Positions 1 through 34,639 of a stretch of 34,639 nt of DNA are shown here, one piece after another. Where the stretch lies: IMG/VR virus record IMGVR_UViG_3300028840_004348, one strand, 5' to 3'. Made by a program: the position numbers and the translations under genes. How positions within the stretch are numbered: position 1 is the first letter of the stretch; the number at the start of each line of letters is the position of its first letter. The notes beneath the pieces are model-generated. The model had not been told where the DNA came from, made no database searches, and worked only from the letters and a program-made list of their open reading frames with translations. Origin of the DNA: a virus.

Positions 1-249
1 GTTGAGTCTTCGGTTGACGGTGTGTTCGTGATACTTCTCCTCGCCTCGCAGTCGCTCATTCTCCTCCTGTAGCGCATCCTTCTCAGCGAGCGAGCCGATG
101 AAGTCATTGATCTGATGATGGAGGTTGGTGTTCTCCTTCTCCAGCTCGGCGATGCGCTTGTCCTTCGCATCGAGCGTCGCGAGCCGGGCGTCGCGTTCTT
201 CCTTGGTCTCGTAGCGCCCGGTGTCCGGATTCCAGTAAGGTCCACTCAT
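1..249 (-). CDS. hypothetical coiled-coil protein, N-terminal part only (ORF continues past coordinate 1)
   Basis: Read by eye: ATG at 249-247 opens MSGPYWNPDTGRYETKEERDARLATLDAKDKRIAELEKENTNLHHQ..., with no stop before position 1. It shares the IAELEKENT heptad motif with the next gene. It is absent from the ORF track because it is truncated. Confidence 0.4.
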   Translation of the reverse strand, partial: MSGPYWNPDTGRYETKEERDARLATLDAKDKRIAELEKENTNLHHQINDFIGSLAEKDALQEENERLRGEEKYHEHTVNRRLN

Positions 250-263
250 CTTGAATCTCCTGT

Positions 264-572
264 TCAACTTCCTCTCTTCCGAGACCGGTAGCGCTTCACC
301 CGCGCCAACCCCTTGGCTCGCACCCGATCCCGGTACTCCTTCAGCTCCGCCACCTGGGCGCGGAGCTGCGTGTTCTCCTTTTCCAGCTCGGCGATGCGTG
401 CCGGCACGCAGATCGTCTCGCCGTCAACCACGACGTTCCCGTTGGGATCCTGAGAGCACTTGCCGTTCTCGAACTCGCCAACCGTCTTGCAGTAGCGCGG
501 CACCCACGACGGGCAGTTCCGCGACGTGCACCGCGCCACCCCGTCCACCAGCTTCGGCTGAACCTCGGGCAC
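264..572 (-). CDS. small Cys-cluster plus coiled-coil protein (paralog of the 1-249 ORF)
   Basis: Track ORF. GTG start directly abuts the upstream stop (TGAGTG), with a GAGGAG SD 6 nt upstream. N-terminus is C-x6-C...C...C, followed by a leucine-zipper-like ARIAELEKENTQLRAQVAELKEY. Confidence 0.5.
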   Translation of the reverse strand: MPEVQPKLVDGVARCTSRNCPSWVPRYCKTVGEFENGKCSQDPNGNVVVDGETICVPARIAELEKENTQLRAQVAELKEYRDRVRAKGLARVKRYRSRKRGS

Positions 573-869
573 TCAGCGCTCCTCGACCAGCTGGGCCACG
601 ACTACAGGCTCCAGGCTGCATGGCTCACACAACGTAATCTCCACCGGCTCCATCAGCGGCTCGGTCATCTCTTCGTTCGGTCCCATGATGTTGGCCAGCA
701 GGGCGTTCCCACCGAGCATCCCGGTCAGGTGGTCCTGCCGCACCACCGCGTCCCGTTTCACCCCGTGCCGCTCGATCTTCAAGGTCCAGAAGATGGGCAG
801 CCCGGCGTGCCCGATGGGTTTCCCGCAGCTCGCGCAGATCGCTCGCTTCCTCAGTTCGTCTTCACGCAT
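573..869 (-). CDS. hypothetical small CxxC protein
   Basis: Track ORF 573..1031 trimmed to the internal ATG at 869 (MREDELRKRAICASCGKP...). That ATG sits 1 nt after the stop of the 871..1146 gene and follows a GGGAGGA SD. The longer version overlaps the upstream gene. Confidence 0.45.
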   Translation of the reverse strand: MREDELRKRAICASCGKPIGHAGLPIFWTLKIERHGVKRDAVVRQDHLTGMLGGNALLANIMGPNEEMTEPLMEPVEITLCEPCSLEPVVVAQLVEER

Positions 870-870
870 C

Positions 871-1146
871 TCAATCCTCCCGCTTCCAGCCGAGCCTCTC
901 CAGTCTTTCGACTTCCGCCGCCACCTCCTCCTTGCTGTCGTAACGTTCGATTCCGACGTAGGTGAGTATCGCGTTGCCCGGCACATCGTAGACGACTTCC
1001 TCGATCTGATACTCGCCGTCACCGTCCACAATCGTTAAACCCACGAACGGCGACAGCGGCATGTCGACCTTCAGCACCATCCTCGCGTCCGTGCTGCAAT
1101 AGCCGAACTTCTCGCAGCTGAGCCTCAGCTTGATCTCCACCTTCAT
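871..1146 (-). CDS. hypothetical protein
   Basis: Track ORF. Its ATG is preceded by GGGAGGACTGAA, which lies inside a duplicated 23-nt element. Confidence 0.5.
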   Translation of the reverse strand: MKVEIKLRLSCEKFGYCSTDARMVLKVDMPLSPFVGLTIVDGDGEYQIEEVVYDVPGNAILTYVGIERYDSKEEVAAEVERLERLGWKRED

Positions 1147-1172
1147 TTCAGTCCTCCCGAGCTGCCAGGACC

Positions 1173-1628
1173 TCAGAGCGTCCTGATGTCCTCCGTCATC
1201 TTCAGAAGATCGATCTCCTCTTTAACTGCGAGAATCGTGACCTTCGTCTTGCTGCCGGGTGGCGTCGTCAGCCTGATGAGCTTCTTCTTTCTGAGTGCCT
1301 TGAGTGCTCGGGAGACAGTGCTGCGGTCACAACCGATCCACTCGGCGATGTCGTTAATCGGTACCTGCATCGATGCCGAGTTGATCTCGGCTGCCATGTT
1401 CCAGAGATAGATACCGACGTCGAGAGTGCGACCCTTGGCCCGAGCGGCGCGCCGGAACCAGTTCATCGGGAAGTTCTCTAGCCGTCTTGAGTTCTGGAAC
1501 AACCGTGGCACGATGCCTCTGGATCGTTCCAAAAGCATGTTTTCGTACTTATCGGAGAAGTAGTTCAGCTCGTTGCAGAGTTGGCCCAGCGCCAACTTCG
1601 TTTCGGCATATGGAGAGATCGGTTCCAT
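1173..1628 (-). CDS. winged-helix / HTH transcriptional regulator
   Basis: Track ORF. The C-terminal half carries a helix-turn-helix signature, INDIAEWIGCDRSTVSRALKALRKKKLI, of MarR/GntR-like type. A GGGAGGACTGAG SD copy lies upstream. Confidence 0.6.
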   Translation of the reverse strand: MEPISPYAETKLALGQLCNELNYFSDKYENMLLERSRGIVPRLFQNSRRLENFPMNWFRRAARAKGRTLDVGIYLWNMAAEINSASMQVPINDIAEWIGCDRSTVSRALKALRKKKLIRLTTPPGSKTKVTILAVKEEIDLLKMTEDIRTL

Positions 1629-1629
1629 C

Positions 1630-1983
1630 TCAGTCCTCCCGAGCTGCCAAGATACGGAGCGTATCGAGGTCCTCGATGACCTCGGCCACCCCCACCATCA
1701 GCAGCCGCCCGTCGAGCCTCTCGGTGCGCGGCTCGTACTTCCGGAACAGGTGGTCGATCTGGTTCTTGACGCGCCGCAGCACGAACTTCAACGGGTCGGG
1801 CGCATGGTGCTCCACCGAAGATGCCTCGACTTCATCTATCGGCACCACCGTCAGCCCCATCTTCCGAAGCTCGGGCTCCACGTAGGCCGTCACCCAGTGC
1901 CGGCTGGTGCCGAAGCACTTGAATGCCCGCTGGAGCGCGTTCTTCAGGTCCGCCTCGATACTTGAGTGCAAGTTCTCCGACAT
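1630..1983 (-). CDS. hypothetical protein
   Basis: Track ORF with a GGGAGGTAGCAG SD before the ATG at 1983. A promoter-like TATATTGAGA lies just upstream, around 2015-2045. The C-terminal 7 codons are encoded by the duplicated 23-nt element. Confidence 0.5.
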   Translation of the reverse strand: MSENLHSSIEADLKNALQRAFKCFGTSRHWVTAYVEPELRKMGLTVVPIDEVEASSVEHHAPDPLKFVLRRVKNQIDHLFRKYEPRTERLDGRLLMVGVAEVIEDLDTLRILAARED

Positions 1984-4100
1984 CTGCTACCTCCCATATT
2001 CACACATAGACCCTCTCTCAATATACTAAAAGCCCACGGGTGTCAAGTTCGAAGTTCAGGGCCGACCTCAACTTCATCTTCCCGGCAACTTCGTCTCTCA
2101 AACGACTTCGTCTTTCAACGACTTCGTCTCTCAAACGACTTCGTCTCTCAGGGCCAAGATGGGACCCGATGCTTTTTGTCGAACCCTCTCCAACCAGTTT
2201 CCACTTGCCAGAATGCTGGTGGGTACATCCGAGGAGTTGGTGACTTCAGTTCGAGTTGGCCAGACTCGGTTCGGATCGGCAACATCGTTCAACATGAGAA
2301 CCTTGTCCAACCTTGGCCGAGGTTGCCGAAGTTCTCAAGTTGATGAAGTTGACTTCGTCACATCGGATGAACGTCGGCAATGATTGGCCAGGATGGGACC
2401 CAATTCTCCAGCTGGAGAAGTCGGCCAACTTCGTCTCCCAGAGCCAAGATGGGACCCGTACAAGTTCGGAAGATGGGACCCAATCGAAGTTCGGGAACTT
2501 GGTCGATATGGGACCCAAGAAAGCATAGAAGAAGCCTTCTTCGGGGGTTGGGGAAGTCGAAAAGGATCGTTCGAAGTTTTTGAGATGATAGGGGTTGCCA
2601 GGATTGTCCAATGATTATGTGGAGTTGGACGGTATTGGTAGGATTGGAATCCGATATATTATCTGGGGATGGGACCCAAATCTATGTGATCCAAAGCCCG
2701 GGATCGCGATCCGATAATCAGCTAGATCGACCCCCGGGGTCCAATAATCCCCAAGATCCGCCGAAATCAGCATAATCTTCGGCAAACTTAGGAAGATTAT
2801 CCAACTTCCAGCAAACTTCAGCCCAACTTCAGGACCAGCCGCCTTGTCGGATTGTCAACACTCAGGAAGATTCACCCTTGTCAGATTATCAATAGGCAAC
2901 ACGATGGATTATCGGATTGACTTGCCCAACACCTGGCCAACTTCAGCCCAGGTTGGCGAGATGAATGCGCCCATCTTGGCCAGGATTGGCCCGAACTCGG
3001 GAACCTCTACAACCTATCCCTGGAGCCCAAGCTCCTTAAGCACGGACAGGACTTCACGGAGCTGCTTCGAGGAGCCGCCCAGACCAGCTCTGCGCCCCGC
3101 TACCAGCCATCGCCAGCGCCTGCCGGCCTTCCAGATGTACACCATATCGAACCTCCTCGTCGAGCCTATCAATCCTTCCCAAGGCGGGTCAACTTTTCGG
3201 CTCTCCGTTGGTCGGAGACCACATCTTCCGAACTTCGACCAAGTTCGGGAAAGGTTGGTGAAGATGGATCACGATCCGTCTGACGAGAGTGTATCGATTC
3301 TTGATGGAATTGCGCAATCGTTAACGGTCGGGCAAGTTGGGTGTTGACGAATCGTCAACTCTATTTCGAATATCAATGCGGTTCGAGGATGGATTTTCGG
3401 ATTAGTTCAATGTTTGCGAGAGGTTGATGAAGTTCGGCTGGGGAAGTTGCCGAAGATTGTTCAAGGATCGCGGATTTTGGATCGGATTGGGACGGATCGC
3501 GATCCGCGCGATCCGCTGGTCTGGTCGATTCTCACCTATATACTGAGAGCCTACTTGACGGGTACTTGATGGCCGCTTGCTTGCCAATCCCGACCCAACC
3601 TCACCAATCTCCGTCCACTTCGTTCCAATCTCGGCAACTTGCTCCCTCTATCCAATCCTTGGCCACTCCGTTCCGAACTTGGCAACTTCGAACCAACCTC
3701 ATCTATCTGTCCAACTCCTTGGATGTACCCAGGCGAGTTTCTGGTGGGGGAAGTATCTACCGACTTCATCAAGCTTGCCGACTTACTCCAGCCGGCCAAT
3801 CCTTGTCCACTTCGTTCGAGTGAAGCAACTTGGTCAACTTCATCCCTTCGAGCTAACTTCATCTATCTGGCCAACTCGAACTGAAGTCACCAACTCCTCG
3901 GATATACCCAGGCGAGTTTGGCTGATGAGCTATGAGGAGAGGGGATGTACTTACCATGGAGAGAATCTGCCGCGCCATCCTCCTTTTCAACCACCTGATG
4001 TATCGGGTGCAATCTTAGCTTGGACCGACGAAGTCGTTAGAACTTCGAAGTTGAAGTTCAGAAGTTCGGGACTTCGAGGTTCAGCAAGTTCGGGCCGTCA
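1984..4100. repeat. 2.1-kb ORF-poor, repeat-dense locus (candidate replication origin, iteron field or genome-terminus region)
   Basis: There is no convincing CDS on either strand; the track ORFs here are low complexity. A 4x tandem 17-nt repeat lies at 2087-2150. Six copies of GATGGGACCC occur at 2158, 2392, 2448, 2472, 2517 and 2668. Perfect palindromes GGATCGCGATCC (2701-2712) and CGGATCGCGATCCG (3493-3506) are present. DnaA-box-like TTATCCAAC / GATTATC motifs occur at 2797-2915. Many AACTTCG / CCAACTTC short repeats run throughout. A roughly 50-nt direct repeat occurs at about 3697-3745 and 3848-3920. Confidence 0.6.
2087..2150. repeat. tandem array, 4 x roughly 17 nt ((A)ACGACTTCGTCTCTCA), abutting a GATGGGACCC box
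   Basis: Read directly: caacttcgtctctca / aacgacttcgtctttca / acgacttcgtctctcaa / acgacttcgtctctca, followed by gggccaagatgggaccc. Confidence 0.6.
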
Positions 4101-4279
4101 TACAGACGGTTGCTCCAGGGTACCGGTCACGAGGATCTGAGAGACGAAGTCGTGACTTCCCACATTCCTTCGACCGCTTCGTCCACGGGATCCTTGAACT
4201 TGGGTTTGCTCCAGCTCCGGGCCGCGAGCTGGGCTCGAAGATCAGCCAGGTCTGTATCTTCGTCGTGCTCGCCTACCAA

Positions 4280-4720
4280 TCACTCGTCCTCTTCATCTTC
4301 CCAATGTTCGTCGAGTCCTTCGTTCCAGATCTCCAGCTGACGCTCGGGCTTCAGAAGTTGGTTTTTCGAAAGAACCGCATACTCCTGCTTGAGACGCTCC
4401 TGGCTGCCCTGCTGACGGCGCGCGAGACGATAAGGGTAGAACTCCACCGGCAGCTCCGGCAGCCCGCAGAGGCGGCGGTGCAGCTGCTGGACGCCCCAGG
4501 AGGGCTCGTACCGGTCGCAGACGTGGAGAACTTCATCAATGGGATTCGGGAACTTCATCTTCTTGAGATCTTCGAACTTCTTGGAAGTATCGAGATCGTA
4601 GAAGCAGTATACCTCCTCCTCGAAGATCTCCTTGTCGCCGATGATGCCCATCCTCGTGTCGACCGCCCGGTGCTCGCAGGTGGCGCAGCATTCGGGGAAC
4701 GTCGGTCTCGGCTTGCCCAT
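4280..4720 (-). CDS. hypothetical Cys-rich protein with acidic C-terminus
   Basis: Track ORF 4280..4987 trimmed to ATG 4720 (MGKPRPTFPECCATCEHR...), which has an AGGAGGGG SD. The longer form would overlap the 4777..5196 gene. Confidence 0.45.
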   Translation of the reverse strand: MGKPRPTFPECCATCEHRAVDTRMGIIGDKEIFEEEVYCFYDLDTSKKFEDLKKMKFPNPIDEVLHVCDRYEPSWGVQQLHRRLCGLPELPVEFYPYRLARRQQGSQERLKQEYAVLSKNQLLKPERQLEIWNEGLDEHWEDEEDE

Positions 4721-4776
4721 GACCCCTCCTACAGCTTGGTCGCGACGATATGAATGAACATCGCATCGTCTCCATT

Positions 4777-5196
4777 TCAACCGTTCTCCTTCGATTTCTC
4801 CAGTTCCTTCTCCAGCTTGTCGATGGCGGCGTCCACCTTCTTCCCGTAGGCCCGCATCCGCTCCAGGTAGGCCTCGACGGCGGCTCGCTCCTCCCGGTAC
4901 AGATCGGGCTGCTGGTACTTCAGGACGCCCGTGATGCCGCCCTGCTTCTCGGTCCTGAACCTGCCGGCACCGATCATCATCGCGCACAGGTCGAACGGGG
5001 ACGCCGACTGCTCTTCGCCCTGGAGATAGAGCGTCAGCCCGGTCTTCTCGCTCTTGTGGACCGTGAAGACCTGCTTGTGCTGGGAGATGTAGCTGTCGCA
5101 GATCTCCACGTACTCCAGCACGCTGAACTGAGGAGAGCCGGTACTCTCGTCGATGAGATAGAGCTTCTTGGGGCGGTCTTTCTCGGGTTCGGACAT
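4777..5196 (-). CDS. hypothetical protein
   Basis: Track ORF with a strong AGGAGGAAAGG SD. Confidence 0.55.
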   Translation of the reverse strand: MSEPEKDRPKKLYLIDESTGSPQFSVLEYVEICDSYISQHKQVFTVHKSEKTGLTLYLQGEEQSASPFDLCAMMIGAGRFRTEKQGGITGVLKYQQPDLYREERAAVEAYLERMRAYGKKVDAAIDKLEKELEKSKENG

Positions 5197-5205
5197 CCTT
5201 TCCTC

Positions 5206-5505
5206 CTACTGCAAGCCGTTCAGCCGTCCCAGCAGCTCGTCCGCGAGCGCCAGGTAATGAGGCACGAGGTTTTGATTGCCGTCCGGGTTGCCGTTGGAGT
5301 TCCCGGCGAGCGCTTCTCTCCAGAAGGTGAGGGCCTCCCGGAAACCTTCGACCATCTCCGTGATCTTGGACCGCTGTTCGTCCGAGGGTTCGAAACCCTG
5401 TCGAAAGTCGACTAAGGTGTCTTCCAGCATCGCCAGCGTGGCCCCGAACTGGCCGTGGATTTCCATGACGCGGTCGATGGCTTCCTGCTTGGTCAGCTCA
5501 GTCAT
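5206..5505 (-). CDS. hypothetical protein
   Basis: Track ORF. Its start overlaps the stop of the upstream gene by 8 nt. A GGAG lies upstream. Confidence 0.5.
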   Translation of the reverse strand: MTELTKQEAIDRVMEIHGQFGATLAMLEDTLVDFRQGFEPSDEQRSKITEMVEGFREALTFWREALAGNSNGNPDGNQNLVPHYLALADELLGRLNGLQ

Positions 5506-5827
5506 GTTTCTCCATCTCGAAGGTGATCACGAGCGCACCCCTGTCGGAGATGGTCGCCCTCGTTTTCACTCGGATCACCGAGACCGCCAGCTTGAAGTGA
5601 AGCAGGCTCGGATCCTCCTCGTCGACCCAGACGGGACATTCGTAGTCCTCCAGCCCGAGATCGACCGTGGCGAACCAGGCCTCTCCGACCGGCGTCTCCT
5701 CCCAGGGCAATACCAGCGCGCCCCAGTCGGGACCGTATACCTTCCCGAGATCCGCCGGGTTCACCAGGATCGCGTCGCTCCCGGGCGTGTCAGGCCAGAG
5801 ATCCGGAATCAATTGATCGTTCGACAT
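5498..5827 (-). CDS. hypothetical acidic protein
   Basis: Track ORF. Its ATG sits 1 nt after the upstream TGA, with a GGAGAG SD. Confidence 0.5.
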   Translation of the reverse strand: MSNDQLIPDLWPDTPGSDAILVNPADLGKVYGPDWGALVLPWEETPVGEAWFATVDLGLEDYECPVWVDEEDPSLLHFKLAVSVIRVKTRATISDRGALVITFEMEKHD

Positions 5828-5828
5828 C

Positions 5829-5957
5829 TCAGCTCTCCTGCTCTTCTCCTCCGTAGATGACCATCACCGGCTCGATCTCTTCGCCGGCTACGTCCTCGAT
5901 GTATTTGATGCAGGCGATGCAATAATCATCAGCATCACTGAAGATTTCTTTTTTCAT
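5829..5957 (-). CDS. very small acidic CxxC protein (42 aa)
   Basis: Track ORF 5829..6167 trimmed to the ATG at 5957, which forms an ATGA overlap with the stop of 5954..6301 and has an AAGGAG SD 5 nt upstream. The N-terminal extension in the track is Arg-rich, low-complexity, and overlaps the upstream gene. Confidence 0.35.
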   Translation of the reverse strand: MKKEIFSDADDYCIACIKYIEDVAGEEIEPVMVIYGGEEQES

Positions 5958-6301
5958 ATCGTCTCCTTGAACCGTTCCAGCTCTCCGTCGATCTCGCGTA
6001 TCCGAAAAATCTGACCTTCGATCATTCCTGCCAACCGGAACATCTCTTCTTCGAGCATCTCGTTGACGGTCGGCTCCTCCCACGACCAGATCCACCTCCA
6101 GGCCAGCCGCTGGAATCCCCGGAGATGGGTGACGCACCAGCTCTCCGCTTCGTCGCGTTCTTCCCAAAGCATGAACCTTTCGACTTCGCGCAACAGGTCC
6201 CAGCCGAGACTCTCCAAAGCTCCTGCCGGCACGGCTTGGTACAGGTGGGCTCCGATCATCTCCTTGAGGAAGTCGGCTTCGAGGATTGGTTCAGAGTTCA
6301 T
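5954..6301 (-). CDS. hypothetical protein
   Basis: Track ORF with an ATGA overlap to the upstream gene stop. Confidence 0.5.
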   Translation of the reverse strand: MNSEPILEADFLKEMIGAHLYQAVPAGALESLGWDLLREVERFMLWEERDEAESWCVTHLRGFQRLAWRWIWSWEEPTVNEMLEEEMFRLAGMIEGQIFRIREIDGELERFKETI

Positions 6302-6519
6302 TCCGGAACCTGCACCACGGTCGTCCGGTCGTAGTCAGGTTCTCCGGTTACGGCGATGCGCATCTCCGGATCCTTGGGCTGGCGACCGCCGGTCACCGTC
6401 TCCATCGCACCGTGGTCCCATGCTTCCGCCTTGTCGCGAGCCTCGTCCTCGTCTTCGGCCTCCACTACCCTCCAGACCTCGACAGTTATCGGGACGCTAA
6501 TCTCGAACTTGGGCATCAT
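6298..6519 (-). CDS. hypothetical acidic protein
   Basis: Track ORF with an AAGGAGAAC SD. Confidence 0.45.
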   Translation of the reverse strand: MMPKFEISVPITVEVWRVVEAEDEDEARDKAEAWDHGAMETVTGGRQPKDPEMRIAVTGEPDYDRTTVVQVPE

Positions 6520-6736
6520 GGTTCTCCTTCTTGGCGCACTGCCGACACTGCTTATGCTTTATCTCCGCGAGGTCCTTTTCGGCCTCGGCAGGATGACAAA
6601 CCTTCTCATGACCGCATTCCAGGATGAAGAAGACGCTTTTACCACGTTGGATACGATCAACCACCAGGCGTTTCGGGCCACCTTTCGGTCGGCTGCGGGG
6701 ACGGTCCTTGCGCCGTCTGTGTCCCCTCGCGCTCAT
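6497..6736 (-). CDS. small basic protein with C-terminal CxxH...CxxC (zinc-ribbon-like)
   Basis: Track ORF 6497..6859 trimmed to ATG 6736, which shares a base with the upstream TGA (TGATG). An AAGAGGA SD is present. The longer form overlaps the 6736..7440 gene by 124 nt. Confidence 0.35.
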   Translation of the reverse strand: MSARGHRRRKDRPRSRPKGGPKRLVVDRIQRGKSVFFILECGHEKVCHPAEAEKDLAEIKHKQCRQCAKKENHDAQVRD

Positions 6737-7347
6737 CAATCCTCTTCCGGATGCGCTTTGCACCATTCGCAGTCGCAGTCGGGATCGTCGTGCCAGTTGA
6801 TCCAGGCGATATCGTCGCCTTCGAGGGAGACGCCGCCAGGCATCTTGCACTCCGAGCACCGAACTTCGTCACCTTCGTAGAACTCCTCGTCGCTCGGGCT
6901 ATCGGTGAGGATCTCTGGGTCGCCCCCGCAGTATGGACAGCTGTCCCACTCGATCATCACCCAGCGCTTGCCGAAGGCGTCTTTCTCAGCTGAATAAGAA
7001 GAAGAAAAAACTTTGTTTTTCTTGACTTTGCTCGACTCGCGCACCTTTTGCTTGAACTCTTCGATGATGTCGAGCCGGTTGGTGACGGGATTGCAATAGT
7101 CTTCTCGAAAGCTGCGAATCTCCTCGGCCATCTTGACGGCCACCTTTCGCCAGTCGAGGTTTTCGGTATCGGGGCGCAGGAAAGCGGGCTCGCATTCGCT
7201 GAGCGCGCCCACGATGCGGTCGGCGATCTCCTTGCGCTCCAGCAGCTTGACGCCGTAGCCAGCGAGAACGTCCACGATGAGCGTCCACGATGCGCTGTAG
7301 AGTAGGTTTTTCGGACGAGTTCCAAGGGTAGGTTCAACCTTCTTCAT
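6736..7347 (-). CDS. hypothetical protein with C-terminal multi-Cys zinc ribbon
   Basis: Track ORF 6736..7440 trimmed to ATG 7347 (MKKVEPTL...) with a GGAGAGGAG SD. The C-terminus carries CPYCGG...CSECK...CDCEWC. Confidence 0.5.
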   Translation of the reverse strand: MKKVEPTLGTRPKNLLYSASWTLIVDVLAGYGVKLLERKEIADRIVGALSECEPAFLRPDTENLDWRKVAVKMAEEIRSFREDYCNPVTNRLDIIEEFKQKVRESSKVKKNKVFSSSYSAEKDAFGKRWVMIEWDSCPYCGGDPEILTDSPSDEEFYEGDEVRCSECKMPGGVSLEGDDIAWINWHDDPDCDCEWCKAHPEED

Positions 7348-7525
7348 GGCTCGTCTCCTCTCCGTACTGTCGCTCGATGTGCATTCCGGCAGCCACCGCC
7401 CGCTCGACTCCCTCCAAATACTCCTTGGCCGTGAAGACATGGCCGCGCAGTACCTGGATCAACCACATGCCGACCGCTCCGAGTGCGATTCCCGATGCTA
7501 CGCACATGATCTCATTCATCTTCAA
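7334..7525 (-). CDS. small single-pass membrane protein
   Basis: Track ORF with an AGGAG SD. It contains a hydrophobic stretch, IMCVASGIALGAVGMWLIQVL. Confidence 0.4.
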   Translation of the reverse strand: MKMNEIMCVASGIALGAVGMWLIQVLRGHVFTAKEYLEGVERAVAAGMHIERQYGEETSHEEG

Positions 7526-8027
7526 CTCCTGCGGGCTCGATGTGAGCCCATGCGCCGACGAGCACCCGGTTCCACTTCCAGCTGTCGGCTTCGATCTCCT
7601 CGTGTTCTTCGTCGGTCATTCCCCACCAGAGATGGTCCAGTTGGCCGAGCAGCTCGTCCTCTTCGTCCTCGGTGAGAACTTCGAGGAACTGGTTGATCAA
7701 GTACGCGTCGTGCAGCTTCTGGTACTCAGTCTTCATCTGGATGAGGATCGTCCAAGTAGGGATCCTGCTCCTTGAACTCACGCCGCACCTCTTCGATGCG
7801 GACGTACTCGACGGTGCCCTCCTCTGCGCCTCCTTGACCAGCTCTCGCTGATCGGCACGGAGCTTCGAATACTTGTAGTACTTGTACTCTTCGATGACGC
7901 GTCGAAGCGTTTCCTCATCGCTCTCGTGAACAAGGCGAACTCCGGCCATCAACGCGCTGGTGAGCTGTGCCAACTCCAACTCGTGTAAGATTCGCTTCAG
8001 ATCAGCTGTTAGTTCAGCCATCCTCAT
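7512..8027 (-). CDS. hypothetical protein, acidic C-terminus
   Basis: Track ORF 7512..8069 trimmed to ATG 8027 (MRMAELTADL...). The choice among the three close ATGs at 8045, 8027 and 8021 is uncertain. Confidence 0.4.
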   Translation of the reverse strand: MRMAELTADLKRILHELELAQLTSALMAGVRLVHESDEETLRRVIEEYKYYKYSKLRADQRELVKEAQRRAPSSTSASKRCGVSSRSRIPTWTILIQMKTEYQKLHDAYLINQFLEVLTEDEEDELLGQLDHLWWGMTDEEHEEIEADSWKWNRVLVGAWAHIEPAGVEDE

Positions 8028-8319
8028 TGGGATCGCCCCCTTCATCTGCCGGCACGTAGCCGATGGCATTCTTGCCGAGCATCACCGTGCGCTCCACCGG
8101 CACTCCTAGCCAGCGGGCCATCTGCTTCTGCTTCTCCTTGCGCCTCCAGACGAAGTGACCGTGGATGAGCGCGATCACGACGCAAATCAGCGTGAGCGCG
8201 CCCTGGCAGAACCACCACCAGAACTCTCGGTCGGATTGCAGCACAAGCCCCATGATAATGGCGAACGCGAGCCCGATGAGCCCGCACCAGACGGGCGAGT
8301 AGGCGATCTTGATCTTCAT
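8014..8319 (-). CDS. small two-TM membrane protein (holin-like topology)
   Basis: Track ORF 8014..8370 trimmed to the ATG at 8319, which forms an ATGA overlap with the upstream stop and has a GGAAGG SD. Two hydrophobic helices are present, IAYSPVWCGLIGLAFAIIMGLVL and WWWFCQGALTLICVVIALIHGHF. Confidence 0.45.
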   Translation of the reverse strand: MKIKIAYSPVWCGLIGLAFAIIMGLVLQSDREFWWWFCQGALTLICVVIALIHGHFVWRRKEKQKQMARWLGVPVERTVMLGKNAIGYVPADEGGDPNEDG

Positions 8320-8747
8320 TCCGCAGGCCTTCCGTTGATGAGCTTGGCTACATCCAAGAATCCCAGCCAACCTCCGCCAACTACTTCGGCGATAACGTAG
8401 CGAGGCTTCTCCTCGTCAGGCTCGTAGATCCGAAGGCCGGTAATGAAGTAAGCGATGCCGGTCTCGATGTTCTCGTCGGTGATGATCTGCTGGATGCGCT
8501 GCTCGATGAAGACGGTCGCTCCCTGATCGGCTCTCCGGGACTTCTCCAGAATCCCCTCGACTTGCTCTCTCGTCCAGGGAGGTTCCACCTGTAAAGGAGC
8601 AGGACCGTACAGCTGCTGGAAGACCTGCGACATGGCCGAAGAGCGTTCCTGCTTTGACGACTCGTCGTGAGGAGGGTGCTCGGTCGCTCCGGCTATCCTG
8701 CGCCGGTACAGCTCCCTGGACTTCGGACAATCGTCCTTACAGCTCAT
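8316..8747 (-). CDS. hypothetical protein
   Basis: Track ORF with a GGAGAAG SD and an ATGA overlap to the upstream gene. Confidence 0.5.
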   Translation of the reverse strand: MSCKDDCPKSRELYRRRIAGATEHPPHDESSKQERSSAMSQVFQQLYGPAPLQVEPPWTREQVEGILEKSRRADQGATVFIEQRIQQIITDENIETGIAYFITGLRIYEPDEEKPRYVIAEVVGGGWLGFLDVAKLINGRPAE

Positions 8748-9124
8748 TTTTCTTCTCCAGCTGTAATTTTTGCAAATTCATCGACTCGATCCTTGTACAA
8801 CGTCGTCCGGATCCGCTCCAATTCGCGCTCACGAGCCTCCAGGCGGCGCTGTGTTCGCCGATGAGCCTCCTTCTCGACCCGGAGGGCCTCTTCCAGCTCG
8901 GGGAGCTTACGGAGCCGCTCACGGCCTTCCTCGACGAGATTGAGTGCCGTCGCCCTGTTCGTAGTCATCAATTTCAGCTGATATTGTAAATCTGCATTAC
9001 GCTTGGCCAGACCGTCGATTGTCAAGTAGAGCTTCACCCGCTCGAAGTCGCTGCCGAACAGAGGATCCTTCTCGGCTCGAAGGGCTCGCTCAACCGACTG
9101 CCGGATGTCCGAGGACATATCCAT
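8744..9124 (-). CDS. hypothetical coiled-coil protein
   Basis: Track ORF 8744..9217 trimmed to ATG 9124 (MDMSSDIRQ...), which has an AAGGAG SD. The longer form overlaps the ATP-grasp gene. Confidence 0.45.
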   Translation of the reverse strand: MDMSSDIRQSVERALRAEKDPLFGSDFERVKLYLTIDGLAKRNADLQYQLKLMTTNRATALNLVEEGRERLRKLPELEEALRVEKEAHRRTQRRLEARERELERIRTTLYKDRVDEFAKITAGEEK

Positions 9125-9155
9125 GAACTCCTTGGGAATCTTCAGTTTTTCGAGC

Positions 9156-10007
9156 TTATCGTCGTCCACGATGGCCCCCTCCTTCCAAACCGAGCGCCTT
9201 GCGCTTCGCCTCTTCAATGACCTTCCAAGCCTCGTAGTAGCGGTTGAAATGGTCTTCGAGGGCCATGATGAGCCGTCCCATGTTGGCCTTGTAGAAGCCG
9301 GCGCAATTGACGCAGCCGCACTCGACGATCTTCCATTCGTCGTCGACCATGCAGACGTCCATCACGAAGGCGTCGGCGAGCTGGAAGACCTTGACCATCT
9401 TCTCGCAGAACTCTCGGGCTGCGGGATCGATAGCTCCGCTTTGCACGACCTGTGTCCCGAGCTTGTAGAGACTCCCCGTGACGATCTCACCGCCCACCAC
9501 CCAGAAGCGATACTCCTTTTGGATCTTCTTCACCGAGGCGACCTGGATGGGCGTCAGACTGCTCAGCGACGAAGTGTGGCCGTCCGTGAGCTTCCGCTGC
9601 TGGAACTCGCGCCAGCCGTCCTCGTCGAACACCTGGCCGTTGAAATCCTTGGTATCAGCGCACGGGCGGATGAAATAGGCCTGCTTCTCCCACTTCCAGT
9701 CGTCCCGGAACTTCCGAAGCTCCGAGTCCCAGTTGAGAAGATGCTCCCGGTAATGGTTGCGATACACGAAGAAGTGATGATTCGCGTTCACCAGAACGCC
9801 CGGCACCCAGTCGAACTTCTTGGCCAACCGGACCATCTTGAGCGAGCCGAACACGAAGACATCCCGCCGCTTGGTCTGAACTTCGAAGTTCTCGACGAAC
9901 GGCAGAACTTTGACGACTTCCCAGTCGAGCTGAAGACGCTCCAACGTCCGCGTCAGAGCATCATACCCTTCCTCGCGGAACACGTTCTCTTGTATCACAT
10001 AGAACAT
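9156..10007 (-). CDS. ATP-grasp superfamily protein (ligase of unknown substrate)
   Basis: Track ORF 9156..10049 trimmed to ATG 10007, because the annotated start lies inside a TTGACA-17-TATAGT promoter at 10021-10050. ATP-grasp-like motifs are present: FIRPCADTKDFNGQVF, RFWVVGGEIVTGSLYK and AFVMDVCMVDDEWKIVECGCVNCAGFY. Confidence 0.55.
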   Translation of the reverse strand: MFYVIQENVFREEGYDALTRTLERLQLDWEVVKVLPFVENFEVQTKRRDVFVFGSLKMVRLAKKFDWVPGVLVNANHHFFVYRNHYREHLLNWDSELRKFRDDWKWEKQAYFIRPCADTKDFNGQVFDEDGWREFQQRKLTDGHTSSLSSLTPIQVASVKKIQKEYRFWVVGGEIVTGSLYKLGTQVVQSGAIDPAAREFCEKMVKVFQLADAFVMDVCMVDDEWKIVECGCVNCAGFYKANMGRLIMALEDHFNRYYEAWKVIEEAKRKALGLEGGGHRGRR

Positions 10008-10020
10008 CTCTTGCGCTCTG

Positions 10021-10050
10021 ACTATATAGAGGAAAGTTTCCCCTGTCAAG
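10021..10050 (-). promoter_or_regulatory. promoter TTGACA-17-TATAGT for the ATP-grasp gene
   Basis: Minus strand reads GCTTGACAGGGGAAACTTTCCTCTATATAGTCAGAGCGCAAGAGATG. Confidence 0.45.
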
Positions 10051-10072
10051 CAGACAGATCGACAGCTTCTGC

Positions 10073-10456
10073 CTACTCCGGCTGCTTCACTTTCATCCGC
10101 TGGCTCACACTCTCGATGTGGTCGATGGTCTTGCCGGCATCGTTCAAGATGTAGGCTTCTCCGTCGAACACGATGTGTGTTTCCTGATTCCCCTTGCGGA
10201 CTTCGACTACTGTCGCACCGCTCCAGCTGCTCGGGCCGGAGATGAGTTCACCTCCACGACGACATTCCGAAGGCATCAACCAAACCCCATCTTCGGGTGG
10301 AACAGGAAGAATACCGTCCTCGGTCATCCGCTCCAAGTCCTCCGAACTGAGGTACGCCCAAATCTTGATGCTGTCACCTTCGCAATAGAACCAGGGCGTC
10401 TCTCGTGGACCTCCCCAACATCTGTACTTCGAGCTGGCGTCGATCTTGATGATCAT
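10073..10456 (-). CDS. hypothetical protein
   Basis: Track ORF 10073..10552 trimmed to ATG 10456, which has an AAAGGAGAAAGG SD. The longer form overlaps tRNA-Tyr. Confidence 0.5.
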   Translation of the reverse strand: MIIKIDASSKYRCWGGPRETPWFYCEGDSIKIWAYLSSEDLERMTEDGILPVPPEDGVWLMPSECRRGGELISGPSSWSGATVVEVRKGNQETHIVFDGEAYILNDAGKTIDHIESVSQRMKVKQPE

Positions 10457-10528
10457 GACCTTTCTCCTTTCTGCGGCCTTCTGGCTGACTATCTTGCTGT
10501 CGATCTGTCTGGGGATAATATACAGGAT

Positions 10529-10615
10529 TGGGAGATGGTGGAATCGAACCACTTGCCTCGTGGAGGAGCGGGTTTACAGCCCACCGCAGGCCCAGCCTGC
10601 CTTAGAGCACCTCCC
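10529..10615 (-). tRNA. tRNA-Tyr (anticodon GTA), class II with long variable arm
   Basis: Folded by eye. The acceptor stem is GGGAGGT/ATCTCCC and the anticodon loop is CUGUAAA. The T-loop is TTCGATT. The gene is 87 nt with discriminator A and no encoded CCA. Confidence 0.6.
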
Positions 10616-10617
10616 GT

Positions 10618-10706
10618 TGCACGGGGTGGGATTCGAACCCACACTGTCTCTTAAGCGTTGCCCTGGGGCCTGAACCCAGCGCCTCTACCAGTTGGGCTAC
10701 CCGTGC
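10618..10706 (-). tRNA. tRNA-Leu (anticodon CAG), class II
   Basis: The acceptor stem is GCACGGG/CCCGTGC and the D-stem is 3 bp with an 11-nt D-loop (CAACTGGTAGA). The anticodon loop is TTCAGGC. The long variable arm is present. The gene lies 2 nt (AC) upstream of the tRNA-Tyr 5' end. Confidence 0.55.
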
Positions 10707-10741
10707 GCTATCTAGATGCTAATTAGCGTCTAATTAGCATC

Positions 10742-10817
10742 TGGTGGACAGGGACGGAGTCGAACCGCCTACACCCGGAACTTCAATCCGGTGCTCTACC
10801 AGTTGAGCTACCTGTCC
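10742..10817 (-). tRNA. tRNA-Phe (anticodon GAA)
   Basis: A 76-nt cloverleaf with acceptor GGACAGG/CCTGTCC and D-stem GCTC/GAGC. The anticodon loop is TTGAAGT and the T-loop is TTCGACT. CCA is encoded. Coordinates were anchored on track ORF 10791. Confidence 0.65.
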
Positions 10818-10819
10818 GT

Positions 10820-10892
10820 TGCGCGTGGAGGGATTCGAACCCCAACATCCGGACCCTCAGTCCGGCGACTCTGCCAGTTGGCCTACACGCGC
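10820..10892 (-). tRNA. tRNA with anticodon GAG (Leu-decoding) but class-I length (73 nt, short variable loop)
   Basis: The acceptor stem is GCGCGTG/CACGCGC with discriminator A73, and the D-arm is Leu-type (3-bp stem, 11-nt loop CAACTGGCAGA). The anticodon stem is CCGGA/TCCGG and the loop is CTGAGGG. The T-loop is TTCGAAT. The isotype needs tRNAscan-SE confirmation. Confidence 0.45.
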
Positions 10893-10959
10893 GTTGTGTT
10901 TCACCTGCTGTCAGCAACCTCCGTTGTCGCTCACTTTCGAACGAATCTGATCAACCAAG

Positions 10960-11033
10960 TGCGACCGCCGGGAGTCGAACCCGGAACATCCTGCTTTTGA
11001 AACAGGCGACTCTGCCAGTTGGCCTACGGTCGC
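10960..11033 (-). tRNA. tRNA with anticodon CAA (Leu-decoding), class-I length (74 nt)
   Basis: The acceptor stem is GCGACCG/CGGTCGC with discriminator A, and the D-arm is identical to the GAG tRNA. The anticodon loop is TTCAAAA and the T-arm is CCGGG-TTCGACT-CCCGG. Coordinates were anchored on track ORF 10997. Confidence 0.45.
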
Positions 11034-11037
11034 TCGA

Positions 11038-11110
11038 TGCGTCCGCCAGGATTCGAACCTGGAACCCCCGGTGTTTAAAGCCGGTGCCTCTGCCGTTGAG
11101 CCACGGACGC
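11038..11110 (-). tRNA. tRNA with anticodon TAA (Leu-decoding), class-I length (73 nt)
   Basis: The acceptor stem is GCGTCCG/CGGACGC with discriminator A, and the D-arm is similar to the other two short Leu-type genes. The anticodon loop is TTTAAAC, with a C-A mismatch closing the stem. The T-arm is CCAGG-TTCGAAT-CCTGG. Confidence 0.4.
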
Positions 11111-11114
11111 TCGG

Positions 11115-11188
11115 CAGGAGAGCCAGGATTCGAACCTGGGTTTGAGGACTTGGAAACCTCCGTGCTGGACCGCTCGCACTACTCTCCC
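11115..11188 (-). tRNA. tRNA-Trp (anticodon CCA)
   Basis: The acceptor stem is GGGAGAG/CTCTCCT with discriminator G and the D-stem is GTGC/GCAC. The anticodon loop is TTCCAAG, with an imperfect anticodon stem. The T-arm is CCAGG-TTCGAAT-CCTGG. Confidence 0.5.
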
Positions 11189-11190
11189 GT

Positions 11191-11263
11191 GGTGACCGAC
11201 GAGACTTGAACTCGCAACGACCGGGGCCACATCCCGGCGCTCTACCAGTTGAGCTACGGCCAC
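11191..11263 (-). tRNA. tRNA-His (anticodon GTG), no encoded G(-1)
   Basis: The acceptor stem is GTGGCCG/CGGTCAC with discriminator C, and the anticodon loop is ATGTGGC. The T-loop is TTCAAGT. The nucleotide 5' of G1 is T, so G-1 is not templated. Confidence 0.55.
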
Positions 11264-11265
11264 AG

Positions 11266-11350
11266 CGGAGGACGCAGGGCTCGAACCTGCACCGGGATGA
11301 ACCGGACGACGCCTTAGCAGGGCGCTGCGATACCATTCTGCCAGTCCTCC
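11266..11350 (-). tRNA. tRNA-Ser (anticodon GCT), class II
   Basis: The acceptor stem is GGAGGAC/GTCCTCC with discriminator G, and the anticodon loop is CTGCTAA. The long variable arm is present. The T-arm is GCAGG-TTCGAGC-CCTGC. Confidence 0.55.
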
Positions 11351-11415
11351 ACATTAAAATTTTCCTCCATTTTCTTTAATAGTTCGGATCCTAATTAAAA
11401 CTTTCTTCAATACTG

Positions 11416-11488
11416 AGTCCCGAGCCGGAATCGAACCGGCGTCTGAGGATTTGCAGTCCCCCGCTTGAACCTGCTCAGCTACCGGGAC
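11416..11488 (-). tRNA. tRNA-Cys (anticodon GCA)
   Basis: The acceptor stem is GTCCCGG/TCGGGAC with discriminator U, which is typical for Cys. The anticodon loop is CTGCAAA and the T-arm is GCCGG-TTCGATT-CCGGC. Coordinates were anchored on track ORF 11465. Confidence 0.55.
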
Positions 11489-11491
11489 AAG

Positions 11492-11563
11492 CAGGGCCGG
11501 GCGGAGTCGAACCGCCGTACTCGGGTCCAAAGCCCGATGCTCTACACGTTGAGCTACGACCCC
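11492..11563 (-). tRNA. tRNA-Gln (anticodon TTG)
   Basis: The acceptor stem is GGGGTCG/CGGCCCT, with two G-U pairs, and the discriminator is G. The anticodon loop is CTTTGGA and the T-arm is GGCGG-TTCGACT-CCGCC. Confidence 0.5.
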
Positions 11564-11565
11564 GG

Positions 11566-11655
11566 AGGAGGGCGAGGGATTCGAACCCCCACGCCGGGAC
11601 AACGCCGACGACCGCGATTTTCGAGACCGCTCCAATACCGTTCTGGCAGCCCTCC
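11566..11655 (-). tRNA. tRNA-Ser (anticodon CGA), class II
   Basis: The acceptor stem is GGAGGGC/GCCCTCC. The anticodon arm, GCGGT-CTCGAAA-ATCGC, matches the canonical Ser(CGA) arm. The long variable arm is present. The discriminator reads U, which is atypical for Ser. Confidence 0.5.
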
Positions 11656-11700
11656 GATTGGTAAATCTTTCCATCACTTAACACTTCTTTACCGTTCGAG

Positions 11701-11787
11701 CGGAAGCGCCTGGACTCGAACCAGGACCACGGGAAACCGTGCTCTCGGCCTTCCAAGCCGGGGCCTTACCGTTGAGGCTACGCTTCC
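11701..11787 (-). tRNA. tRNA-Ser (anticodon GGA), class II
   Basis: The acceptor stem is GGAAGCG/CGCTTCC with discriminator G, and the anticodon loop is TTGGAAG. The long variable arm is present. The T-arm is CCTGG-TTCGAGT-CCAGG. Confidence 0.55.
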
Positions 11788-11800
11788 GAACTGGAAACGA

Positions 11801-11911
11801 TTAGCTTAGATAAAGCAGTGATTGATGCTGGATAAACGAGGAGAGACACCAGAGGCGGGGAGCCTTGGCGGTGGGGGCGATCATCTTTCCGATTCGCTTT
11901 CGACGTTTCAT
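11801..11911 (-). CDS. possible 36-aa basic micro-ORF inside the tRNA array (speculative)
   Basis: ATG at 11911 is preceded by GGAGAGACCG. It encodes MKRRKRIGKMIAPTAKAPRLWCLSSFIQHQSLLYLS within the 138-nt spacer between tRNA-Pro and tRNA-Ser(GGA). It is absent from the ORF track because it is too short. Confidence 0.15.
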   Translation of the reverse strand: MKRRKRIGKMIAPTAKAPRLWCLSSFIQHQSLLYLS

Positions 11912-11925
11912 CGGTCTCTCCTCGG

Positions 11926-11999
11926 TCCGGGCGAGAGGATTTGAACCTCCAACCTCTAGATCCCGAATCTAGCGTGCTACCAGATTGCACTACACCCGG
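11926..11999 (-). tRNA. tRNA-Pro (anticodon CGG)
   Basis: The acceptor stem has the C1-G72 pair characteristic of bacterial Pro, CCGGGTG/CGCCCGG, with discriminator A. The D-stem is GTGC/GCAC and the anticodon arm is CTAGA-TTCGGGA-TCTAG. The T-loop is TTCAAAT. Confidence 0.55.
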
Positions 12000-12104
12000 A
12001 TAGTCTACAGCCCCTCGCGGGGTGGTGTAGGCTTCCGGGCTGGTCGTGCTGTCTGGTTCTTCTTCATCGCACGCTTCTTCGCGCCGCTACGCGGCGAAGT
12101 CTCA

Positions 12105-12133
12105 AATATAGAAGAAGCCCTCAAAGAGATCAA
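12105..12133 (-). promoter_or_regulatory. candidate tRNA-operon promoter TTGATC-17-TATATT (the -35 overlaps the GNAT stop codon)
   Basis: Minus strand reads GCTTGATCTCTTTGAGGGCTTCTTCTATATTTGAGA. This is followed by a GC hairpin, CTTCGCCGCGTAGCGGCGCGAAG. The tRNA-Pro 5' end is about 100 nt downstream. Confidence 0.35.
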
Positions 12134-12624
12134 GCAGAAAGTTCAGAGTCGAGCTTTTCCTTCAAGCCGGTGCCGCTCTCCGTGGTCATCCCCCACTGGA
12201 TGTCCTCATAGGGAATCTCGTTCTCGCGCATCAGCTCCTGGATCAACGCGCGGCCTACTCCCTTTCCCTGCGCCTCGGGCTTGACCTCGATCATCTTGAG
12301 ATGCGTCTCGCCGCGCCAGAGAGTGTAGTCCACGTAGCCGAGCCCTTCGCCGGTCTTTGCGTCCTTGGCGACGATCCAGGCGTCCCACTGGTCGCCGAGG
12401 GCATCACCCCCGTGCTCGAAGGCGAGGGCGTCGCCCTGCTGGGCGTTCCGACCCGTTACGAAAGGAAGCAGCCGAAGAAGAAGCATCCACTGAGAGAACG
12501 CGTTCTCCTCTTCGAAGCGTCTTTTCTCCCGCTCGATGGCCCGCTCAGGTTCATCCTCTTCGATCTCGGGCACCTCGTCACCGATGCGACGAAGGGCTTC
12601 CGTGTTCAGTCCGTGGAGCCGCAT
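12130..12624 (-). CDS. GNAT-family N-acetyltransferase
   Basis: Track ORF 12130..12756 trimmed to ATG 12624, which forms a TGATG overlap with the upstream stop and has a GGGAGGAC SD. It carries the acetyl-CoA motif IEVKPEAQGKGVGRALI (the Q/R-x-x-G-x-G/A pattern). The N-terminus begins MRLHGLN. Confidence 0.6.
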   Translation of the reverse strand: MRLHGLNTEALRRIGDEVPEIEEDEPERAIEREKRRFEEENAFSQWMLLLRLLPFVTGRNAQQGDALAFEHGGDALGDQWDAWIVAKDAKTGEGLGYVDYTLWRGETHLKMIEVKPEAQGKGVGRALIQELMRENEIPYEDIQWGMTTESGTGLKEKLDSELSA

Positions 12625-13277
12625 CAGTCCTCCCAGACCGAATCGATGAGGTCGTAGATGAGATCGACCTGCTCGTCGGCGAAGTGCCAGCGGACATCGA
12701 TGTTGTCGTCGGCCCATTTCTTCGGATCGCCGTCTAGCTCCTCGGACATCGCGCACCAGTCGGCCACCATCTCCGCGATGTCGAGGTCGCCCATCCCGGT
12801 ACCGTCGATGACCTCGTCGGGAGCTGCATCCCGGTCGTCCTCGTCGACCACATCGAGCGTCTCCATCTGATGATACTCAGGGTGATGCTTGCTGTTCAGG
12901 ATGTGGTGCTGCGTGGCGACGTTGATCGCGTCCTCCATCCCCCCGGGCAGCTCGCACTCGATGCCCTCATCCTCGCACTTGTAGCGCCAGGTCAGCCAGA
13001 TGTACGGCTCCAGCTCGGGCTCTTCGAACTTGATCTGGTCGTGTTCTTCACCGCGCTCGATCAGGCCGTCGAAACCGTCCCAGGCATCCTCGATCTTCTT
13101 GCAGTACTTCTGCACGCGCTCGATGTGCTTGTTGGTCCGGTCGTAGAAGTGCTGTTCCATCTCGTCGGTGATCTGCTGAGCGACACGCCGAAGGCTGTCA
13201 AGCGCGCCCTGGACAGTCATGCCACTACGCATTCCGACCCGGATGATCGCGTTCCGGTCGAGTCCCCGAAGTCTCAT
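12624..13277 (-). CDS. hypothetical His-rich protein (possible HD-like metal-dependent hydrolase)
   Basis: Track ORF 12624..13334, which opens with TTG, trimmed to ATG 13277, which forms an ATGA overlap. Motifs seen are KHIERV, EEHDQIK (an HDxxK arrangement) and ATQHHILNSKHHPEYH. The N-terminus begins MRLRGLD. Confidence 0.4.
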   Translation of the reverse strand: MRLRGLDRNAIIRVGMRSGMTVQGALDSLRRVAQQITDEMEQHFYDRTNKHIERVQKYCKKIEDAWDGFDGLIERGEEHDQIKFEEPELEPYIWLTWRYKCEDEGIECELPGGMEDAINVATQHHILNSKHHPEYHQMETLDVVDEDDRDAAPDEVIDGTGMGDLDIAEMVADWCAMSEELDGDPKKWADDNIDVRWHFADEQVDLIYDLIDSVWED

Positions 13278-13561
13278 CCCTCTTTCACCGGAGGAAGGTC
13301 CCGCAGGACTTCCCACGCCTCGTTGAAGATCCAAGGAGTCTCATCGTATCGTCCATTCTGCTGCTTGAGTAGCACCACGTAACAGTGATCATCGATGGCG
13401 ATCTGAGCACGACCTCCGTACTCGTCTGCCAGCGTAGCTACGGGCTCGAACTCCGCGCCCTCCGGATCATCGTTGTCCCAGATAGCTCGATCATCGGTCT
13501 CCACTTGCACGTATCTCGCGATACGTCGAAGTGACTCTCGGTTGAGACCGTGGAGTCTCAC
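13274..13561 (-). CDS. hypothetical protein
   Basis: Track ORF with a GTG start that forms a GTGA overlap with the upstream stop. The N-terminus begins MRLHGLN. Confidence 0.45.
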   Translation of the reverse strand: MRLHGLNRESLRRIARYVQVETDDRAIWDNDDPEGAEFEPVATLADEYGGRAQIAIDDHCYVVLLKQQNGRYDETPWIFNEAWEVLRDLPPVKEG

Positions 13562-13989
13562 ATTCCGCCCCCGAACAGACGCTTCACGACGTCGAGCGGG
13601 AGCACCGTCTCCAACCCGAAGGTCGGGTCGTCCAGGTCGGCCTGGAAGAAGATACCCGGCTGGAACGGGATGAGACCGTGCCCCAAGATGATTGCGGCAA
13701 CCTTCTTCTGACGCTCCACGAGCGCTTCCAGCCAGCGCTCGGCTCCGTTGAAGATGATGAACTTGCCCTGCTCCTCCCAGACCTCTACGGGGGCCTGAGA
13801 ACCGGCTGAGCCTACTCCGTGAAGGATACTGTCGGCAGCTTCGTCGAGCGAATAGATGTCGACCGCCATGTCGGTCAACGGGATGTCGATGATCTTTGGA
13901 GGCGGCATCAGCTCCCCTACCAGACGTTCTCCCATCTTCTCCAAGATGAACTCGTCAACACTTCGGTATGGTCTTGGACGGTTTCTCAT
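13558..13989 (-). CDS. hypothetical protein (possible Rossmann-like fold)
   Basis: Track ORF with no SD. Its ATG lies 7 nt downstream of a TATATT hexamer within CCTGTATATT, so the mRNA is probably leaderless. Confidence 0.5.
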   Translation of the reverse strand: MRNRPRPYRSVDEFILEKMGERLVGELMPPPKIIDIPLTDMAVDIYSLDEAADSILHGVGSAGSQAPVEVWEEQGKFIIFNGAERWLEALVERQKKVAAIILGHGLIPFQPGIFFQADLDDPTFGLETVLPLDVVKRLFGGGM

Positions 13990-14022
13990 GAAGATAAATA
14001 TACAGGAAGGTGGGTCGGAAAT

Positions 14023-14304
14023 CTAAAGCTTGGGAGGTTCGGCCACCGATCGAGCCCAGGCACGGGCAGCGACATGTTGCTGTTCGACGCGCTCATGAAC
14101 GATGCGAGCGACTTCGTCGTAGGAGTCTCCGGCGTCGCCATCGACGCCTTCTGTGTAGACGACGTCCTTCTTGCGATGACCGTTCCGAATAGTCGCCCCC
14201 GGCCCGTAGGCAGCCACGACGGCGGCAGCGTCTTCCGGCAGCTTGCAGGCCGCAACGTACTCGCCTTCGGGGGTGTAGACTTTGAACTGCGGTGCTCCTG
14301 CCAT
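14023..14304 (-). CDS. hypothetical protein
   Basis: Track ORF with an AAGAGGG SD. The overlapping 13986..14255 ORF was rejected as low complexity. Confidence 0.45.
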   Translation of the reverse strand: MAGAPQFKVYTPEGEYVAACKLPEDAAAVVAAYGPGATIRNGHRKKDVVYTEGVDGDAGDSYDEVARIVHERVEQQHVAARAWARSVAEPPKL

Positions 14305-14305
14305 C

Positions 14306-14683
14306 TTAGCCCTCTTTAGAGAGTCTGTTGCATCCCCAGCACAGGTCCGTGATCGGGTCTTCCCCGTCGATCAAGTTGCCGCAGCATCGACAACGAACGG
14401 GATGGAGATATCCTCGGTACAAGCCGTCGAGCATCGAGGCAACGATGCGCCCGTCTTCCGTCAACTCCACGGGACGAAGTCCGCTGGCACAAGGCGCTCC
14501 GATGACAACCAGGCCGAGCTTCTCCAGTTGCTCGTGGCAAGGAGCGTGCCCACGCCGCTGGTAGTTCTCGAACCCCGGATGCTTTCGCACCTGCTCGATC
14601 ACCTTCAGGTGGCGGAGCGCCGTCCCGGTCGTATCAGGATAGCTACGCGAGAACAGGTCAATCGCTACGGATTGATGGTTCAT
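14306..14683 (-). CDS. hypothetical protein with C-terminal Cys cluster (CRCCGN...CWGCN)
   Basis: Track ORF 14306..14761 trimmed to ATG 14683, which forms a TGATG overlap and has an AAGGAGAACGGC SD. Confidence 0.45.
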   Translation of the reverse strand: MNHQSVAIDLFSRSYPDTTGTALRHLKVIEQVRKHPGFENYQRRGHAPCHEQLEKLGLVVIGAPCASGLRPVELTEDGRIVASMLDGLYRGYLHPVRCRCCGNLIDGEDPITDLCWGCNRLSKEG

Positions 14684-14874
14684 CAGCCGTTCTCCTTCTT
14701 CCGGATGATCTTGACGGGCGTCCACTGCGAACCGAAGTTCGAGCCGAGTCCGCTCTCCCACTGGACGCCGATCACGTCGCCGTGGGGGTAACGGCTCCAG
14801 GCACGCGGATCAACCACGATGCCCAAGACCCCCGTGTCAGTACGGATGACTTCTTCTCCTTTCTGGAACTCCAT
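14683..14874 (-). CDS. small hypothetical protein (63 aa)
   Basis: Track ORF 14683..15060 trimmed to ATG 14874, which forms a TGATG overlap with the 14874..15080 gene. The N-terminal extension in the track is Arg/Gly-rich and overlaps that gene in another frame. Confidence 0.35.
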   Translation of the reverse strand: MEFQKGEEVIRTDTGVLGIVVDPRAWSRYPHGDVIGVQWESGLGSNFGSQWTPVKIIRKKENG

Positions 14875-15080
14875 CAGTCGAGCCCCAACCGGTGCGCGAC
14901 CGCCTCGCACTCGTGACAAGTTATACCGTCCTTCAGCTGGCCGGCACGGTTGCGCTTGACACCTGCCAGCGTCGGACGACTGGGGTCCGCCGCCGATTCG
15001 CAGACGTGCTCCCAAAGGAGCGCGCTGAGAGGCTTCGCCCACTTGGGACGATTCTTCCACTTCGGAGCCTTCTTTGTCAT
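14874..15080 (-). CDS. small basic Cys/His protein
   Basis: Track ORF with an AGGAGGGCAATGAC SD. A conserved CTATATAG-type promoter motif lies upstream. Confidence 0.5.
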   Translation of the reverse strand: MTKKAPKWKNRPKWAKPLSALLWEHVCESAADPSRPTLAGVKRNRAGQLKDGITCHECEAVAHRLGLD

Positions 15081-15162
15081 GTCATTGCCCTCCTGTTGGT
15101 GTCATTCTTGATACTCTCTCTATATAGCACAGAGTCTACCCGATAAGCAAGCAAATTCTAGA

Positions 15163-15193
15163 TAAAAAAGGCCGATGCTCAAAAGCACCGGCC
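15163..15193 (-). terminator. rho-independent terminator (minus strand)
   Basis: A hairpin GGCCG(A)TGC-tcaaaa-GCA(C)CGGCC at 15170-15193 is followed on the minus strand by a U6 tract, which is the plus-strand A6 at 15164-15169. It sits immediately upstream of the promoter motif for the 14874..15080 gene. Confidence 0.5.
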
Positions 15194-15194
15194 T

Positions 15195-15500
15195 GGTTAG
15201 ATCTTCACATGTAGATCGCGGGCGCAACCCGCATGCCACCTCTAAGTATCCGGTACTTGAGTTAAGTACCGGATCGTGGCGCGGGCGTGTTGGTGCGCCA
15301 CAAAAACCCCTTTTTTCGACTCTGATCGGTGCCGGGAGCTAGCGGCTGTCAACCGTGAGTATTCCTGATTGACTCGAAGCGCCGGGGGAGGAGGCGGCGA
15401 TGTGATCTTCGAGACCAACCAAGCAAGGACACCGATCATCTTCTTTGGGTCTCCCTTTGACACCCTCTCTGTATAGCAGATAGTCCACCACGAAGTCAAG
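15195..15500 (-). other. promoter-to-terminator bounded unit of about 300 nt with strong hairpins: candidate structured sRNA, or a 65-aa ORF (15242..15439)
   Basis: It is bounded by TTGACT-18-TATACA (about 15465-15499) and the terminator at 15163-15193. It contains a perfect 11-bp-stem hairpin at 15248-15274 and a 7-bp GC hairpin at 15276-15301, followed by AAAAACCCCTTTTTT. The track ORF (MIGVLAWLVSKITSPPPPP...) has a weak SD and spans the palindromes. Confidence 0.3.
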
Positions 15501-15523
15501 CTAATCCGAAAAAAGAGAAGCTG

Positions 15524-15823
15524 CTACAGAGTCTCATCAACGACGTTGCCCAAGGTATCCAGGGCAATGTCCTTGATGAGTTCCTGAAGCTCTCGGAAAC
15601 GAGGATGAGAAGTGAACCGTTCCTCGGCTCGGGCCAAGGTAATGCCTCCTCTCGGAAGCTTGTTCCAGTCGACGTGGCTGAAGACCGAGGCAGCCTGCGC
15701 GGCAGCTTGCGGAAGCCCCCATTCAAGATCTGTCAAGACATCGTCCCAGTCGACCTCGAATCCTTCGCGCTCGATGCGCTCCTTCTCTTCCTGATAGCCG
15801 CCACCGAACGGATCACTCGACAT
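15524..15823 (-). CDS. hypothetical acidic protein
   Basis: Track ORF with a GGAGGAG SD. Confidence 0.5.
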   Translation of the reverse strand: MSSDPFGGGYQEEKERIEREGFEVDWDDVLTDLEWGLPQAAAQAASVFSHVDWNKLPRGGITLARAEERFTSHPRFRELQELIKDIALDTLGNVVDETL

Positions 15824-16367
15824 CGGGCTCCTCCATCACTTCATGGGGCTCTTCGTCAATGCGATGCATCTCGAACTCGACGCCGGCCTCGTTGCAGACT
15901 TCTTCGAAACCTTCGATCACCTTGTCAGTGTCCTCCCAGATCTCCACCCGTGTCGGCTGATGTTCCTCGATGAGTTGACGGAGCATCTCGGGCTTCCAGA
16001 CTTCTGAGCGAGAGCCCTCCGGGGCGAGCCGGATCTCATCGAAGTCGAGATCTTGTTGATCGAGCAGCTCGTTGATCCGATCTTCGAACTTCTCGAAGCG
16101 ACCAGTCACGAGCACGAACGCCGCGTCAGCTGCTTGCTCCGACTCGTGAGCGTCTCGAAGAACCTTTTGCACCCACCAGTCGGTCGTGGGCTCCTCGGGC
16201 ACCTGAGGCTCCTCCAGGCTCTTCTCGTTGGACCACCATCCTCGCTCGGGCCACCCTTTCGGTTTCTCGGGACTACGGAACAGAGTGCCGTCGAAGTCGT
16301 ACAGATGAAGCACCTTTGCTCCCGCGAGGCGGCGGAGTCCTTGCTTGGTAATGCCGAGAACGATCAT
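15813..16367 (-). CDS. HAD-superfamily phosphatase (T4 Pnkp-phosphatase-like / nucleotidase-like)
   Basis: Track ORF. It carries HAD motif I, LHLYDFDGTLF (the DxDGT signature), and a motif II-like FVLVTGR. It has no SD. Its ATG lies 7 nt after a TAGAAT hexamer, so it may be leaderless. Confidence 0.55.
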   Translation of the reverse strand: MIVLGITKQGLRRLAGAKVLHLYDFDGTLFRSPEKPKGWPERGWWSNEKSLEEPQVPEEPTTDWWVQKVLRDAHESEQAADAAFVLVTGRFEKFEDRINELLDQQDLDFDEIRLAPEGSRSEVWKPEMLRQLIEEHQPTRVEIWEDTDKVIEGFEEVCNEAGVEFEMHRIDEEPHEVMEEPDVE

Positions 16368-16407
16368 CCCGTTAATTCTACTCGATGTTCATTGGGTGCT
16401 ATAAAAA

Positions 16408-16728
16408 TCAACCGCCTTCGACCAAGGGAGGAGCTTCGTCCGCCTCGGGTTCGGCAACCGGACCAGCCACTTCCATCGCCTCGCCAGGAATGATACGGGC
16501 GACGTCTCCTTTCCCGACGACCGGTGTCACCTCGGTCGTAGCCAAAGTCGACTGAAGTTCGGTCAGGACCTTCTCCTCGACGAGATCGTCCACTGTCTTG
16601 CCGGCATCCTGAGCCGCCTGAAGATCGGCTGGGGTCAACTCGATGTTGAAGTCGACCTCCACGTCCCGTTGATCGGTCTTGACCGTCTCGCCCGACTCGT
16701 TCTTGTAGACGATGTTTACCTTGATCAT
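16408..16728 (-). CDS. hypothetical acidic protein
   Basis: Track ORF 16408..16797 trimmed to ATG 16728 (MIKVNIVYK...), which has a GAGGAGGA SD. Confidence 0.45.
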   Translation of the reverse strand: MIKVNIVYKNESGETVKTDQRDVEVDFNIELTPADLQAAQDAGKTVDDLVEEKVLTELQSTLATTEVTPVVGKGDVARIIPGEAMEVAGPVAEPEADEAPPLVEGG

Positions 16729-16729
16729 C

Positions 16730-17104
16730 TCATCCTCCTCGCGAGAGCGCGACTTTCCCCACCTTTTCCTGCATCTCCACCAAGGAAACAAGACCATCCC
16801 GCATGGTCTCGTGCATCTCCATCACCATCTGGGTGGCGTTGAGCTGAACTTGGTTGAAGACACGTTCGGCGGTCCGACAGGCCGCACAGCGAACTCCGAA
16901 GGCGTACCTGCCGATGTTCTTCTTCTTCAACTGGCTGGTCTCGAACAACAGGCACGATGCTTCGTTTTCTTCGGAGCCTCGCGATCTGTACCATTCGCAA
17001 GGTCTCAGACCTTGAACAGCTTCTCCGTCCACGATCCGGTGGCTTCTCGTGATGCAGCTTCGAGGTCCGCACTCGATAGAGAGCACCGGCATGATCTTCG
17101 TCAT
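16730..17104 (-). CDS. hypothetical Cys-rich (zinc-finger-like) protein
   Basis: Track ORF 16730..17212 trimmed to the ATG at 17104, which forms an ATGA overlap with the upstream stop. Confidence 0.4.
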   Translation of the reverse strand: MTKIMPVLSIECGPRSCITRSHRIVDGEAVQGLRPCEWYRSRGSEENEASCLLFETSQLKKKNIGRYAFGVRCAACRTAERVFNQVQLNATQMVMEMHETMRDGLVSLVEMQEKVGKVALSRGG

Positions 17105-17220
17105 CTCGACTTGTCCTTCTTCTTGCGCTCGACGTGACCGATGTATCGTTCTGCGAGAATACCCATCACGAACCCCACGAGACCCGCAATGATCCACCCC
17201 GAGATAGTCCATTCCAGCAT
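17101..17220 (-). CDS. very small single-TM protein (39 aa)
   Basis: Track ORF 17101..17376 trimmed to ATG 17220 (MLEWTISGWIIAGLVGFVMGILAERYIGH...). The N-terminal extension in the track is Arg/Ser-rich, low-complexity sequence. Confidence 0.3.
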   Translation of the reverse strand: MLEWTISGWIIAGLVGFVMGILAERYIGHVERKKKDKSR

Positions 17221-17308
17221 CGTTTCGACTCCAGTCCCAACATCCCCATACAGTATAAACGGTAGGTGTTTGGTAACTGTGAAGTGCCGATATTTTTCAT
17301 GGCGATGC

Positions 17309-17491
17309 TTACGGGAGGTACTGCTCGTAGATCTCCTCGATCTTCTGGATCTGAACTTCCGTGAACTCCCGACCATCGTCCACCAGCTCGGTCATGGACT
17401 GGACGAAGTCGATCTCCCAGCTCGTGTAATCCATCCCGTCCGTCTCGTCGATGTGCTCTTGCAGCTCGGTGACCATGTCCTCGGGGTCCAT
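17309..17491 (-). CDS. small acidic hypothetical protein
   Basis: Track ORF 17309..17536 trimmed to the internal ATG at 17491, which shares 1 nt with the upstream stop. Confidence 0.4.
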   Translation of the reverse strand: MDPEDMVTELQEHIDETDGMDYTSWEIDFVQSMTELVDDGREFTEVQIQKIEEIYEQYLP

Positions 17492-17826
17492 CAGACGTTC
17501 TCCACCGGGACTGTGATGTTGTGGTCCCACAAGCATTTTTCCAGGACATGAACACGACGCTGGAGTCGCCGAATGATCTCGAACCCAGGCTGGTGCACCA
17601 GCTCGCCGGTCGAGCCGGGGAACAGCGCGCCCTTCAAGAACTCCCTGAGAGCTGCAACGATCGCCACGTCGCTCTCGGCCTGGCGTCCGTGGATGTAGAT
17701 ATCGCCGTTGGGCTCCAGGCGCAGGATCTGGAGATCCTTGCCGTCCGGAGTGGTGCAGTGAAAACAGATGTTTCCATCCAAGTCCTCGGTATGTTCTCGA
17801 ATCGTGACACTCTCGTCGCCGCTCAT
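17491..17826 (-). CDS. hypothetical protein
   Basis: Track ORF with an AAGGAGG SD. Confidence 0.5.
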   Translation of the reverse strand: MSGDESVTIREHTEDLDGNICFHCTTPDGKDLQILRLEPNGDIYIHGRQAESDVAIVAALREFLKGALFPGSTGELVHQPGFEIIRRLQRRVHVLEKCLWDHNITVPVENV

Positions 17827-17836
17827 GCTCGCCTCC

Positions 17837-18133
17837 TTACCTCAAGTGAAAACCGAGCGACATTGCCTGCGCCCGGAGTCGTTGCATCTCGTCGACCAGC
17901 TTGATCTTCGCCTGGTCGAGCGCCGTCTCCCTGCTGAGCCAGTAATCATTGCAAGAGACGTGGTGCTCGATCCAGTTGGAGGTGTCGACATCATAGGTCC
18001 TCCCGATCACCGTCTCGTGGGTCGTGCCGGGGTAAATGACCTCTTGCGCCTCCACCCGGAAAAGCTTCGCACTCCTCTCATCGAGGTTCACGTAGAAGAC
18101 GTGGTCGCCCTTCTGTACTTTTCCCGGCTCCAT
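17837..18133 (-). CDS. hypothetical protein
   Basis: Track ORF 17837..18343 trimmed to ATG 18133 (MEPGKVQKGDHVFYVNL...). The N-terminal extension overlaps the upstream gene by 211 nt and is Gly/Arg-rich. Confidence 0.45.
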   Translation of the reverse strand: MEPGKVQKGDHVFYVNLDERSAKLFRVEAQEVIYPGTTHETVIGRTYDVDTSNWIEHHVSCNDYWLSRETALDQAKIKLVDEMQRLRAQAMSLGFHLR

Positions 18134-18375
18134 CAGTGAAGCGTTCCGTCGCCCTGGATACCGCCTGAAAACGGCACCGGAGGGCCATTCTTGGACGGCA
18201 TGTCGGTGACTGTCCAGATCAGCAGCCCCTGCTGCGTGTCGACATTGATGTTGACCGCAGCCACAACCCCGACCGTTTCGCCCTCGACCTTCTTGATATA
18301 GTCGGCGAATGCTTCGGAAGCCTGCTGAGCAGTGAACGCCCATTGCCGAAGATTCGCCCGTTTTATCTTGCTCAT
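18133..18375 (-). CDS. hypothetical protein
   Basis: Track ORF 18133..18390 trimmed to the ATG at 18375, which forms an ATGA overlap. Confidence 0.4.
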   Translation of the reverse strand: MSKIKRANLRQWAFTAQQASEAFADYIKKVEGETVGVVAAVNINVDTQQGLLIWTVTDMPSKNGPPVPFSGGIQGDGTLH

Positions 18376-18533
18376 GTTCCTTCCCCGCACTCGATGACCA
18401 CCTTCTCTCCCTCCAATCTTACTCGTTCGATCTCGTAATACTGCCGTCCGATGGCAACGACGACCTCCTGATCCAGCTGCCCCTCCAGCTCCACGAGCAG
18501 GTCACACACCCGGTCGAGGCGCTCCTTATCCAT
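18372..18533 (-). CDS. small hypothetical protein (53 aa)
   Basis: Track ORF 18372..18632 trimmed to ATG 18533, which has a GGGAGG SD 6 nt upstream. Confidence 0.4.
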   Translation of the reverse strand: MDKERLDRVCDLLVELEGQLDQEVVVAIGRQYYEIERVRLEGEKVVIECGEGT

Positions 18534-18846
18534 CGACATCCTCCCAGTCGATGTCGTTGACGCAGCCGATCTCCCACGGAGCGATATCGAGATCGACCCC
18601 GTTGAAATAGACCGTATCAACCTCGCCATCACCGTTCAGATAGAGCGTGGTATCGATCTTTCGGATACCCCAGAAGTAAGAGGCCGTGATGAGGTACTGG
18701 AAGTCGAAAGAGGATTCAGGCTGCTCCATCGCCATCTGCGCCACAGCGCCCAAGCACGCGGACTCGACCGTGTAGAAGTTCGGCAAGATGAACACACCGT
18801 CCAAAAGATCGACCATCCGTGTCGGACCTTTGTTCGTCGGGAACAT
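18526..18846 (-). CDS. hypothetical protein
   Basis: Track ORF 18526..18981 trimmed to ATG 18846. That ATG lies 6 nt after TATATT within CCTGTATATT. It has no SD and is probably leaderless. Confidence 0.45.
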   Translation of the reverse strand: MFPTNKGPTRMVDLLDGVFILPNFYTVESACLGAVAQMAMEQPESSFDFQYLITASYFWGIRKIDTTLYLNGDGEVDTVYFNGVDLDIAPWEIGCVNDIDWEDVDG

Positions 18847-18878
18847 GCTCTGAATATACAGGAAGCGGATCGAGAAGC

Positions 18879-19229
18879 CTAGTTCTTCACCAACCTGAGA
18901 TGAGGTTTGGACTCGGGCCACTCCTTCGGAGGGGAAACAGGAGGCGGAGGGAGTGGAAACGACCACCACCAGCCGTCCCAATCCTTGTTGGGCTGAACTT
19001 CACCGGTCGCAGGATCGTGAGTTAACGTCACGTAGCCGGCGATGTTGCCGAACTTGTCGGCAACGAGGTAGCGCCCGATGCGTTTGGGGCGCTCTTGGCT
19101 CCAATGCCCGTTGAGATATCCAGTCCACGAGCAGGTGACGCCGTCCTGATACTGCTCGTCATCTTTCTCACGGACAACCTTGATGGGATCTTTGGGAACT
19201 GGGGCGTTCATCTCGTTTGGATTCTTCAT
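18879..19229 (-). CDS. hypothetical Trp/Pro-rich protein
   Basis: Track ORF with no SD. Its ATG lies 8 nt after the ATATTT -10 of a TTGACA-17-ATATTT promoter, so it is probably leaderless. Confidence 0.5.
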   Translation of the reverse strand: MKNPNEMNAPVPKDPIKVVREKDDEQYQDGVTCSWTGYLNGHWSQERPKRIGRYLVADKFGNIAGYVTLTHDPATGEVQPNKDWDGWWWSFPLPPPPVSPPKEWPESKPHLRLVKN

Positions 19230-19237
19230 AACCTGAT

Positions 19238-19266
19238 AAATATCATAGAATGAGGGAGGCTGTCAA
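19238..19266 (-). promoter_or_regulatory. sigma70-like promoter TTGACA-17-ATATTT, 8 nt upstream of a leaderless ATG
   Basis: Minus strand reads TTTCTATATTGACAGCCTCCCTCATTCTATGATATTTATCAGGTTATG. Confidence 0.45.
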
Positions 19267-19285
19267 TATAGAAAGAGTACTAGAG

Positions 19286-20011
19286 CTACTTTTTCAGCCG
19301 TCTCGCGATGCGTTCCAACTGGCCGTCCCCGAGACCTTTCTTGTACCGACCTTGGCGGTCGAACTCCAGGTTTTCGTCCTCTTCCTCCTCCAGCCATCCG
19401 AGCGCCTTGAGGGCTTCCCCGATCTGCTCTTCGGAGGGATAGGAGCCGCCGGTATCGGTCCGATAATCCAGCGCATCCTGGTTGTTCTCCCACAGCCAGC
19501 CGAAGACCTTCTCCTCCCAGTCGTCCGGGGCTGTGTCGGAGACCATTGGGGCTTCCATTCGGATGTTCTCCAAGGTCTCCTCGTATTCACGCCGGCTGAC
19601 GTCTTCATCACTCAGTACGGGGTAGTCCATGAGCGCGCCGGCCAGCTCCTCCAGTTTCTGGCCAACATCCGTCAGCTCGCCGCTCGGCTCCAGGACGCGG
19701 ACCGCGTACTCGCCGTTGTCGAGACGAACGAAGTCCTCGCTGGTGGGATCGATGCTGTTCAGCGTCTCGATGACCATCTCCATGTTCGACTCGTCCCGGT
19801 GGGACATCATGTCCTTGTAGCCCTGAATGGTGGCCCACTGGTCGGCCTCGTCCCCTTCGAGACCGAGGTAATGGAAGATCGAGACCGGGCTCGTCTCCGG
19901 CGCGTAGTAGAGGCCGGCATCGCTGAGCAGTCCCCGGAACTCCATGATCTTAGGTTGAAGATCGCCTCGGTAGGTCTGCCGGTCATCGTCTTCCCAAATG
20001 TATCGAGGCAT
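19286..20011 (-). CDS. hypothetical acidic protein
   Basis: Track ORF whose start overlaps the stop of the upstream gene. Confidence 0.5.
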   Translation of the reverse strand: MPRYIWEDDDRQTYRGDLQPKIMEFRGLLSDAGLYYAPETSPVSIFHYLGLEGDEADQWATIQGYKDMMSHRDESNMEMVIETLNSIDPTSEDFVRLDNGEYAVRVLEPSGELTDVGQKLEELAGALMDYPVLSDEDVSRREYEETLENIRMEAPMVSDTAPDDWEEKVFGWLWENNQDALDYRTDTGGSYPSEEQIGEALKALGWLEEEEDENLEFDRQGRYKKGLGDGQLERIARRLKK

Positions 20012-21036
20012 CAGATTATCCCCTTCTTCCTTGCCTCGGACAATACACGTTCGCCGAGGTCTCTCGGGTACAGCTCCCCGATGTTGAGGATCACGTCGAT
20101 GGTGGAGTAGCCGCCATCCACCAGCGCCCGGATGTCGTTCATGACATCCGTGTAGCCGCTCTCCCCGATCCGCAGCATGTCTTCCTCGCTGTCCCAGCCT
20201 GGTCCGTTCTCCAGCGGAGAACCCGATTGGCGATAGGGCTCCAGCTCGCCGATGTCCATCCGAAGCGCCCCTTCGTGCAGGTAGGGACGCAAGGGCCTCT
20301 CCTTGCGAGGAGGTTTATCATCGGGGTCGACCGGCCCGGACGGGCGCGGAGCGCTCGTCTGCGTGTCCTGAGAGTGCGTGAGCGGGTCGTAGCGGGGAGT
20401 TCTGGGTCCTCCGCTGCCTGGTGACCACTCCGGCGTCTCCGGCTCCTGAGGGCCGAAATGAGCGAAGTCAGGGGCACGTACCTGCTTGGTGGTCGGATCC
20501 GGAGGATCGGAGAAGCTCGGGTTGTCCTCGTCGACATAGCCGGCGATGATGCGAGAGCCCCCGTGAGCCTTGATGGCCTTCTCCTGCTGGAGAGCGTCTT
20601 CCTTGGTCTCGTGCCGTCCCAGCAGCTTGGAGCCGTCGCTCGTATAGAGCCCCCACTCCTTCCCGCTGCCGTCCTTGTCCTCTTCCCGCAGCTTCTTGAT
20701 CACGGCAGTCGTCGCCAGCCCCGTGGCCGGCTGGAGTGAGTAGTTCATCTCCAGCTCGGCGCTGTCCAGGGTCTCAACCCCTTCCGGAACAGCGGCTCCG
20801 GCTTGATCCGCAGGCATCAGGACCGTGTTGGTGGTGTCCGGGGCGTTCTCCACGACGAGGTACTCGTTGCCCTCCGGGCCGTACACCGACTGTCCTACCT
20901 GGAGCTGGCTCGGATCGAACGGCTGCTCTGTCTGGGAGTAGCGGCGCACCAGCTCGTGGAAGATGACTTCCGACCTCACCCGTCTCCTCCTGGTCGCTGC
21001 TCGCGACGGTTTCGCCATGAGTTCCATCTCCGCCAT
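20011..21036 (-). CDS. hypothetical protein (Pro/Gly-rich central region)
   Basis: Track ORF with no obvious SD. The choice among the M1, M4 and M7 starts is uncertain. Confidence 0.45.
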   Translation of the reverse strand: MAEMELMAKPSRAATRRRRVRSEVIFHELVRRYSQTEQPFDPSQLQVGQSVYGPEGNEYLVVENAPDTTNTVLMPADQAGAAVPEGVETLDSAELEMNYSLQPATGLATTAVIKKLREEDKDGSGKEWGLYTSDGSKLLGRHETKEDALQQEKAIKAHGGSRIIAGYVDEDNPSFSDPPDPTTKQVRAPDFAHFGPQEPETPEWSPGSGGPRTPRYDPLTHSQDTQTSAPRPSGPVDPDDKPPRKERPLRPYLHEGALRMDIGELEPYRQSGSPLENGPGWDSEEDMLRIGESGYTDVMNDIRALVDGGYSTIDVILNIGELYPRDLGERVLSEARKKGII

Positions 21037-21085
21037 TGTATGGCAGAAATCGTGGGAACTCTTAAATTCGCGTCATCCCTTTTGC

Positions 21086-21880
21086 TCAGATTTCATCGGT
21101 CTCCGCTCCGAGCCATTTAGCCACCCGAGTGATGTGCCGGTCGTACTTGAAAGACCTCGTGGATCGCGGATTTGACGTGGGCCAGAGTCTCCAAGGACGG
21201 GGGTGAGGCTTGCGGTCCCCGTTCAGCCCCACTGGGTTATTTACACTCCGCTTGGCCATTTCCTTCGCTGCCCAAATCATTCCGGGATCAAGCGAGAGAA
21301 TCTGATCCAGGAGCTGCCGGCTGATGTCTCCCTTGCGGCGCACCTGAAGCGGGCCGAAGTCGGCCTTGATGCGGGTGCGCTGGAACTGTTTCGAGGAGAT
21401 GATCTTGTAGATGGTCTCCCGATCGTAGGTGAGCTGGAGGTTCTTTACGAGCCCCTCGCTGACCGCCCACTCCCTGGTTTGAAGGTCGATGGCGCAGACG
21501 TTGAAGCCGCTCTCGTTGTGGGCCACCGCCAGGACGCCCCACGGGTTCAGCTCGACGCCATGCTCTGCTTCGGCCTCATCGATGGACTTCAAGACCCAGG
21601 TCGCCCATTCGGACGCACGCTGCCGCCGCTTGGCATCGGTTTTGACGCGCTTGCCACACTCGTACCAGTACGGTTTTCGATCGCCATTCTTCTGCTTGAT
21701 GCTCCGCGACTTCAAGACCGCCTGCACGAACCGGTCGTGCAAGCTCTCCTGTTTTGCTTCGGCCACGTCCGATCCCGCATCGATTGGCTGCGCCTCCAAC
21801 GGGAGTCCCGCTTCATCGCCGAAAGCCCCGGTAACGACGAGCAGCGCCGCGAAGATGATGGCCAGAACTACATGTCTCAT
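21086..21880 (-). CDS. secreted lytic transglycosylase (SLT-domain) - candidate endolysin or peptidoglycan hydrolase
   Basis: Track ORF with a GGAGGA SD. It has an N-terminal signal peptide, MRHVVLAIIFAALLVVTGAFG. The catalytic-type motif VAHNESGFNVCAID is present. A CTATATAAG-type promoter motif lies upstream. Confidence 0.6.
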   Translation of the reverse strand: MRHVVLAIIFAALLVVTGAFGDEAGLPLEAQPIDAGSDVAEAKQESLHDRFVQAVLKSRSIKQKNGDRKPYWYECGKRVKTDAKRRQRASEWATWVLKSIDEAEAEHGVELNPWGVLAVAHNESGFNVCAIDLQTREWAVSEGLVKNLQLTYDRETIYKIISSKQFQRTRIKADFGPLQVRRKGDISRQLLDQILSLDPGMIWAAKEMAKRSVNNPVGLNGDRKPHPRPWRLWPTSNPRSTRSFKYDRHITRVAKWLGAETDEI

Positions 21881-21976
21881 GCTGGTCCTCCGTTCAGCGA
21901 AATGTATTAATCCTACAAGATGCGAAGTCGGAATCCTTCAATCCGGATCACATCTATATAAGAAGAGTCCACCGGA

Positions 21977-22645
21977 TCAGATGCCGAAAGCATCCAGCTG
22001 GTCCTTCTTGCTGTTGTCGATCCAGTAGAACCGAGTGAAGCCTTTCCCGTCGTACTGCCGTCGCAGCGCGCGGTCGAGAACTTCTCCGACCCAGTAGAAC
22101 AGACAGTAGTCGGTGTAATCGGTACCCTTCCCGTCGAAGGAGAACCTCCGAACGAATTCGCCGATCTCGATGGGTGGACGCTCTCGGAACAGGCGCATCC
22201 GTTTGATCGAGCCGGCGAAACCCACGCGCAGCAGGAAGACTGCCACCCCGGTCGGATGCAGAATGCTCAAGGACTTCCGAACGAACTCCTCGGCCAGAGA
22301 GTACGGCGGGTTCGTAGCGATGATGTCCCATCCTCCGTGCTCACGGACTTCAGAAGGAGTGTACTGCTCCCAGGGGGCCGTCAAGAAGTCCGTCCGATAT
22401 CGGCGCTGCGGTTCCTCGGTGACTACCGACCAGTCGTCGATGATGTCGATACCTACCATCTCGCCGTCGTAGCCGATGTCGGCAGCCGACTTGATAAAGG
22501 GGTAGGTGAGGCCGCATCCGGGTTCGAGGATGTGGAGCTTGTTCTCGTAGGGATGGAAGTCAGTGGCCCGCAAGAAGGCCCACTGCGCGTAGCGATACGG
22601 GGTCGGATAGAAGTCCCGTCCGCCCCCAGATGGATTTCTAGGCAT
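21977..22645 (-). CDS. DNA methyltransferase (N6-adenine / N4-cytosine class)
   Basis: Track ORF 21977..22780 trimmed to ATG 22645, which has an AGGAGGAAACG SD and a CCCGTATATT promoter upstream. Motifs present are DFYPTP, the SAM-binding ILEPGCG, and the catalytic IIATNPPY. Confidence 0.65.
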   Translation of the reverse strand: MPRNPSGGGRDFYPTPYRYAQWAFLRATDFHPYENKLHILEPGCGLTYPFIKSAADIGYDGEMVGIDIIDDWSVVTEEPQRRYRTDFLTAPWEQYTPSEVREHGGWDIIATNPPYSLAEEFVRKSLSILHPTGVAVFLLRVGFAGSIKRMRLFRERPPIEIGEFVRRFSFDGKGTDYTDYCLFYWVGEVLDRALRRQYDGKGFTRFYWIDNSKKDQLDAFGI

Positions 22646-22793
22646 CGTTTCCTCCTGCACGCAATATACGGGATTGAAGATCGTTGACCCTGAAGAGAAG
22701 CTCACCGGACGGAGGGCAATCCGCATCCCAACTTCGGGTGACAAGTCCGAAGTTGGTGGTGAACCTCTCTTCGGGATCAACGATCCCGAGAGA

Positions 22794-23417
22794 TCAGAAC
22801 GTACACTCCCCGTTCTCGGGGTCGCAGGTCACGCAGCCGCCCATGCACTGGACGGCGTACTCGTAGAAGCTCGTACAGACCGATCCCGGGTACATCTCCG
22901 GGCAATTGATGTACGTCTCCCAGGTGCCGGTCCAGGAGGCTGTGCAGCTGTCACTGGTGCCGTCGCAGTACTTGACCGCATCCATCTTCTGGAAGAGGTC
23001 CCCGCACTCCTCGTCGCACTGGTAGAAGGCCTCTTCCTCGCAGATGACCTCGTCCTCGGGTTCGAAGAAGTAGCACCCGTCGCAGCAGGGACCGGCCATG
23101 CATTCGCATCCGGTGTCGGTGTCAATATCGCTGTCCGTGCCGGTATCTGTATCGGTATAAGTATCCGTATCTGTAGAGGAATCAGTATCCGTATCAGCGT
23201 CCGTGTCGGTGTCGAGATCAGTCCCCGTATCCGTGGAAGTGTCCGTTTCTACATCGGAATCGGTGTCGGTGTCAGTATCTGTATCGGTGTCGGTATCCGT
23301 GTCGGAGTCGAGATCGGTCCCCGCGTCGTCATCCCATCCGCCGTCTGCCGGAGCCTCAATGCTGGTGTCATAGCAGCCGGCCAACATCAGAGCCATGCTC
23401 ATGATCCAGGTTTTCAT
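22794..23417 (-). CDS. lipoprotein with (TD)n low-complexity linker and C-terminal Cys-rich domain
   Basis: Track ORF with an AAGGAGGG SD. It has a lipobox signal peptide, MKTWIMSMALMLAGC. About 70 residues of DTDTDT/DSDTD repeats follow. The C-terminal roughly 100 aa contain about 18 Cys. Confidence 0.55.
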   Translation of the reverse strand: MKTWIMSMALMLAGCYDTSIEAPADGGWDDDAGTDLDSDTDTDTDTDTDTDTDSDVETDTSTDTGTDLDTDTDADTDTDSSTDTDTYTDTDTGTDSDIDTDTGCECMAGPCCDGCYFFEPEDEVICEEEAFYQCDEECGDLFQKMDAVKYCDGTSDSCTASWTGTWETYINCPEMYPGSVCTSFYEYAVQCMGGCVTCDPENGECTF

Positions 23418-23427
23418 CTGTCCCTCC

Positions 23428-24861
23428 TTACTCGAACTTCTTCGAGTCTACCACAGCGAGAGCCGCGCCGATGCGGCAGAGGCAGTCGTAGTAGTCCTCG
23501 CTGAGATGGTTGCCCGCGCTCTCGTGGCCCAGCTCATGGATGACGAGCCGAAGGATCGACTCGACCGGCCCGTTGAACCAAGCTCTCCCCAGGATCGCCA
23601 CGTTGAACGCGATCCTCCGATGGCCGTACTGCGCAGCGCAGGTCGCGTCCGGGGATTCCATCATCGTGACCGTCACCCCGAAGTCGAAGGCAGCCCGCGA
23701 CACTGCTTTCGAAAGGCGTTCGACCCGGTGCATCCCGGCGGTCCAATCATCGCGGGGAATGGTACGTCCATCCGCCACACCCTGCCGGAAGATCACCGAA
23801 GAAGCCGGAATGGCCTCGGCTTCCCGCATCCGCGCCCACTCTTCGCGGCTCATCTCCTTCGGTGAGACGACGTGGTACCCGTTGGCGATCCCCCGTTCCC
23901 GTCCGTAGTCGTCGCCGGGAGTCAGGACCATGCGGCGTTCGCCCCATCGAAGATCGGCAATGGTAAGGAGCGCGTCGTGCTCGATGCGTTCGTCGGCGGC
24001 TCCGTCCCGCACCCATGCTTCGGAAGCATCTTCCTTGCGGAGCTGCGACACCATGACGTTGAGCACCTCGGCTCGCACGTCCTGGAGGAACGCCGGCTGC
24101 ACGTTATCCCGGTCGGAGTTCAAGGGAACGCGCTGACCGATGTTGTAGTGCCACCTGTCGCCCGTGGGCATCACCGGGATACCCAGCTCGTAGATACTGG
24201 GCTCCTCGCCAGGCGCGGGCTCGTAGACCTCGATGAAGGTCTTCCGACGCGTCTGTCGATACTGCCCCTCCTCGTTCTCGAACTCCGTCTGGAGCGTCAC
24301 ATCGTGGAGCACGTCGTCCGGCATCCGGGGCTCGACCGACTTGCCGTTCACCCGGTACTCGATCTGCTGCGGCATCAGGATCGTCTTGGCGACCCGAACG
24401 CACTCCTTGATCTCGTTCCGGGTCATCGGGATGTACGCCTCGAATACCGAGCCGCTGTCCCGCTTCACGCGCTTGCGCTCTTCCCGCGTCCCGTCCTCGT
24501 GGAAGACCACGGTTCCGGTCGTAGTCGAGACGGTCGCCTTCTTCGCCAGTGACAGGACCTGCTTGTCGCCCATGTTGAAGCGCCCGGCCTTGGTCGGATC
24601 CTTGCGCTTCCGCGTGTGGGCGAAGAGAGTGAAGGCGTGCCGCAGGTCGTAAAAACCTTCGGGCGCGTCGTCCGCGCAGACCACTTGGGCCAGCGGTTTC
24701 CCCGGTACCGGCTTGATGGTGAGCTTGCAGATGGTGACGCCCGCTTCGTCGCGGACGTTCTGCACCAGCTCCTTGACGATGAACGACTTCGGTCGGTGCT
24801 CGTTCATCTGGCCGAGACCGGCCTTGTCGGCCCCGAACCATCCTTTCTGTCGTTTTGCCAT
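23428..24861 (-). CDS. GHKL/Bergerat-fold ATPase (MutL / Topo VI-B-like N-terminus) with C-terminal HExxH metal-binding motif
   Basis: Track ORF 23428..24867 with the start moved to the second ATG, 24861, which sits 8 nt from an AAGGAGGG SD. Motifs present: RPKSFIVKELVQNVRDEAGVT, which resembles the MutL N-box (VVKELVENSLDAGAT); DDAPEG, a G1-like box; GRFNMGDKQVLSLA, a G2-like box resembling GFRGEAL; and a C-terminal VIHELGHESAGNH...CLCR. Confidence 0.55.
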   Translation of the reverse strand: MAKRQKGWFGADKAGLGQMNEHRPKSFIVKELVQNVRDEAGVTICKLTIKPVPGKPLAQVVCADDAPEGFYDLRHAFTLFAHTRKRKDPTKAGRFNMGDKQVLSLAKKATVSTTTGTVVFHEDGTREERKRVKRDSGSVFEAYIPMTRNEIKECVRVAKTILMPQQIEYRVNGKSVEPRMPDDVLHDVTLQTEFENEEGQYRQTRRKTFIEVYEPAPGEEPSIYELGIPVMPTGDRWHYNIGQRVPLNSDRDNVQPAFLQDVRAEVLNVMVSQLRKEDASEAWVRDGAADERIEHDALLTIADLRWGERRMVLTPGDDYGRERGIANGYHVVSPKEMSREEWARMREAEAIPASSVIFRQGVADGRTIPRDDWTAGMHRVERLSKAVSRAAFDFGVTVTMMESPDATCAAQYGHRRIAFNVAILGRAWFNGPVESILRLVIHELGHESAGNHLSEDYYDCLCRIGAALAVVDSKKFE

Positions 24862-24900
24862 TGTCATTGCCCTCCTTGTTCGAACGAATGATTCCGTCGA

Positions 24901-27264
24901 CTACTCGATCTCCTTTCTCTTCGCAGCCAGGCCCTCCAGGAACTCGATGACGCTGAGATGCTCCGGGATCTCCTCGCCGGCATTGACCGCGTCCACGATG
25001 TTGCCCTTCATCTTGATGAGTTCGACCATGTCCTCGTCGAAGGTGCCTTCGCCGTAGAGCCAGTACGAGTTGACCGATGAGGCCTTCGAGCCGATGCGGT
25101 GAACACGGGCCTCGGCCTGTTCCATGATGGCCATGTGCCAGCCGAACTCGACGAAGGCCACGCTGCTGGCGACCTGGAGGTTCAGCCCGAAGTTGGTAGC
25201 CTGCATGGAAGCGACCAGAACACGGCAGCTGTCATCGTTCCAGAACTTGTCCTTCGCGGCCTCGCGCTGCTCGTCGGAGTCGCCTCCCGAGATGGTGGCC
25301 GGATTGTAGTCAGTGAGCGCCTCGGCCAGCTGCTGCTGGATGTTCCGATGATGGGCGAAGACCACCAGCTTGCCGTCGTTGTCAAGGAAGTTCTTGATCC
25401 ACTCGATGCAGCCGTTGAGCTTGTGCCTGACAGCGAGCTGGCGCAACCCGTTGATCCGAACCAGCGCCTCGGCGCGGTAGGCTTTGTCGAAGGCCTTCCG
25501 GGCATCATCCGTATCCAGAACGCCCCGTTCGATCTTCCGGTCGATGACCCATCGGACTACATCATCAACGGCTCTCCGGTATTCGGTGACGCGGTCGATC
25601 TCGATGGGAACCTCGGTGCGCTGCAACGGGGGCAGCTCCTTGGCCACGTCCTTCTTCTCGCGGCGAACGTAGCAGCTGGCGCGCAGCTTCCGGGCCAGCT
25701 CCTCCAGGTTGGTCGCGCCGTTCATGTCCCAGCCGTACTGGGTGCGGGTCGCGCCGCAGTAGCGCCGCATGAACTTCCAGGCCCCTCCGAACTCCTTCAG
25801 ACGATCCAGGAAGGCCAACTGGTTGACCAGCTCGACCGGGCGGTTGAGGAGGGGCGTCCCGCTCAGACAGAGACGGATCGGGATGTTCTTGGACAGCTCG
25901 ATAGCGGCTTCAGAACGTTGGGCCTTCTTGTTCTTGACCTGCTGGCTCTCGTCGAGGACGATGGCCTTCCACGGAACGTCCTTGAGGCCGTCCAGGTGCT
26001 TCTTGAGGATGTCGTAGTTGATGATGACCACCTCACCCCCGTACTGGGTGAGATCGCCGCCAGAAACGACCTGAGCGCTTCTGGCGGGCAGCCAGCGCCG
26101 GACCTCCTGCGCCCACTGGAGCTTGACCGCCTTGGGAACGACCACGAGGGCCGGGTAGGCGTCCTCGGCCTGGAGCACGCCGAGGGCCTGGATGGTCTTG
26201 CCGAGTCCCATCTCGTCGGCGATGAAGCAACACTTGGTCTCAGTGGCGTACTTGATGCCTCCACGCTGGAAAGGACGGAGCTTCAGGTCGCCGCTTCCGA
26301 GGCCTTCGATCTCGATGTCGGCGTCGACCGCCTGGGAGGCGTGGATGCGCTCGCGGGTCGCCTTCTCCATCGTGGTGACCTCGTCGCGAAGGCCGGCTTC
26401 GACCCGGAGGTTGAACTCGTCCGCCAGCGCCAAGACCCTGCGCCCTGCCTCGACGGTCAGCGGGAAGTAGTTGACGTCCCGAGGACCACCATTGCGTCCG
26501 GCCCAGTCGCGACCTTCGATGGTCTGCATCTTGTTGACGAGGGCCGGATCGTAGTCAGTCTTGGTGGCAATCCGGTCGCCATCGATCCAAACCTGCGGCT
26601 TCACAGCAGCATCCGCTTCCTCAGCGAGGATGGCACTGACCTTCTCGTCAAGCACCGCGCGATCGGCCCCGGAGATGATGAAGCCGAAGTCCTCGATGAT
26701 GGCGGGAAGGAGCTTAAGGCCAGCGTCCCGCATCCTCCAGAAACTGCCCATCCACTTGCGGTCGGCCCAGGCAGCTTCCTTGATGCGGTCGATCAGCTCG
26801 TAGTTCTTGGGGCTGTACAGCTCGAAGTGGTTCTCGCGCTCGTTGTAGACGGCGACCATCTGCTTCTTGTAAGTGAGCAGGTAGGATGGGAGCGCCGTCT
26901 CGCCGCGTTGGACCTTCTCCAAGTCGACCTTGGCCTGGGCGCGCTCGGCCTTGGTTTTCATCGCCTTGGAGACTTCGCCGCGCTTCGGCTCGCGCTCCCA
27001 GTTGACCTTGACCTTGGGAAGCGCGTCCACGTCGACACCGTAAGCCTCCAACTGACCTCGATACTTGGTGAGCATGTTACGGACGACGTGACAGGTCTCG
27101 GCGTCCCACTCGCTCGGGTCGACCCAGGCGATGTAGTTGCCGAACGACTGATCCGGCTTGTTGAAGCCGTGGTCGTCGCGGGTCATTGCGCCATCGCACA
27201 CGGCGGATAGCCTGGAGCAGGCATCCTTGAGGATGGCGGCAGCCTCGGTGATTTCAATGGTCAT
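24901..27264 (-). CDS. SNF2/SWI2-family helicase with roughly 330-aa uncharacterised N-terminal region
   Basis: Track ORF 24901..27588 trimmed to ATG 27264, which has an AAGGAGGG SD and a TTGACA-17-ATATAT promoter upstream. Helicase motifs present: LRPFQ, DEMGLGKT (motif I), VLDESQQVKN (motif II), LSGTPLLNRP (motif III), helicase-C VVFAHHRNI, and QAEARVHRIG (motif VI). Confidence 0.75.
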   Translation of the reverse strand: MTIEITEAAAILKDACSRLSAVCDGAMTRDDHGFNKPDQSFGNYIAWVDPSEWDAETCHVVRNMLTKYRGQLEAYGVDVDALPKVKVNWEREPKRGEVSKAMKTKAERAQAKVDLEKVQRGETALPSYLLTYKKQMVAVYNERENHFELYSPKNYELIDRIKEAAWADRKWMGSFWRMRDAGLKLLPAIIEDFGFIISGADRAVLDEKVSAILAEEADAAVKPQVWIDGDRIATKTDYDPALVNKMQTIEGRDWAGRNGGPRDVNYFPLTVEAGRRVLALADEFNLRVEAGLRDEVTTMEKATRERIHASQAVDADIEIEGLGSGDLKLRPFQRGGIKYATETKCCFIADEMGLGKTIQALGVLQAEDAYPALVVVPKAVKLQWAQEVRRWLPARSAQVVSGGDLTQYGGEVVIINYDILKKHLDGLKDVPWKAIVLDESQQVKNKKAQRSEAAIELSKNIPIRLCLSGTPLLNRPVELVNQLAFLDRLKEFGGAWKFMRRYCGATRTQYGWDMNGATNLEELARKLRASCYVRREKKDVAKELPPLQRTEVPIEIDRVTEYRRAVDDVVRWVIDRKIERGVLDTDDARKAFDKAYRAEALVRINGLRQLAVRHKLNGCIEWIKNFLDNDGKLVVFAHHRNIQQQLAEALTDYNPATISGGDSDEQREAAKDKFWNDDSCRVLVASMQATNFGLNLQVASSVAFVEFGWHMAIMEQAEARVHRIGSKASSVNSYWLYGEGTFDEDMVELIKMKGNIVDAVNAGEEIPEHLSVIEFLEGLAAKRKEIE

Positions 27265-27294
27265 GTTGTCAGTGCCCTCCTTCATTGTCTCTAG

Positions 27295-27323
27295 ATATAT
27301 CACGAGAGTATGGGACCTGTCAA
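27295..27323 (-). promoter_or_regulatory. sigma70-like promoter TTGACA-17-ATATAT for the SNF2 operon, preceded by a T7 tract
   Basis: On the minus strand the sequence reads GGGCTTTTTTTATATTGACAGGTCCCATACTCTCGTGATATAT. It sits about 30 nt upstream of the SD and ATG at 27264. Confidence 0.5.
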
Positions 27324-27353
27324 TATAAAAAAAGCCCACCCTAAGAAGAGAAA

Positions 27354-27390
27354 CCGGGCGGCGCGGGAGGGCAAGACCTACGCCGCCCGG
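27354..27390 (-). terminator. rho-independent-like terminator after the DUF2786-like gene
   Basis: A perfect 10-bp inverted repeat, CCGGGCGGCG...CGCCGCCCGG, is followed on the minus strand by the U-rich GTTTCTCTTCTT. Confidence 0.45.
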
Positions 27391-27400
27391 CGATGGAAGG

Positions 27401-28237
27401 CTACTTTCCGAGACCTTTCCGAATCTGGACATGCTCCGAGTCGCGCTCACCGTCCTGGTAATGCTTGACTCCGGTATGCTTCGCACGAGGACGTGGCTTC
27501 TTCTCCTCAGGATCTTCGAATCCCTTCGACCGGAGCCATGCCTTGGCGATGCCTTCGTATCGAACAGCCAGCGCGGTGATCTGCTCACCTTGCTCGGACG
27601 CCTCCTCCTGCTCCTTCAGCTCCTTGAGACGCTTGGCGAAACCAAACACAAGTCCTTCACGGTACTCGCGCTTGGCCGCGTTCCGATACGACTCGAAGGT
27701 TTTGTAGTAGTAGCGTCCCAGACTGCTCATCAGCTGTCGCATCAGGCCGCGTTGCCGGTCTGGATTCTCCCACTCGGCGCGGTCGACATGATATTTCCGG
27801 GACAGCTCTCTGATCTGGTTGAAGACCGACTGGAAGGCGTAAGCTGCCATCGAGGCGTTGAGTTTCACCCCGTAGAACATCAGTCGCCCACCAGTCCAGT
27901 AGGTGGGCTCGATGTAGGTCACCGAAGCGTCCATATAGTCGGCCACCACGATAGCCAAGGACAAGGCCCACTTAGCAGTCTGCTTGGTCTTCATGTCGAT
28001 GACCACCCCATCCGCCTCCGGCCCCTGAGCGGCTCCAGGAGCGCCCACGACCTCGACGTCCTCCATCTCCAGGCCGTACTGGAGCATCAGCCTCCGCGCC
28101 AGCTCCAGGGCAGCCTGGGCTTCGTGGTCGACGTCCTCTGGCTTCTCCGCGTTCCGGACAGCGTTCTCGGCCCGGTTGAAGAGCAGCTGGACGCGCTCGA
28201 TGACCTTCTTCAGCTTGTCTGGATCAACTTCGGGCAT
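27401..28237 (-). CDS. hypothetical protein with N-terminal DUF2786-like motif
   Basis: Track ORF 27401..28294 trimmed to ATG 28237. The N-terminus reads VIERVQLLFNRAENAVRNAEKPEDVDHEAQAALELARRLMLQYGLE. That matches the LL-x-A-E...EAEAA...A-x-xLMxKyGL signature of DUF2786. This match is from memory of the family. Confidence 0.45.
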   Translation of the reverse strand: MPEVDPDKLKKVIERVQLLFNRAENAVRNAEKPEDVDHEAQAALELARRLMLQYGLEMEDVEVVGAPGAAQGPEADGVVIDMKTKQTAKWALSLAIVVADYMDASVTYIEPTYWTGGRLMFYGVKLNASMAAYAFQSVFNQIRELSRKYHVDRAEWENPDRQRGLMRQLMSSLGRYYYKTFESYRNAAKREYREGLVFGFAKRLKELKEQEEASEQGEQITALAVRYEGIAKAWLRSKGFEDPEEKKPRPRAKHTGVKHYQDGERDSEHVQIRKGLGK

Positions 28238-28544
28238 CGCAGTCGCATTCTTCCGTTCGTGGCTTCCCGCAAGTCGCGCACCACCGGGCTTCACTATGGA
28301 CCTGTTCGATCCATGCCACGGTCTCGGCCCAGCTTTCGTTGCCCCGTTGATGGGGCCACGCCCTCTCTCCTTTCGCGAGCGCGTTCGTGATGGCAGTTAT
28401 TTCCTCGATGATTTCCTCGCGCTTCTTCTCCACATAGTAGTCGATGAGCTGTTCCGGCGTCGCGTCGTAGACGATAATGTCATCCACGATAGTAGAGAAG
28501 ATGGCGAACTTGCCGCTTGGCATCTTGACGATTCGATGACCCAT
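28224..28544 (-). CDS. hypothetical protein with C-terminal CxxC...CDC
   Basis: Track ORF 28224..28562 trimmed to ATG 28544, which forms a TGATG overlap with the HD gene stop. Confidence 0.4.
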   Translation of the reverse strand: MGHRIVKMPSGKFAIFSTIVDDIIVYDATPEQLIDYYVEKKREEIIEEITAITNALAKGERAWPHQRGNESWAETVAWIEQVHSEARWCATCGKPRTEECDCDARS

Positions 28545-29080
28545 CAGTCCGCCATCCCCCACAGGATGTCCAGGGCGCGCTTGTAACGCCGCTCGATGCT
28601 GCGCTCCTGCTCGGGCAGCCCCTCGATCCGGGAAAGGTTGTCCTGGAGATCAGCGAGCTTCACGCGCAGCGCGATGCGCGCCGCCTCCTGCATGTCTGAA
28701 TTCGGGTACACCGACTTGCTGGCTTCCTTGATCGACCGGATGTACTGGACATAGGTCGGTCGATGCACCCCGGCTTCCGCAGGCGGACGAGTGAGCAAAC
28801 GGACCGCCTCGACGACGCTGACGCTGAATCCTTCGATACGCAGGTCTTCCGGCGTGGCGTCAGTGTCTTCGCAGACATCGTGAAGCACCGCGACTTTCAT
28901 CGCATCCAGATCCGGCCCGAGAATCGGCAGTCCGACGCCTTGTCGATTCTCTTTCCAAGCTACCGCCACCATGACGCGGAGCGGATGCAGGATGTAGGGA
29001 TGCCCCTGCTTGTCGACTTGGCCTGCGTGAGTATTGGCGGCAAGCTCGATGGCTCGCTCGATTGATCCGTCCCGTCTCAT
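28544..29080 (-). CDS. HD-domain phosphohydrolase, SpoT/Mesh1-like (candidate (p)ppGpp or nucleotide pyrophosphohydrolase)
   Basis: Track ORF 28544..29146 trimmed to ATG 29080. The alternative start at 29146 has no SD and adds a hydrophobic junk N-terminus. Motifs present are AANTHAGQVDKQGHPYILHPLRV and AVLHDVCEDT, which follow the H...HD...D pattern of the RelA/SpoT hydrolase HD fold. Confidence 0.55.
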   Translation of the reverse strand: MRRDGSIERAIELAANTHAGQVDKQGHPYILHPLRVMVAVAWKENRQGVGLPILGPDLDAMKVAVLHDVCEDTDATPEDLRIEGFSVSVVEAVRLLTRPPAEAGVHRPTYVQYIRSIKEASKSVYPNSDMQEAARIALRVKLADLQDNLSRIEGLPEQERSIERRYKRALDILWGMAD

Positions 29081-29146
29081 TTTTTCATTTACCTTCTTCT
29101 TGAAGCTGTTCCATCCAACGATTAACCAGCGCACTCCAAACTTCAT

Positions 29147-29346
29147 CAGATTTATATGTAGGAGTTAAAGGAATCTCCCCAAATACCTCGAAAAAACGAA
29201 TCTTGAATTTTTTGGGGGACAATAACTGACTTGTGGTAAGTTTAAGTTTTTTTTCCTTCTAAGTAGAACTCGTAAAAAGATGGCTGAGTGTTCTTGAACA
29301 CTATTTTGTCAAATACAATAGAAACAAGATCATATCTACGCATCGC
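29147..29346. promoter_or_regulatory. 200-bp AT-rich intergenic region with an AGTGTTC-tt-GAACACT inverted repeat (candidate operator) upstream of the HD-hydrolase gene
   Basis: This is the only extended AT-rich stretch outside the tRNA array. The inverted repeat lies at 29287-29302, next to a TTGACA on the minus strand. Confidence 0.4.
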
Positions 29347-30405
29347 TTACCACTCCTCTTCGCAGTTATTGCAATAGTACCGAGGCTCGTCATCCTCGGC
29401 ATCCGGGTTCGCATCCTCGATGCCAGTGCTGCCGCAGGCCGGGCAACGCACCGTGTCATCGTCCGCGTCCTCTTCGTCGTCCGCCCTATCGTCAATGTCG
29501 TCGACGTGATACGCGCGGTTCTCCTTCTGCCGGTAGTCCTCCGCGAAGGTGTAGAGTTCTTCCTTCATCTTCCGCTCGACGGCCACCATCTTGTCCCAAA
29601 GGTCGGGGTCGCGGAGCGCCTGGACGGCCTCGGTCACCAGCTGATCGAGGGCCTTGGGCTCGACCGCGTCCAGCTCCCAGCTGGAGTCGCCGTACTGCTC
29701 GATGTACTTGTCGGCGCGGGAGTCGGTCAACTTGGCCGGGTTCTCGGGAGGCCGGAGTTCCTCGACCTGGGAGTACTTGAGCGCCAGCCGCTCGAAGGTC
29801 ACCGGGTGCCCCGAGAACAGCGAGAGGCGCTCCTCCACATCACGGTCCATGTCCAGACCGCTGGGGTCGTGGTCGCCCAGGTACAGGATGTGGATGCGCT
29901 TGTCGTCGTTCTTGTAGAGCCGCTTCAGCCGCTGCCCTATACGGTACATCATCGACTGGCTGGAGTAGCCCTTGTTGGCCGTGAAGTTCACGTCCAGGCG
30001 ACGGCAGACGGGGATGAGGACGCCTTCGAGCGCCTGCTTCTCCACCATGACCTCGATGTGGTTCGACTGCCCCTCCCACTTGTCGATAGCGAAGGAGCGC
30101 GCCGCCGCCTCGATGATGTCCGCCGGGCTGTCCCAGTGCGACGGCGACTCAGTCTTGCGGCCACGGTCGACGATCATGTCCCAGTCGATCAGCCCGGCCA
30201 TGCGCGCGTCGTTCACGAGCGTCCCGAGCGTCTTGTACTCCTTCTGGTTGTTCGGGATGATGTCCTTGGACACCAGCTGATAAAAGAGTTGCCGCAACGT
30301 CAGGTCGTAGCCCTGAGCCTTGTAGCTGTCCAGAATCGCGTTGATGGTTTGGAGCAGCTGGAGCTTATCATCTCGAAAGTCCCGCTCGATGAATGCTTGT
30401 TTCAC
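29347..30405 (-). CDS. Topo VI subunit A / Spo11-like protein (stand-alone 'Mini-A'-type)
   Basis: Track ORF with a GTG start, an AAGGAGAG SD and a TTGACA-17-TAAGAA promoter. The winged-helix region TLRQLFYQLV matches the catalytic R-x-x-F/Y-Y motif. The Toprim region carries HIEVMVEKQALEG (the conserved Glu), TANKGYSS (the KG motif) and ILYLGDHDPSGLDM (the DxDPxG motif). Confidence 0.6.
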   Translation of the reverse strand: MKQAFIERDFRDDKLQLLQTINAILDSYKAQGYDLTLRQLFYQLVSKDIIPNNQKEYKTLGTLVNDARMAGLIDWDMIVDRGRKTESPSHWDSPADIIEAAARSFAIDKWEGQSNHIEVMVEKQALEGVLIPVCRRLDVNFTANKGYSSQSMMYRIGQRLKRLYKNDDKRIHILYLGDHDPSGLDMDRDVEERLSLFSGHPVTFERLALKYSQVEELRPPENPAKLTDSRADKYIEQYGDSSWELDAVEPKALDQLVTEAVQALRDPDLWDKMVAVERKMKEELYTFAEDYRQKENRAYHVDDIDDRADDEEDADDDTVRCPACGSTGIEDANPDAEDDEPRYYCNNCEEEW

Positions 30406-30429
30406 GCGATTGCTCTCCTTTTTCCCAGA

Positions 30430-30458
30430 TTCTTAACATATGCTGAGGGTTCTGTCAA
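30430..30458 (-). promoter_or_regulatory. sigma70-like promoter TTGACA-17-TAAGAA for the Mini-A gene
   Basis: Minus strand reads TTTTTATATTGACAGAACCCTCAGCATATGTTAAGAA, then AAGGAGAG and GTG. Confidence 0.45.
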
Positions 30459-30470
30459 TATAAAAAGATA

Positions 30471-31001
30471 CTACACCCTGGAAGTGCGCCGCCCAATCCG
30501 GTAGACGTGCGTGACCGAAATGCCAAACTTGGATGCCAACTCCTTACGAGGAACTCCCTTTTCGAATTGGAGGCGCAGCATAGCAACCTGCTGATCCGTG
30601 AGCTTCGATTGTGGATGATGCTCTCCTCGAAGTCCTGATCCCCTTCCGCGAACAAAGGGATTCAGGTGCGGTTGCGTGCGGGCACCATTACGGTCGCCAG
30701 AGGCGGTGCGCCCCTTTCGATCCCGATCAACGTTGTTATCACGTTGAGTACCCAGAAAAAGATGATCTACACGTACACATTTTGGATTATCGCATTGATG
30801 CAGAACATGAATACCCTTAGGAATCTTCCCGTGTTCCAGCATCCACGCGACCCGATGCGCATAGAGAGGGTGGGAACTTAGCTTCCGAGCTTGAAGCAGC
30901 CCATATCCGTTCCGGGTCACATAGCCCGTCCACTCCCAGCACTTCGAGGTCTTGACTACTTTGCGCCAAAACCGTTCAACAAATTCAACAGGAAACTCCA
31001 T
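30471..31001 (-). CDS. HNH endonuclease with C-terminal HTH (homing-endonuclease-like)
   Basis: Track ORF. It carries the HNH core, CWEWTGY...HRVAWMLEHGKIPKGIHVLHQCDNPKCVRVDHLFLGTQRDN, and a C-terminal HTH, LTDQQVAMLRLQFEKGVPRKELASKFGISVTHVYRI. It has no SD. Its ATG lies 5 nt after TATGTT in a TTGATA-17-TATGTT promoter. Confidence 0.65.
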   Translation of the reverse strand: MEFPVEFVERFWRKVVKTSKCWEWTGYVTRNGYGLLQARKLSSHPLYAHRVAWMLEHGKIPKGIHVLHQCDNPKCVRVDHLFLGTQRDNNVDRDRKGRTASGDRNGARTQPHLNPFVRGRGSGLRGEHHPQSKLTDQQVAMLRLQFEKGVPRKELASKFGISVTHVYRIGRRTSRV

Positions 31002-31048
31002 GCCTTAACATAGCACAAGCGATAGTAACTATCAATAACAGTGTTAGG

Positions 31049-31288
31049 CTATCTAGCGCGCTTCACACGGATGGTTTTAGGCGCACTGAGAGGACACTGA
31101 ATGGTGACTTCTTGGTCACCAAACGAGGTATCTTCGACTTTTAACACCTCGCAGTTCGGATACCTGGACTTGATGTGTTCGAGCAATGGGTCGTGACATC
31201 CGCAGAGGGCGATCATTGTTGCCAGCAACAACATGCCGAGGCAGCCTACGAGAAGAATCAAGGGAACTGCGAAGTGCTTGAAGCTCAT
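31049..31288 (-). CDS. small membrane or lipoprotein-like protein (79 aa; spanin/holin-like size)
   Basis: Track ORF 31049..32047 trimmed to the ATG at 31288, which forms an ATGA overlap with the upstream stop. The sequence MSFKHFAVPLILLVGCLGMLLLATMIALCGC... combines a hydrophobic N-terminus with a possible LVGC lipobox, and several Cys follow. The rest of the track ORF is an overlapping frame of the 31285..32490 gene. Confidence 0.35.
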   Translation of the reverse strand: MSFKHFAVPLILLVGCLGMLLLATMIALCGCHDPLLEHIKSRYPNCEVLKVEDTSFGDQEVTIQCPLSAPKTIRVKRAR

Positions 31289-32490
31289 CGACCCCGAGGA
31301 ACGGCCTTGATCTGGTCCCACCGAACCTTGATGAGATGGCGTCCATCCTCGGTCCGCATGAGATAGTAGTTGCCGTTCTTGTCCCAAAGGGTCTCGGCGT
31401 AACCGCGCGTTCCCTTCGGATAGGTCGTCTTGCCGCCCCACCCCGGACCGGAGACGGTCATCTCCTGCTTCAGCTCGACGTAGTCGTTGGTGTTGAACGA
31501 GAACTGCAACCCTTCCATCTCGGCAGGATCGAGCCCCTCGCGTTTCTCCCCCAGCTCTTCGACGCGCTCTTCGACCGGCTCGACTTCTTCGAATGCGACT
31601 CTCGAAGCCATGACTTCCGGCAGAGGCTCTAGAGGACCAAGATCGACCCCCTCCATCAACTCGGCCAAATCGTTGGCCATGTTCGGAGCAGCTTCCATTC
31701 CCGTCTCGGGGACGTTGAGGTTCTGCTGAATGGCCTGGAGCGACAGGTCGAACATCTGGTTCTCCAGATCGTTCCTCTGCTGCCAGACATCGGAATTGTT
31801 GTTCTCCCGGTTGGAGTTGACCTGATCCCGAACGTCGAGCAGCTCCCGAATCTTGACAACAGCTTGAGCCTCCAGAGGATCTCCGATGAAACGGTCGAGG
31901 TACTCTTCGAGCTGGTTCGAGTCCCAACAAGCCATCTTCGGACGCGAACCCTGGATAATGATCACCGTCTGGCCGGCAGGAAGCGCCTTCATGCGTTCCA
32001 GGTTGAGCAGGTTCAGCTCGTGCATGATCTGGCGTTCGGACTTCCACAGCTCGTTGAAGATGTCATCGAACTGATCACACTGGGCCGTCAGCTCGAAGTA
32101 TTCTTCGAGCATCCGGGTCGCCTCGTCCTCGAACGGCGTCCCCTTCAGCTTCATGTACCAGTCCTCCCAGTGGAGGCTGTCGTGGTAGTTCCGCTTCTTC
32201 ATGGCTTGTACCTCCGGAGCCGTGGCTCCTTCGCCGAGAGTGCCGCGCTGCGCCTCGAAGAGATCGACCGCCGCGTTGCCCACGTACTGCATCAAGGCAT
32301 CCGAACCATCCAGATCTTCTTCATCTTCGAGATCAGTCTCGATAAAGTCACTCAAGTCCACCGGAATGTCGACCTCCCAGCCGAGGCTACCACTCTCCGA
32401 CACCGTGGCATGATATGCATCGGCATCCTCGGAAGGCTCGATGAGAACATCGAATCCCCGGATCAGCATCGTGTAGGTGTCTTGAGCCAT
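31285..32490 (-). CDS. hypothetical acidic 401-aa protein (possible virion or scaffold protein)
   Basis: Track ORF. Its start lies 3 nt after the stop of the upstream large ORF. Confidence 0.5.
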   Translation of the reverse strand: MAQDTYTMLIRGFDVLIEPSEDADAYHATVSESGSLGWEVDIPVDLSDFIETDLEDEEDLDGSDALMQYVGNAAVDLFEAQRGTLGEGATAPEVQAMKKRNYHDSLHWEDWYMKLKGTPFEDEATRMLEEYFELTAQCDQFDDIFNELWKSERQIMHELNLLNLERMKALPAGQTVIIIQGSRPKMACWDSNQLEEYLDRFIGDPLEAQAVVKIRELLDVRDQVNSNRENNNSDVWQQRNDLENQMFDLSLQAIQQNLNVPETGMEAAPNMANDLAELMEGVDLGPLEPLPEVMASRVAFEEVEPVEERVEELGEKREGLDPAEMEGLQFSFNTNDYVELKQEMTVSGPGWGGKTTYPKGTRGYAETLWDKNGNYYLMRTEDGRHLIKVRWDQIKAVPRGR

Positions 32491-32493
32491 CTG

Positions 32494-34639
32494 CTACTTC
32501 TTCTTCGCCTTCTGCTGCGCGTCGGGATTGCCGGGACGCCCACGGTTCGGACCGTAGGGATTGAGAACGAAACCATCGTTGAGCAGGTGCGGGAACCAAT
32601 GGTCCTTCGAGCAGGTGTGGAGTCGGCGCAGGATATAGTTCTGCTCGACATGCGCATACTCACGAGGGAACGAGTCGAGCCCCTGCTCCTCCGCCTCGAC
32701 CATGTCCCCCAGCACCACGTCGTAGCCCGGAGGTGTGAACCGCTGAAGCTCGATGTCTTCCACCGCGCCGGGCTTGGCGTCTCCCTCGTTCTGCGCGTTC
32801 TTCATCTTGCCCTCCCTGCCGAAAGCATGTTCTTCGGCCAGTTCGGCCAGGAAGTCCCAGTCGACATAGTACTCCGGGCCGCTGACGGCCCCGAAGGCTG
32901 CCTGGAGCGCTTCCGGCAAGTCGATGTCCTGAGTGCTCTGGACAAGGTCCATCATCTCCGAATGCTTCTTCTGGTCCAAGAGGATGTCATCGAAGAGTTC
33001 CCGAGTCGTGTCCCCGACATCGAGCAGTTCCTCCCATCCTTCGGCCTGGGCCTTCTTGGCCTTCATCAAGTACTTCCCAATGATCTTCGCCACCCGCTTG
33101 GCCGCGACCTCCTCGACTCCGAACCCGACATAGGCGACGAGGTCCTCGGTGAGCCCGTACCAGTCGATCTGGTTGGGATCAACTCCAATGCTCTGCGTCA
33201 ACGGCAGCACGGCATCGTAGATGACGCTGACCTGATCCTCGACATAAGGCTCCTGCATCGCGAACTTGACCATCTCCATGATCTGCGGCTGCCGGGTGAT
33301 CTGGACATAGAGGTCACCGGTCGGATCGCCGCTGCTCTGGTACTGAGGAGTGCTCTGGCCTGGGTACGAGGGCGCGACCACCGTGGGATCGGTGGCGATG
33401 CCCGGGTCTCCCATTGCGGACGGGATGGCCGGAGAAGTAGCCTGCGCCGCTTTGGCCGTGACTTCGGGCTCAGGAGCAACTTCCTCTTCGGGCGTCTCGC
33501 CGGGAGCAACGACCCCCTCCTCGACCGGAGCACCAGCACTGAGCAGCGCGTTCGCGATGTGGGTCCAGTCGACTTCACCAACTTCCGAGACATCTTCCTG
33601 CGGAATCGCAGTCTGGAAGGTGGGCTCCGATTCGAGCTGCCGCGCGAAGGTCTGAACGTTGAGGCTCTGGCTGGCGAGCCGGCTGGCGATGTTCCAGTAC
33701 GCAGGATCGCTCACAATGGCGTTGTAGACCTGCTGGGTAGCAGAGTTGATGAAGCCGCCCCAGTAGCCCTCCTGGCCCGTCTCCAGATGCACAGATGGAG
33801 ACGTTCCGGTCGGTAGTTCATCACCGAACGGGTCGCTGAAAAACTGCTGGACCTGCTCCCACCATTGCGCGTCGTGCCGGCTCGAATCCTTGCCGGAATG
33901 CTCCTTCTGCTCCTTCTCGCGCTTCTGCTTGTCCGCATTGTCCTGCTGACGATCCCGATCCTTCTTCCGCGACTTCTCTCCTGGCGTCTCGCGCTTGTAG
34001 TCGGAGTCGAGGTCCCGGGGATCGTGGTTCTCCTGTTCGAGCAACGTATCCTTGTTCTCCTTCATCGGAGAACCGGGAACGTTCCAGTCGCGCTCGTTGA
34101 AGTCCTGAGCCTGCCGATGAGCTTCCGAACGAGGAGGACGCCCTTCGTAGCGTGCCTCCCACTCCTCGTAGCTCTCACCCGGCTCACGCTGACGTTCCCA
34201 TTCCCGGATCCGCTCACGCTCCCCTTCCGACAGGCCTTTCTCCAACCATTCCTTCGCTTCCTCAGGGGACTCGAACGCCCGCTTCGCCAAGGACCTCGTA
34301 AGAAGGTTCTGGCCGGAGAACTCGCGCGGTTGCCAGCCCCGGCTGTTGCGCTGCTCGACGGCAATGTCCAGCTCGTCCCCCCTCAGAGGGGGCGAGTACT
34401 CGCCGCGCAAAGGCTCCAGGTAGAAAGAGGTGTTGCGGTTCACGATGGAGTCCACCGTGTTCTGCCCGAGCACGTACATCCGGTCCTCGAAGACGATCGT
34501 CGAGGGAGGCACCACGGCCCCATCGTGGATGGTCACCGGCAGAAGAGCCTGCCGCGTCACGCCGGTCACGGTGCAGATGCGCAGGTTGAACAGCACCTCG
34601 GCGTCGATGATCTGGTCTTCATCGTGACGAGCGTGCCGG
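32494..34639 (-). CDS. large hypothetical protein, 5'-truncated by the window edge (more than 715 aa; possible structural, portal or ejection protein)
   Basis: Track ORF 32494..34596 begins with GTG, but the frame stays open to the window end at 34639. The central region is Glu/Arg/Lys-rich and low complexity. The C-terminus is KAKKK. Confidence 0.5.
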   Translation of the reverse strand, partial: RHARHDEDQIIDAEVLFNLRICTVTGVTRQALLPVTIHDGAVVPPSTIVFEDRMYVLGQNTVDSIVNRNTSFYLEPLRGEYSPPLRGDELDIAVEQRNSRGWQPREFSGQNLLTRSLAKRAFESPEEAKEWLEKGLSEGERERIREWERQREPGESYEEWEARYEGRPPRSEAHRQAQDFNERDWNVPGSPMKENKDTLLEQENHDPRDLDSDYKRETPGEKSRKKDRDRQQDNADKQKREKEQKEHSGKDSSRHDAQWWEQVQQFFSDPFGDELPTGTSPSVHLETGQEGYWGGFINSATQQVYNAIVSDPAYWNIASRLASQSLNVQTFARQLESEPTFQTAIPQEDVSEVGEVDWTHIANALLSAGAPVEEGVVAPGETPEEEVAPEPEVTAKAAQATSPAIPSAMGDPGIATDPTVVAPSYPGQSTPQYQSSGDPTGDLYVQITRQPQIMEMVKFAMQEPYVEDQVSVIYDAVLPLTQSIGVDPNQIDWYGLTEDLVAYVGFGVEEVAAKRVAKIIGKYLMKAKKAQAEGWEELLDVGDTTRELFDDILLDQKKHSEMMDLVQSTQDIDLPEALQAAFGAVSGPEYYVDWDFLAELAEEHAFGREGKMKNAQNEGDAKPGAVEDIELQRFTPPGYDVVLGDMVEAEEQGLDSFPREYAHVEQNYILRRLHTCSKDHWFPHLLNDGFVLNPYGPNRGRPGNPDAQQKAKKK

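Follow-up and report, generated by a model that had tools for sequence, protein, structure and literature searches.

Herpesvirus oriLyt is a complex lytic origin flanked by divergent promoters, and archaeal origins place inverted recognition boxes around an AT-rich element. In huge phages, cis-acting sites including replication origins are, to our knowledge, essentially unmapped, because such phages are known almost only from metagenomes. The CRISPR effector Cas12m blocks DNA through binding, without cutting it.

In phage T5 the injection-stop region (repeat region 3) is characterised by paired DnaA boxes in inverted repeats; a region of this type lies inside the long terminal repeat, beside the pre-early genes (bioRxiv 10.1101/866236). 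The type V-M CRISPR-Cas12m system of the myxophage lineage MV-1, for whose MvCas12m a size of 610 aa is reported, consists, like the system described below, of a phage-borne effector and array; the report covers effector and array only, and the terms 'non-coding', 'intergenic' and 'origin of replication' are absent from it (bioRxiv 10.64898/2026.09.14.751636).

The locus considered here lies in a 34.6-kb window (the whole stretch of viral DNA analysed, 34,639 nucleotides) from a phage of at least 188 kb, in which a Cas12m-like effector and a CRISPR array are found 3.7 kb downstream of the locus; its host probably belongs to the Myxococcota. L130 and L131, two further viral contigs of huge size (192 and 205 kb), have homologous Cas12m proteins and CRISPR repeats. 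The phage records are the 188,555-bp JGI contig or ENA ERZ27256783 k141_823475, IMGVR_UViG_3300017963_000003 (= Ga0180437_10000100) and IMGVR_UViG_3300036761_001580. Our phage and both relatives have a Cas12m-like effector (PDB 23vw_A, E 3.5e-47) adjoined by the array, adaptation genes being absent. The three Cas12m proteins are only 36–47% identical to each other, that of L130 having 610 aa. A profile search with the Cas12m alignment in a set of 5.8 billion proteins returned only distant matches (27–29% identity), so that no further loci were gained. The features of the locus and its borders, in window positions, are:

1630–1983, − strand: 117-aa gene, whose start borders the locus on the left
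1984–4126, unstranded: the whole ORF-free, repeat-dense locus, bounded by the 117-aa gene and the 50-aa ORF
1999–2027, + strand: overlapping promoter-like site TTCACA-17-TATACT (consensus scan)
2011–2046, − strand: leftward promoter-like element of the TATAnnGAGAG family, with TTGACA (2046–2041), a 15-nt spacer, TATATT (2025–2020) and GAGAGAGGG
2088–2150, + strand: tandem 17-nt repeat ACTTCGTCTCTCAAACG, 3.8 copies, 91% matches (TRF score 112)
2158–2677, + strand: six G boxes GATGGGACCC, reading TTGGGTCCCAT in the gene direction (sequence scan)
2220–2264, unstranded: left arm of a 45-nt inverted repeat, complementary to 3866–3910, within unit C (about 2200–2370, − strand)
2305–2395, unstranded: long imperfect palindrome holding box D CCAACCTTGGCCGAG (2307–2321); fold z = −3.6 (+ strand) and −2.6 (− strand)
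2580–2700, unstranded: lowest-GC core by composition (0.44–0.45), holding box C GATTGTCCAATGATTATGTGGAGTTGG at 2602–2628 (+ strand)
2701–2712, unstranded: palindrome GGATCGCGATCC, followed by GATAATC (repeat family D18)
3014–3145, − strand: possible 43-aa micro-gene in a GC-rich island (GC 0.63–0.66), from direct sequence reading
3266–3277, unstranded: imperfect palindrome GGATCACGATCC (repeat families D18 and I24)
3343–3359, unstranded: box P, perfect palindrome GTTGACGAATCGTCAAC (sequence scan)
3494–3505, unstranded: palindrome GGATCGCGATCC within a GATC-rich patch at 3464–3515 (repeat analysis)
3516–3549, + strand: rightward promoter-like element CTGGTC-N17-TATACT-GAGAG, the sole exact + strand copy of TATAnnGAGAG
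3551–3572, + strand: box T, two copies, CTACTTGACGG and GGTACTTGATGG (match to the L131 tandem)
3575–3925, + strand: two tandem C-rich units, A (about 3575–3745) and B (about 3745–3925) (alignment A1; families D3, D9, D14 and D15)
4041–4091, unstranded: palindrome AACTTCGAAGTT and, after it, an 8-nt tandem, GAAGTTCA, in about 4.9 copies (repeat analysis)
4127–4279, − strand: 50-aa ORF, whose stop borders the locus on the right
4137–4153, − strand: inverted copy of the 17-nt repeat (CTGAGAGACGAAGTCGT), the right mirror edge, 100% inverted match

A preliminary description of this DNA had called the stretch free of ORFs, and both the ORF list and the codon score bear this out for 1984–4126. The ORFs inside the locus are only short or compositionally junk, and between about 1951 and 4110 the codon-usage log-likelihood, trained on the long genes of the window, does not exceed about 0.1 in any of the six frames, compared with 0.2–0.5 in the flanks. 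Of the bounds first given, 1984–4100, the right one has to be moved to 4126, since the 50-aa ORF at 4127–4279 closes the upstream operon. None of the small ORFs of the locus is conserved in comparisons with L130 and L131. The candidate 43-aa micro-gene, which had been overlooked, has GAGGAGG 7 nt before its ATG and TTGACC-N18-TAGGCT upstream; its codon score is neutral, and no counterpart is conserved in L130 or L131. The GC content of the locus is 0.50–0.54 against about 0.58–0.60 in the flanks, falling to 0.43–0.45 at 2550–2700 and 3350–3450 (about 0.58 in the flanks). Two independent assemblies run straight through the locus; the ENA contig is oriented as the window is and has 1 mismatch to it over 10,640 nt, and the Logan k=31 contigs have breaks at 2256 and 3874.

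Most of the repeats reported for the stretch are present as described. The 17-nt tandem, given as fourfold, has 3.8 copies at 2088–2150, and the six boxes comprise five exact copies of GATGGGACCC (at 2158, 2392, 2448, 2472 and 2668) and one with a single mismatch, TATGGGACCC at 2507. All six lie on the + strand at irregular spacings (234, 56, 24, 35 and 161 nt), and no exact GATGGGACCC occurs elsewhere in the 34.6 kb. Two of the boxes, as had been noticed, are fused to half-sites, here ACTTCGTCTC (2138–2168 and 2428–2458, 94% identical over 31 nt). The two perfect palindromes are found as GGATCGCGATCC(G) at 2701 and 3494, with a third copy, GGATCACGATCC, at 3266. The dozens of short repeat words correspond to 47 RACTTS cores in 1984–4160, a density of 21.6 per kb compared with 3.6 per kb elsewhere in the window; they are arranged in orientation blocks, and no phasing is detected among them in our phage. 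The direct repeat of 'roughly 50 nt' is real but larger than supposed, consisting of two tandem units of about 160–180 nt, A and B, whose blocks are 88–93% identical (3686–3740 versus 3846–3919). The proposed cluster of DnaA boxes is at chance level, matches to TTATCCACA with up to 2 mismatches numbering 51 in the window versus 49.4 expected; the 7 inside the locus each have 2 mismatches, and none has 1 or fewer. The locus shows no enrichment of GATC (6.5 per kb inside it, 7.7 per kb across the window).

Two longer-range symmetries had escaped the first reading. The ends of the locus mirror each other, ACGACTTCGTCTCTCAG at 2135–2151 being 100% complementary to 4137–4153, where the inverted 17-nt copy overlaps the 3′ end of the 50-aa ORF; the centre of this mirror symmetry, at about 3065–3125, is the GC-rich island, not the AT-rich core. 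The other is a 45-nt inverted repeat, 98% complementary, whose arms at 2220–2264 and 3866–3910 are 1601 nt apart, the right arm sitting in unit B.

The inverted promoter-like elements that had been said to point outward from the two edges are also present. These elements, CTCTCAATATACT and TATATACTGAGAG, are inverted copies that match at 10/13 positions, the left on the − strand and the right (3539–3549) on the + strand. Both fit TATAnnGAGAG, which occurs 17 times in the window versus 3.85 expected, a number that 0/100 shuffles reach. The left element, with its perfect TTGACA, faces the 117-aa gene; it adjoins the first gene of, and heads, the operon comprising the gene of the HTH protein, cas12m and the CRISPR array. 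The function of the right element is only putative, because its −35 is poor, and the site at 1999–2027 is weak on its own since the scan gave 2 sites in the region versus 1.8 expected. The genes on both sides of the locus are all co-directional, and the flanking ones are small ORFans; no homologues were found for the 117-aa, 151-aa and 147-aa neighbours. The 151-aa protein (1173–1628), a Crp/MarR-like winged-helix protein encoded among the first genes downstream, has a weak similarity, in the HTH only, to phrog_270 'replication initiation protein' (E 2e-6), and is itself an ORFan: a set of 5.8 billion proteins yielded no homologue, and neither L130 nor L131 has one. The R2K ATP-grasp gene was rejected as a route to relatives, as it led only to unrelated phages with 24–26% GC.

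Comparisons with L130 and L131 show that in each of them a repeat-dense region without ORFs, about 2 kb long, lies 0–3.3 kb upstream of cas12m. The features that these regions share with ours include TTGGGTCCCAT, GATTnnYCAATGATT-N8-TTGG (box C), GATCGCG(C)GATC palindromes, CCAACCTTGGCCGAG, TTGACRAATCGTCAA and GGTACTTGATGG, together with enriched CAACYY words and an AT-rich core. The regions share 15 nine-mers, compared with 0.66 in shuffles and 2.6–3.6 in coding-segment controls; shared 12-mers number seven between ours and L130 (control maximum 3) and 25 between L130 and L131. In each locus the boxes are almost confined to the ORF-free region, and they are absent from 7 other Cas12m loci. Box C is found in L130 (5745) and twice in L131 (9079 and 9276), a 27-nt composite fitting all four instances, and a box C scan of IMG/VR gave only L130 and L131 among GC-rich matches. 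The 15-mer of box D, CCAACCTTGGCCGAG, is identical in L130 (5604–5618). The counterparts of GGATCGCGATCC are GATCGCGCGATCCAATAATC in L131 and GGATCGCGATC in L130, and box P has the near-identical palindromes TTGACAAATCGTCAA and TTGACGATTTGTCAA in L131 (9149–9164 and 9203–9218). Box T matches a 6x tandem of GGGTACTTGAT in L131 (9623–9690, E 5e-4, opposite orientation), and window positions 3449–3484 align with L131 8847–8883 (E 0.013). In L130 the words point inward on both sides of the core, with a phasing of about 10.5–11 bp (R 0.52–0.57); in L131 the core has a GC of 0.35 and the region includes an 11-nt x6 tandem array.

Box order and orientation vary between the loci, the G box having the same orientation relative to cas12m in L130 and L131 as in our phage. 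Units A and B have no counterpart in either relative, conservation being limited to short words. Within 10 kb on either side of the three loci no shared protein other than Cas12m was found. A helicase search for whole-genome relatedness gave only one 8.9-kb contig at 65% identity, and blastn of the locus against 50,697 phage records gave no match. The preliminary description had proposed repeat conservation in related phages as the test of its reading; the two distant huge phages do have a counterpart, with the same architecture. What is shown, then, is that the locus does not code for protein, that its repeats greatly exceed chance, and that two other phages possess a counterpart built of the same boxes. 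We conclude that a small clade of huge Cas12m phages keeps it as a vocabulary and an architecture, not as alignable sequence. Because the gene-free repeat stretch is real, and a related version stands beside Cas12m in two phages of ~200 kb, the locus is very probably a working DNA control site. Since conservation is confined to short words, protein-binding DNA sites suit it.

The position of the region differs between the relatives. In L131 it lies at the divergence of gene blocks, directly upstream of cas12m, with a TTGACA-N18-TATATA promoter at the proximal edge and a divergent TTGACA-N17-TATACT at the distal edge. In L130 the genes on its two sides converge toward it, and the cas12m operon begins 1.7 kb away, past one gene on the opposite strand. 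Placed at a gene-block divergence in one phage and between convergent ends in the other, it looks more like a free-standing cis element than like a promoter region. The L131 arrangement, with a promoter at each edge, would also suit an oversized operator and enhancer field in which regulators of the phage or the host set the outward promoters, especially that of the HTH-cas12m-CRISPR operon. Such a hub would account for the perfect TTGACA abutting the first gene of the cas12m-bound operon, for box P (TTGACGAATCGTCAA), an operator-like palindrome of two −35-like hexamers, and for a Crp/MarR-like regulator encoded among the first downstream genes. This explanation is possible but doubtful: the L130 region is remote from the operon start, 2 kb with about 50 or more sites far exceeds the needs of known phage operator regions, and the HTH protein is not conserved in the relatives.

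We tentatively prefer, at somewhat less than an even chance, to regard the locus as a field of sites to which proteins bind and which acts in cis, its likeliest role being that of a large, complex lytic replication origin with outward promoters. An initiator and accessory factors would be recruited by short asymmetric words in arrays (CAACTTC/GAAGTTG here, CAACCYT in the relatives) and likewise by individual boxes, namely TTGGGTCCCAT, GATTnnYCAATGATT-N8-TTGG, the GATC palindromes and TTGACGAATCGTCAA. The duplex would open at the lowest-GC core (2580–2700 in the window; GC 35% in L131), and the outward edge promoters may provide transcriptional activation, the left one also driving the cas12m/CRISPR operon. 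We infer protein binding, DNA opening and initiation at the locus from its sequence.

Counted in favour of an origin are the AT-rich core, the tandem arrays (17 nt x3.8 and 8 nt x4.9 here, 11 nt x6 in L131), the orientation-blocked words with mirror ends, the outward promoter-like elements, conservation over deep divergence, the position of the region in the relatives and the want of support for an RNA or protein product. Against it, no recognisable initiator is conserved beside the region in the three phages, our phage shows only a modest AT-rich dip, DnaA boxes are no commoner than chance predicts, the mirror centre is GC-rich, the genes on both sides run in one direction, and box order and orientation are not constant between loci. 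GC skew also speaks against it: the skew check put forward earlier, run on the 34.6-kb window, reveals no turning point, the cumulative curve falling steadily with only a local wobble at the locus, and in L131 there is no sign change. The general claim of the preliminary description is supported by the conservation of repeats in the relatives. Of its proposals, an origin or iteron field is still the most plausible, although the DnaA-box argument fails, the window lacks a skew turning point and the adjacent HTH protein is without a counterpart in the other two phages. The concrete box set, conserved in three genomes of about 190–205 kb, is a testable candidate.

Units A and B lie directly downstream of the + strand element at 3516–3549, which is an exact match to TATACTGAGAG on that strand, and a hairpin with a U-run follows near 3933–3990. 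This succession could mean that the element drives an RNA of about 400 nt, acting as a regulator, a sponge or a replication primer; the RNA would be C/U-rich and repeat-bearing, and would run in antisense orientation to all genes of the window. We consider this quite improbable. The transcript 3551–3995 is no more strongly folded than shuffled sequences (z = +0.31), nor does the terminator-like hairpin reach significance (z −0.21); units A and B show no excess of RNA structure and lack a counterpart in L130 or L131, and the −35 is poor. Rfam 15 gave no match at gathering score on the locus, only 3 chance-level matches at E up to 5, and none on the L130 and L131 regions. In sliding-window folding the sole strongly structured patch, 2280–2400, is the DNA palindrome, on both strands. 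The earlier suggestion of an sRNA locus is weakened by the Rfam result, by the folding of the transcript and by conservation only in short words.

The 45-nt inverted repeat raises the question of whether its arms are recombination sites, such that a 1.6-kb flip would re-aim the element at 3516–3549 toward the cas12m operon. Similarity around the arms has fallen to about 74%, yet the arms themselves are near-perfect; and with the G boxes as reference, boxes C, D and T point one way in our phage and the other way in L130 and L131. However, the arms are copies B and C of a three-copy repeat unit, the box order of the relatives cannot be obtained from ours by a single inversion, and the ENA contig has the orientation of the window. 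Neither the window nor the 5 kb beyond it encodes a recognisable recombinase or transposase; Pfam and PHROG scans of 20 window proteins gave no recombinase family, nor did the called genes of L002 give a recombinase Pfam family. There is no target-site duplication at the outer arm ends, and with the transposase also absent a transposon was rejected. An invertible or formerly mobile segment is thus very unlikely.

The same repeat pair, 1.6 kb apart, and the flanking small ORFans of early-gene type recall an element for DNA entry, for packaging or at a terminus, comparable to the 'injection stop signal' of T5, beside which early and anti-competitor genes, including cas12m, would lie. T5 repeat region 3 is like the locus in having inverted repeats paired kilobases apart and in being conserved among relatives despite non-conserved neighbouring ORFs (bioRxiv 10.1101/866236). 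The locus differs in that paired DnaA boxes of the T5 style are absent, DnaA matches being at chance, and blastn against the 50,697 phage records reveals no sequence similarity. There is likewise no evidence of two-step DNA transfer, terminal repeats or physical ends at the locus. No terminase gene is nearby, both independent assemblies pass through, and the region is internal in the 192-kb and 205-kb contigs. We therefore hold an entry or terminus function to be decidedly unlikely.

An origin leaves the linkage to cas12m unexplained. The distance between the region and cas12m is 0–3.7 kb in the three loci, and the orientation of the G box relative to cas12m is constant. The repeat field and Cas12m-CRISPR might form one co-inherited module in which an origin or maintenance site is physically coupled to a non-cutting, DNA-binding effector, as an incompatibility weapon at the level of replicons or a unit that moves between phage genomes. 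We think this unlikely; with three loci only, shared ancestry could suffice. An origin-like site and Cas12m may nevertheless be functionally coupled, which would bear on phage warfare against rival replicons. The possibility that the locus is itself a CRISPR array was rejected, as it contains no regular array and no match to the phage's own 36-nt repeat. No CRISPR repeat-like or anti-repeat sequence is found in it, and the spacers of the three arrays match neither any of the three regions nor the window.

The candidacy of GATGGGACCC as a widespread iteron was also rejected, since the scans catch any tandem repeat that contains the 10-mer. Paired GATGGGACCC boxes occur at three loci in viral contigs and at least at 120 in 185,579 genomes, where most matches lie in coding sequence, as MMGPG-type repeats whose period is a multiple of 3. 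The 14 non-coding matches, 2 of them from the viral scan, are unrelated intergenic tandem repeats, whose neighbours at five are housekeeping or unannotated genes. The only real iteron case is L007, with GGGTCCCAAGATGGGACC repeats inside a lambda-O-like wHTH ORF, the protein being unrelated to our HTH protein.

Set beside iteron-type origins such as lambda ori, P1 oriR/incA, F ori2 and RK2 oriV, the putative origin is about ten times larger, and its repeats are heterogeneous and irregular, in contrast to helically spaced 17–22-bp iterons; DnaA boxes are not enriched, and an initiator gene beside the region is not conserved. It may resemble them in its same-strand boxes, short tandem arrays, lower-GC core and palindromes, and in a neighbouring winged-helix protein faintly similar to initiators. 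The comparison with oriLyt and archaeal origins implies no evolutionary relation and concerns a possible working mode, not membership. In this sense the locus may resemble them in its kilobase-scale non-coding extent with many direct and inverted repeats, its strand-asymmetric pyrimidine-/purine-rich blocks, its outward promoters and its inward-facing words, which are clearest in L130.

A codon-usage log-likelihood trained on the long genes of the window stays at or below about 0.1 in all six frames over ∼1951–4110, compared with 0.2–0.5 per codon for the flanking genes in their correct frame, in agreement with the earlier statement that this stretch holds no credible ORF. The 167-residue plus-strand ORF of the public gene call has neither coding signal nor homologue, and none of the small ORFs of the locus (1984–4126) is conserved in relatives. 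One of 43 residues (3014–3145, minus strand) follows a good Shine-Dalgarno site and a promoter that looks plausible, and may be a genuine micro-gene peculiar to this phage. No known RNA of the Rfam type matches this region or its counterparts in two IMG/VR contigs, L130 and L131. The putative plus-strand transcript folds no better than shuffled sequences, nor does its terminal hairpin reach significance; the sole strongly "structured" patch, at 2305–2395, is a DNA palindrome, visible on both strands.

The tandem 17-nt repeat, the two boxes fused to ACTTCGTCTC and the GGATCGCGATCC palindromes of the preliminary description are all present, the last with a third, imperfect copy, and its dense short repeats correspond to 47 RACTTS cores, a six-fold enrichment. 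Of its six GATGGGACCC boxes, all on the plus strand, five are exact and the sixth only near-exact; the window has no exact copy outside the locus. Its direct repeat takes the form of two tandem units of about 160–180 nt (3575–3925). The supposed DnaA-box cluster dissolves into matches at chance level, every one with at least two mismatches, and GATC is not enriched in the locus. Overlooked there was a large-scale mirror symmetry: a 45-nt inverted repeat (98%) pairs 2220–2264 with 3866–3910, and the left-end 17-nt repeat has an exact inverted copy at 4137–4153. Inversion of the 1.6-kb interior is an improbable candidate role, and no recombinase supports it. Short-k assemblies stop exactly in both inverted-repeat arms, at 2256 and 3874, because the repeat is longer than k, and we reject these breaks as a sign of inversion.

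The window belongs to a large phage genome, and each of the window's credible genes is on the minus strand. Their products include an SNF2 helicase, a topoisomerase-like protein, an HD phosphohydrolase and an R2K ATP-grasp protein. The sequence is found again in an ENA contig (146,827 bp; one mismatch between L002, its DNA extending beyond window position 1, and window 1–10640), and the neighbouring proteins of the locus also appear on a JGI contig (188,555 bp). The lowest GC content in the window (about 0.47 against 0.6) occurs in a 200-nt AT-rich gap, 29147–29346, directly upstream of the gene for the topoisomerase-like protein. Degenerate 6/12/18/24-nt tandem repeats (CGGTAT / TCGGTG units) at 23116–23310 lie within an apparent minus-strand gene and probably encode a repetitive protein segment, and a 75-nt "tandem repeat" at 10752–10896 is in fact two adjacent tRNA genes. 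The sole IMG/VR relative of the SNF2 helicase is on an 8.9-kb fragment (IMGVR_UViG_3300018080_005204, 65% identity). The sample numbers of this fragment and of the L131 phage lie near each other, so the two may derive from related samples or phages.

Principal features of the phage and its two relatives
Window 10529–11999, minus strand: array of 14 tRNA genes (Tyr, Leu x4, Phe, Trp, His, Ser x3, Cys, Gln, Pro)
L002 12344–15486: type V-M-like system (Cas12m-like protein and CRISPR array), about 1.7–4.8 kb beyond window position 1
L130 4741–6617: ORF-free gap between convergent genes, 3.3 kb upstream of cas12m
L131 about 7890–9991: ORF-free gap directly upstream of cas12m, where gene blocks diverge

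From the left edge runs an operon of nine small genes followed by one for a 732-residue protein with a Cas12f1-like TNB domain, whose closest solved relative is Cas12m (PDB 23vw_A, E 3.5e-47). After it comes a CRISPR array of 11 36-nt repeats with 34–41-nt spacers, bracketed by a 38-nt inverted repeat (L002 14551–14588 / 15502–15539); no adaptation genes were seen at this system. Since phage-borne Cas12m is already reported in a recent preprint (bioRxiv 10.64898/2026.09.14.751636), the effector itself is not new. A conserved non-coding repeat field beside Cas12m is not described under the text terms searched in that preprint, or in literature found by searches directed elsewhere.

The genes directly adjoining the locus are ORFans, and a blastn comparison with cultured phages gave no match. 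With the Cas12m-like protein as bait we found L130 (205,564 bp), and with a two-protein Cas12m alignment L131 (192,260 bp). Both carry homologous CRISPR repeats (...CCTGCGAGACGGnTTAGrAGTCTCGAC) and an ORF-free gap of about 1.9–2.1 kb upstream of cas12m. Cas12m aside, the 10 kb on either side of each locus hold no protein shared among the three or with the whole 34.6-kb window. Spacers of the three arrays match none of the three regions, nor the window, and the locus as a CRISPR array, leader or tracr-like element is ruled out.

The three regions cannot be aligned end to end, although they use the same vocabulary; the preliminary description had named retention of the repeats in related phages as a test, and both relatives do keep repeats at this place. 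Box G, TTGGGTCCCAT, occurs six times in our region, twice in L130 and once in L131, always in the same orientation relative to cas12m. Box C (GATTnnYCAATGATT-N8-TTGG) is at window 2602–2628, L130 5745 and L131 9079 and 9276, and L130 and L131 have the 17-mer GAGATTAGCCAATGATT in common; IMG/VR, when scanned with the pattern, returned these two contigs and otherwise only 12 AT-rich matches, about the chance number. GATCGCG(C)GATC palindromes are followed by RATAATC. Our region shares an exact 15-mer, CCAACCTTGGCCGAG, with L130 and the palindrome TTGACRAATCGTCAA with L131, and GGTACTTGATGG, present twice in ours, recurs six times in L131 as an 11-nt tandem (E 5e-4). CAACYY/RRGTTG words are enriched in each region (14.4 against 1.8 per kb in ours, 13.9 against 1.7 in L130, 7.6 against 2.6 in L131), and the AT-rich cores have GC contents of 0.44, about 0.40 (estimated by eye from the sequence) and 0.35, respectively. 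Fifteen nine-mers are common to all three, compared with 0.66 in shuffles and 2.6–3.6 (maximum 13) in coding-segment controls. Seven 12-mers are shared by ours and L130 (control maximum 3) and 25 by L130 and L131; judged by exact words, ours and L131 are linked only marginally, and the composite boxes carry that link. The boxes are confined almost entirely to the ORF-free region of each locus and are missing from seven other Cas12m loci, one of them a 201-kb contig. In L130 the CAACYY words flank the AT-rich core in two runs, one plus-strand and one minus-strand (4958–5605 / 6329–6598). Their same-strand spacings are phased at about 10.5–11 bp, with nominal p-values that are optimistic, the pair distances not being independent.

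Promoter-like elements in the window
Left edge: TATAnnGAGAG copy with a perfect TTGACA, facing the 117-residue gene
3539–3549, plus strand: right-edge TATAnnGAGAG copy with a poor −35
15113–15150, 15462–15500, 12098–12136 and 10021–10049, all minus strand: sigma-70-like cTTGAC-N17/18-TATAnn-GAGAG, upstream of other gene blocks
19260–19273, 27317–27330 and 30452–30465, all minus (coding) strand: second motif, TTTTATATTGACAG, intergenic

The window contains 17 copies of TATAnnGAGAG where 3.85 are expected; most are on the coding strand, between genes and preceded by a TTGAC-type −35. The right-edge copy is the sole exact one on the plus strand and aims away from the locus, opposite to the direction of every gene. 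The earlier account of divergent promoter-like motifs at the edges is thus a fair one; the left element is convincing, the right only plausible. The second motif (three copies against 0.06 expected) may mark middle or late promoters specific to the phage, a class separate from TTGAC-N-TATAnT-GAGAG. In L131 two successive leftward genes are each preceded by a copy (6690–6760 and 7880–7950) of one promoter-plus-leader segment, about 65 nt long (TTGAC-N17-TATACT...GGTGGTCCCCAGCTGG). The main rival to the reading that we favour below is a hub that would control transcription of the outward operons, that of cas12m among them; we consider this rival unlikely. In L130 the region is bordered by two gene ends, a position that speaks against its being simply a promoter region.

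The locus has the hallmarks of a cis-acting DNA site at which several proteins would assemble: conservation is restricted to short boxes, a frequent asymmetric word takes its own form in each phage, and orientation blocks of such words are combined with an AT-rich core, palindromes and short tandem arrays. Of sites of this kind, a promoter-flanked complex lytic origin fits best, a tentative assignment at somewhat under even chances. The L130 words point inward on both sides of the core and the L131 region is at the divergence point of gene blocks; against it, no GC-skew turning point is present in the window or L131, and there is neither a conserved initiator nor DnaA boxes. An origin also leaves the linkage to cas12m unexplained, and there is a minority chance that the repeat field and Cas12m form a functional module.

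We class the repeat field among complex non-coding origin or control regions. The injection stop signal region of phage T5 (bioRxiv 10.1101/866236), which lies in a terminal repeat, is a close analogue in architecture, but its defining DnaA-box pairs are absent from our locus. In an unrelated viral contig (IMGVR_UViG_3300009431_000065, 130–400), GGGTCCCAAGATGGGACC inverted-repeat units recur within an ORF with an N-terminal winged-helix domain, resembling phage lambda, in which the origin lies inside the O gene.

Follow-up and report, generated by a model that had tools for sequence, protein, structure and literature searches.

A stretch of viral DNA of 34,639 nucleotides (IMG/VR record IMGVR_UViG_3300028840_004348, hereafter the window) carries three consecutive tRNA genes that combine leucine anticodons with a variable loop of only a few bases. 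Do these genes encode working leucine tRNAs, or something else? The window is phage-like; its genes include one for a helicase and one for a protein of the topoisomerase family. The best matches of the helicase, about 34% identical, are in Arthrobacter and Thermus phages, and most window proteins gave no family match. The same sequence is found in metagenome assemblies of ENA and JGI, in one case on a contig of 188 kb (ENA ERZ27256798, k141_1251890). Because an independently assembled ENA contig (L380) is 100% identical over window positions 10624-19989, which cover all three genes, they are no assembly artefact.

Three class I genes within a tRNA array

The genes lie in an array of 14 tRNA genes on the minus strand (10529..11999), called with ARAGORN and Rfam. 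In the direction of transcription the order is Pro(CGG), Ser(GGA), Ser(CGA), Gln, Cys, Ser(GCU), His and Trp, followed by Leu(UAA), Leu(CAA), Leu(GAG), Phe, Leu(CAG) and Tyr. Many spacers measure only 1-5 nt. The spacer between Leu(CAA) and Leu(GAG) has 66 nt (10893..10958, minus strand); ARAGORN called no tRNA in it and its RNA fold was not significant (z = -1.3). About 105 nt upstream of the first tRNA of the array, a consensus scan returned a promoter-like site, TTGATC-17-TATATT (12105..12133, minus strand), which is only a weak match and a possible promoter of the array.

ARAGORN and the Rfam tRNA model (RF00005, gathering score 29) both call the three short Leu genes, all of class I and on the minus strand: tRNA-Leu(GAG) at 10820..10892 (73 nt, Rfam 47.3 bits), tRNA-Leu(CAA) at 10959..11033 (Rfam 10960-11033; 74 nt, 52.3 bits) and tRNA-Leu(UAA) at 11038..11110 (73 nt, 55.3 bits). 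The variable loop is AUGU in Leu(GAG), that is 4 nt, or 5 nt if the T stem is taken as 4 bp; it is AUGUU in Leu(CAA) and GGGUU in Leu(UAA). With 4-5 nt, none of the three has the stem-loop of more than 10 nt that forms a class II variable arm. All three have A73. Leu(GAG) has G37, and Leu(CAA) carries A36-A37-A38. The sequence-only reading had reported three genes with anticodons GAG, CAA and TAA at these positions, 73-74 nt long, with A73 and variable loops of 4-5 nt, and both programs and direct reading of the sequence bear this out. It had also named a different anticodon assignment as an outcome that would refute it; none emerged, since ARAGORN and the covariance model place the anticodons GAG, CAA and UAA identically, at positions 34-36 of a 7-nt loop.

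The remainder of the body is of the leucine type. U8, A14, A15 and G18G19 are found in all three genes, with G18-G19 at the Leu spacing, and the final base of each variable loop is U48. The T loops are canonical (TTCGAAT/TTCGACT). The D stem has 3 bp in each gene, the fourth pair being a C-A mismatch. Leu(GAG) and Leu(CAA) have in common the D arm GGC-CAACTGGCAGA-GTC, whose 11-nt loop is one base away from the CAACTGGTAGA of the 89-nt Leu(CAG) gene in the same array, whereas Leu(UAA) has GCT-CAACGGCAGA-GGC with a loop of 10 nt. The likeness of the D arms to that of the long Leu gene, claimed earlier for all three, is thus clear for Leu(GAG) and Leu(CAA), and Leu(UAA) fits it less well.

Two of the genes have flaws, a U49-C65 mismatch in the T stem of Leu(GAG) and a C31-A39 mismatch in the anticodon stem of Leu(UAA). 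These are what an advocate of non-functional relics, decoys or regulatory RNAs, transcribed with the array and not used in translation, would point to, together with the near absence of UUA from the window genes and the lack of an encoded CCA in any of the three genes. We regard that explanation as very unlikely. The genes score 18-26 bits over the Rfam threshold and keep all the invariant tertiary positions, and the lack of an encoded CCA is common to nearly all tRNAs of the array. Further evidence against it comes from gene order, from the family of related tRNAs and from codon use, as described below.

A leucine body and its family

The bodies were classified without reference to their anticodons, with profile HMMs of 21 isotype/length classes of viral tRNAs in which the anticodon was masked; the syntenic IMG/VR locus L062, described below, was excluded from training. 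Thirteen of the 14 window tRNAs, likewise masked, fell with the isotype of their own anticodon, the exception being Gln. The short-Leu model scored 48.9 for Leu(GAG) against 24.1 for the next isotype (a margin of 24.8 bits), 47.2 against 30.7 for Leu(CAA) (16.5 bits) and 35.6 against 30.9 for Leu(UAA) (4.7 bits, the smallest of the three). The earlier argument that a shared Leu-type D arm together with exclusively Leu anticodons is no coincidence is therefore upheld, as all three masked genes score best as short-Leu. Leu(UAA) is the least secure case, given its 4.7-bit margin, its C31-A39 mismatch and the share of UUA among Leu codons, which is only 0.6%. The sequence-only reading had also proposed to inspect covariance-model scores; the masked HMMs, with short-Leu as the top class for all three genes, stand in for an isotype-specific check of that kind.

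To extend the comparison beyond the window, we derived the pattern TAGSCCAAYTGGCAGAGKCG from the shared D arm and scanned it against IMG/VR and one genome per bacterial species. The IMG/VR scan yielded at least 119 loci, and that of the bacterial genomes at least 120. Among the matches listed, all 114 viral tRNAs bearing the pattern have a Leu anticodon and a length of 74-78 nt by ARAGORN (UAG 58, CAA 35, UAA 8, CAG 7, GAG 5, AAG 1), and the 111 bacterial ones are, without exception, short and equipped with a Leu anticodon. All 225 tRNAs listed are therefore short and carry one of six Leu anticodons. That a single body should be found only with six anticodons of two codon boxes is as expected if the body specifies leucine.

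The features of this family set it apart from other class I tRNAs. Among 207 distinct viral short Leu tRNAs, the share with A73 is 92%, compared with 53% for the rest of class I, and the last variable base is U in 90%, where other class I tRNAs have U in 31% and C in 49%. The variable loop has 5 nt in 80% of these 207 sequences. The D arm has 17 nt and the layout AAYUGGYAGA, as in long viral Leu tRNAs, while in other class I tRNAs it mostly has 15-16 nt. We observe in passing that a variable loop ending in U fits the A15-U48 pair of the E. coli tRNALeu identity set (PMC6614811).

An alignment of 107 sequences, including the three window genes, has only single-base gaps, which fall in two of the window genes. 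U8, A14, A15, G19 and A73 are invariant in it. The family cloverleaf is paired at 98.4%, and 20 of its 20 pairs vary on both sides, with a covariation score of 0.956 versus 0.21 for shuffled sequences and at most 0.18 for slid partners. A rule for position 37, G37 for CUN and A37 for UUR readers, was not clean across the family and was discarded as evidence. A family maintained with full covariation and with Leu anticodons only argues against relics or decoys.

The same data bear on the idea that the tRNAs are mischarged, that is, that another host synthetase or a phage enzyme loads them with an amino acid other than leucine and so recodes CUY, UUG or UUA. As LeuRS is blind to the anticodon, a change in the body could in principle switch identity with the anticodon unchanged, and a synthetase gene might lie in the rest of the phage genome of about 188 kb. 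However, the bodies bear the positions expected for Leu, namely A73, A14, the combination of A15 and U48, and a D loop of Leu type; they classify as Leu when masked, and across the 225 genes among the matches listed this body is found with six anticodons that are all Leu. We consider mischarging extremely improbable. An alanine identity in particular was rejected, because G3-U70 is absent from the short Leu genes.

The neighbouring Leu(CAG) gene (10618..10706, minus strand; 89 nt, Rfam 53.7 bits, also called by ARAGORN), which reads CUG, had been described as a canonical class II gene. A gene of that anticodon does lie at these coordinates, but it is not canonical. The D arm, GCC-CAACTGGTAGA-GGC, is one of the short family and was seen in none of about 80 long Leu tRNAs sampled. 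Its variable region of 20 nt, GGCAACGCUUAAGAGACAGU, forms no clean stem in RNAfold, unlike the Ser and Tyr arms of the same array. The anticodon-masked gene scores higher with the short-Leu model (45.7) than with the long-Leu model (33.0), and it aligns to the 77-nt Leu(CAG) of L062, a short gene, with a 15-nt insertion. Judged from its sequence, it looks like a short-family tRNA bearing an insertion. It is a more unusual gene than the three short ones.

The L062 locus allows a comparison at the level of the array. The window's order Trp-Leu(UAA)-Leu(CAA)-Leu(GAG)-Phe-Leu(CAG)-Tyr recurs there, corresponding genes are 69-79% identical (79% for Leu(UAA)), and the Leu genes differ from those of the window with compensatory changes in the stems. 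Conserved order and compensatory change are, again, not what relics or decoys would lead one to expect. In the 14.5 kb of L062 that were compared, no flanking protein is shared with the window. We found no close relative with a variant array in INPHARED, IMG/VR, metagenome contigs or the relatives of flanking genes: INPHARED held no phage matching the window array beyond single tRNAs, the exact 23-nt D-arm string of the window was absent from IMG/VR and occurred only in two unrelated metagenome contigs, the relatives of the flanking DUF5662 gene had no comparable tRNA array, and exact-protein look-ups returned only the same phage, at 99.98-100% identity, which confirms the sequence but offers no orthologue variation. 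The comparative evidence is therefore at the level of the family plus one distant syntenic array.

Taken together, these results make it probable that all three tRNAs function as Leu isoacceptors of class I (type I) and belong to a large family, in which a leucine-type body is combined with a variable loop of 4-5 nt. Among the options offered by the sequence-only reading, that of genuine minimalist Leu isoacceptors is the one supported; we found nothing in support of decoy or regulatory tRNAs or of a non-canonical aminoacylation route.

Distribution and the missing arm

The sequence-only reading had treated the three genes as anomalous on the premise that tRNA-Leu of bacteria and phages is always class II. 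This premise is wrong, as short-loop Leu tRNAs with this D arm are common in phage clusters, bacterial arrays and actinobacterial chromosomes. A first similarity search matched a short tRNA-Leu adjoining tRNA-Phe in KVP40-like Vibrio phages. Among cultured phages, short tRNA-Leu genes are annotated in KVP40 (tRNA-Leu-3, 78 nt), in the Cronobacter phages CR8 (75 nt) and LPCS28 (78 nt), and also in Streptomyces, Gordonia, Rhodococcus, Pseudomonas, Enterobacter, Pantoea and Citrobacter phages. Blastn found no short-Leu relatives in 5,426 E. coli genomes.

Frequencies were estimated in an unselected IMG/VR sample, drawn with a D-arm pattern unrelated to Leu. In this small sample of 50 Leu genes, the ratio of short to long genes was 14:36 for Leu, 1:33 for Ser and 3:12 for Tyr, so that short-armed genes make up about a quarter of the Leu tRNA genes in these viral contigs. 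Among the matches listed, viral loci seeded on the motif gave 193:21 for Leu, 1:59 for Ser and 1:34 for Tyr, and bacterial loci with at least five tRNAs gave 105:3, 0:48 and 0:18, respectively; these locus counts are biased towards short Leu, because the scans started from the D-arm motif. Within the sampled mobile tRNA arrays, which the motif selected, nearly all Leu tRNAs are short-armed. The matches listed also include 45 bacterial loci with a single tRNA, mostly in Actinomycetota and with the anticodon CAA or UAA. In four that we examined, the neighbours were genes for ribose-5-phosphate isomerase, DNA polymerase I, enolase with Ppx, and a dicarboxylate symporter; such housekeeping neighbours indicate that these are chromosomal genes and not prophage cargo. 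Short-armed Leu tRNAs are core genes in many Actinomycetota.

Why should the arm be short? One answer, compatible with working isoacceptors and addressed to precisely this question, is evasion of host defence: the array would replace host Leu tRNAs destroyed during infection, and the short arm would let the phage tRNAs escape a host nuclease that recognises the long arm of class II tRNAs, on the model of human SLFN11, which prefers type II tRNAs. The strong enrichment of short Leu genes in both kinds of array locus is in line with this, as are reports that phage tRNAs evade anticodon nucleases and that bacterial Schlafen nucleases cleave tRNAs in defence (PMC13056530, PMC13462974, PMC10264068). 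The window itself encodes a protein with a HAD_SAK_1 domain, a domain described from RNA-repair proteins. Yet our literature search found no bacterial nuclease specific for class II tRNAs, and for the prokaryotic Schlafens characterised the cleavage sites lie in the anticodon arm or T loop of a broad range of tRNAs. Moreover, Ser and Tyr tRNAs keep their long arms in the same arrays, which shows that the phages are not avoiding long arms generally, and the single-copy chromosomal versions of Actinomycetota show that the architecture persists without a context of phage defence. We therefore hold evasion to be an unlikely account of the short arm. We also considered whether the abundance of Leu, Ser and Tyr genes in the array betrays pressure specific to class II tRNAs, and rejected this; the array simply covers codons starting with U or C, plus Ser AGY.

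A broader scenario, to which we give little credence, is that phages and tRNA arrays disseminate short-armed Leu tRNA as a mobile chassis, made invisible by the loss of its arm to some host factor that recognises class II tRNAs. The Actinomycetota copies would then be domesticated, and Leu(CAG) of the window would have grown its unstructured 20-nt region anew by the 15-nt insertion. A defence nuclease and a stress-induced tRNA-depletion pathway are examples of what such a host factor could be.

With regard to working isoacceptors, that the Ser and Tyr tRNAs of these arrays have kept their long arms agrees with the idea that LeuRS alone can dispense with the arm. We propose that loss of the arm is possible in Leu tRNAs, and not in those for Ser or Tyr, because the arm holds no identity information for LeuRS.

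Decoding, charging and comparison with known systems

By their anticodons, the three tRNAs are expected to decode CUC and CUU (GAG), UUG (CAA), and UUA plus UUG (UAA). Leu codon use in 23 window genes is 48.6% for CUC and CUU together, 36.5% for CUG, 11.9% for UUG, 2.4% for CUA and 0.6% for UUA. Since this usage is heavy in CUC, CUU, CUG and UUG, the array supplies codons that the phage uses. About 60% of the phage Leu codons in these genes are matched by the GAG and CAA tRNAs, a further point against relics or decoys.

The route from gene to charged tRNA can be sketched as follows. With spacers that are often only 1-5 nt and a weak promoter-like site upstream, the 14 genes may be transcribed as one precursor, which host RNase P and 3' processing enzymes would cut. 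The host CCA-adding enzyme would then complete the 3' ends, because no CCA is encoded in the genes. Host LeuRS would charge the products with leucine, reading the discriminator, the acceptor end and the tertiary core formed by the D and T loops, and would need neither the anticodon nor a long arm. The charged tRNAs would finally decode CUC/CUU, UUG and UUA/UUG as expected.

The charging step is proposed on the basis of published work on bacterial LeuRS. The identity elements of bacterial LeuRS are A73, A14, A15-U48 and the G18/G19-U55/C56 elbow, and not the anticodon (PMC6614811). The type I tRNALeu(CAA) of Streptomyces coelicolor is a substrate of the LeuRS of that organism, which charges it with about half the efficiency of type II, or slightly less (PMC6614811). 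In Aquifex, removal of the variable arm from tRNALeu mainly lowers affinity, and deletion of U48 abolishes charging (PMC2377443). E. coli LeuRS does not charge the S. coelicolor type I tRNALeu(CAA) (PMC6614811), which means that acceptance of class I Leu tRNAs is not general among bacterial LeuRS enzymes. Residues in the leucine-specific domain of LeuRS are reported as critical by Fan et al. (PMC6614811). Acceptance of the short Leu tRNAs probably depends, then, on the LeuRS of the host.

The kind of tRNA to which the three window genes belong is already known, and they are an ordinary example of it and not an oddity. One type I tRNALeu from a bacterium has been studied biochemically (PMC6614811), and GenBank has for a long time contained phage examples annotated as tRNA-Leu. 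The study of the bacterial tRNA calls the coexistence of type I and type II tRNALeu rare and does not mention phages (PMC6614811), and in the literature that we searched for short-armed Leu tRNAs in phages we found no description of the phage family or of its breadth. By themselves the three genes are of little importance, and they can be annotated as tRNA-Leu with confidence. The general short-Leu pattern, which is not a property of this window, may deserve a census. It constitutes a natural data set on which LeuRS variants accept armless Leu tRNAs and on why Leu, and not Ser or Tyr, loses the arm.

Among the systems with which the window genes can be compared, canonical bacterial class II tRNALeu has in common with them A73, a 17-nt D arm with a 3-bp stem and the AAYUGGYAGA loop, and U48 (identity elements taken from PMC6614811 and PMC2377443). 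It differs in having a variable stem-loop of 11-20 nt, which the window genes do not have. Further differences are position 9, usually A and not G, and position 13, C and not a purine.

Animal mitochondrial tRNALeu(UUR/CUN) is likewise class I with A73. Mitochondrial tRNALeu has reduced D and T loops and is served by a dedicated mitochondrial LeuRS, whereas the window genes have the canonical G18G19 and canonical T loops. A human mitochondrial tRNA was not charged by S. coelicolor LeuRS (ScoLeuRS; PMC6614811).

Leucine bodies deprived of the arm have also been engineered. The E. coli minimalist RNAs of Larkin and colleagues (2002), cited in PMC2377443, are reportedly substrates of this type, with LeuRS charging a Leu body that has no long arm. 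The delta-V-arm tRNALeu of Aquifex (PMC2377443) shows the same, LeuRS charging an armless Leu body. These arm-deleted substrates are laboratory constructs of reduced affinity, whereas the window genes are natural and evolutionarily maintained.

The same architecture, with nearly the same D arm (GCCCAAYTGGCAGAGGC), is found in the Vibrio phages KVP40, V07 and 1.081.O, the Cronobacter phages CR8 and LPCS28, and in Streptomyces, Gordonia and Rhodococcus phages. The short tRNA-Leu of these cultured phages has a 5-nt variable loop, for example ATGAT, and A73, and lies in tRNA clusters, often beside tRNA-Phe. In contrast to the window genes, most have a UAG anticodon and an encoded CCA, and their hosts are known; identity to the window genes is at most about 70-80%.

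A characterised counterpart is the type I tRNALeu(CAA) of S. coelicolor (Fan et al., Nucleic Acids Res 2019, PMC6614811). It resembles the window tRNAs in its short variable loop, U8-A14 and G18/G19 elbow, and it coexists with long-arm Leu tRNAs in one cell. A73 is no identity element for ScoLeuRS (PMC6614811), and the window genes all have it. S. coelicolor has a single chromosomal gene with one anticodon, CAA, whereas the phage array of the window holds three isoacceptors, one of which reads CUY. Within the family, leucylation by an ordinary bacterial LeuRS has been demonstrated for the S. coelicolor tRNA alone, and it is predicted for the window genes.

The long leucine tRNA of the array and the first acceptor pair

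The longest leucine tRNA gene of the array, tRNA-Leu(CAG) (10618-10706, minus strand), had been described in the sequence-only reading as canonical. This label does not hold, since the gene carries a D arm of the short-family type and a variable region of 20 nt without a clean stem, and is preferred by the short-Leu profile (45.7) over the long-Leu profile (33.0), both built from viral tRNAs with the anticodon masked. Because the leucine gene in the matching position of L062, an IMG/VR locus with syntenic tRNA order, is only 77 nt long (12804-12880), the Leu(CAG) gene of the window looks, as judged from sequence, like a short-family tRNA carrying a 15-nt insertion.

All three short Leu genes of the window have G1-C72 as the first acceptor pair. 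This pair is replaced by G1-U72 in 36 of the 107 short Leu tRNAs in alignment A2, which includes the window genes (columns 1 and 73), a frequent wobble at a site adjoining the discriminator.

Codon coverage, spacers and neighbouring proteins

The array (10529-11999, minus strand) contains 14 tRNAs, all of which read codons whose first base is U or C (Phe, Leu, Ser UCN, Tyr, Cys, Trp, Pro, His and Gln) with the sole exception of Ser(GCU), which reads AGY. This coverage suggests a larger tRNA set of which the array makes up one half, the remainder lying elsewhere in the ~188-kb genome.

Minus-strand spacers of the array were folded and compared with shuffled sequences. The one between tRNA-Phe and tRNA-Leu(CAG) contains a perfect 12-bp hairpin (10715-10741; GAUGCUAAUUAG-ACG-CUAAUUAGCAUC), AT-rich in a genome of 59% GC, with a folding energy of -14.5 kcal/mol (z = -5.3) that none of 200 shuffles equalled; on this predicted structure, it could be a site for processing, termination or protein binding. 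The spacer of 136 nt that separates tRNA-Pro from tRNA-Ser(GGA) (11788-11923) also folds more stably than its shuffles (z = -3.3) and, on inspection by eye, presents GGAGAG followed by an ATG that starts an ORF of ~36 codons (MKRRKRIGKMIAP...); it may be a small gene or, alternatively, a structured RNA within the array. The 64 nt separating tRNA-Cys from tRNA-Ser(GCU) (11351-11414) are strongly AT-rich and have no stable fold relative to shuffles (z = 0.1); this spacer is possibly an internal promoter or processing region.

Four proteins with domain matches are encoded near the array, all on the minus strand (15813-16367, 28544-29146, 12624-13334 and 12130-12756). One has a HAD_SAK_1 domain (E = 2.4e-17), the HAD family found in RNA-repair proteins of the 'Swiss Army Knife' type, one shows a weak HD-domain match, under Pfam's own cut-off, one contains DUF5662, and another is a GNAT acetyltransferase. 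From these domain assignments, a connection with tRNA repair or modification is possible.

Related tRNA sequences in viral and bacterial loci

The IMG/VR locus L032 has three Rfam tRNA matches in a row (4649-5198), each 116-123 nt long with an insertion of ~45 nt, one of them with a Leu-type D arm; they may be viral tRNA genes with introns or otherwise interrupted. At the D-arm motif of six further IMG/VR loci (L034, L039, L084, L097, L098 and L116), a Leu-type acceptor and the 5' half of the D arm are followed by unrelated sequence, and these sites gave no tRNA call. They may represent truncated tRNA-Leu copies, for example integration-site remnants.

In single-tRNA bacterial loci (L303, L319, L278, L272 and others), a short tRNA-Leu(CAA/UAA) gene that has the D arm of the short Leu family is present in single copy, amid housekeeping genes. 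Because such genes occur in Bifidobacterium breve, Actinomyces, Corynebacterium and Mycolicibacterium, the type I tRNALeu of Streptomyces, the short-variable-loop tRNALeu(CAA) of S. coelicolor (PMC6614811), seems, on gene sequence, to be widespread across Actinomycetota.

What the first reader, a model, noticed from the sequence alone, without database searches (positions are those of the whole stretch)
12598..13561. Three adjacent genes begin with the same MRL[HR]GL[ND] N-terminal peptide, encoded by a repeated roughly 25-nt DNA element
The GNAT acetyltransferase opens with MRLHGLNTEALRRIG. The His-rich protein opens with MRLRGLDRNAIIRVG. The 95-aa protein opens with MRLHGLNRESLRRIA. Each start overlaps the preceding stop by 4 nt. 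The DNA around each start is also similar. By analogy to the capsid-targeting sequences of T4 internal proteins, this could be a shared leader for virion packaging or ejection, or for secretion or proteolytic processing. Alternatively it could mark a recombination junction at the boundaries of horizontally shuffled gene modules.
Basis: seen in the sequence. Interest (0 to 1): 0.6.

Follow-up and report, generated by a model that had tools for sequence, protein, structure and literature searches.

The report
Shared address tag on phage enzymes
A group of large uncultured phages puts the same roughly 16-residue peptide on the ends of dozens of unrelated enzymes, including anti-restriction and host-modifying types. 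It looks like an address label that most likely loads them into the virus head for co-injection with the DNA, though this is untested.

Summary
The three shared N-termini are real, but the conserved thing is a peptide, not a DNA element. Identity between copies sits at codon positions 1 and 2; third positions and flanks are at background. The window holds a fourth N-terminal copy on a HAD phosphatase (16367). It also holds a probable C-terminal copy on the gene 19286-20011, whose homologues elsewhere carry the tag N-terminally. The DUF5662 gene carries two tags in tandem.

In 1.24 Mb of related metagenomic phage DNA I found 80 distinct tagged ORFs in 52 unrelated sequence clusters. Consensus: MKLKGISDKGLRRIAQ, with M1, G5 and R13 invariant. 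They mostly form tandem arrays. Cargo includes GNATs, ArdA, ParB-like, Tpt1/ART-like, HAD, DUF5661 and DUF5662 proteins. A 197-kb relative and 596 Gb of cellular genomes have no real copies.

In 10 of 20 loci with a homologous major head protein gene, the arrays lie 1.8-10 kb downstream of that gene, on the same strand, and never upstream. In the window phage's lineage the array lies elsewhere, about 100 kb from that gene in the closest long relative.

Best reading: a modular docking tag, most likely a capsid-targeting signal analogous to the T4 CTS but unrelated in sequence. Packaging itself is untested.

The parts
12577..12624 (-). N-terminal tag of the GNAT gene (MRLHGLNTEALRRIGD). ATG at 12624 overlaps the upstream stop by 1 nt (TGATG).
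12130..12624 (-). Cargo 1: GNAT acetyltransferase, 164 aa. The Pfam domain covers residues 78-135, outside the tag.
13230..13277 (-). Outer N-terminal tag of the DUF5662 gene (MRLRGLDRNAIIRVGM), with an ATGA overlap.
13176..13220 (-). Inner, partly decayed second tag of the same gene (residues 20-34, MTVQGALDSLRRVAQ). It sits exactly where orthologues carry their only tag.
12624..13277 (-). Cargo 2: DUF5662 protein, 217 aa. The domain covers residues 40-194. In the AF2 model the tag region is low-confidence, with a short helix at 8-17.
13514..13561 (-). N-terminal tag of the 95-aa gene (start codon GTG, read as Met: MRLHGLNRESLRRIAR), with a GTGA overlap.
13274..13561 (-). Cargo 3: 95-aa protein with no family match.
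16320..16367 (-). It is the only window copy scored by a profile built solely from other phages (13.7 bits, E 0.002).
15813..16367 (-). Cargo 4: HAD-family phosphatase (HAD_SAK_1, residues 37-162), 184 aa.
19289..19345 (-). Probable C-terminal copy of the tag (YKKGLGDGQLERIARRLKK, then stop). It is in register with the N-terminal consensus and conserved in a 70%-identical homologue. AF2 predicts a flexible tail ending in a helix.
19286..20011 (-). Cargo 5: 241-aa protein of a large uncharacterised family. Homologues in other phages carry the tag at the N-terminus instead.

Best explanation
Shown: the repeat is a modular, protein-level address tag of 16-18 residues. Its consensus is M-[KR]-L-x-G-[IL]-x-x-x-[GA]-[LFMI]-x-R-[ILV]-[AG]. 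It consists of a short extended stretch followed by an amphipathic helix with an invariant Arg. A clade of large (about 130-190 kb) uncultured tailed phages has fused it to the termini of many unrelated proteins. It is usually N-terminal, occasionally C-terminal or between domains.

Inferred: the tag docks each cargo onto one conserved phage component. That component is most likely part of the assembling head (scaffold/core or the inner face of the major head protein). An exchangeable arsenal of anti-restriction and host-modifying enzymes would then be packaged and injected with the DNA, as with the capsid-targeting sequence of T4 internal proteins.

Because every cassette starts with the same coding stretch, recombination between tags can also swap cargo genes. 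I regard that as a consequence, not the selected function.
For: Peptide-level selection. In seven genomes, identity between tag copies is 0.61-0.93 at codon positions 1+2, 0.34-0.60 at position 3 and 0.23-0.40 in the flanks. In locus L042, three identical peptides differ by 18 synonymous and 0 nonsynonymous codons.

Modularity. I found 80 distinct tagged ORFs in 33 loci, forming 52 BLAST clusters once the first 20 residues are removed (earlier tally). Pfam domains always start after the tag. DUF5662 relatives at 51-82% identity keep the tag, while several others at comparable or lower identity (49-53%), including CPR/Nanoarchaeota ones, start directly with the domain.

Independence of terminus. 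One cargo family has the tag N-terminally in L047, L033, P0124, P0126 and P0132. It has the tag C-terminally in the window and in P0121, and after the domain in P0123. AF2 gives low-confidence coil plus helix for both the N-terminal tag and the C-terminal one.

Specificity. There are no copies in the 197-kb relative Rctr197k or in 15 other viral loci. A scan of 596 Gb of cellular genomes gave only 2 isolated chance matches.

Cargo type. It includes ArdA antirestriction (E 5.8e-34), two different GNATs, ParB_N, Tpt1/KptA-like (ART-fold) proteins, an HExxH protein, HAD, DUF5661 and DUF5662. These are the classes known or proposed to be virion-delivered (PMC5512222; PMC3012670).

Head linkage. 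In L047 the array lies 3 kb downstream of a major head protein gene (phrog_2522, 3.6e-57) and a head maturation protease gene (phrog_18299, 2.3e-28). Of 20 loci with a homologous head protein gene and at least 5 kb of downstream sequence, 10 carry tags. All 36 tags lie 1.8-10 kb downstream on the same strand, and none lies in the 10 kb upstream. Tagged genes are interleaved with conserved virion genes.

Conservation across phages with GC3 from about 0.3 to 0.8 argues for a phage-encoded partner rather than a host-specific one.
Against: There is no proteomic or structural evidence that any tagged protein is in a virion.

In the window phage itself the tagged genes lie among tRNA, topoisomerase, methylase and helicase genes. 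In its 192-kb relative the array is about 100 kb from the head protein gene. Late co-expression therefore cannot be assumed there.

No conserved protease site follows the tag: position 16 is Q in 59% of copies, but D, M, R or G in the window.

Rctr197k shares the head protein (59% identity) and the protease yet has no tags. The shared head genes alone therefore do not predict the tag.

The C-terminal copy is convincing by eye and by conservation but does not reach a significant profile score.

The window's three original leaders are a divergent subtype that a profile built only from other phages does not score. The link rests on the reciprocal search, on orthologues and on intermediate sequences.
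Confidence: 0.5

Rival explanations
1. The tag docks the enzymes onto some other shared partner rather than the head. Candidates are a phage scaffold that assembles them into a multi-enzyme complex (a non-covalent version of the 'Swiss-army-knife' RNA-repair or polyvalent proteins), an intracellular compartment, or a universal host machine such as the ribosome, RNA polymerase or nucleoid.
For: All the evidence for a modular protein-level tag applies equally. In the window phage the tagged genes sit beside a 14-tRNA cluster, a HAD_SAK_1 phosphatase, an R2K ATP-grasp gene and DNA-metabolism genes, not head genes. The spacing G-h-x4-h-x-R-h-A resembles the turn and recognition helix of a helix-turn-helix motif. 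A genuine HTH in the window matches the same loose pattern.
Against: In half of the related head-gene loci with enough downstream sequence, the arrays sit inside the head-tail module, always downstream of the head protein gene. The cargo (ArdA, GNAT, ParB-like, ART-like) has no obvious common pathway. No candidate hub gene co-occurs in the sequence available.
Confidence: 0.25
2. The tag is a processing or degradation signal. A phage or host protease recognises it, to time the activity or removal of early proteins or to activate them by cleavage.
For: It is a terminal, flexible, conserved peptide with basic residues. A T4-type head maturation protease is encoded near the arrays in L047. Some copies end in I-A-E, which resembles the T4 gp21 site (L/I)-x-E (from memory).
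Against: The residue after the tag is not conserved, and in the window it is D, M, R or G. The same motif occurs at a C-terminus and between domains, unlike known N- or C-degrons, which differ in sequence. Conservation across phages of very different base composition is awkward for a host-protease signal.
Confidence: 0.1
3. The conserved stretch is primarily a DNA-level recombination site that marks cassette boundaries and drives shuffling of accessory genes. The peptide is a by-product.
For: Close relatives (DUF5662 82% identical) carry different neighbouring cargo genes. The DUF5662 gene has a new tag grafted upstream of an old one. In the 192-kb relative, four copies are nearly identical at the DNA level.
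Against: Third codon positions are far less conserved than positions 1 and 2, and are at background in the window. Differences between identical peptides are all synonymous. Upstream DNA is not conserved. The motif also occurs at a 3' end. The peptide is conserved between genomes with GC3 of 0.3 and 0.8.
Confidence: 0.08
4. The conserved stretch is an RNA element of the translation-initiation region, for example a site for a translational repressor or for re-initiation at overlapping stop/start codons.
For: Most copies begin exactly at a start codon, often overlapping the previous stop.
Against: Synonymous sites drift freely. The fourth copy in the window follows a 40-nt gap. The motif also occurs at the 3' end of a gene and inside an ORF.
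Confidence: 0.03

Closest known systems
Capsid-targeting sequence (CTS) of the T4 internal proteins IPI, IPII and IPIII
   Same: A short N-terminal peptide is the only thing shared by a diverse, fast-changing set of phage proteins that act against host defences. It suffices to load foreign proteins into the scaffolding core (PMC3012670). The genes are exchangeable cassettes.
   Different: There is no sequence similarity to the T4 CTS (MKTYQEFIAE, from memory). Here the tag is longer and can also be C-terminal. It sits on full-size enzymes in arrays of up to 12 genes. It has no consistent (L/I)-x-E cleavage site. Packaging has not been shown.
Encapsulin targeting (cargo-loading) peptides
   Same: Short terminal peptides, usually at one end but sometimes at the other, address unrelated enzymes to the inner face of an HK97-fold shell. 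The family-1 consensus SDGSLGIGSLKRS (PMC8346489) is likewise Gly/hydrophobic followed by a dibasic pair. The cargo genes lie next to the shell gene, as the arrays do here in half of the head-gene loci with enough downstream sequence.
   Different: The sequence register differs (GI-x3-G-LRR-IA against GIGSLKR). The shell here is a real phage head that also packages DNA. No binding data exist.
Polyvalent proteins of phages and conjugative elements, and the phage P1 Dar system
   Same: The effector repertoire is the same (GNAT, ART, ParB-like, ArdA, metallopeptidase). These are proposed or shown to travel with the DNA into the new host (PMC5512222).
   Different: In those systems the domains are fused into one giant polypeptide or depend on ordered assembly. 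Here each domain is a separate small protein with a common tag.
Encapsulation peptides of bacterial microcompartments
   Same: An N-terminal amphipathic helix plus linker sits on several different enzymes encoded side by side (from memory).
   Different: No microcompartment shell genes were seen in any locus I examined. The context here is a tailed phage.

Membership tests
T4-type capsid-targeting sequence | A short peptide shared by otherwise unrelated proteins of one phage, at their N-terminus | tested here: met
   Four N-terminal copies in the window. 80 tagged ORFs in 52 clusters across related phages.
T4-type capsid-targeting sequence | Sequence similarity to the T4 CTS | tested here: not met
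   The consensus MKLKGISDKGLRRIAQ has no meaningful similarity to MKTYQEFIAE (from memory). A tblastn search with the consensus found nothing in 50,697 deposited phage genomes.
T4-type capsid-targeting sequence | The tag is followed by a prohead-protease site and removed during maturation | tested here: inconclusive
   No conserved residue follows position 16. A head maturation protease gene exists in the related locus L047. Cleavage itself cannot be tested here.
T4-type capsid-targeting sequence | Tagged proteins are present inside proheads and virions | not testable with these tools
   This needs virion proteomics. The only indirect support is that arrays lie downstream of the head protein gene in 10 of 20 loci.
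Encapsulin cargo-loading peptide | Match to the family-1 consensus SDGSLGIGSLKRS | tested here: not met
   By inspection against the consensus quoted in PMC8346489, the composition is similar but the spacing differs.
Encapsulin cargo-loading peptide | A terminal peptide that works at either end, with the cargo encoded beside an HK97-fold shell gene | tested here: inconclusive
   N-terminal, C-terminal and internal positions occur within one cargo family. Arrays lie beside the major head protein gene (phrog_2522) in some phages, but not in the window phage's lineage.
Polyvalent proteins | Many effector domains fused in a single polypeptide | tested here: not met
   Most tagged proteins are 70-450 aa with one recognisable domain. 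Only the domain repertoire overlaps.
Helix-turn-helix DNA-binding motif | Two helices flanking the turn, about 20 residues, within a folded domain | tested here: not met
   Only 4 residues precede the Gly. AF2 predicts coil plus one helix at low confidence. No Pfam HTH family matched any tagged protein.
Interspersed DNA repeat or recombination site | Nucleotide conservation independent of coding | tested here: not met
   Third positions and flanks are at background in the window. The repeat finder result is no better than chance families.

The most novel reading that the evidence does not exclude
A whole clade of large environmental phages may use one universal cargo-loading peptide, working at either protein terminus, to fill the head with an exchangeable arsenal of anti-defence and host-modifying enzymes that are injected with the genome. 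This would be encapsulin-style cargo loading operating in a true virus. The tag would then be a sequence-only way to read out the 'injected proteome' of uncultured phages.
Probability: 0.4. Interest if true: 0.85.

Novelty: new variant of a known kind. Interest (0 to 1): 0.72.

Why it matters
If the tag is a packaging signal, three things follow.

First, it marks dozens of proteins of unknown function in uncultured phages as candidates for delivery with the DNA. Such proteins would act in the first seconds of infection, which is where anti-restriction and other counter-defence factors are expected. Tagged ArdA, GNAT, ParB-like and Tpt1-like proteins fit that picture.

Second, it would be a general capsid-targeting system outside the T4 group, found purely from sequence.

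Third, a 16-residue tag that tolerates many cargoes and either terminus would be a practical handle for loading proteins into phage particles.

Even if the partner is not the head, one peptide conserved on at least 52 unrelated protein clusters implies an undescribed hub interaction in these phages.

Tried and rejected
- Searching the 5.8-billion-protein index with the tag alone failed. The padded alignment retrieved only 2 candidates because of the word index, and one search was lost.
- A back-translated pattern for the window's own subtype (MRLHGLN..) found nothing in viral contigs.
- tblastn with the consensus tag against deposited phage genomes found nothing. No cultured phage with virion proteomics could therefore be used.
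- blastn of the region against deposited phages found nothing.
- A profile built only from other phages scores only the HAD copy in the window. I therefore checked the link in the reverse direction and through orthologues.
- The core-only profile does not score the C-terminal copy. That claim rests on register, homologues and a loose-pattern background count.
- Foldseek of the DUF5662 model against the PDB gave no significant match.
- PDB sequence searches with two conserved neighbouring proteins gave nothing.
- Pfam on large multi-domain relatives of the 241-aa protein gave nothing useful, so I do not call them polyvalent proteins.
- Rctr197k genes at the position corresponding to the arrays are mostly membrane or signal-peptide-like proteins, and they have no tag of their own.
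- I considered several resemblances from memory and dropped them for lack of a match: the ParB N-terminal ParA-activating peptide, ClpX N-motifs, the Prp-cleaved L27-like leader of staphylococcal phage 80alpha head proteins, and Sec/Tat/lipoprotein signals.
Full report
**1. The observation**

All genes in this part of the window are on the minus strand.
- GNAT, 12130-12624: MRLHGLNTEALRRIG
- DUF5662, 12624-13277: MRLRGLDRNAIIRVG
- 95-aa protein, 13274-13561: MRLHGLNRESLRRIA, with a GTG start

The stop/start overlap is ATGA for the DUF5662 gene and GTGA for the 95-aa gene. For the GNAT gene it is TGATG, a 1-nt overlap. A public gene call of the identical DNA started the 95-aa gene 17 codons later and so lost the leader.

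A profile of the leaders scanned over all six frames of the window gives 23-27 bits at these starts. The next best place anywhere scores 5.2 bits.

The same scan and a simple pattern search revealed a fourth copy. The HAD-family phosphatase gene 15813-16367 starts MIVLGITKQGLRRLAG. It follows a 40-nt intergenic gap rather than an overlap.

**2. Peptide, not DNA**

Aligned at the DNA level, the copies differ at most synonymous sites. Between the four window copies, identity is:
- 0.61 at codon positions 1+2
- 0.34 at position 3
- 0.32 in the 30 nt upstream
- 0.28 in the 48 nt downstream

The repeat finder recovers only the GNAT/95-aa pair (42 nt, 71%). That is indistinguishable from many chance families in the same 4.5 kb.

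The same asymmetry holds in six related genomes. In locus L042, three copies encode identical peptides yet differ at 18 codons, all synonymously. The conserved object is therefore a peptide under purifying selection. The 'repeated 25-nt DNA element' is only its shadow.

**3. How widespread the tag is**

The window matches nothing in deposited phage genomes at the DNA level. It is identical to metagenome contigs of up to 188.5 kb.

DUF5662 homologues at 51-82% identity nearly all start with the same kind of leader, for example MKLHGLTRNAIIRVG, MKLHGIPDSGLRRIAQ and MKLKGISNPGLRRLA. Several other homologues at comparable or lower identity (49-53%) start directly with the domain, including ones annotated from CPR bacteria and Nanoarchaeota.

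Fetching the contigs of those close relatives showed that the leader is not specific to DUF5662. In a 192-kb phage, 9 of 11 consecutive genes begin MKLQGIPDSGLRRIAQ or a variant.

A strict back-translated DNA pattern found:
- 5 stretches in viral contigs
- 24 stretches in metagenome contigs, many with several copies
- 2 isolated low-scoring matches in 596 Gb of cellular genomes, about the number expected by chance

After removing the first 20 residues they fall into 52 BLAST clusters (earlier tally). Arrays reach 12 genes (L046/L068).

Negative controls have no hit above 7.3 bits. These are the 197-kb Virus Rctr197k, which shares the head genes, and 15 other viral loci encoding DUF5662.

**4. 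Anatomy of the tag**

Over 54 distinct copies:
- M1, G5 and R13 are invariant
- K/R2 96%, L3 91%, I6 94%
- position 7 is mostly S, P or T
- D8 63%, G10 87%
- position 11 is always hydrophobic (L, F, M, I or V)
- I/L/V14 100%, A15 85%, Q16 59%
- V18 33%, and no conservation after that

The window's three original copies belong to a divergent subtype (G-L at positions 5-6, A/S at 10, often G at 15). The closest relative shares this subtype (MKLRGLGTDAIRKLG, MKLRGLSEAAVSRIG).

A profile built only from other phages scores the HAD copy (13.7 bits, E 0.002) but not those three. I therefore tested the link in the other direction. A profile of six subtype sequences, searched over 701 kb of other loci, gives 53 hits of at least 6 bits. 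Of these, 40 start at a start codon with model position 1, and the top 13 distinct hits are all N-terminal tags. Orthologous DUF5662 proteins carry either subtype at the same position, and intermediates such as MRLHGIPAAGLRRIAQ exist.

AlphaFold2 on the DUF5662 protein gives:
- a confident domain (pLDDT above 90 from residue 40)
- a low-confidence N-terminus (pLDDT 48-59)
- coil at residues 1-7 and a helix at 8-17, not packed on the domain

**5. The tag is position-independent and can be stacked**

The window gene 19286-20011 (241 aa) is homologous (E 4e-25) to tagged proteins of L047 and L033. It has no N-terminal tag. Instead it has a 28-residue C-terminal extension ending YKKGLGDGQLERIARRLKK. 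This extension is in register with the consensus at G5, D8, L11, R13, I14 and A15.

Homologues from the 1.84-billion-protein library show all arrangements:
- P0121 (70% identical) keeps the C-terminal motif (YKKGLGSSQVERIATRLKS)
- P0124, P0126 and P0132 have it at the N-terminus
- P0123 has it after the domain and before a second region
- many distant members have none

The profile does not score the C-terminal copy, so I call it probable rather than proven. However, a loose pattern matched 125 times in six-frame translations of about 790 kb of session sequence. Nearly all of those matches are N-terminal tags, and only a handful are background, so a background match within 12 residues of this particular stop is unlikely. 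AF2 again predicts a flexible tail (pLDDT 60-69) ending in a helix at residues 229-240.

Separately, anchoring DUF5662 orthologues on the domain start shows a second tag in the window protein. Residues 20-34 (MTVQGALDSLRRVAQ) sit where the orthologues have their only tag. The window protein therefore carries an outer tag grafted in front of an older, decaying one.

**6. What the cargo is**

In the window:
- GNAT
- DUF5662
- a 95-aa protein with no match
- HAD_SAK_1
- the 241-aa family

In relatives:
- ArdA antirestriction protein (E 5.8e-34) and a second, unrelated GNAT
- ParB_N proteins
- DUF5661
- a protein with an HExxH motif (sequence)
- a family with a conserved LYH[VA]T...EGL motif

For that last family, the best PDB matches with a profile are all RNA 2'-phosphotransferases (Tpt1/KptA). 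These matches are weak (E 0.013-0.22), so the assignment is tentative.

Most other cargo has no match. GNAT, ART-fold, ParB-like, ArdA and metallopeptidase domains are the repertoire described for 'polyvalent proteins'. Those proteins are proposed to enter the host with the DNA, and the same repertoire includes T4 Alt and the P1 Dar proteins (PMC5512222).

Cargo content turns over quickly. In a relative whose DUF5662 is 82% identical, the upstream neighbours are a different 92-aa protein and a ParB_N protein, both tagged. The GNAT gene is absent there.

**7. Genomic context**

The window itself is an early or DNA-metabolism type of region:
- 14 tRNA genes at 10529-11999
- an R2K ATP-grasp gene and an SNF2 helicase
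- a topoisomerase, a phosphohydrolase and a DNA methyltransferase

In other members of the clade the arrays lie inside the structural module. In L047 the order is:
- head maturation protease (phrog_18299, 2.3e-28)
- a 677-aa protein
- two paralogues
- major head protein (phrog_2522, 3.6e-57)
- a homing-type endonuclease
- the tagged array

This module is collinear with kb 55-78 of Rctr197k. Tagged genes are interleaved between conserved virion genes, including phrog_985 structural proteins.

As a systematic test I used the L047 head protein to fetch 31 loci (59-100% identical). Of the 20 with at least 5 kb downstream, 10 carry tags. All 36 tags lie 1.8-10 kb downstream of the head gene on the same strand, and none lies in the upstream 10 kb.

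The 192-kb relative of the window phage has the same head protein (69% identity) but no tags beside it. Its array lies about 100 kb away. The window-type phages therefore belong to the same clade but have the array elsewhere in the genome.

**8. Interpretation**

Shown:
- a 16-18-residue peptide is under purifying selection
- it is modular, terminal and flexible
- it is restricted to one clade of large tailed phages
- it is attached to at least 52 unrelated protein clusters, which are enriched in effector-type enzymes

Inferred: it docks them onto one conserved partner. I favour a component of the assembling head, so that the cargo is packaged and co-injected (confidence about 0.5). The reasons are:
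- the cargo type
- the head-adjacent arrays in half of the loci with enough downstream sequence
- conservation of the tag across phages with GC3 from about 0.3 to 0.8, which points to a phage-encoded receptor
- the close functional parallel with the T4 CTS; in T4 a diverse set of defence-countering internal proteins shares only that sequence, and it can carry GFP into the head (PMC3012670)

The occurrence at either terminus recalls encapsulin targeting peptides, which bind the inner face of an HK97-fold shell (PMC8346489).

Points against are:
- the location of the genes in the window phage
- the lack of a cleavage motif
- the tag-less relative Rctr197k
- the absence of any proteomic evidence

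Rivals:
- Docking to a different hub (0.25) cannot be excluded.
- A degradation or processing signal (0.1) fits poorly with the variable residue after the tag and with the C-terminal and internal copies.
- A DNA recombination site as the primary function (0.08) is contradicted by the codon-position data.
- An RNA initiation element (0.03) is contradicted by the same data.

Recombination between tags is, however, a plausible by-product. It would explain the cassette turnover and the stacked tag.

**9. Novelty**

I found no description of this tag. Full-text literature searches returned only T4, P1, encapsulin and polyvalent-protein work. The consensus matches no deposited phage genome.

In kind, it is a new variant of a known principle: terminal addressing peptides such as the T4 CTS and encapsulin targeting peptides. 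It has an unrelated sequence and a much larger, enzyme-rich cargo set. It is not a member of either family by sequence.

Noticed in passing
window 10529-11999 (-): A cluster of 14 tRNA genes (Tyr, Leu x4, Phe, Trp, His, Ser x3, Cys, Gln, Pro) lies immediately downstream of the tagged GNAT gene. In the closest relative the tRNAs follow the DUF5662 gene directly. Rctr197k also has large tRNA clusters next to a HAD gene.
   Followed up: partly
window 13274-13561 (-); L001 9768-10004: The public gene call for this ORF uses an internal GTG (78 aa) and drops the tag. Automated annotation may systematically miss tags that start with GTG in overlapping genes.
   Followed up: partly
L061 1749-2306 (same phage, about 8 kb beyond the right end of the window): A further tagged gene (MIKPPGVPDSALSRIAG, 185 aa) lies between a 556-aa and a 1278-aa ORF. 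The N-terminus of the 556-aa protein resembles that of P0122 and P0125, which carry the 241-aa-family domain at their C-terminus.
   Followed up: partly
window 19286-20011 (-) and homologues P0131, P0142, P0155, P0165: The 241-aa cargo family is large (534 representatives at E<=0.001). It also occurs inside giant proteins of 1,000-2,400 residues, once in 19 matched stretches. Pfam recognises nothing in those tested. The start of the domain (R-x-[IL]-S-D-A-G-L-Y-Y) itself faintly resembles the tag.
   Followed up: partly
window 30471-31001 (-): An HNH-type endonuclease ORF (HNH_3 in the public annotation of L061) lies between the topoisomerase gene and the 401-aa gene. Its C-terminus is a typical helix-turn-helix (KFGISVTHVYRIGRR) that matches the loose tag pattern by chance.
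   Followed up: no
L020 3281-4327; L060 3960-6158: TnpB/Cas12f-like ORFs (Cas12f1-like_TNB) occur in two phages of this group, one of them just beyond the left end of the window.
   Followed up: no
L045/L046 (tagged ORF starting MKLGGITNQGIRRISRR): Directly after the tag, this cargo has five tandem copies of the hexapeptide DPATGV.
   Followed up: no
L046 8032-9306 and 9987-10721 (-): Two paralogues start with a further tag variant, MKKGLS[NS]LALGRIAAF, followed by a DUF5661 domain. DUF5661 and DUF5662 thus both occur as cargo in the same arrays.
   Followed up: partly
window 12624-13277 (-) / model m66b1806490af: DUF5662 has invariant H51, H79-D80, H125, H131-H132, D150 and D173, a pattern reminiscent of HD-type metal-dependent phosphohydrolases. 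The confident AF2 model has no significant Foldseek match in the PDB.
   Followed up: partly
L053 10803-12317 and 19281-19535 (Virus Rctr197k): The tag-less relative Rctr197k is annotated with two CRISPR arrays and transposase-like genes.
   Followed up: no

Follow-up and report, generated by a model that had tools for sequence, protein, structure and literature searches.

How are genes expressed when their start codon lacks a Shine-Dalgarno (SD) sequence and directly follows what looks like a −10 box? The question is raised by a short motif, AATATACRGG on the plus strand, that recurs in the stretch of DNA analysed here (the window, 34,639 nt), which is part of an uncultured phage genome of ~188 kb. 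The minus strand is the coding strand of all called genes in the window but one ORF, and on that strand the motif reads CCYGTATATT at 4/4 copies, all four of which are intergenic. The original prediction had taken TATATT as a −10-like hexamer and had proposed a set of leaderless transcripts that begin at nearby ATGs. The four-fold recurrence on which it was built is real: exactly 4 matches to AATATACRGG are present vs 0.01 expected by chance, none of 100 shuffled windows reached four copies, and the core GTATATT is found 5 times in the window vs 0.57 expected. Three of the predicted motif positions were exact and the first one (about 10516-10525) was 1 nt off (Table 1). A degenerate search allowing up to two mismatches stayed at chance level (15 sites found vs 17 expected), and 11 kb of extra flank held no further copies of CCYGTATATT. 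All four copies share the hexamer TATATT, which has the second-base A and the sixth-base T of a −10 hexamer. We also observed that (A/T)T precedes CCYG in all four copies.

Table 1. Coordinates of the motif copies, promoter elements and associated genes in the window
Feature	Position	Strand	Remarks
127-aa gene downstream of copy 1	10073..10456	-	SD-led, AAGGAG
Promoter TTGACA-17-TATAGT	10021..10049	-	13 nt before SD-less ATG 10007, R2K ATP-grasp gene
Motif copy 1, CCTGTATATT	10517..10526	-	2 nt after tRNA-Tyr; 60 nt from TATATT to ATG 10456
143-aa gene, no assigned function	13558..13989	-	Strong leaderless candidate; no SD
Motif copy 2, CCTGTATATT	13997..14006	-	TATATT 13997-14002, then tatcttc (7 nt), ATG 13989
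−35-like TAGATT	14020..14025	-	17 nt upstream of TATATT; part of conserved TTTAGA(T/C)
184-aa HAD-family phosphatase (HAD_SAK_1)	15813..16367	-	Pfam E = 2.4e-17; leaderless candidate
−10 TAGAAT	16375..16380	-	taacggg (7 nt), then ATG 16367
TTTATA	16400-16405	-	19 nt upstream of TAGAAT
106-aa gene	18526..18846	-	Strong leaderless candidate
Motif copy 3, CCTGTATATT	18853..18862	-	TATATT, then cagagc (6 nt), ATG 18846
116-aa gene	18879..19229	-	Ambiguous leaderless candidate
Promoter TTGACA-18 nt (ending TGa)-TATTTA	19237..19266	-	Consensus-type; tcaggtt (7 nt), ATG 19229
338-aa gene	20011..21027	-	Possible leaderless start, ambiguous
−10-like TACAAT	21035..21040	-	Overlaps annotated ATG 21036; 7 nt before ATG 21027
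222-aa DNA methyltransferase-like gene	21977..22645	-	SD-led, very short predicted leader
Motif copy 4, CCCGTATATT	22663..22672	-	17 nt (gcgtgc-AGGAGG-aaacg) before ATG 22645
176-aa HNH endonuclease	30471..31001	-	Pfam HNH_3 E = 1.7e-16; leaderless candidate
Promoter TTGATA-17 nt-TATGTT	31007..31035	-	TGc directly before −10; aaggc (5 nt), ATG 31001

Measured base by base, the distance between the −10 hexamer and the ATG is 7 nt at 13989, 6 nt at 18846, 7 nt at 16367, 5 nt at 31001 (TATGTT-aaggc-ATG) and 7 nt at 19229, in agreement with the distances proposed before (6-7 nt after TATATT without an SD for 13989 and 18846, 7-8 nt after a −10 hexamer for 19229 and 16367, and 5 nt after TATGTT for the HNH gene). 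No SD-like sequence was found in the 20 nt upstream of these five ATGs, and a complement to the anti-SD of at least 4 nt at 3-12 nt upstream was absent for 13989, 16367 and 31001, with none visible for 18846. The leadered genes in the window nearly all carry AGGAGG-type sites. Where the gap to the preceding gene exceeds 10 nt, a gene has either a strong AGGAGG-type SD, or no SD and a −10-like hexamer 5-13 nt upstream, a dichotomy that holds after correction of three starts (29146 to 29080, 21036 to 21027 and 13510 to an overlapping GTG). Only 13 of the 925 ATGs in the window (1.4%) have a TANNNT that ends 5-8 nt upstream, yet it is found at four confirmed gene starts. When sites were pooled, an ATG was found 5-8 nt after TGNTANNNT at 9 of 54 sites vs ~3 expected; because this enrichment is modest and the sites are not independent, our argument rests on the conservation in orthologues.

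The comparison set consisted of related phage contigs (57-85% protein identity, GC content 47-62%), whose orthologous sites are not independent observations. Orthologous promoters kept both the hexamer and the exact number of nucleotides between it and the ATG, while the flanking bases had diverged. For gene 13989 this is seen in three lineages, with TGGTATCTT-N7-ATG in contigs L003 and L004 and TATATT-N7 in the window; in the two relatives TTTAGAC is kept upstream, and read as TAGACC it gives an 18-nt spacer and a 4/6 match to TTGACA. No alternative in-frame start is present between the upstream stop and this ATG, and because the substitutions in codons 2-20 among the three lineages are third-position-biased (3/2/10 at codon positions 1/2/3) the region can be regarded as coding from ATG 13989. 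For gene 18846 hexamer and spacing are kept in three lineages, plus one vestigial, with TATATT-N6 in the window and TGGTATATT-N6-ATG in the orthologues of L003, L016/L004 and L021; the N6 spacing is still kept in L021, where the neighbouring protein is only 57% identical and the GC content is 51%. The frame is closed by a stop codon 30-33 nt before the ATG in both L003 and L021. The start chosen by the database gene caller is ATG 18816, which corresponds to an ATA codon in L003, and neither L003 nor L021 has an SD-preceded alternative start before (I/V/L)P(S/N)FY (residues 21-25): in that stretch L021 is devoid of any in-frame start and L003 has only an SD-less GTG at codon 20.

The other two genes use different hexamers. 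The HAD promoter, catcgagTA(G/A)AATtaacg, is conserved in L003 and L016/L004; it reads TAAAAT-N7-ATG in L016/L004 and is followed by a ~50-nt leader with an SD in L003, which means that the spacing is kept in 2/3 lineages. The protein starts at ATG 16367, because the N-terminal GIT..G.RRL is conserved in the L003 orthologue. The layout of the HNH gene was seen in the window lineage only; PHROG matches begin at residue 6-8 of its product, and no other in-frame start precedes codon 28, which already lies within the domain. On this evidence the start codons at 13989, 18846, 16367 and 31001 are confirmed as true translation starts, and for the first three the proposed leaderless transcripts are supported by the conservation in orthologues. 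The fifth proposed member, 19229, is ambiguous (see below).

The comparison also bears out the reading of TATATT as a −10 hexamer, since hexamer, spacing and upstream elements are kept in related phages, and it supports CCYGTATATT as the putative core of sigma-70/sigma-A-type promoters. The CCYG prefix is lineage-specific. Relatives carry TGGTAT(A/C)TT instead, which matches the classical extended −10 (TGnTATAAT), with TG at −15/−14 (in TGGTATATT as well as TGGTATCTT), and they have a conserved −35-like element of the weak kind that is typical of this class (e.g. TAGACC at 18 nt, 4/6). In the window lineage the register of the extended −10 is lost because TG or CG directly abuts the hexamer (CCTG-TATATT or CCCG-TATATT, no intervening base), thus occupying −14/−13 with CC before it. 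TGn is present before the −10 elsewhere in the window (TGaTATTTA, TGaTATATC and TGcTATGTT). The −35-like hexamers of the window copies match TTGACA at no more than 3/6 positions (for copy 3 this is TAGGCT, 17 nt upstream, 3/6). With a misplaced TG and a −35 of only 3/6, the four motif promoters look weak as plain sigma-70 promoters. Consensus promoters of the form (T)TATATTGACAG-18 nt including TGn-TATnnn occur three times exactly in the window vs 0.12 expected and are kept in four relatives, and therefore a sigma-70-type polymerase seems to be in use in these genomes. Because the geometry matches the known signature of leaderless genes (TANNNT 6-7 bp upstream of an ORF), we read these elements as sigma-70-type promoters, four to six of which probably give leaderless mRNAs.

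The following course of events would explain the observations. These minus-strand genes would be read by a polymerase for sigma-70/sigma-A-type promoters, most likely that of the host, with CCYGTATATT as the −16 to −7 segment of four promoters that have only weak −35-like elements. The ATGs 7 and 6 nt after the hexamer would then coincide with the preferred start positions of RNA polymerase, and because of this placement the transcript is predicted to begin at the A of the AUG or one base before. The SD-less mRNA would be translated by direct binding of the ribosome and initiator tRNA to the 5'-terminal AUG, as in established leaderless translation. With other −10 hexamers the same layout would serve the HAD (16367) and HNH (31001) genes, and it may extend to 19229 and 21027. 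Both the start of transcription at the ATGs and the use of the 5'-AUG are what we infer from sequence. Host-type sigma-70/sigma-A promoters with leaderless mRNAs at 13989, 18846 and the HAD and HNH genes seem to us a rather probable account of the whole.

Leaderlessness is not a property of the 10-mer as such: only 2/4 copies adjoin an ATG, and the other leaderless candidates use different hexamers. Copies 1 and 4 would drive SD-led mRNAs. The leaders of 40-50 nt that had been predicted for both have to be revised, to ~54 nt for the copy at 10517 and ~11 nt for the copy at 22663, where the transcript is predicted to start right at the SD (AGGAGG, 22651-22656). Sites orthologous to copy 4 are CCGGTATATT in L016 and TTGGTATATT in L019, and the 222-aa protein encoded downstream matches a PHROG DNA methyltransferase (E = 5.9e-30) whose homologues carry PF07669. 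The conservation in orthologues covers copies 2-4, with no orthologous site for copy 1 (10517) in the comparison.

The upstream genes are co-oriented and the gaps are only 32-33 nt, no recognisable terminator hairpins lie between these genes and the ATGs, and translational coupling is common among the genes of the window (overlaps of 1-14 nt), several of the coupled genes having no SD. The ATGs could for that reason be internal cistrons of polycistronic transcripts that are translated independently of an SD, either by re-initiation from 32-33 nt upstream or from an unstructured A/U-rich landing site, in which case the A/U-rich TATATT would act at the level of the RNA (UAUAUU) or would be incidental. 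However, an RNA-level enhancer does not predict that exactly T-A-n-n-n-T is conserved, that TGG stands upstream together with a −35-like TTTAGA at the spacing of a promoter, or that the distance of 6 or 7 nt to the ATG is invariant across lineages. Moreover, the 6-7 nt adjoining the ATG (cagagc, caagtc, agctgc and cacatgt) lack conservation and are not rich in A/U, and catcgagTAGAATtaacg in L003 precedes an SD-led leader of ~50 nt, so that it cannot be a translation signal there. We consider it improbable that the ATGs are explained in this way, and it is possible that read-through transcripts with internal ATGs coexist with the promoter.

Another reading retains the promoters and assigns CCYGTATATT to a separate class for a phage-specified factor (a sigma factor, a sigma-appropriating activator or an RNA polymerase) with CCYG as the determinant, for instance for the timing of middle genes. 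At the three promoters that have orthologues, relatives carry (T/C)GG and the window CTG, CTG and CCG, so that the same two positions changed in parallel, and the consensus −35 promoters of the same genome keep TGn. The shared (A/T)T before CCYG fits a common determinant as well, and promoters with no good −35 and no correctly placed TG may need help. Searches with Pfam, PHROGs and PDB sequences, however, revealed no RNA polymerase or sigma gene in the window and its flanks of ~11 kb (~45 kb of the ~188-kb genome), and the large unassigned proteins near the window had no Pfam, PHROG or PDB match. The motif is limited to four copies, with none in the extra flank, and the hexamer, like its distance from the ATG, is as in an ordinary −10. 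A dedicated factor thus appears doubtful to us, and even if it were true the element would be a promoter and the leaderless inference would stand. A stronger version holds that the −35-poor class swapped an ancestral TGG for CCYG in parallel at every comparable copy, that these promoters are read via a lineage-specific determinant (a phage sigma-like or sigma-appropriating factor contacting −16 to −13) and that the family uses 5'-AUG initiation systematically; 5'-AUG initiation would then be a systematic expression device and not an occasional accident. This combination is decidedly unlikely in our opinion. Such a systematic use of the 5'-AUG would take in the ATGs placed at +1 as well as putative leaderless mini-ORFs of relatives, which stop at the main start codon.

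That the element is a repressor operator or another non-promoter DNA site, coincidentally close to the ATG, is very improbable and was rejected: it is short, exactly repeated and intergenic, and the window encodes HTH proteins (a Crp-like protein of 151 aa, 1173-1628, and an HTH tail on the HNH protein), but no dyad symmetry and no inverted or direct repeats were found around any of the four copies, relatives conserve only the −10-matching part and not CCY, and there would be no reason for orthologues to keep the distance to the ATG fixed.

The preferred reading, sigma-70/sigma-A-type promoters that fire at the ATG, invokes no new mechanism, as both the pattern of a −10 adjacent to an ORF and leaderless phage transcripts are already known. 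In Deinococcus-Thermus and Actinobacteria, −10-adjacent leaderless genes are established and make up 20-47% of the genes (PMC3160421; de Groot et al. 2014, PMC4007540; Life Sci Alliance 2025, PMC12340547). In D. radiodurans a −10 motif ~6-7 bp upstream of the ORF is an experimentally validated leaderless signature (PMC12340547), and leaderless genes of other bacteria have the first T of TANNNT ~12 bp ahead of their start codon (Zheng et al. 2011, PMC3160421). The window shares with these groups the TANNNT 6-7 bp before an ATG, the lack of an SD, the presence of SD-led genes in the same genome and a hexamer that works like any −10 and may be paired with a −35. Unlike these cases, we deal with a phage genome and not with a bacterial chromosome, and only ~4-6 of the ~55 genes in the window show the predicted layout.

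Among phages, the 5' ends of transcripts of the Thermus Lalka phages lie 6 nt downstream of TANNNT. Middle and late transcripts of the Thermus phage phiYS40 are reportedly leaderless, and the cI transcript of lambda that originates at P_RM is cited as a leaderless phage transcript (Shean & Gottesman 1992, cited in PMC12340547). As in lambda and phiYS40, phage genes would here be expressed from host-polymerase promoters with a transcript that starts at the AUG, although there is no sequence relationship; unlike the single regulatory gene of lambda, the predicted cases are scattered genes with an unassigned or accessory function. The early promoters of phiKZ (AT-rich, extended −10-like and read by a virion RNA polymerase) resemble the present ones in that a short AT-rich core is repeated before genes of a large phage. 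In contrast, no phiKZ-like polymerase genes were seen here and canonical TTGACA −35 boxes are present, and dRNA-seq of phiKZ showed no leaderless transcripts and typical 5' UTRs of 31-40 nt (PMC8244752).

In the search for close cultured relatives, megablast gave no match among 50,697 phage records, and the protein matches were all below 60% identity and taxonomically scattered. Scans of IMG/VR with two leaderless-candidate proteins gave no match, and from the genome collection nothing but two short MAG fragments was retrieved. Efficient leaderless translation is confined to some bacterial groups, and ATGs that are kept at the predicted transcript start under selection would point to hosts with robust leaderless translation. 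The small set of precisely defined promoter-ATG junctions can be tested in vitro.

Several further starts have alternatives. ATG 19229 is ambiguous because the first residue of its orthologues aligns with Met7 (ATG 19211). In L016, L019 and L021 the corresponding promoter is followed by a ~40-nt leader with an SD; a gene of 244-261 aa separates the promoter from the gene in relatives and is absent at 19229 in the window lineage. The candidate formed by TACAAT and ATG 21027 had been missed in the original prediction. TACAAT-N7-ATGGAA is kept in four lineages (the window, L003, L016 and L019), and the gene also has an in-frame SD-led alternative start 16-31 codons downstream. Three other starts were set aside: the SD-less GTG 13510 gives way to an in-frame GTG further upstream (13561), which overlaps the preceding stop; ATG 29146 is replaced by the SD-led ATG 29080, as Met23 of this HD protein aligns with residue 1 of the L013 orthologue; and instead of ATG 27285 (8 nt after TATATC) the SNF2 helicase has a more likely start in ATG 27264, which follows the recurrent cassette AGGAGGGCAnnGACA. 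At ATG 10007 the predicted leader is at most 7 nt, and the N-terminus of the R2K ATP-grasp protein (MFYVIQEN) is conserved in distant homologues (a JGI metagenome scan retrieved only distant AT-rich phages). For annotation this means that gene callers mis-start such genes (ATG 18816 was called for 18846 and ATG 21036 for 21027), and in two further cases a gene with an SD had been called too long.

We found exactly four copies of AATATACRGG in the window (0.01 expected; four were reached in 0 of 100 shuffles). Their coding-strand sequence is CC(T/C)GTATATT in every case, with (A/T)T just before, and all are intergenic; a search with mismatches allowed gave no extra copies above chance. The repeated motif of the original prediction thus holds, and a base-by-base check of the spacers (see the table) also bore out the ATGs it had placed 6-7 nt after TATATT at genes 13989 and 18846 (genes are named by start-codon position) and the close hexamers at 19229, 16367 (HAD phosphatase) and 31001 (HNH endonuclease). 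All five ATGs lack a Shine-Dalgarno sequence (SD), and in the promoter of 31001 the hexamer directly follows TGc, with TTGATA 17 nt further up. Of the SD-led leaders of 40-50 nt proposed for the other two copies, the one at copy 1 stands (60 nt to ATG 10456, AAGGAG present; the copy begins 2 nt past tRNA-Tyr, the last of an array of 14 tRNAs), and the one at copy 4 does not: because just 17 nt (gcgtgc-AGGAGG-aaacg) separate this copy from ATG 22645, its predicted transcript would begin at the SD itself.

Coordinates of the motif copies, of hexamer-ATG spacers and of other features
Feature	Window position	Strand	Sequence or remark	Other contigs
Motif copy 1	10517-10526		AATATACRGG	
Motif copy 2	13997-14006		AATATACRGG	
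Motif copy 3	18853-18862		AATATACRGG	
Motif copy 4	22663-22672		AATATACRGG	
Gene 13989	13989		TATATT, tatcttc (7 nt)	
Gene 18846	18846		TATATT, cagagc (6 nt)	
Gene 16367	16367		TAGAAT, taacggg (7 nt)	
Gene 19229	19229		TATTTA, tcaggtt (7 nt)	
Gene 31001	31001		TATGTT, aaggc (5 nt)	
R2K ATP-grasp gene start	10005-10049	minus	TTGACA-17-TATAGT	
Gene-loss comparison	19230-19290			L016 4380-5283; L003 2466-3200; L021 13964-14740
Mini-ORF sites	27262-27285			L016 ~4450-4500, 5662-5690; L021 ~13925-13966
Gene-caller starts that look wrong	28544-29146; 13274-13561; 18526-18846; 20011-21036; 24901-27285			
TATATTGACAG copies	19260-19270; 27317-27327; 30452-30462	minus		
AGGAGGGCAnnGACA copies	15080-15094; 24862-24876; 27267-27281	minus		
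tRNA array	10529-11999		14 tRNAs	
tRNA-array promoter	12105-12133	minus	TTGATC-17-TATATT, the array's own	
Structured element	22673-22790	minus		L016 372-490; L019 2240-2372
Iteron-like region	2088-2677		non-coding	
17-nt tandem repeat	2088-2150		3.8 copies	
GGGTCCCAT repeats	2159-2677		6 exact copies, single orientation	
Low-GC gap	1984-4279		2.3 kb	
Opposite-strand ORF	2844-3347			
HTH protein	1173-1628		151 aa	
Cas12f1-like/TnpB ORF			732 aa	L009 12344-14542

The source is an uncultured phage (contigs up to 188,555 bp; window GC ~58%), for which no close relative was found among deposited phages. All called genes except one are on the minus strand, and most have a strong AGGAGG-type SD or overlap with the preceding gene. 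Protein searches and exact-contig look-ups retrieved contigs of related phages, namely L003 (81% identical in a 143-aa protein), L004, L016, L013 and L012 (all of a single phage type, identity 76-85%), L019 and L020 (67% identical in a methyltransferase, GC 47.5%) and L021 (57% identity, GC 50.8%). The junction of gene 13989, TTTAGAtt..CCTG-TATATT-N7-ATG in the window, reads TTTAGAcc..gTGG-TATCTT-N7-ATG in L003 and L004, and that of gene 18846, CCTG-TATATT-N6-ATG, reads cTGG-TATATT-N6-ATG in L003, L016/L004 and L021, with flanks that have otherwise diverged. The HAD promoter is kept as catcgagTA(G/A)AATtaacg, with an ATG 7 nt downstream in the window and in L016, where the first gene after it is an SNase-domain gene with only a few ancestral N-terminal codons left; in L003 it is followed by an SD-led leader of ~50 nt. 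Orthologues of copy 4 are CCGGTATATT in L016 and TTGGTATATT in L019. The hexamer-to-ATG distance is constant inside each orthologous set. Across the family the element can thus be written (T)GGTAT(A/C)TT, by its sequence a typical extended -10, of which the canonical TG register is absent from the window lineage, though present in its relatives.

The start codons were checked as well. Gene 13989 has an in-frame stop 36 nt upstream and no other start; its codons 2-20 vary 3/2/10 times at codon positions 1/2/3 in three lineages, and residues 1-8 (MRNRPRPY) do not differ, although seven synonymous changes have occurred in their codons. The start of the 106-aa gene is 18846, not the database gene caller's ATG 18816, which corresponds to ATA in L003. 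Its orthologues in L003 and L021 have an in-frame stop 30-33 nt upstream and no SD-preceded alternative start ahead of the conserved (I/V/L)P(S/N)FY (residues 21-25), L021 having no in-frame start there at all and L003 just one, a GTG without SD at codon 20; residue 1 aligns with residue 1 between the window and L021. For 16367, the N-terminal GIT..G.RRL is kept in the L003 orthologue, there reached by translational coupling, and for 31001 HNH profile matches start at residue 6-8, and use of the following in-frame start codon would cut the domain short. With these checks the ATGs of the proposed leaderless set were upheld as starts for 13989, 18846, 16367 and 31001, leaving 19229 as an ambiguous start: the first residue of four orthologues aligns with its Met7, and by eye its ATG resembles one that lies early in the 5' leader of the relatives. 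In the relatives, a gene of 244-261 aa lies between the promoter and the 116-aa gene; because the window lineage lacks it, the promoter is found 7 nt from an ATG in frame with the 116-aa gene. ATG 29146 was rejected as a start, the HD phosphohydrolase beginning at ATG 29080. Five gene-caller starts look wrong; for the 78-aa gene GTG 13561, which overlaps the stop before it, is the probable start in place of 13510, for the 341-aa gene 21027 is a possible start, and for the SNF2 helicase 27264 is a probable one.

Bacterial RNA polymerase prefers to start at a purine 7-8 bases past the end of the -10 hexamer, and the 5' ends of Thermus Lalka phages, 6 nt downstream of TANNNT, are consistent with this. 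N6 and N7 spacers put the A of the ATG on these two preferred positions, so that the transcript would have no leader and leaderless initiation would be required. Thermus phage phiYS40 is reportedly a further example of leaderless phage transcripts. Such transcripts were already known for lambda cI (via PMC12340547), and dRNA-seq found none in the giant phage phiKZ (PMC8244752). A hexamer this close to the ATG is a validated mark of leaderless genes: in D. radiodurans a -10 motif ~6-7 bp upstream of the ORF works as a normal -10 (PMC12340547), and in Actinobacteria and Deinococcus-Thermus >20% of genes are leaderless genes marked by TA-like signals, the first T of which precedes the start codon by ~12 bp (PMC3160421). 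The window genes, known here from sequence, share the sequence-level features of such TA-led genes, and the view that they work like them is supported by the comparison with related phages. A TANNNT ends 5-8 nt upstream of only 13 of 925 window ATGs (1.4%), yet it does so at four validated gene starts, and genes >10 nt from their upstream neighbour have either a strong SD or no SD and a -10-like hexamer 5-13 nt upstream, a split that holds after the start-codon corrections. SD-independent internal initiation on read-through transcripts would fit the gaps of 32-33 nt to the upstream genes, in which terminators were looked for and none found, and it may coexist with the promoter. As the explanation it is unlikely, since it does not account for three facts: T-A-n-n-n-T is conserved together with TGG and a -35-like element, spaced as in a promoter; the distance to the ATG is constant; and in L003 the same promoter precedes a long leader with an SD.

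A further candidate for a leaderless start, missed before, is TACAAT-N7-ATGGAA, coding for ME(F/L)..K.SR and kept in the window (ATG 21027; the hexamer overlaps the gene-caller ATG 21036), L003, L016 and L019. Because each lineage has an in-frame SD and start 16-31 codons downstream, its mode of initiation is ambiguous, and the gene may be leaderless, SD-led or both. The R2K ATP-grasp gene has a hexamer 13 nt ahead of ATG 10007, which lacks an SD and is confirmed as the start by a conserved N-terminus, MFYVIQEN; the gene would be near-leaderless, with a predicted leader of at most 7 nt. In the relatives, we also observed ATGs 6-8 nt after a -10 that open mini-ORFs of 9-11 codons, whose stop overlaps or just passes the main start (e.g. 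TATAAGattagctATG...AGCAAATGA in L021), an arrangement suggestive of upstream ORFs that are leaderless and coupled to the main gene. In the window, ATG 27285 follows TATATC by 8 nt and shares its frame with the SNF2 helicase's ATG 27264, which is SD-led.

A consensus promoter class, (T)TATATTGACAG-18 nt (including TGn)-TATnnn, is present in the window (3 exact copies of TATATTGACAG vs 0.12 expected) and kept in L013, L016, L019 and L021; TATATTGACAG represents the -35 box and upstream A/T stretch of TTGACA-18 nt (including TGn)-TATnnn. Other TTGACA/TTGCTT/TTGATC-17/18-TATAnT sites precede the R2K gene, the tRNA array and gene 15080. Because consensus -35/-10 promoters occur in the same genomes, the sequences point to a sigma-70/sigma-A-type holoenzyme, presumably that of the host; no phage sigma factor or RNA polymerase was detected within ~45 kb of the 188-kb phage genome. 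The ancestral (T/C)GG of the relatives has become CTG, CTG and CCG in the window lineage (three of three comparable copies), while its -35-containing promoters retained TGn. This parallel change suggests a promoter class dependent on a phage factor, which we consider improbable; even so, the motif would remain a promoter. That it is an operator can practically be dismissed, any symmetry being absent around it.

Directly upstream of copy 4 we found a conserved structured element of ~115 nt with a long stem and a three-way junction (MFE -69.1 kcal/mol, z = -8.6 vs shuffles), in which 11 of 45 consensus pairs show compensatory double changes among three phages and the loop hairpin CGGATTGCCCTCCG is invariant. 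It had no real match in Rfam, and the -35 position of the copy-4 promoter lies within its 3' arm. Possible roles are those of a small RNA, a DNA cruciform, or a stabiliser or terminator at the 3' end of the upstream operon. An iteron-like region with repeats of GGGTCCCAT lies within a low-GC gap that also holds the sole opposite-strand ORF; downstream of it is an HTH protein with weak Crp and replication-initiator/DnaD-like matches, and the region is a possible replication origin. A copy of GGGTCCCAT with one mismatch, AGGTCCCAT, is found in the promoter spacer of the SNF2 helicase (27310-27318). The ribosome-binding cassette AGGAGGGCAnnGACA, followed after 0-3 nt by ATG, has 3 copies in the window vs 0.07 expected and was seen in L004 and L013 too. 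Just outside the window, ~1.7-3.9 kb beyond its start, the same phage's contig L009 carries an ORF with a Cas12f1-like/TnpB nuclease domain (PF07282).

Follow-up and report, generated by a model that had tools for sequence, protein, structure and literature searches.

The sequence analysed here, a window of 34,639 nucleotides (34.6 kb) held as IMG/VR virus record IMGVR_UViG_3300028840_004348, comes from an uncultured marine jumbo phage of ~188 kb (the longest contigs carrying its proteins measure 188,449 and 188,555 nt) with a G+C content of ~58%. All recognisable genes of the window lie on the minus strand, and the unit described below is therefore read on that strand; its features are given in the direction of reading, from higher to lower coordinates. 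In this direction a gene for a 99-aa protein ends at 15524 and is followed by a promoter (P1), a hairpin-bearing stretch, an intrinsic terminator, a second promoter (P2) and a gene for a 68-aa protein (15080..14874), which has a Shine-Dalgarno sequence and an ATG start at 15080. The gap that holds the unit measures 443 nt, compared with at most 88 nt at the other 17 gene junctions in the surrounding 6.5 kb, all sizes being based on the genes called in identical public contigs. An initial annotation, made from the sequence alone, had singled out this region as a structured small RNA (sRNA) bounded by a promoter and a terminator, and the features that it named are all present and all lie on the minus strand. 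A HAD_SAK_1 phosphatase gene (15813-16367, minus strand) lies two genes upstream of the unit and is of the RNA-repair “Swiss army knife” type, with the PHROG name polynucleotide kinase; it adjoins the 99-aa gene in all relatives.

Relatives of the phage are few. None was found at the DNA level among 50,697 deposited phages (GenBank phages, searched in near and distant modes), and scans of IMG/VR and JGI metagenomes with the flanking proteins, followed by alignment, returned no close relatives, the phage itself not being recovered either. A large protein collection held only three or four related lineages, one of them from Gulf of Mexico metagenomes, and a further protein search with the HAD gene as query added none. 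Contigs from other samples that carry the unit are 100% identical over 4.2–6.5 kb and the unit was found only in such copies, which, being identical, hold no comparative information. One JGI contig (188,555 nt) encodes a variant of the 99-aa protein, P0005, that is identical up to codon 49 and frameshifted thereafter; its altered frame matches a 61-aa ORF at 15537..15722, and the frameshift is probably an assembly or sequencing indel in that contig.

P1 (15499..15470, minus strand) consists of TTGACT (15499..15494), an 18-nt spacer and TATACA (15475..15470), exactly the promoter proposed in the initial annotation, and its predicted transcription start lies near 15463. Against the sigma-70 consensus the −35 element matches at five of six positions and the −10 element at four of six, the T at position 6 being missing. 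A strict sigma-70 scan (near-consensus hexamers, 16–18 nt spacing, a −10 with A at position 2 and T at position 6) returned neither P1 nor P2 because both −10 hexamers end in A. P2 (15150..15121, minus strand; TTGCTT-18-TATATA) is placed directly 3′ of the terminator and upstream of the 68-aa gene, which it probably drives, and is 78% similar to P1 over about 50 nt. A 25-nt promoter motif, GGTRGACTNTNTGCTATAYAGAGAG, occurs twice where 0.00 occurrences are expected; relaxed patterns detected no further coding-strand copies of the P1/P2 motif in the 34.6-kb window, and a scan of IMG/VR with the promoter-leader motif gave a single match, unrelated and within coding sequence.

In three related lineages, L014, L015-18 and L019, a promoter of the P1 family comes directly after the 99-aa-gene homologue; in L015, P2 is also kept, upstream of the gene for the 67-aa homologue of the 68-aa protein. 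Conserved across the relatives are the TTG...TATAYA elements, parts of the spacer and the leader hairpin, and this conservation of motif and spacer at orthologous sites is good evidence for taking P1 as a real promoter, which may be read by a phage-modified or phage-encoded polymerase with phage-specific recognition. A promoter-like site of the opposite orientation (TTGACA-16-GATAGT, 15457-15484, plus strand, 10 of 12 matches) overlaps the P1 leader; it points away from the unit, and an RNA made from it would be antisense to the end of the 99-aa gene.

The terminator (15194..15163, minus strand; −19.7 kcal/mol) has an 11-pair stem (15194..15169) with seven G-C pairs, a UUUG loop and a U6 tract, that is, the G+C-rich stem, short loop and adjoining U tract of an intrinsic (Rho-independent) terminator. 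The hairpin-U6 terminator of the initial annotation can thus be located precisely, just outside the start coordinate given for the unit. One of the stem pairs is G·U, which leaves a C/A mismatch on the other strand and makes the terminator minus-strand-specific. The only other terminator-like site on the coding strand is a weak one of six pairs (12501..12483); no comparable coding-strand terminator, with at least seven pairs, exists elsewhere in the 34.6-kb window, and the earlier suggestion that this is the sole independently terminated unit of the window holds for this terminator scan. Since P1 is conserved at the orthologous site in three lineages and the terminator is strong and strand-specific, a transcription unit is supported.

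Terminator and P2 together (from 15194 to 15121) form a composite terminator-promoter junction, for which the PeSL elements of T4-like phages offer a parallel. PeSLs combine a stem-loop terminator with an early promoter, are dispersed in many copies in the hyperplastic regions of T4-like genomes, where they mark the end points of indels, and allow cassettes to be exchanged by recombination between similar promoters (PMC2839356, PMC4122927). Shared with them are the stem-loop terminator followed directly by a promoter and the similar promoter copies, P1 and P2, on either side of a segment that differs between related phages; in contrast to PeSLs, only two copies exist in 34.6 kb of the ~188-kb genome, there is no sequence similarity, and the phage is not demonstrably T4-like. 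By analogy, recombination may have taken place at the P1 and P2 sites. The P1 of the window is closer to the P2-type promoter and leader than to the P1 of the relatives, in keeping with an exchange of cassettes in which similar promoters recombined. An imperfect inverted repeat of 29 nt (15523-15590, 79% complementary, 10-nt loop) at the 3′ end of the 99-aa gene is followed on the minus strand by CTTCTCTTTTTTCGG just before P1, giving a second, weaker stem-loop-plus-promoter junction.

Comparison of the slot among the related phages revealed a conserved promoter with changing cargo. The unit itself is absent from relatives at 55–77% protein identity. In L019, whose 99-aa homologue is 77% identical, P1 is followed by an unrelated gene; in L014 (62% identical) by a different structured element of ~345 nt and then a DnaJ-like gene; and in L015-18 (55% identical) by the DnaJ-like gene, P2 and the 67-aa gene. 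The position of P1 is kept and the cargo differs, so the unit is a lineage-specific cassette. The DnaJ-like gene is absent from the window, and the idea that the unit is a degraded form of it was ruled out by tblastn and tblastx; beyond the promoters, tblastx and blastn found no similarity between the unit and the relatives, and it is thus not a gene remnant.

The element in L014 (3383-3727, plus strand of that contig) is closed by a helix of ~27 bp and bears a UUCG-capped hairpin, with a minimum free energy (MFE) of −150.5 kcal/mol and z = −2.9. It is without a terminator, no ORF was called in it, and searches gave neither an Rfam match at E ≤ 10 nor a tRNA or tmRNA. Homology to the unit was rejected, as was an identification as RNase P or tmRNA; the resemblance to conserved RNase P strings that is seen by eye found no support from Rfam or ARAGORN.

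A slot of this kind invites the explanation that nothing is encoded in it: the DnaJ-like gene would have been lost in a promoter-mediated exchange, with ~270 nt of sequence without function remaining downstream of P1; the terminator alone would matter, as a stop for P1 transcripts and upstream read-through before P2, and the hairpins would be incidental. None of the relatives has the unit and it is without homologues; the slot, with a similar promoter at each border, is clearly a swap site, and composite terminator-promoter elements are known to flank variable cargo in T4-like phages (PMC2839356, PMC4122927), all of which agrees with such a scar and insulator. Against it, a simple promoter-to-promoter deletion would leave no extra sequence, the former gene leaves no detectable trace, a non-coding gap of this size is exceptional in so tightly packed a genome, and two properties of the RNA described below—a body that folds far beyond its shuffles even when the terminator is removed, and a first domain with a well-defined single fold—also speak against it. 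We regard the scar as rather unlikely but as a serious rival, with more weight than any of the other alternatives discussed below.

The only ORF on offer as cargo is the one of 65 codons named in the initial annotation (MIGVLAWLVSKITSPPPPP..., 15439..15242, minus strand), which is present and starts with ATG but is judged not to be a protein gene, a conclusion that is well supported. A codon model for which 21 kb of the phage's long ORFs served as training set gives it −0.10 per codon, as against 0.60 ± 0.32 for phage genes and −0.68 ± 0.29 for off-frames, which is below the 5th percentile of in-frame gene windows; the neighbouring genes of 63–99 aa score 0.35–0.70. Its GC3 is 0.60 versus 0.76 in phage genes. 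The SD-like GGGAG lies 11 nt from the AUG and inside the 5′ hairpin, and the U and G of the AUG itself are paired in an 11-bp helix of the predicted fold. No Pfam or PHROG family matches the ORF, and a search of 1.84 billion protein representatives (filter-only HMMER) gave two marginal multi-stretch matches (E-values 1.6e-4 and 6.5e-4), which we put down to low-complexity, proline-rich sequence. In the identical public contigs L012 and L013 the ORF was passed over by the gene caller.

These results bear on the possibility that the unit is a small-protein moron, in which the ORF would be translated into a proline-rich basic peptide. Morons are autonomous promoter-gene-terminator insertions in lambdoid and HK97-like phages, and the promoter-plus-terminator layout of the classical, protein-coding ones is that of the unit; an ATG-initiated frame that covers most of it, with a GGGAG upstream, adds to the appeal of the idea. 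The codon score and GC3, both unlike those of genes and the former unlike that of small neighbours, the SD spacing and paired start codon, the PPPPP run that the peptide would carry and the failure of family searches, homology searches and gene calling all speak against translation, and we judge such a protein to be improbable. ORFs with a stretch of transmembrane length are likewise missing from the transcript, which thus encodes no membrane-toxin-like protein. A type I toxin-antitoxin arrangement of the hok/sok kind finds no match here, there being no hydrophobic ORF and the plus-strand promoter-like site pointing away, and a Pfam scan of the flanking genes detected no reverse transcriptase (RT) domain, as would be expected beside the msr/msd of a retron.

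With the ORF set aside, the RNA itself was examined. The full predicted transcript of ~300 nt folds far beyond its shuffles (−127.7 kcal/mol, z = −4.0, 0 of 100 shuffles as good). The excess does not stem from the terminator alone: the body without it gives z = −3.8 (0 of 200 shuffles as good), and the 3′ part of the body alone (domain II, also without the terminator) z = −3.7. The complementary plus-strand RNA is ~9 kcal/mol less stable, with z = −2.9. In a GC-corrected sliding scan of 687 windows of 300 nt the unit is among the 15 most over-folded without being first, its best-placed window (15439..15140) ranking eighth with z about −2.4.

The same scan places a different region, 22540-22940, ahead of the unit. 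It contains a 148-nt intergenic region (22646-22793, minus strand) between an ORF ending at 22794 and an ATG at 22645, which folds into one extended hairpin of ~112 nt (−70 kcal/mol); with z = −5.7 for the surrounding 381 nt, this is the most over-folded stretch of the window.

From its 5′ end, the transcript opens with a leader hairpin (GGGUGUCAAAGGGAGACCC, 15465..15447, minus strand), whose loop contains the sole SD-like GGGAG and which is homologous to the P2-type leader GGGUGUCAGAGGUGACACC of L015. Domain I (15438..15323, minus strand) is a branched hairpin of 116 nt closed by the 11-bp helix (UGAUCGGUGUC/GGCACCGAUCA) that takes in the U and G of the ORF's start codon; it has −46.9 kcal/mol and z = −2.8, its MFE structure is close to the centroid and makes up 9.5% of the ensemble. 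At its tip, on a CGCCG/CGGCG stem, sits a C-rich apical loop of 10 nt (CCUCCUCCCC, 15394..15385, minus strand) that contains the anti-Shine-Dalgarno core CCUCC and is unpaired in both the MFE and the centroid structure. An A6-G4-U5 linker (15316..15302, minus strand) follows, which read on the plus strand is the A5-C4-T6 element of the initial annotation (15302-15316).

Domain II (15301..15218, minus strand) has two mutually exclusive predicted folds. The first consists of three hairpins, 15301..15276, 15274..15248 and 15232..15218, of which the first two correspond to stems that had already been pointed out: one of seven GC-rich pairs (GTGGCGC/GCGCCAC) around a 12-nt loop at 15276-15301 and a perfect one of 11 bp with a 5-nt loop at 15248-15274. 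The second is a single extended hairpin of ~80 nt with the 11-bp hairpin at its tip. A small hairpin, GAUCU-ACAUGUGA-AGAUC (15217..15200, minus strand), completes the predicted folds. The alternative folds of domain II could reflect a switch, or simply repeated GC-rich words.

A further possibility is a leader that acts in cis to make termination conditional, comparable to lambda pR′-tR′ or HK022 put, where the RNA, or a factor loaded at P1, would decide on read-through into the downstream genes. The order of promoter, structured RNA and strong terminator upstream of an operon would suit this, as would the two folds, and premature conditional termination yields many phage ncRNA candidates (PMC10914365). 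The downstream gene, however, has its own conserved promoter right after the terminator, the terminator stem takes no part in the alternative folds, and no known riboswitch or leader family matches, so that we give this explanation very little probability.

Perfect inverted repeats of 10 bp or more with arms at most 40 nt apart number just four in the 34.6-kb window, the 11-bp hairpin being one of them, and this raises the further question of a site acting at the level of DNA, where the repeat and the surrounding imperfect palindrome of ~80 bp would bind a dimeric protein as an operator or as a replication or recombination site. Its arms are perfectly complementary without G·U pairs, the plus strand also folds above chance, and imperfect direct repeats of 23 nt (GUGGC...CGCCCGCG) flank the hairpin. 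Yet the window holds neither iterons nor repeated copies of it elsewhere, no adjacent gene for DNA binding, replication or recombination was identified, and the repeat lies within a promoter-terminator-bounded transcript whose other helices use strand-specific pairing; a DNA site is accordingly the least probable of the explanations considered.

The searches for an RNA family gave no relative of the unit. Rfam 15 contains no family matching it, whether at the gathering threshold or at E ≤ 10, and the only passes of the gathering threshold in the whole window are tRNAs; the best match within 15000-15700 is P26, with 19 bits against a cutoff of 36 and positioned on the terminator hairpin, and the weak matches are terminator look-alikes. 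A covariance model of domain I found no match in the relatives or elsewhere in the window. Exact and degenerate scans for the 11-bp hairpin found no match in viral contigs, and in genome and metagenome contigs (Ruminococcus, Oscillospiraceae, Dyadobacter, Flammeovirga and others) the hairpins recovered were all unrelated, the majority with a terminator-like T run behind them. No diverged homologue was thus detected across the searchable collections. For antisense targets, no match within the window is better than shuffles; the C-rich loop has a single complement over 10 nt (27599-27608), which is no more than chance would give, is placed in coding-looking sequence and was rejected as a target.

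Taken together, we favour the reading of the unit as a moron-like, autonomous cassette that carries a stand-alone non-coding RNA of ~300 nt as its cargo, and would put it at about an even chance. The initial annotation's choice of an sRNA over a protein gene thus stands in two of its parts, the absence of a protein gene and the existence of a transcription unit, and a non-coding transcription unit is supported; the functional, stable sRNA is a candidate only. Counted against the RNA are the lack of any homologue, and hence of covariation or a sign of purifying selection, together with the relatives that do without the unit, the empty Rfam, covariance-model and antisense searches, a place below the first in the folding scan and the −10 element without T at position 6.

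According to this reading of the unit as an RNA cassette, P1, as a member of a small conserved phage promoter family, would start transcription near 15463, and the nascent RNA would fold into the 5′ hairpin, the 116-nt branched hairpin with its exposed CCUCC-containing loop and the two-fold second domain. The strong intrinsic terminator would end transcription near 15163 and release a stand-alone RNA of ~300 nt, while P2, a separate promoter copy right behind the terminator, would serve the next gene. The cassette would occupy a swap site between two similar promoters, at which relatives hold the DnaJ-like gene or other cargo, and the RNA would presumably accumulate and act in trans. As to its action, our most concrete guess is that the C-rich loop might pair with ribosome-binding sites rich in purines, on mRNAs of the host or the phage; alternatively, the RNA might titrate an RNA-binding protein.

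The kind of element is known—from phage morons, from phage sRNA candidates and from cassettes swapped between promoters and terminators—and the sequence itself is an orphan. With morons the unit shares its own promoter and intrinsic terminator, its insertion between two genes and its absence at the same site from otherwise syntenic relatives; it differs from the classical ones, with their beneficial protein gene, in that its only ORF fails every coding test and the cargo appears to be RNA. Short structured phage RNAs that run from a phage promoter to a terminator are exemplified by the 6S RNA of lambda pR′-tR′ and by StxS. In Pseudomonas phages, short structured terminated transcripts have been documented as ncRNA candidates, among them the 5′UTR-derived RNAs of phiKZ and ncRNA1/2 of PAK_P3 (PMC10914365). 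The unit resembles these in being short and structured, with a phage promoter, a terminator and no credible ORF, and has no sequence or Rfam relationship to them; unlike those candidates, which are leaders or 3′ ends of adjacent mRNAs, it is split from the next gene by a dedicated promoter.

A seed function for CCUCCUCCCC, the one part of the RNA to hint at how it might act, may be conceived on the model of sRNAs of Gram-positive bacteria that pair with Shine-Dalgarno regions through C-rich loops, such as staphylococcal RsaE, the hairpins of RNAIII and the actinobacterial 6C RNA. The exposed C-rich apical loop with its CCUCC core on a stable stem is common to all; the unit differs in having a single C-rich loop, no Rfam match at E ≤ 10 and no target found in the window.

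The occurrence of two unrelated structured RNAs, the ~300-nt terminated unit and the 345-nt RNA of L014, in two related phages led us to consider that this marine jumbo-phage clade uses the position after the conserved promoter as a swap site for accessory cassettes of structured RNA (“RNA morons”), a generalisation that we hold to be unlikely. If it is true, the RNA cassettes could be host-directed regulators or anti-defence decoys, and the RNA counterpart of the protein accessory genes. Should the RNA of the unit prove real and have a function, the few stand-alone sRNAs known from lytic or jumbo phages would gain an unclassified family, and promoter-flanked swap sites would be seen to take RNA as well as protein-gene cargo; with defined ends and a length of ~300 nt, the unit is a clean candidate from an uncultured phage.

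Several other features of the window came to light. An array of 14 tRNA genes was identified by ARAGORN at 10529-11999 (minus strand), two of which, for Tyr (10529-10612) and Ser-CGA (11564-11655), score below the Rfam gathering threshold for tRNAs; between two tRNA genes of the array lies a hairpin of 13 perfect base pairs and a 3-nt loop (AGATGCTAATTAG/CTAATTAGCATCT, 10714-10742). Two repeat blocks with a 6/12-nt period (TCGGTATCGGTG-like, 23104-23317) are found inside a 207-aa ORF (22794..23417) and presumably encode a repetitive stretch of protein, acidic or Thr/Asp-rich. A low-GC, apparently non-coding stretch at 1999-2150 (plus strand) begins with a plus-strand promoter-like site (TTCACA-17-TATACT, 1999-2027), which is followed by a GGGTGTCAAG word resembling the P1 leader and by a tandem repeat of 3.8 copies of the 17-nt unit ACTTCGTCTCTCAAACG (2088-2150, plus strand); the stretch could represent iterons or a repeat RNA.

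Follow-up and report, generated by a model that had tools for sequence, protein, structure and literature searches.

The gene described here lies in a stretch of 34,639 nucleotides from the IMG/VR virus record IMGVR_UViG_3300028840_004348 (hereafter, the window), and its 352-residue product is, judged from its sequence, a clear member of Mini-A sensu Takahashi et al. 2020, an already described viral family of stand-alone Topo VI-A/Spo11-like proteins. As a whole, the observations are best explained by a Mini-A protein with Top6A-like tyrosine and Toprim sites, which probably cleaves DNA in the manner of Top6A and Spo11 and acts in phage replication or recombination; we hold this reading with reasonable, but far from complete, confidence. 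Mini-A is among the most abundant of the virus-encoded topoisomerase-like families, and it bears on the origin of Topo VI and Spo11. The gene from the window hardly changes how the family is defined; it does provide two usable handles, namely a natural zinc-ribbon variant and a recurrent minority linkage to an ATPase-protease.

The open reading frame agrees exactly, in both position and length, with the initial annotation of the window, and the ORF list places it on the minus strand. The identical 352-residue gene was called on two independent ENA assemblies, in a 188-kb and a 26-kb contig. Residues 1-298 of its product match PHROG 6247 ("DNA topoisomerase") over positions 2-299 of 303 (E = 4.2e-108), and a chance open reading frame is ruled out by a match of this strength. 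The gene had also been described as driven by its own TTGACA promoter. Such an element exists on the minus strand (30458..30429), and three promoter-consensus sites were counted in the region versus 1.3 +/- 1.1 in shuffled sequences, but "driven by" overstates what is a match to the consensus only.

Features of the Mini-A gene, its product and its neighbours in the window (aa, residues of the Mini-A protein; positions are those of the whole stretch).
Feature	Positions	Strand	Basis or remark
GHKL + transducer ATPase fused to Wss1/SprT-like zinc protease, 479 aa	23428..24867	minus	possible facultative partner
HD hydrolase	28544-29146		phrog_990, E 2e-34
Mini-A gene, 352 aa	29347..30405	minus	ORF list; GTG start at 30405-30403, stop codon included
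Probable 4-Cys zinc ribbon, C321, C324, C345, C348	29362..29445	minus	sub-threshold matches and AF2 strands
Acidic linker, aa 302-317, DDIDDRADDEEDADDD	29455..29502	minus	translation; pLDDT ~60
SSWELDAV, aa 241-248: T2BI box	29662..29685	minus	xWELDAL definition, PMC7671362
Toprim domain, aa ~113-225	29731..30069	minus	
GDHDPSG, aa 177-183: putative DxDxxG metal-binding motif, D178 and D180	29857..29877	minus	
ANKGYSS, aa 143-149	29959..29979	minus	
VMVEKQA, aa 119-125: putative Toprim metal-binding Glu, E122	30031..30051	minus	
N-terminal 5Y-CAP-like helical/winged-helix region, aa ~10-90	30136..30378	minus	AF2 model and hhalign to Top6A 74-160
RQLFY, aa 38-42: R38 and putative catalytic Y42	30280..30294	minus	codons CGG CAA CTC TTT TAT
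Shine-Dalgarno-like AGGAG	30415..30419	minus	from sequence; 9 nt upstream of GTG start
Sigma-70-like promoter match	30429..30458	minus	TTGACA, 18-nt spacer, AAGAAT; consensus scan 10/12
HNH endonuclease	30471-31001		PF13392, E 1.7e-16

The viral origin of the window is strongly, though indirectly, indicated by its gene content. PHROG families occur throughout, together with an array of 14 tRNA genes, and the genome measures ~188 kb; neither a capsid nor a terminase gene was recognised within the window. When 14.6 kb of the window was compared by Megablast with 50,697 phage records, no match was returned, and the window is therefore not a known phage. The two flanking genes, an HNH endonuclease and an HD hydrolase, were both confirmed as annotated. 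As candidate conserved partners of Mini-A, these two genes, a DUF2786 gene and two large upstream open reading frames were all discarded, each being present in none or one of 80 other loci. Likewise, no recurrent partner domain was found among the 116 nearest neighbours of Mini-A.

Mini-A was defined by an RxxF/YY motif, a Toprim glutamate, a DxDxxG motif and a T2BI box of the form xWELDAL, and the latter sets the family apart from Topo VI and Topo VIII (PMC7671362). All of these features were found in the protein from the window, as was a core of ~300 residues lacking GHKL and transducer modules, the median length of homologues being ~295-301 residues. Homologues were detected by tblastn in 85 phage records at 20-47% identity, most of them with E values of 1e-52 to 5e-77, including those of Listeria phage LWP01 (44.8%), Pseudomonas phages NP1/PaMx25 (43%) and Salmonella phage BP12C (42.9%); the archaeal virus HCIV-1 was also among them (E = 4e-11, 27% identity). 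The family name given in the initial annotation is thus upheld by the PHROG 6247 match, the T2BI box and the phage homologues. In total, the family comprises 11,637 representatives at the level of 50%-identity clusters, and more than 590 relatives are present in IMG/VR. In so large a family the Mini-A core of the protein is ordinary, and only its acidic linker and four-cysteine ribbon are uncommon. The earlier remark that such proteins are poorly studied holds for their biochemistry but not for sequence space, where the family, described in 2019/2020 and very abundant, is not obscure: no activity of any Mini-A is reported in reviews up to December 2024 or in a preprint of February 2026, in which the function is called unknown or hypothetical.

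The six motifs quoted in the initial annotation (RQLFY, VMVEKQA, ANKGYSS, GDHDPSG, CPACG and CNNCEE) were all found in the translation. The Mini-A signature SSWELDAV, which that annotation had not mentioned, is present as well, and a long C-terminal helix comes after this box. In the AF2 model, the N-terminal region consists of helices at residues 12-30, 37-46 and 54-69 (pLDDT 84-96).

Conservation was counted over 134 Mini-A proteins with identities down to 22%. R38, Y42, E122, K123, D178, G183 and E244 are present in all 134, and D180 in 133; 131 of the proteins have Y or F at position 41. Within ANKGYSS, G146 occurs in 134 and Y147 in 131 of these proteins. The catalytic residues R, Y, E and DxD are conserved, in addition, across thousands of Mini-A clusters. 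By these alignments, every residue predicted to act in DNA cleavage is retained in the Mini-A of the window. It is conceivable that the protein merely keeps the Topo VI-A fold as a catalytically inert DNA-binding or scaffold protein, and the lack of any reported Mini-A activity would fit such a role. However, residues that are invariant, or nearly so, over so diverse a set of 134 proteins and over thousands of clusters are expected of an active enzyme rather than a scaffold, and we regard this reading as very improbable.

The same residues bear on a different proposal, in which Mini-A would be a hydrolytic Toprim nuclease similar to MksG or JetD, the Topo VI-A-like effectors of the Mks and Wadjet systems, and would cut, for example, host or competitor DNA with neither a covalent tyrosine link nor resealing. 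No ATPase domain was seen in the chain (Pfam, AF2 model), in keeping with such a nuclease, and a weak Pfam match to DUF2399 covers the DxD region (E = 0.063). DUF2399 is a Toprim-like domain of uncharacterised bacterial proteins according to Pfam, and covers the C-termini of JetD. MksG and JetD are not known to have kept the catalytic tyrosine, whereas R38 and Y42 occur without exception in Mini-A. Moreover, Mks/Wadjet SMC-like genes are absent from the vicinity of Mini-A, which gave no PADLOC match, and the WELDA box, whose Glu-containing counterpart in Top6A packs on the tyrosine region (PMC7671362), is kept in 130-134 of the 134 proteins (W243 in 130, E244 in all). A hydrolytic nuclease is thus an unlikely identity for Mini-A, in our assessment.

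The relation of Mini-A to Top6A emerged at one level of comparison only. In searches of Pfam with the protein from the window and five distant members, TP6A_N and Toprim gave no match at E <= 10; PDB sequences, searched by phmmer and twice by profile hmmsearch, yielded neither Top6A nor Spo11, and Foldseek provided no link from Mini-A to Top6A. The proposed kinship with Topo VI-A/Spo11, which the initial annotation would have taken as refuted if no HMM match were significant, therefore formally failed at the HMMER/Pfam level but was recovered by hhalign against 64 full-length Top6A proteins, the genes of which were taken from genome contigs. In this comparison, GDHDPSG was paired with TDGDPYG, such that D178 and D180 correspond to D249 and D251 (E = 8e-5), and in the full-length alignment TLRQLFY was paired with TLREAYY, such that R38 and Y42 correspond to R99 and Y103 of Top6A (E = 6e-4), with low per-residue confidence at the catalytic tyrosine. 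The N-terminal domain alone gave the same R/Y pairing at E = 0.006, versus 0.17 for a reversed control. Top6A of S. shibatae carries VVEKDAV, the same motif as VMVEKQA. Against a single Spo11 sequence, VMVEKQA was paired with IVEKEAV (E233) and ANKGYSS with GKGFP, in a weak alignment (E = 0.2). The positional conservation of the tyrosine and the DxD residues relative to Top6A, on which the initial annotation had made its case depend, is borne out by these alignments, and the view that Mini-A shares the Top6A fold, with catalytic residues at equivalent positions, is supported at the sequence level.

The C-terminal tail had been described as acidic and as ending in CPACG...CNNCEE. Both elements are present, and the acidic stretch (residues 302-317) precedes the C321/C324 and C345/C348 pairs. 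Acidic C-termini are common across the Mini-A family. The four cysteines probably form a zinc ribbon: matches to such domains in Pfam and NCBIfam were all below threshold (PF23451, E = 0.0012; PF14803, E = 0.007; NF047912, E = 1.7e-4), and the AF2 model contains strands at residues 329-331 and 343-345 (pLDDT 76-88). The cysteines are conserved in three homologues (P0002, P0003 and L045). Zinc-ribbon tails were found in 2-3 of 120 close homologues and in 1-2 of 79 viral loci, and cysteine-rich tails in 3 of 129 Mini-A representatives. The linker and ribbon may be regarded as a lineage-specific addition, which would probably anchor the enzyme on DNA or on a protein partner.

By analogy with Top6A and Spo11, Mini-A would act as a homodimer, the Mg2+ site of each protomer working with Tyr42 of its partner; DNA would be cut by transesterification, and the resulting 5'-phosphotyrosyl link could be resealed. 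Having no ATPase or transducer of its own, the protein would be expected to cut, nick or relax DNA independently of ATP and with no strand passage. Participation in the replication or recombination of phage DNA is suggested by the neighbours of Mini-A in other phages, which are helicases, recombinases, nucleases, polymerases and methylases, and include SNF2, DNA polymerase, primase, VRR-NUC, YqaJ, ERF and PD-(D/E)XK genes. The protein may, for instance, introduce the breaks or nicks from which recombination-dependent replication begins, or solve topological problems. A more specific task, that of replication initiator, has been proposed for the Mini-A of skuldviruses of Asgard archaea, the hypothesis having been published for small circular archaeal viruses with no other replication protein. 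The protein would then nick the phage origin and stay covalently bound, like the HUH endonucleases of rolling-circle replicons, and the conserved tyrosine and metal site would permit such a linkage. The window, however, belongs to a genome of ~188 kb with a tRNA array, and many Mini-A phages encode DNA polymerase, primase and helicase beside Mini-A, so that a dedicated rolling-circle initiator is not needed. We consider it quite improbable that Mini-A serves as an initiator here.

No Bergerat-fold ATPase was noted near Mini-A genes in the founding paper (PMC7671362), in contrast to the window, where one is encoded 4.5 kb downstream of Mini-A. The GHKL ATPase that the initial annotation had placed at 23428-24861 is borne out by structural comparison, its GHKL and transducer module resembling the ATPase of topo II, and is in addition fused to a Wss1/SprT-like zinc protease. 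A literature search turned up no description of a GHKL and SprT/Wss1 fusion, and PADLOC yielded no defence-system match for the ATPase-protease, as for Mini-A; the neighbours gave only generic SNF2 and HNH matches.

It is possible, although unlikely, that Mini-A works together with this 479-residue protein, either as the B-like subunit of an ATP-driven, type IIB-like enzyme or in a "cut and clean" arrangement, in which the protease would remove Mini-A covalently stuck on DNA. Wss1 and Spartan degrade protein-DNA crosslinks, trapped topoisomerases included. Both genes share a strand, and their separation is 4.5 kb in the window and 0.4-1.6 kb in L009, L045, L076, L088, L093, L094 and L095/96; either gene may come first, and the linked loci have hardly any further genes or DNA in common, whether among themselves or with the window. 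Locus L045, in which the ATPase-protease adjoins Mini-A, also encodes the one further viral Mini-A of the sample that bears this zinc ribbon. The co-occurrence with a GHKL partner, for which the initial annotation proposed a search, was observed in several unrelated contexts, yet the ATPase-protease lies within 10 kb in only 3 of 80 viral Mini-A loci, and Mini-A is found at only 5 of 80 ATPase-protease loci; an iterated HMM search added no further cases. Among the 50,697 phage records, moreover, a homologue of the ATPase-protease was detected in only one, versus Mini-A in 85, and that single record shows no Mini-A within the 20 kb available on each side; SNF2 helicases accompany each of the two families about as often or more often.

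The GHKL protein was dismissed as a general "Mini-B", since it is missing from most Mini-A phages and loci (at least 84 of the 85 phage records with Mini-A, and 77 of the 80 viral loci). A narrower proposal is that, in a minority of large phages, Mini-A has gained a dedicated partner in the ATPase-protease, whose GHKL and transducer module resembles those of topo II and Topo VI-B. The pair would form an unrecognised two-component type IIB-like enzyme, containing the "Mini-B" sought in vain in the founding paper, or a cut-and-release system in which the protease would strip covalently attached Mini-A from DNA, with the zinc ribbon as docking element; we advance this tentatively, and consider it unlikely. 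The domains of the ATPase-protease suggest topoisomerase-type ATP gating combined with proteolysis of DNA-protein crosslinks, and the linkage, if functional, would offer a testable entry point into the function of Mini-A.

Among the known systems, Top6A (M. jannaschii 1D3Y, S. shibatae 2ZBK, M. mazei 2Q2E) resembles Mini-A in the Toprim fold, the R/Y, E and DxD residues and a glutamate box after Toprim. The N-terminus of Mini-A is ∼60-70 residues shorter and lacks the part that binds Top6B: the hhalign alignment starts at residue ~73 of Top6A, and R38 has only 37 residues before it. No Top6B-family gene adjoins Mini-A, the only nearby GHKL gene being the one that carries a protease domain. In addition, WELDA replaces the R-x-E-x-x-S box of Top6A, and Mini-A has an extra C-terminal helix and tail. 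Spo11 (yeast core complex 8URQ/8URU) is similar in its alignable VEKxA, KGF/Y and DxDPxG motifs and in cutting DNA without ATP-driven strand passage. Unlike Mini-A, it is eukaryotic, meiotic and dependent on partners (Rec102/Rec104/Ski8, TOPOVIBL), and its similarity taken alone is not significant. Topo VIII is likewise encoded by mobile elements (plasmids), but its fused GHKL and transducer modules and its RVELNAM box are absent from Mini-A; the initial annotation was correct in considering the protein too short for such a fusion, as the chain has 352 residues, no ATPase domain and a box that reads WELDAV. MksG and JetD (of MksBEFG and Wadjet) are Toprim-based and, like Mini-A, consist of a stand-alone chain with no GHKL module, whereas Mini-A keeps Tyr42 and is found outside MksBEF/JetABC operons, with no SMC-like partners. 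The closest likeness is to the Mini-A family itself, with which the protein shares the ~295-residue core devoid of GHKL, the invariant tyrosine, the Toprim glutamate and DxDxxG motif, and a viral setting, at 37-47% identity to annotated phage members; it differs from the usual Mini-A in a C-terminal addition of 55 residues, comprising the acidic linker and the probable four-cysteine zinc ribbon.

The Mini-A gene of the window was found on the minus strand at exactly the coordinates of the initial annotation, with all of the motifs quoted there located in its translation. Judged by its sequence, the product belongs to the Mini-A family named by Takahashi et al., the members of which are virus-encoded proteins of ∼300 residues that consist of the second 5Y-CAP part alone and a Toprim domain, with RxxF/YY followed by E and DxDxxG, a diagnostic T2BI box (xWELDAL) at the C-terminal side and no Bergerat-fold partner nearby (PMC7671362). 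In the phage-specific library, PHROG 6247 ("DNA topoisomerase") matched residues 1-298 (E 4.2e-108), which, together with the Mini-A motifs and the residue pairing described below, supports the proposed Topo VI-A/Spo11-like reading. Pfam yielded neither TP6A_N nor Toprim, but only subthreshold zinc ribbons and DUF2399 (E 0.063); NCBIfam gave a single CxxC family, also below threshold, and phmmer found no match among PDB sequences. With tblastn, relatives were detected in sequenced phages and archaeal viruses, 85 in all, many labelled "DNA topoisomerase" and most at 37-47% identity, including Xylella phages Salvo and Sano, Pseudomonas phages NP1, PaMx25 and JG012, Salmonella Chi-like phages, Listeria phage LWP01, Roseobacter phage RDJL and, at 27% identity, Haloarcula virus HCIV-1. 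The identical gene is called in two metagenome assemblies independent of each other, in one case on a contig of 188 kb. The promoter ascribed to the gene exists as an upstream TTGACA element, but as a consensus match only, the scan returning 3 such sites versus 1.3 +/- 1.1 in shuffles.

Features of the window and of its Mini-A protein (aa, residues of Mini-A)
Feature	Position	Strand	Remarks
tRNA array, 14 genes	10529-11999	-	Tyr, Leu x4, Phe, Trp, His, Ser x3, Cys, Gln, Pro
ATPase-protease	23428-24867	-	479 aa
SNF2-family helicase	24901-27285	-	794 aa (longest ORF reading 895 aa)
HD-domain phosphohydrolase	28544-29146		flanks Mini-A
Mini-A ORF	29347..30405	-	GTG start, 352 aa
AGGAG	9 nt 5' of GTG start	-	read from sequence
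TTGACA-18-AAGAAT	30458..30429	-	5' of Mini-A
HNH_3 + HTH homing-type endonuclease	30471-31001	-	free-standing, directly upstream of Mini-A
Large ORF, 401 aa	31285-32490	-	no Pfam or PHROG match
Large ORF, 700 aa	32494-34596	-	no Pfam or PHROG match
DUF2786/DUF7168 protein			in window
RQLFY	aa 38-42
VMVEKQA	aa 119-125
ANKGYSS	aa 143-149
GDHDPSG	aa 177-183
SSWELDAV	aa 241-248		T2BI box
Acidic run	aa 302-317		N-terminal to both Cys pairs
Cys pairs	C321/C324, C345/C348

The Mini-A core is ordinary, since a HMMER scan of 1.84 billion representatives returned 11,637 Mini-A proteins at E <= 1e-3 (7,501 at E <= 1e-10) and IMG/VR holds >590 loci; the window gene adds one member to a known, very abundant and functionally uncharacterised family. 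Conservation was analyzed in 50 close homologues, in 13 sequences including members at 22-24% identity, and in the pooled set of 134. Residues R38, Y42, E122, K123, G146, D178, G183 and E244 were invariant, and D180 was kept in 133 of the 134 proteins. The sole exception, ORF35 of HCIV-1 (locus L163, 520-1551), reads DFNPSG, the second Asp of DxD being replaced by Asn. In two cases, locus L093 (8024-9003) and phage RDJL Phi 1 (HM151342.1, 14391-15214; gp26/gp27), the gene is divided between two ORFs that overlap or adjoin; a sequencing error, a frameshift or decay to a pseudogene could account for this. Several representatives of 330-420 aa, as well as P0369 (662 aa) and P0373 (677 aa), matched the profile in two stretches around an insertion, which falls close to core position ∼120 in the latter two (∼360 aa inserted) and at ∼160-200 in the shorter ones; these could be inteins or inserted domains.

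The initial annotation would have been contradicted by the lack of any profile match to Topo VI-A or Spo11. Two HMMER profiles (close and diverse) indeed retrieved no Top6A from the PDB, and Foldseek with a confident AlphaFold model (pLDDT 89.3, pTM 0.76) was negative; hhalign, however, did align the family with 64 full-length Top6A proteins, drawn from 80 top6A loci in archaeal and bacterial genomes. The Toprim core matched at E 8.1e-5, placing GDHDPSG on TDGDPYG, and the 134-sequence profile aligned residues 7-295 with Top6A 73-355 (E 5.9e-4), placing TLRQLFY on TLREAYY. The N-terminal domain alone gave the same R/Y pairing (E 0.006 versus 0.17 for a reversed-sequence control). Spo11 and Top6A sequences from the PDB also entered this residue-level comparison; the template numbering recovered the published R99, Y103, E197, D249, D251, R338 and E340, and the Toprim Glu fell, weakly, on Spo11 E233 (VEKQAL on VEKEAV). 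The catalytic Tyr and DxD residues are therefore positionally conserved. The relationship is remote, with its best support in the Toprim half.

The presence of phage protein families, the SNF2 and DUF2786/DUF7168 proteins and the tRNA array point to a large phage as the source of the window; dense arrays of this kind, here on the strand of the protein genes, are usual in large lytic phages. Neither a capsid nor a terminase gene was identified in the window, which has no DNA-level similarity to any sequenced phage. Conservation of the two large ORFs is confined to two sister contigs, L001 and L002, and the 700-aa protein abounds in low-complexity acidic and basic stretches. The SNF2 protein is similar in its ATPase core to helicases of defence systems, namely ZorD, DpdE and DrmD (E 1e-34 to 1e-39), whereas its ∼330-aa N-terminal region had no match. 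Both flanking genes named initially, HNH and HD, were recovered. Across 80 other Mini-A loci the window neighbours were not conserved (HNH in 1, HD in 0, DUF2786 in 1), SNF2 being the commonest recurrent one (11); the HNH endonuclease is thus probably a mobile insertion and no partner. Pfam domains counted in the 116 nearest neighbours on the same strand likewise revealed no recurrent partner, but a mixture of SNF2 and other helicases, integrases, YqaJ and ERF recombinases, PD-(D/E)XK nucleases, methylases and ParB, with DNA polymerase, primase and VRR-NUC recurring within 10 kb. Mini-A therefore stands alone in DNA replication and recombination modules.

Nearly all relatives are ∼295 aa long, and the additional 55-aa acidic/zinc-ribbon tail of the window protein is uncommon within the family. 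Only P0002 and P0003 share it among the best 120 matches, as do, among 79 viral loci, L045 (CPSCGS...CQNCAH) and, in part, L040. Of 129 diverse representatives, 3 end in a Cys-rich tail, amid many other variable appendages, the commonest being an acidic C-terminus.

The ATPase-protease was not recognised in Pfam and PHROGs scans, and PF13589 is present in some homologues. Its family has an invariant Bergerat N-box (E33, N37, D40), G1 box (D66...G71) and G2 box (G95...G100), followed by an equally invariant C-terminal H444-E-x-x-H448-x5-H454. Structural matches of the N-terminal ∼240 residues included ASFV topo II (16.4), ParE (16.3), phage T6 topo II (16.2), Hsp90/TRAP1 (15.1), MORC2 (14.5), MutL (14.4) and Top6B (13.6 and 13.3); those of the C-terminal domain were BepA (8.7), Wss1 (8.1), minigluzincins (7.9-7.4) and Spartan (6.7). 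The GHKL ATPase noted earlier at 23428-24861 was therefore rightly identified; it joins an ATPase of GHKL and transducer domains to a Wss1/SprT-like protease, a fusion unusual in itself and, by its look, previously undescribed.

A partnership of this protein with Mini-A is possible, the two genes lying on the same strand, 0.4-1.6 kb apart and in either order, at L009, L045, L076, L088, L093, L094 and L095/96, loci with almost nothing else in common with one another or the window. L045, the only other viral locus of the sample with a matching zinc-ribbon tail, also has the fusion alongside, a highly divergent member of the ATPase-protease family (11522-12829) lying ∼440 bp downstream of Mini-A (9995-11080; hhalign probability 95%, E 2e-8), which hints, from two lineages only, that tail and ATPase-protease go together. 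However, even with iterated HMMs the ATPase-protease was found at 3 of 80 Mini-A loci and Mini-A at 5 of 80 ATPase-protease loci; among 50,697 phage records the former occurs in 1, with no Mini-A in the 20 kb available to either side, versus 85 for the latter. Co-occurrence with a GHKL partner is thus not general, and, as Mini-A also lacks the part of the 5Y-CAP through which Top6B binds, the fusion was rejected as a general "Mini-B". The association remains suggestive in a minority of loci, where a lineage-specific functional link is possible.

What the analysis establishes for Mini-A is its fold and motif set, the equivalent positions of R/Y and DxD, their invariance throughout the family, a chain free of any ATPase and a setting among DNA-metabolism genes. 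By analogy with Top6A and Spo11, the protein may act as a homodimer whose active sites combine Tyr and Toprim, in which Mg2+-dependent transesterification would generate a 5'-phosphotyrosyl intermediate, allowing cutting, nicking or relaxation without ATP in phage replication or recombination. The tail might serve as a docking module for DNA or a partner, and the WELDA box possibly gates the tyrosine, a role put forward for the T2BI box (PMC7671362). Besides the partnership with the ATPase-protease, rival readings would make Mini-A a hydrolytic nuclease resembling MksG/JetD, an initiator of the rolling-circle type or an inert scaffold. Reviews as late as December 2024 and a preprint of February 2026 treat the function as unknown or hypothetical, and no member is known to have been characterised biochemically. 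To the question of what the family does, this locus adds a partner lead but little further testability.

Full top6A genes were observed in many bacterial MAGs (among them Phycisphaerae, Planctomycetota, Gammaproteobacteria, Myxococcales and Verrucomicrobiota; L188, L190, L202, L203, L210, L211 and others), in agreement with the sporadic presence reported for Topo VI in bacteria.
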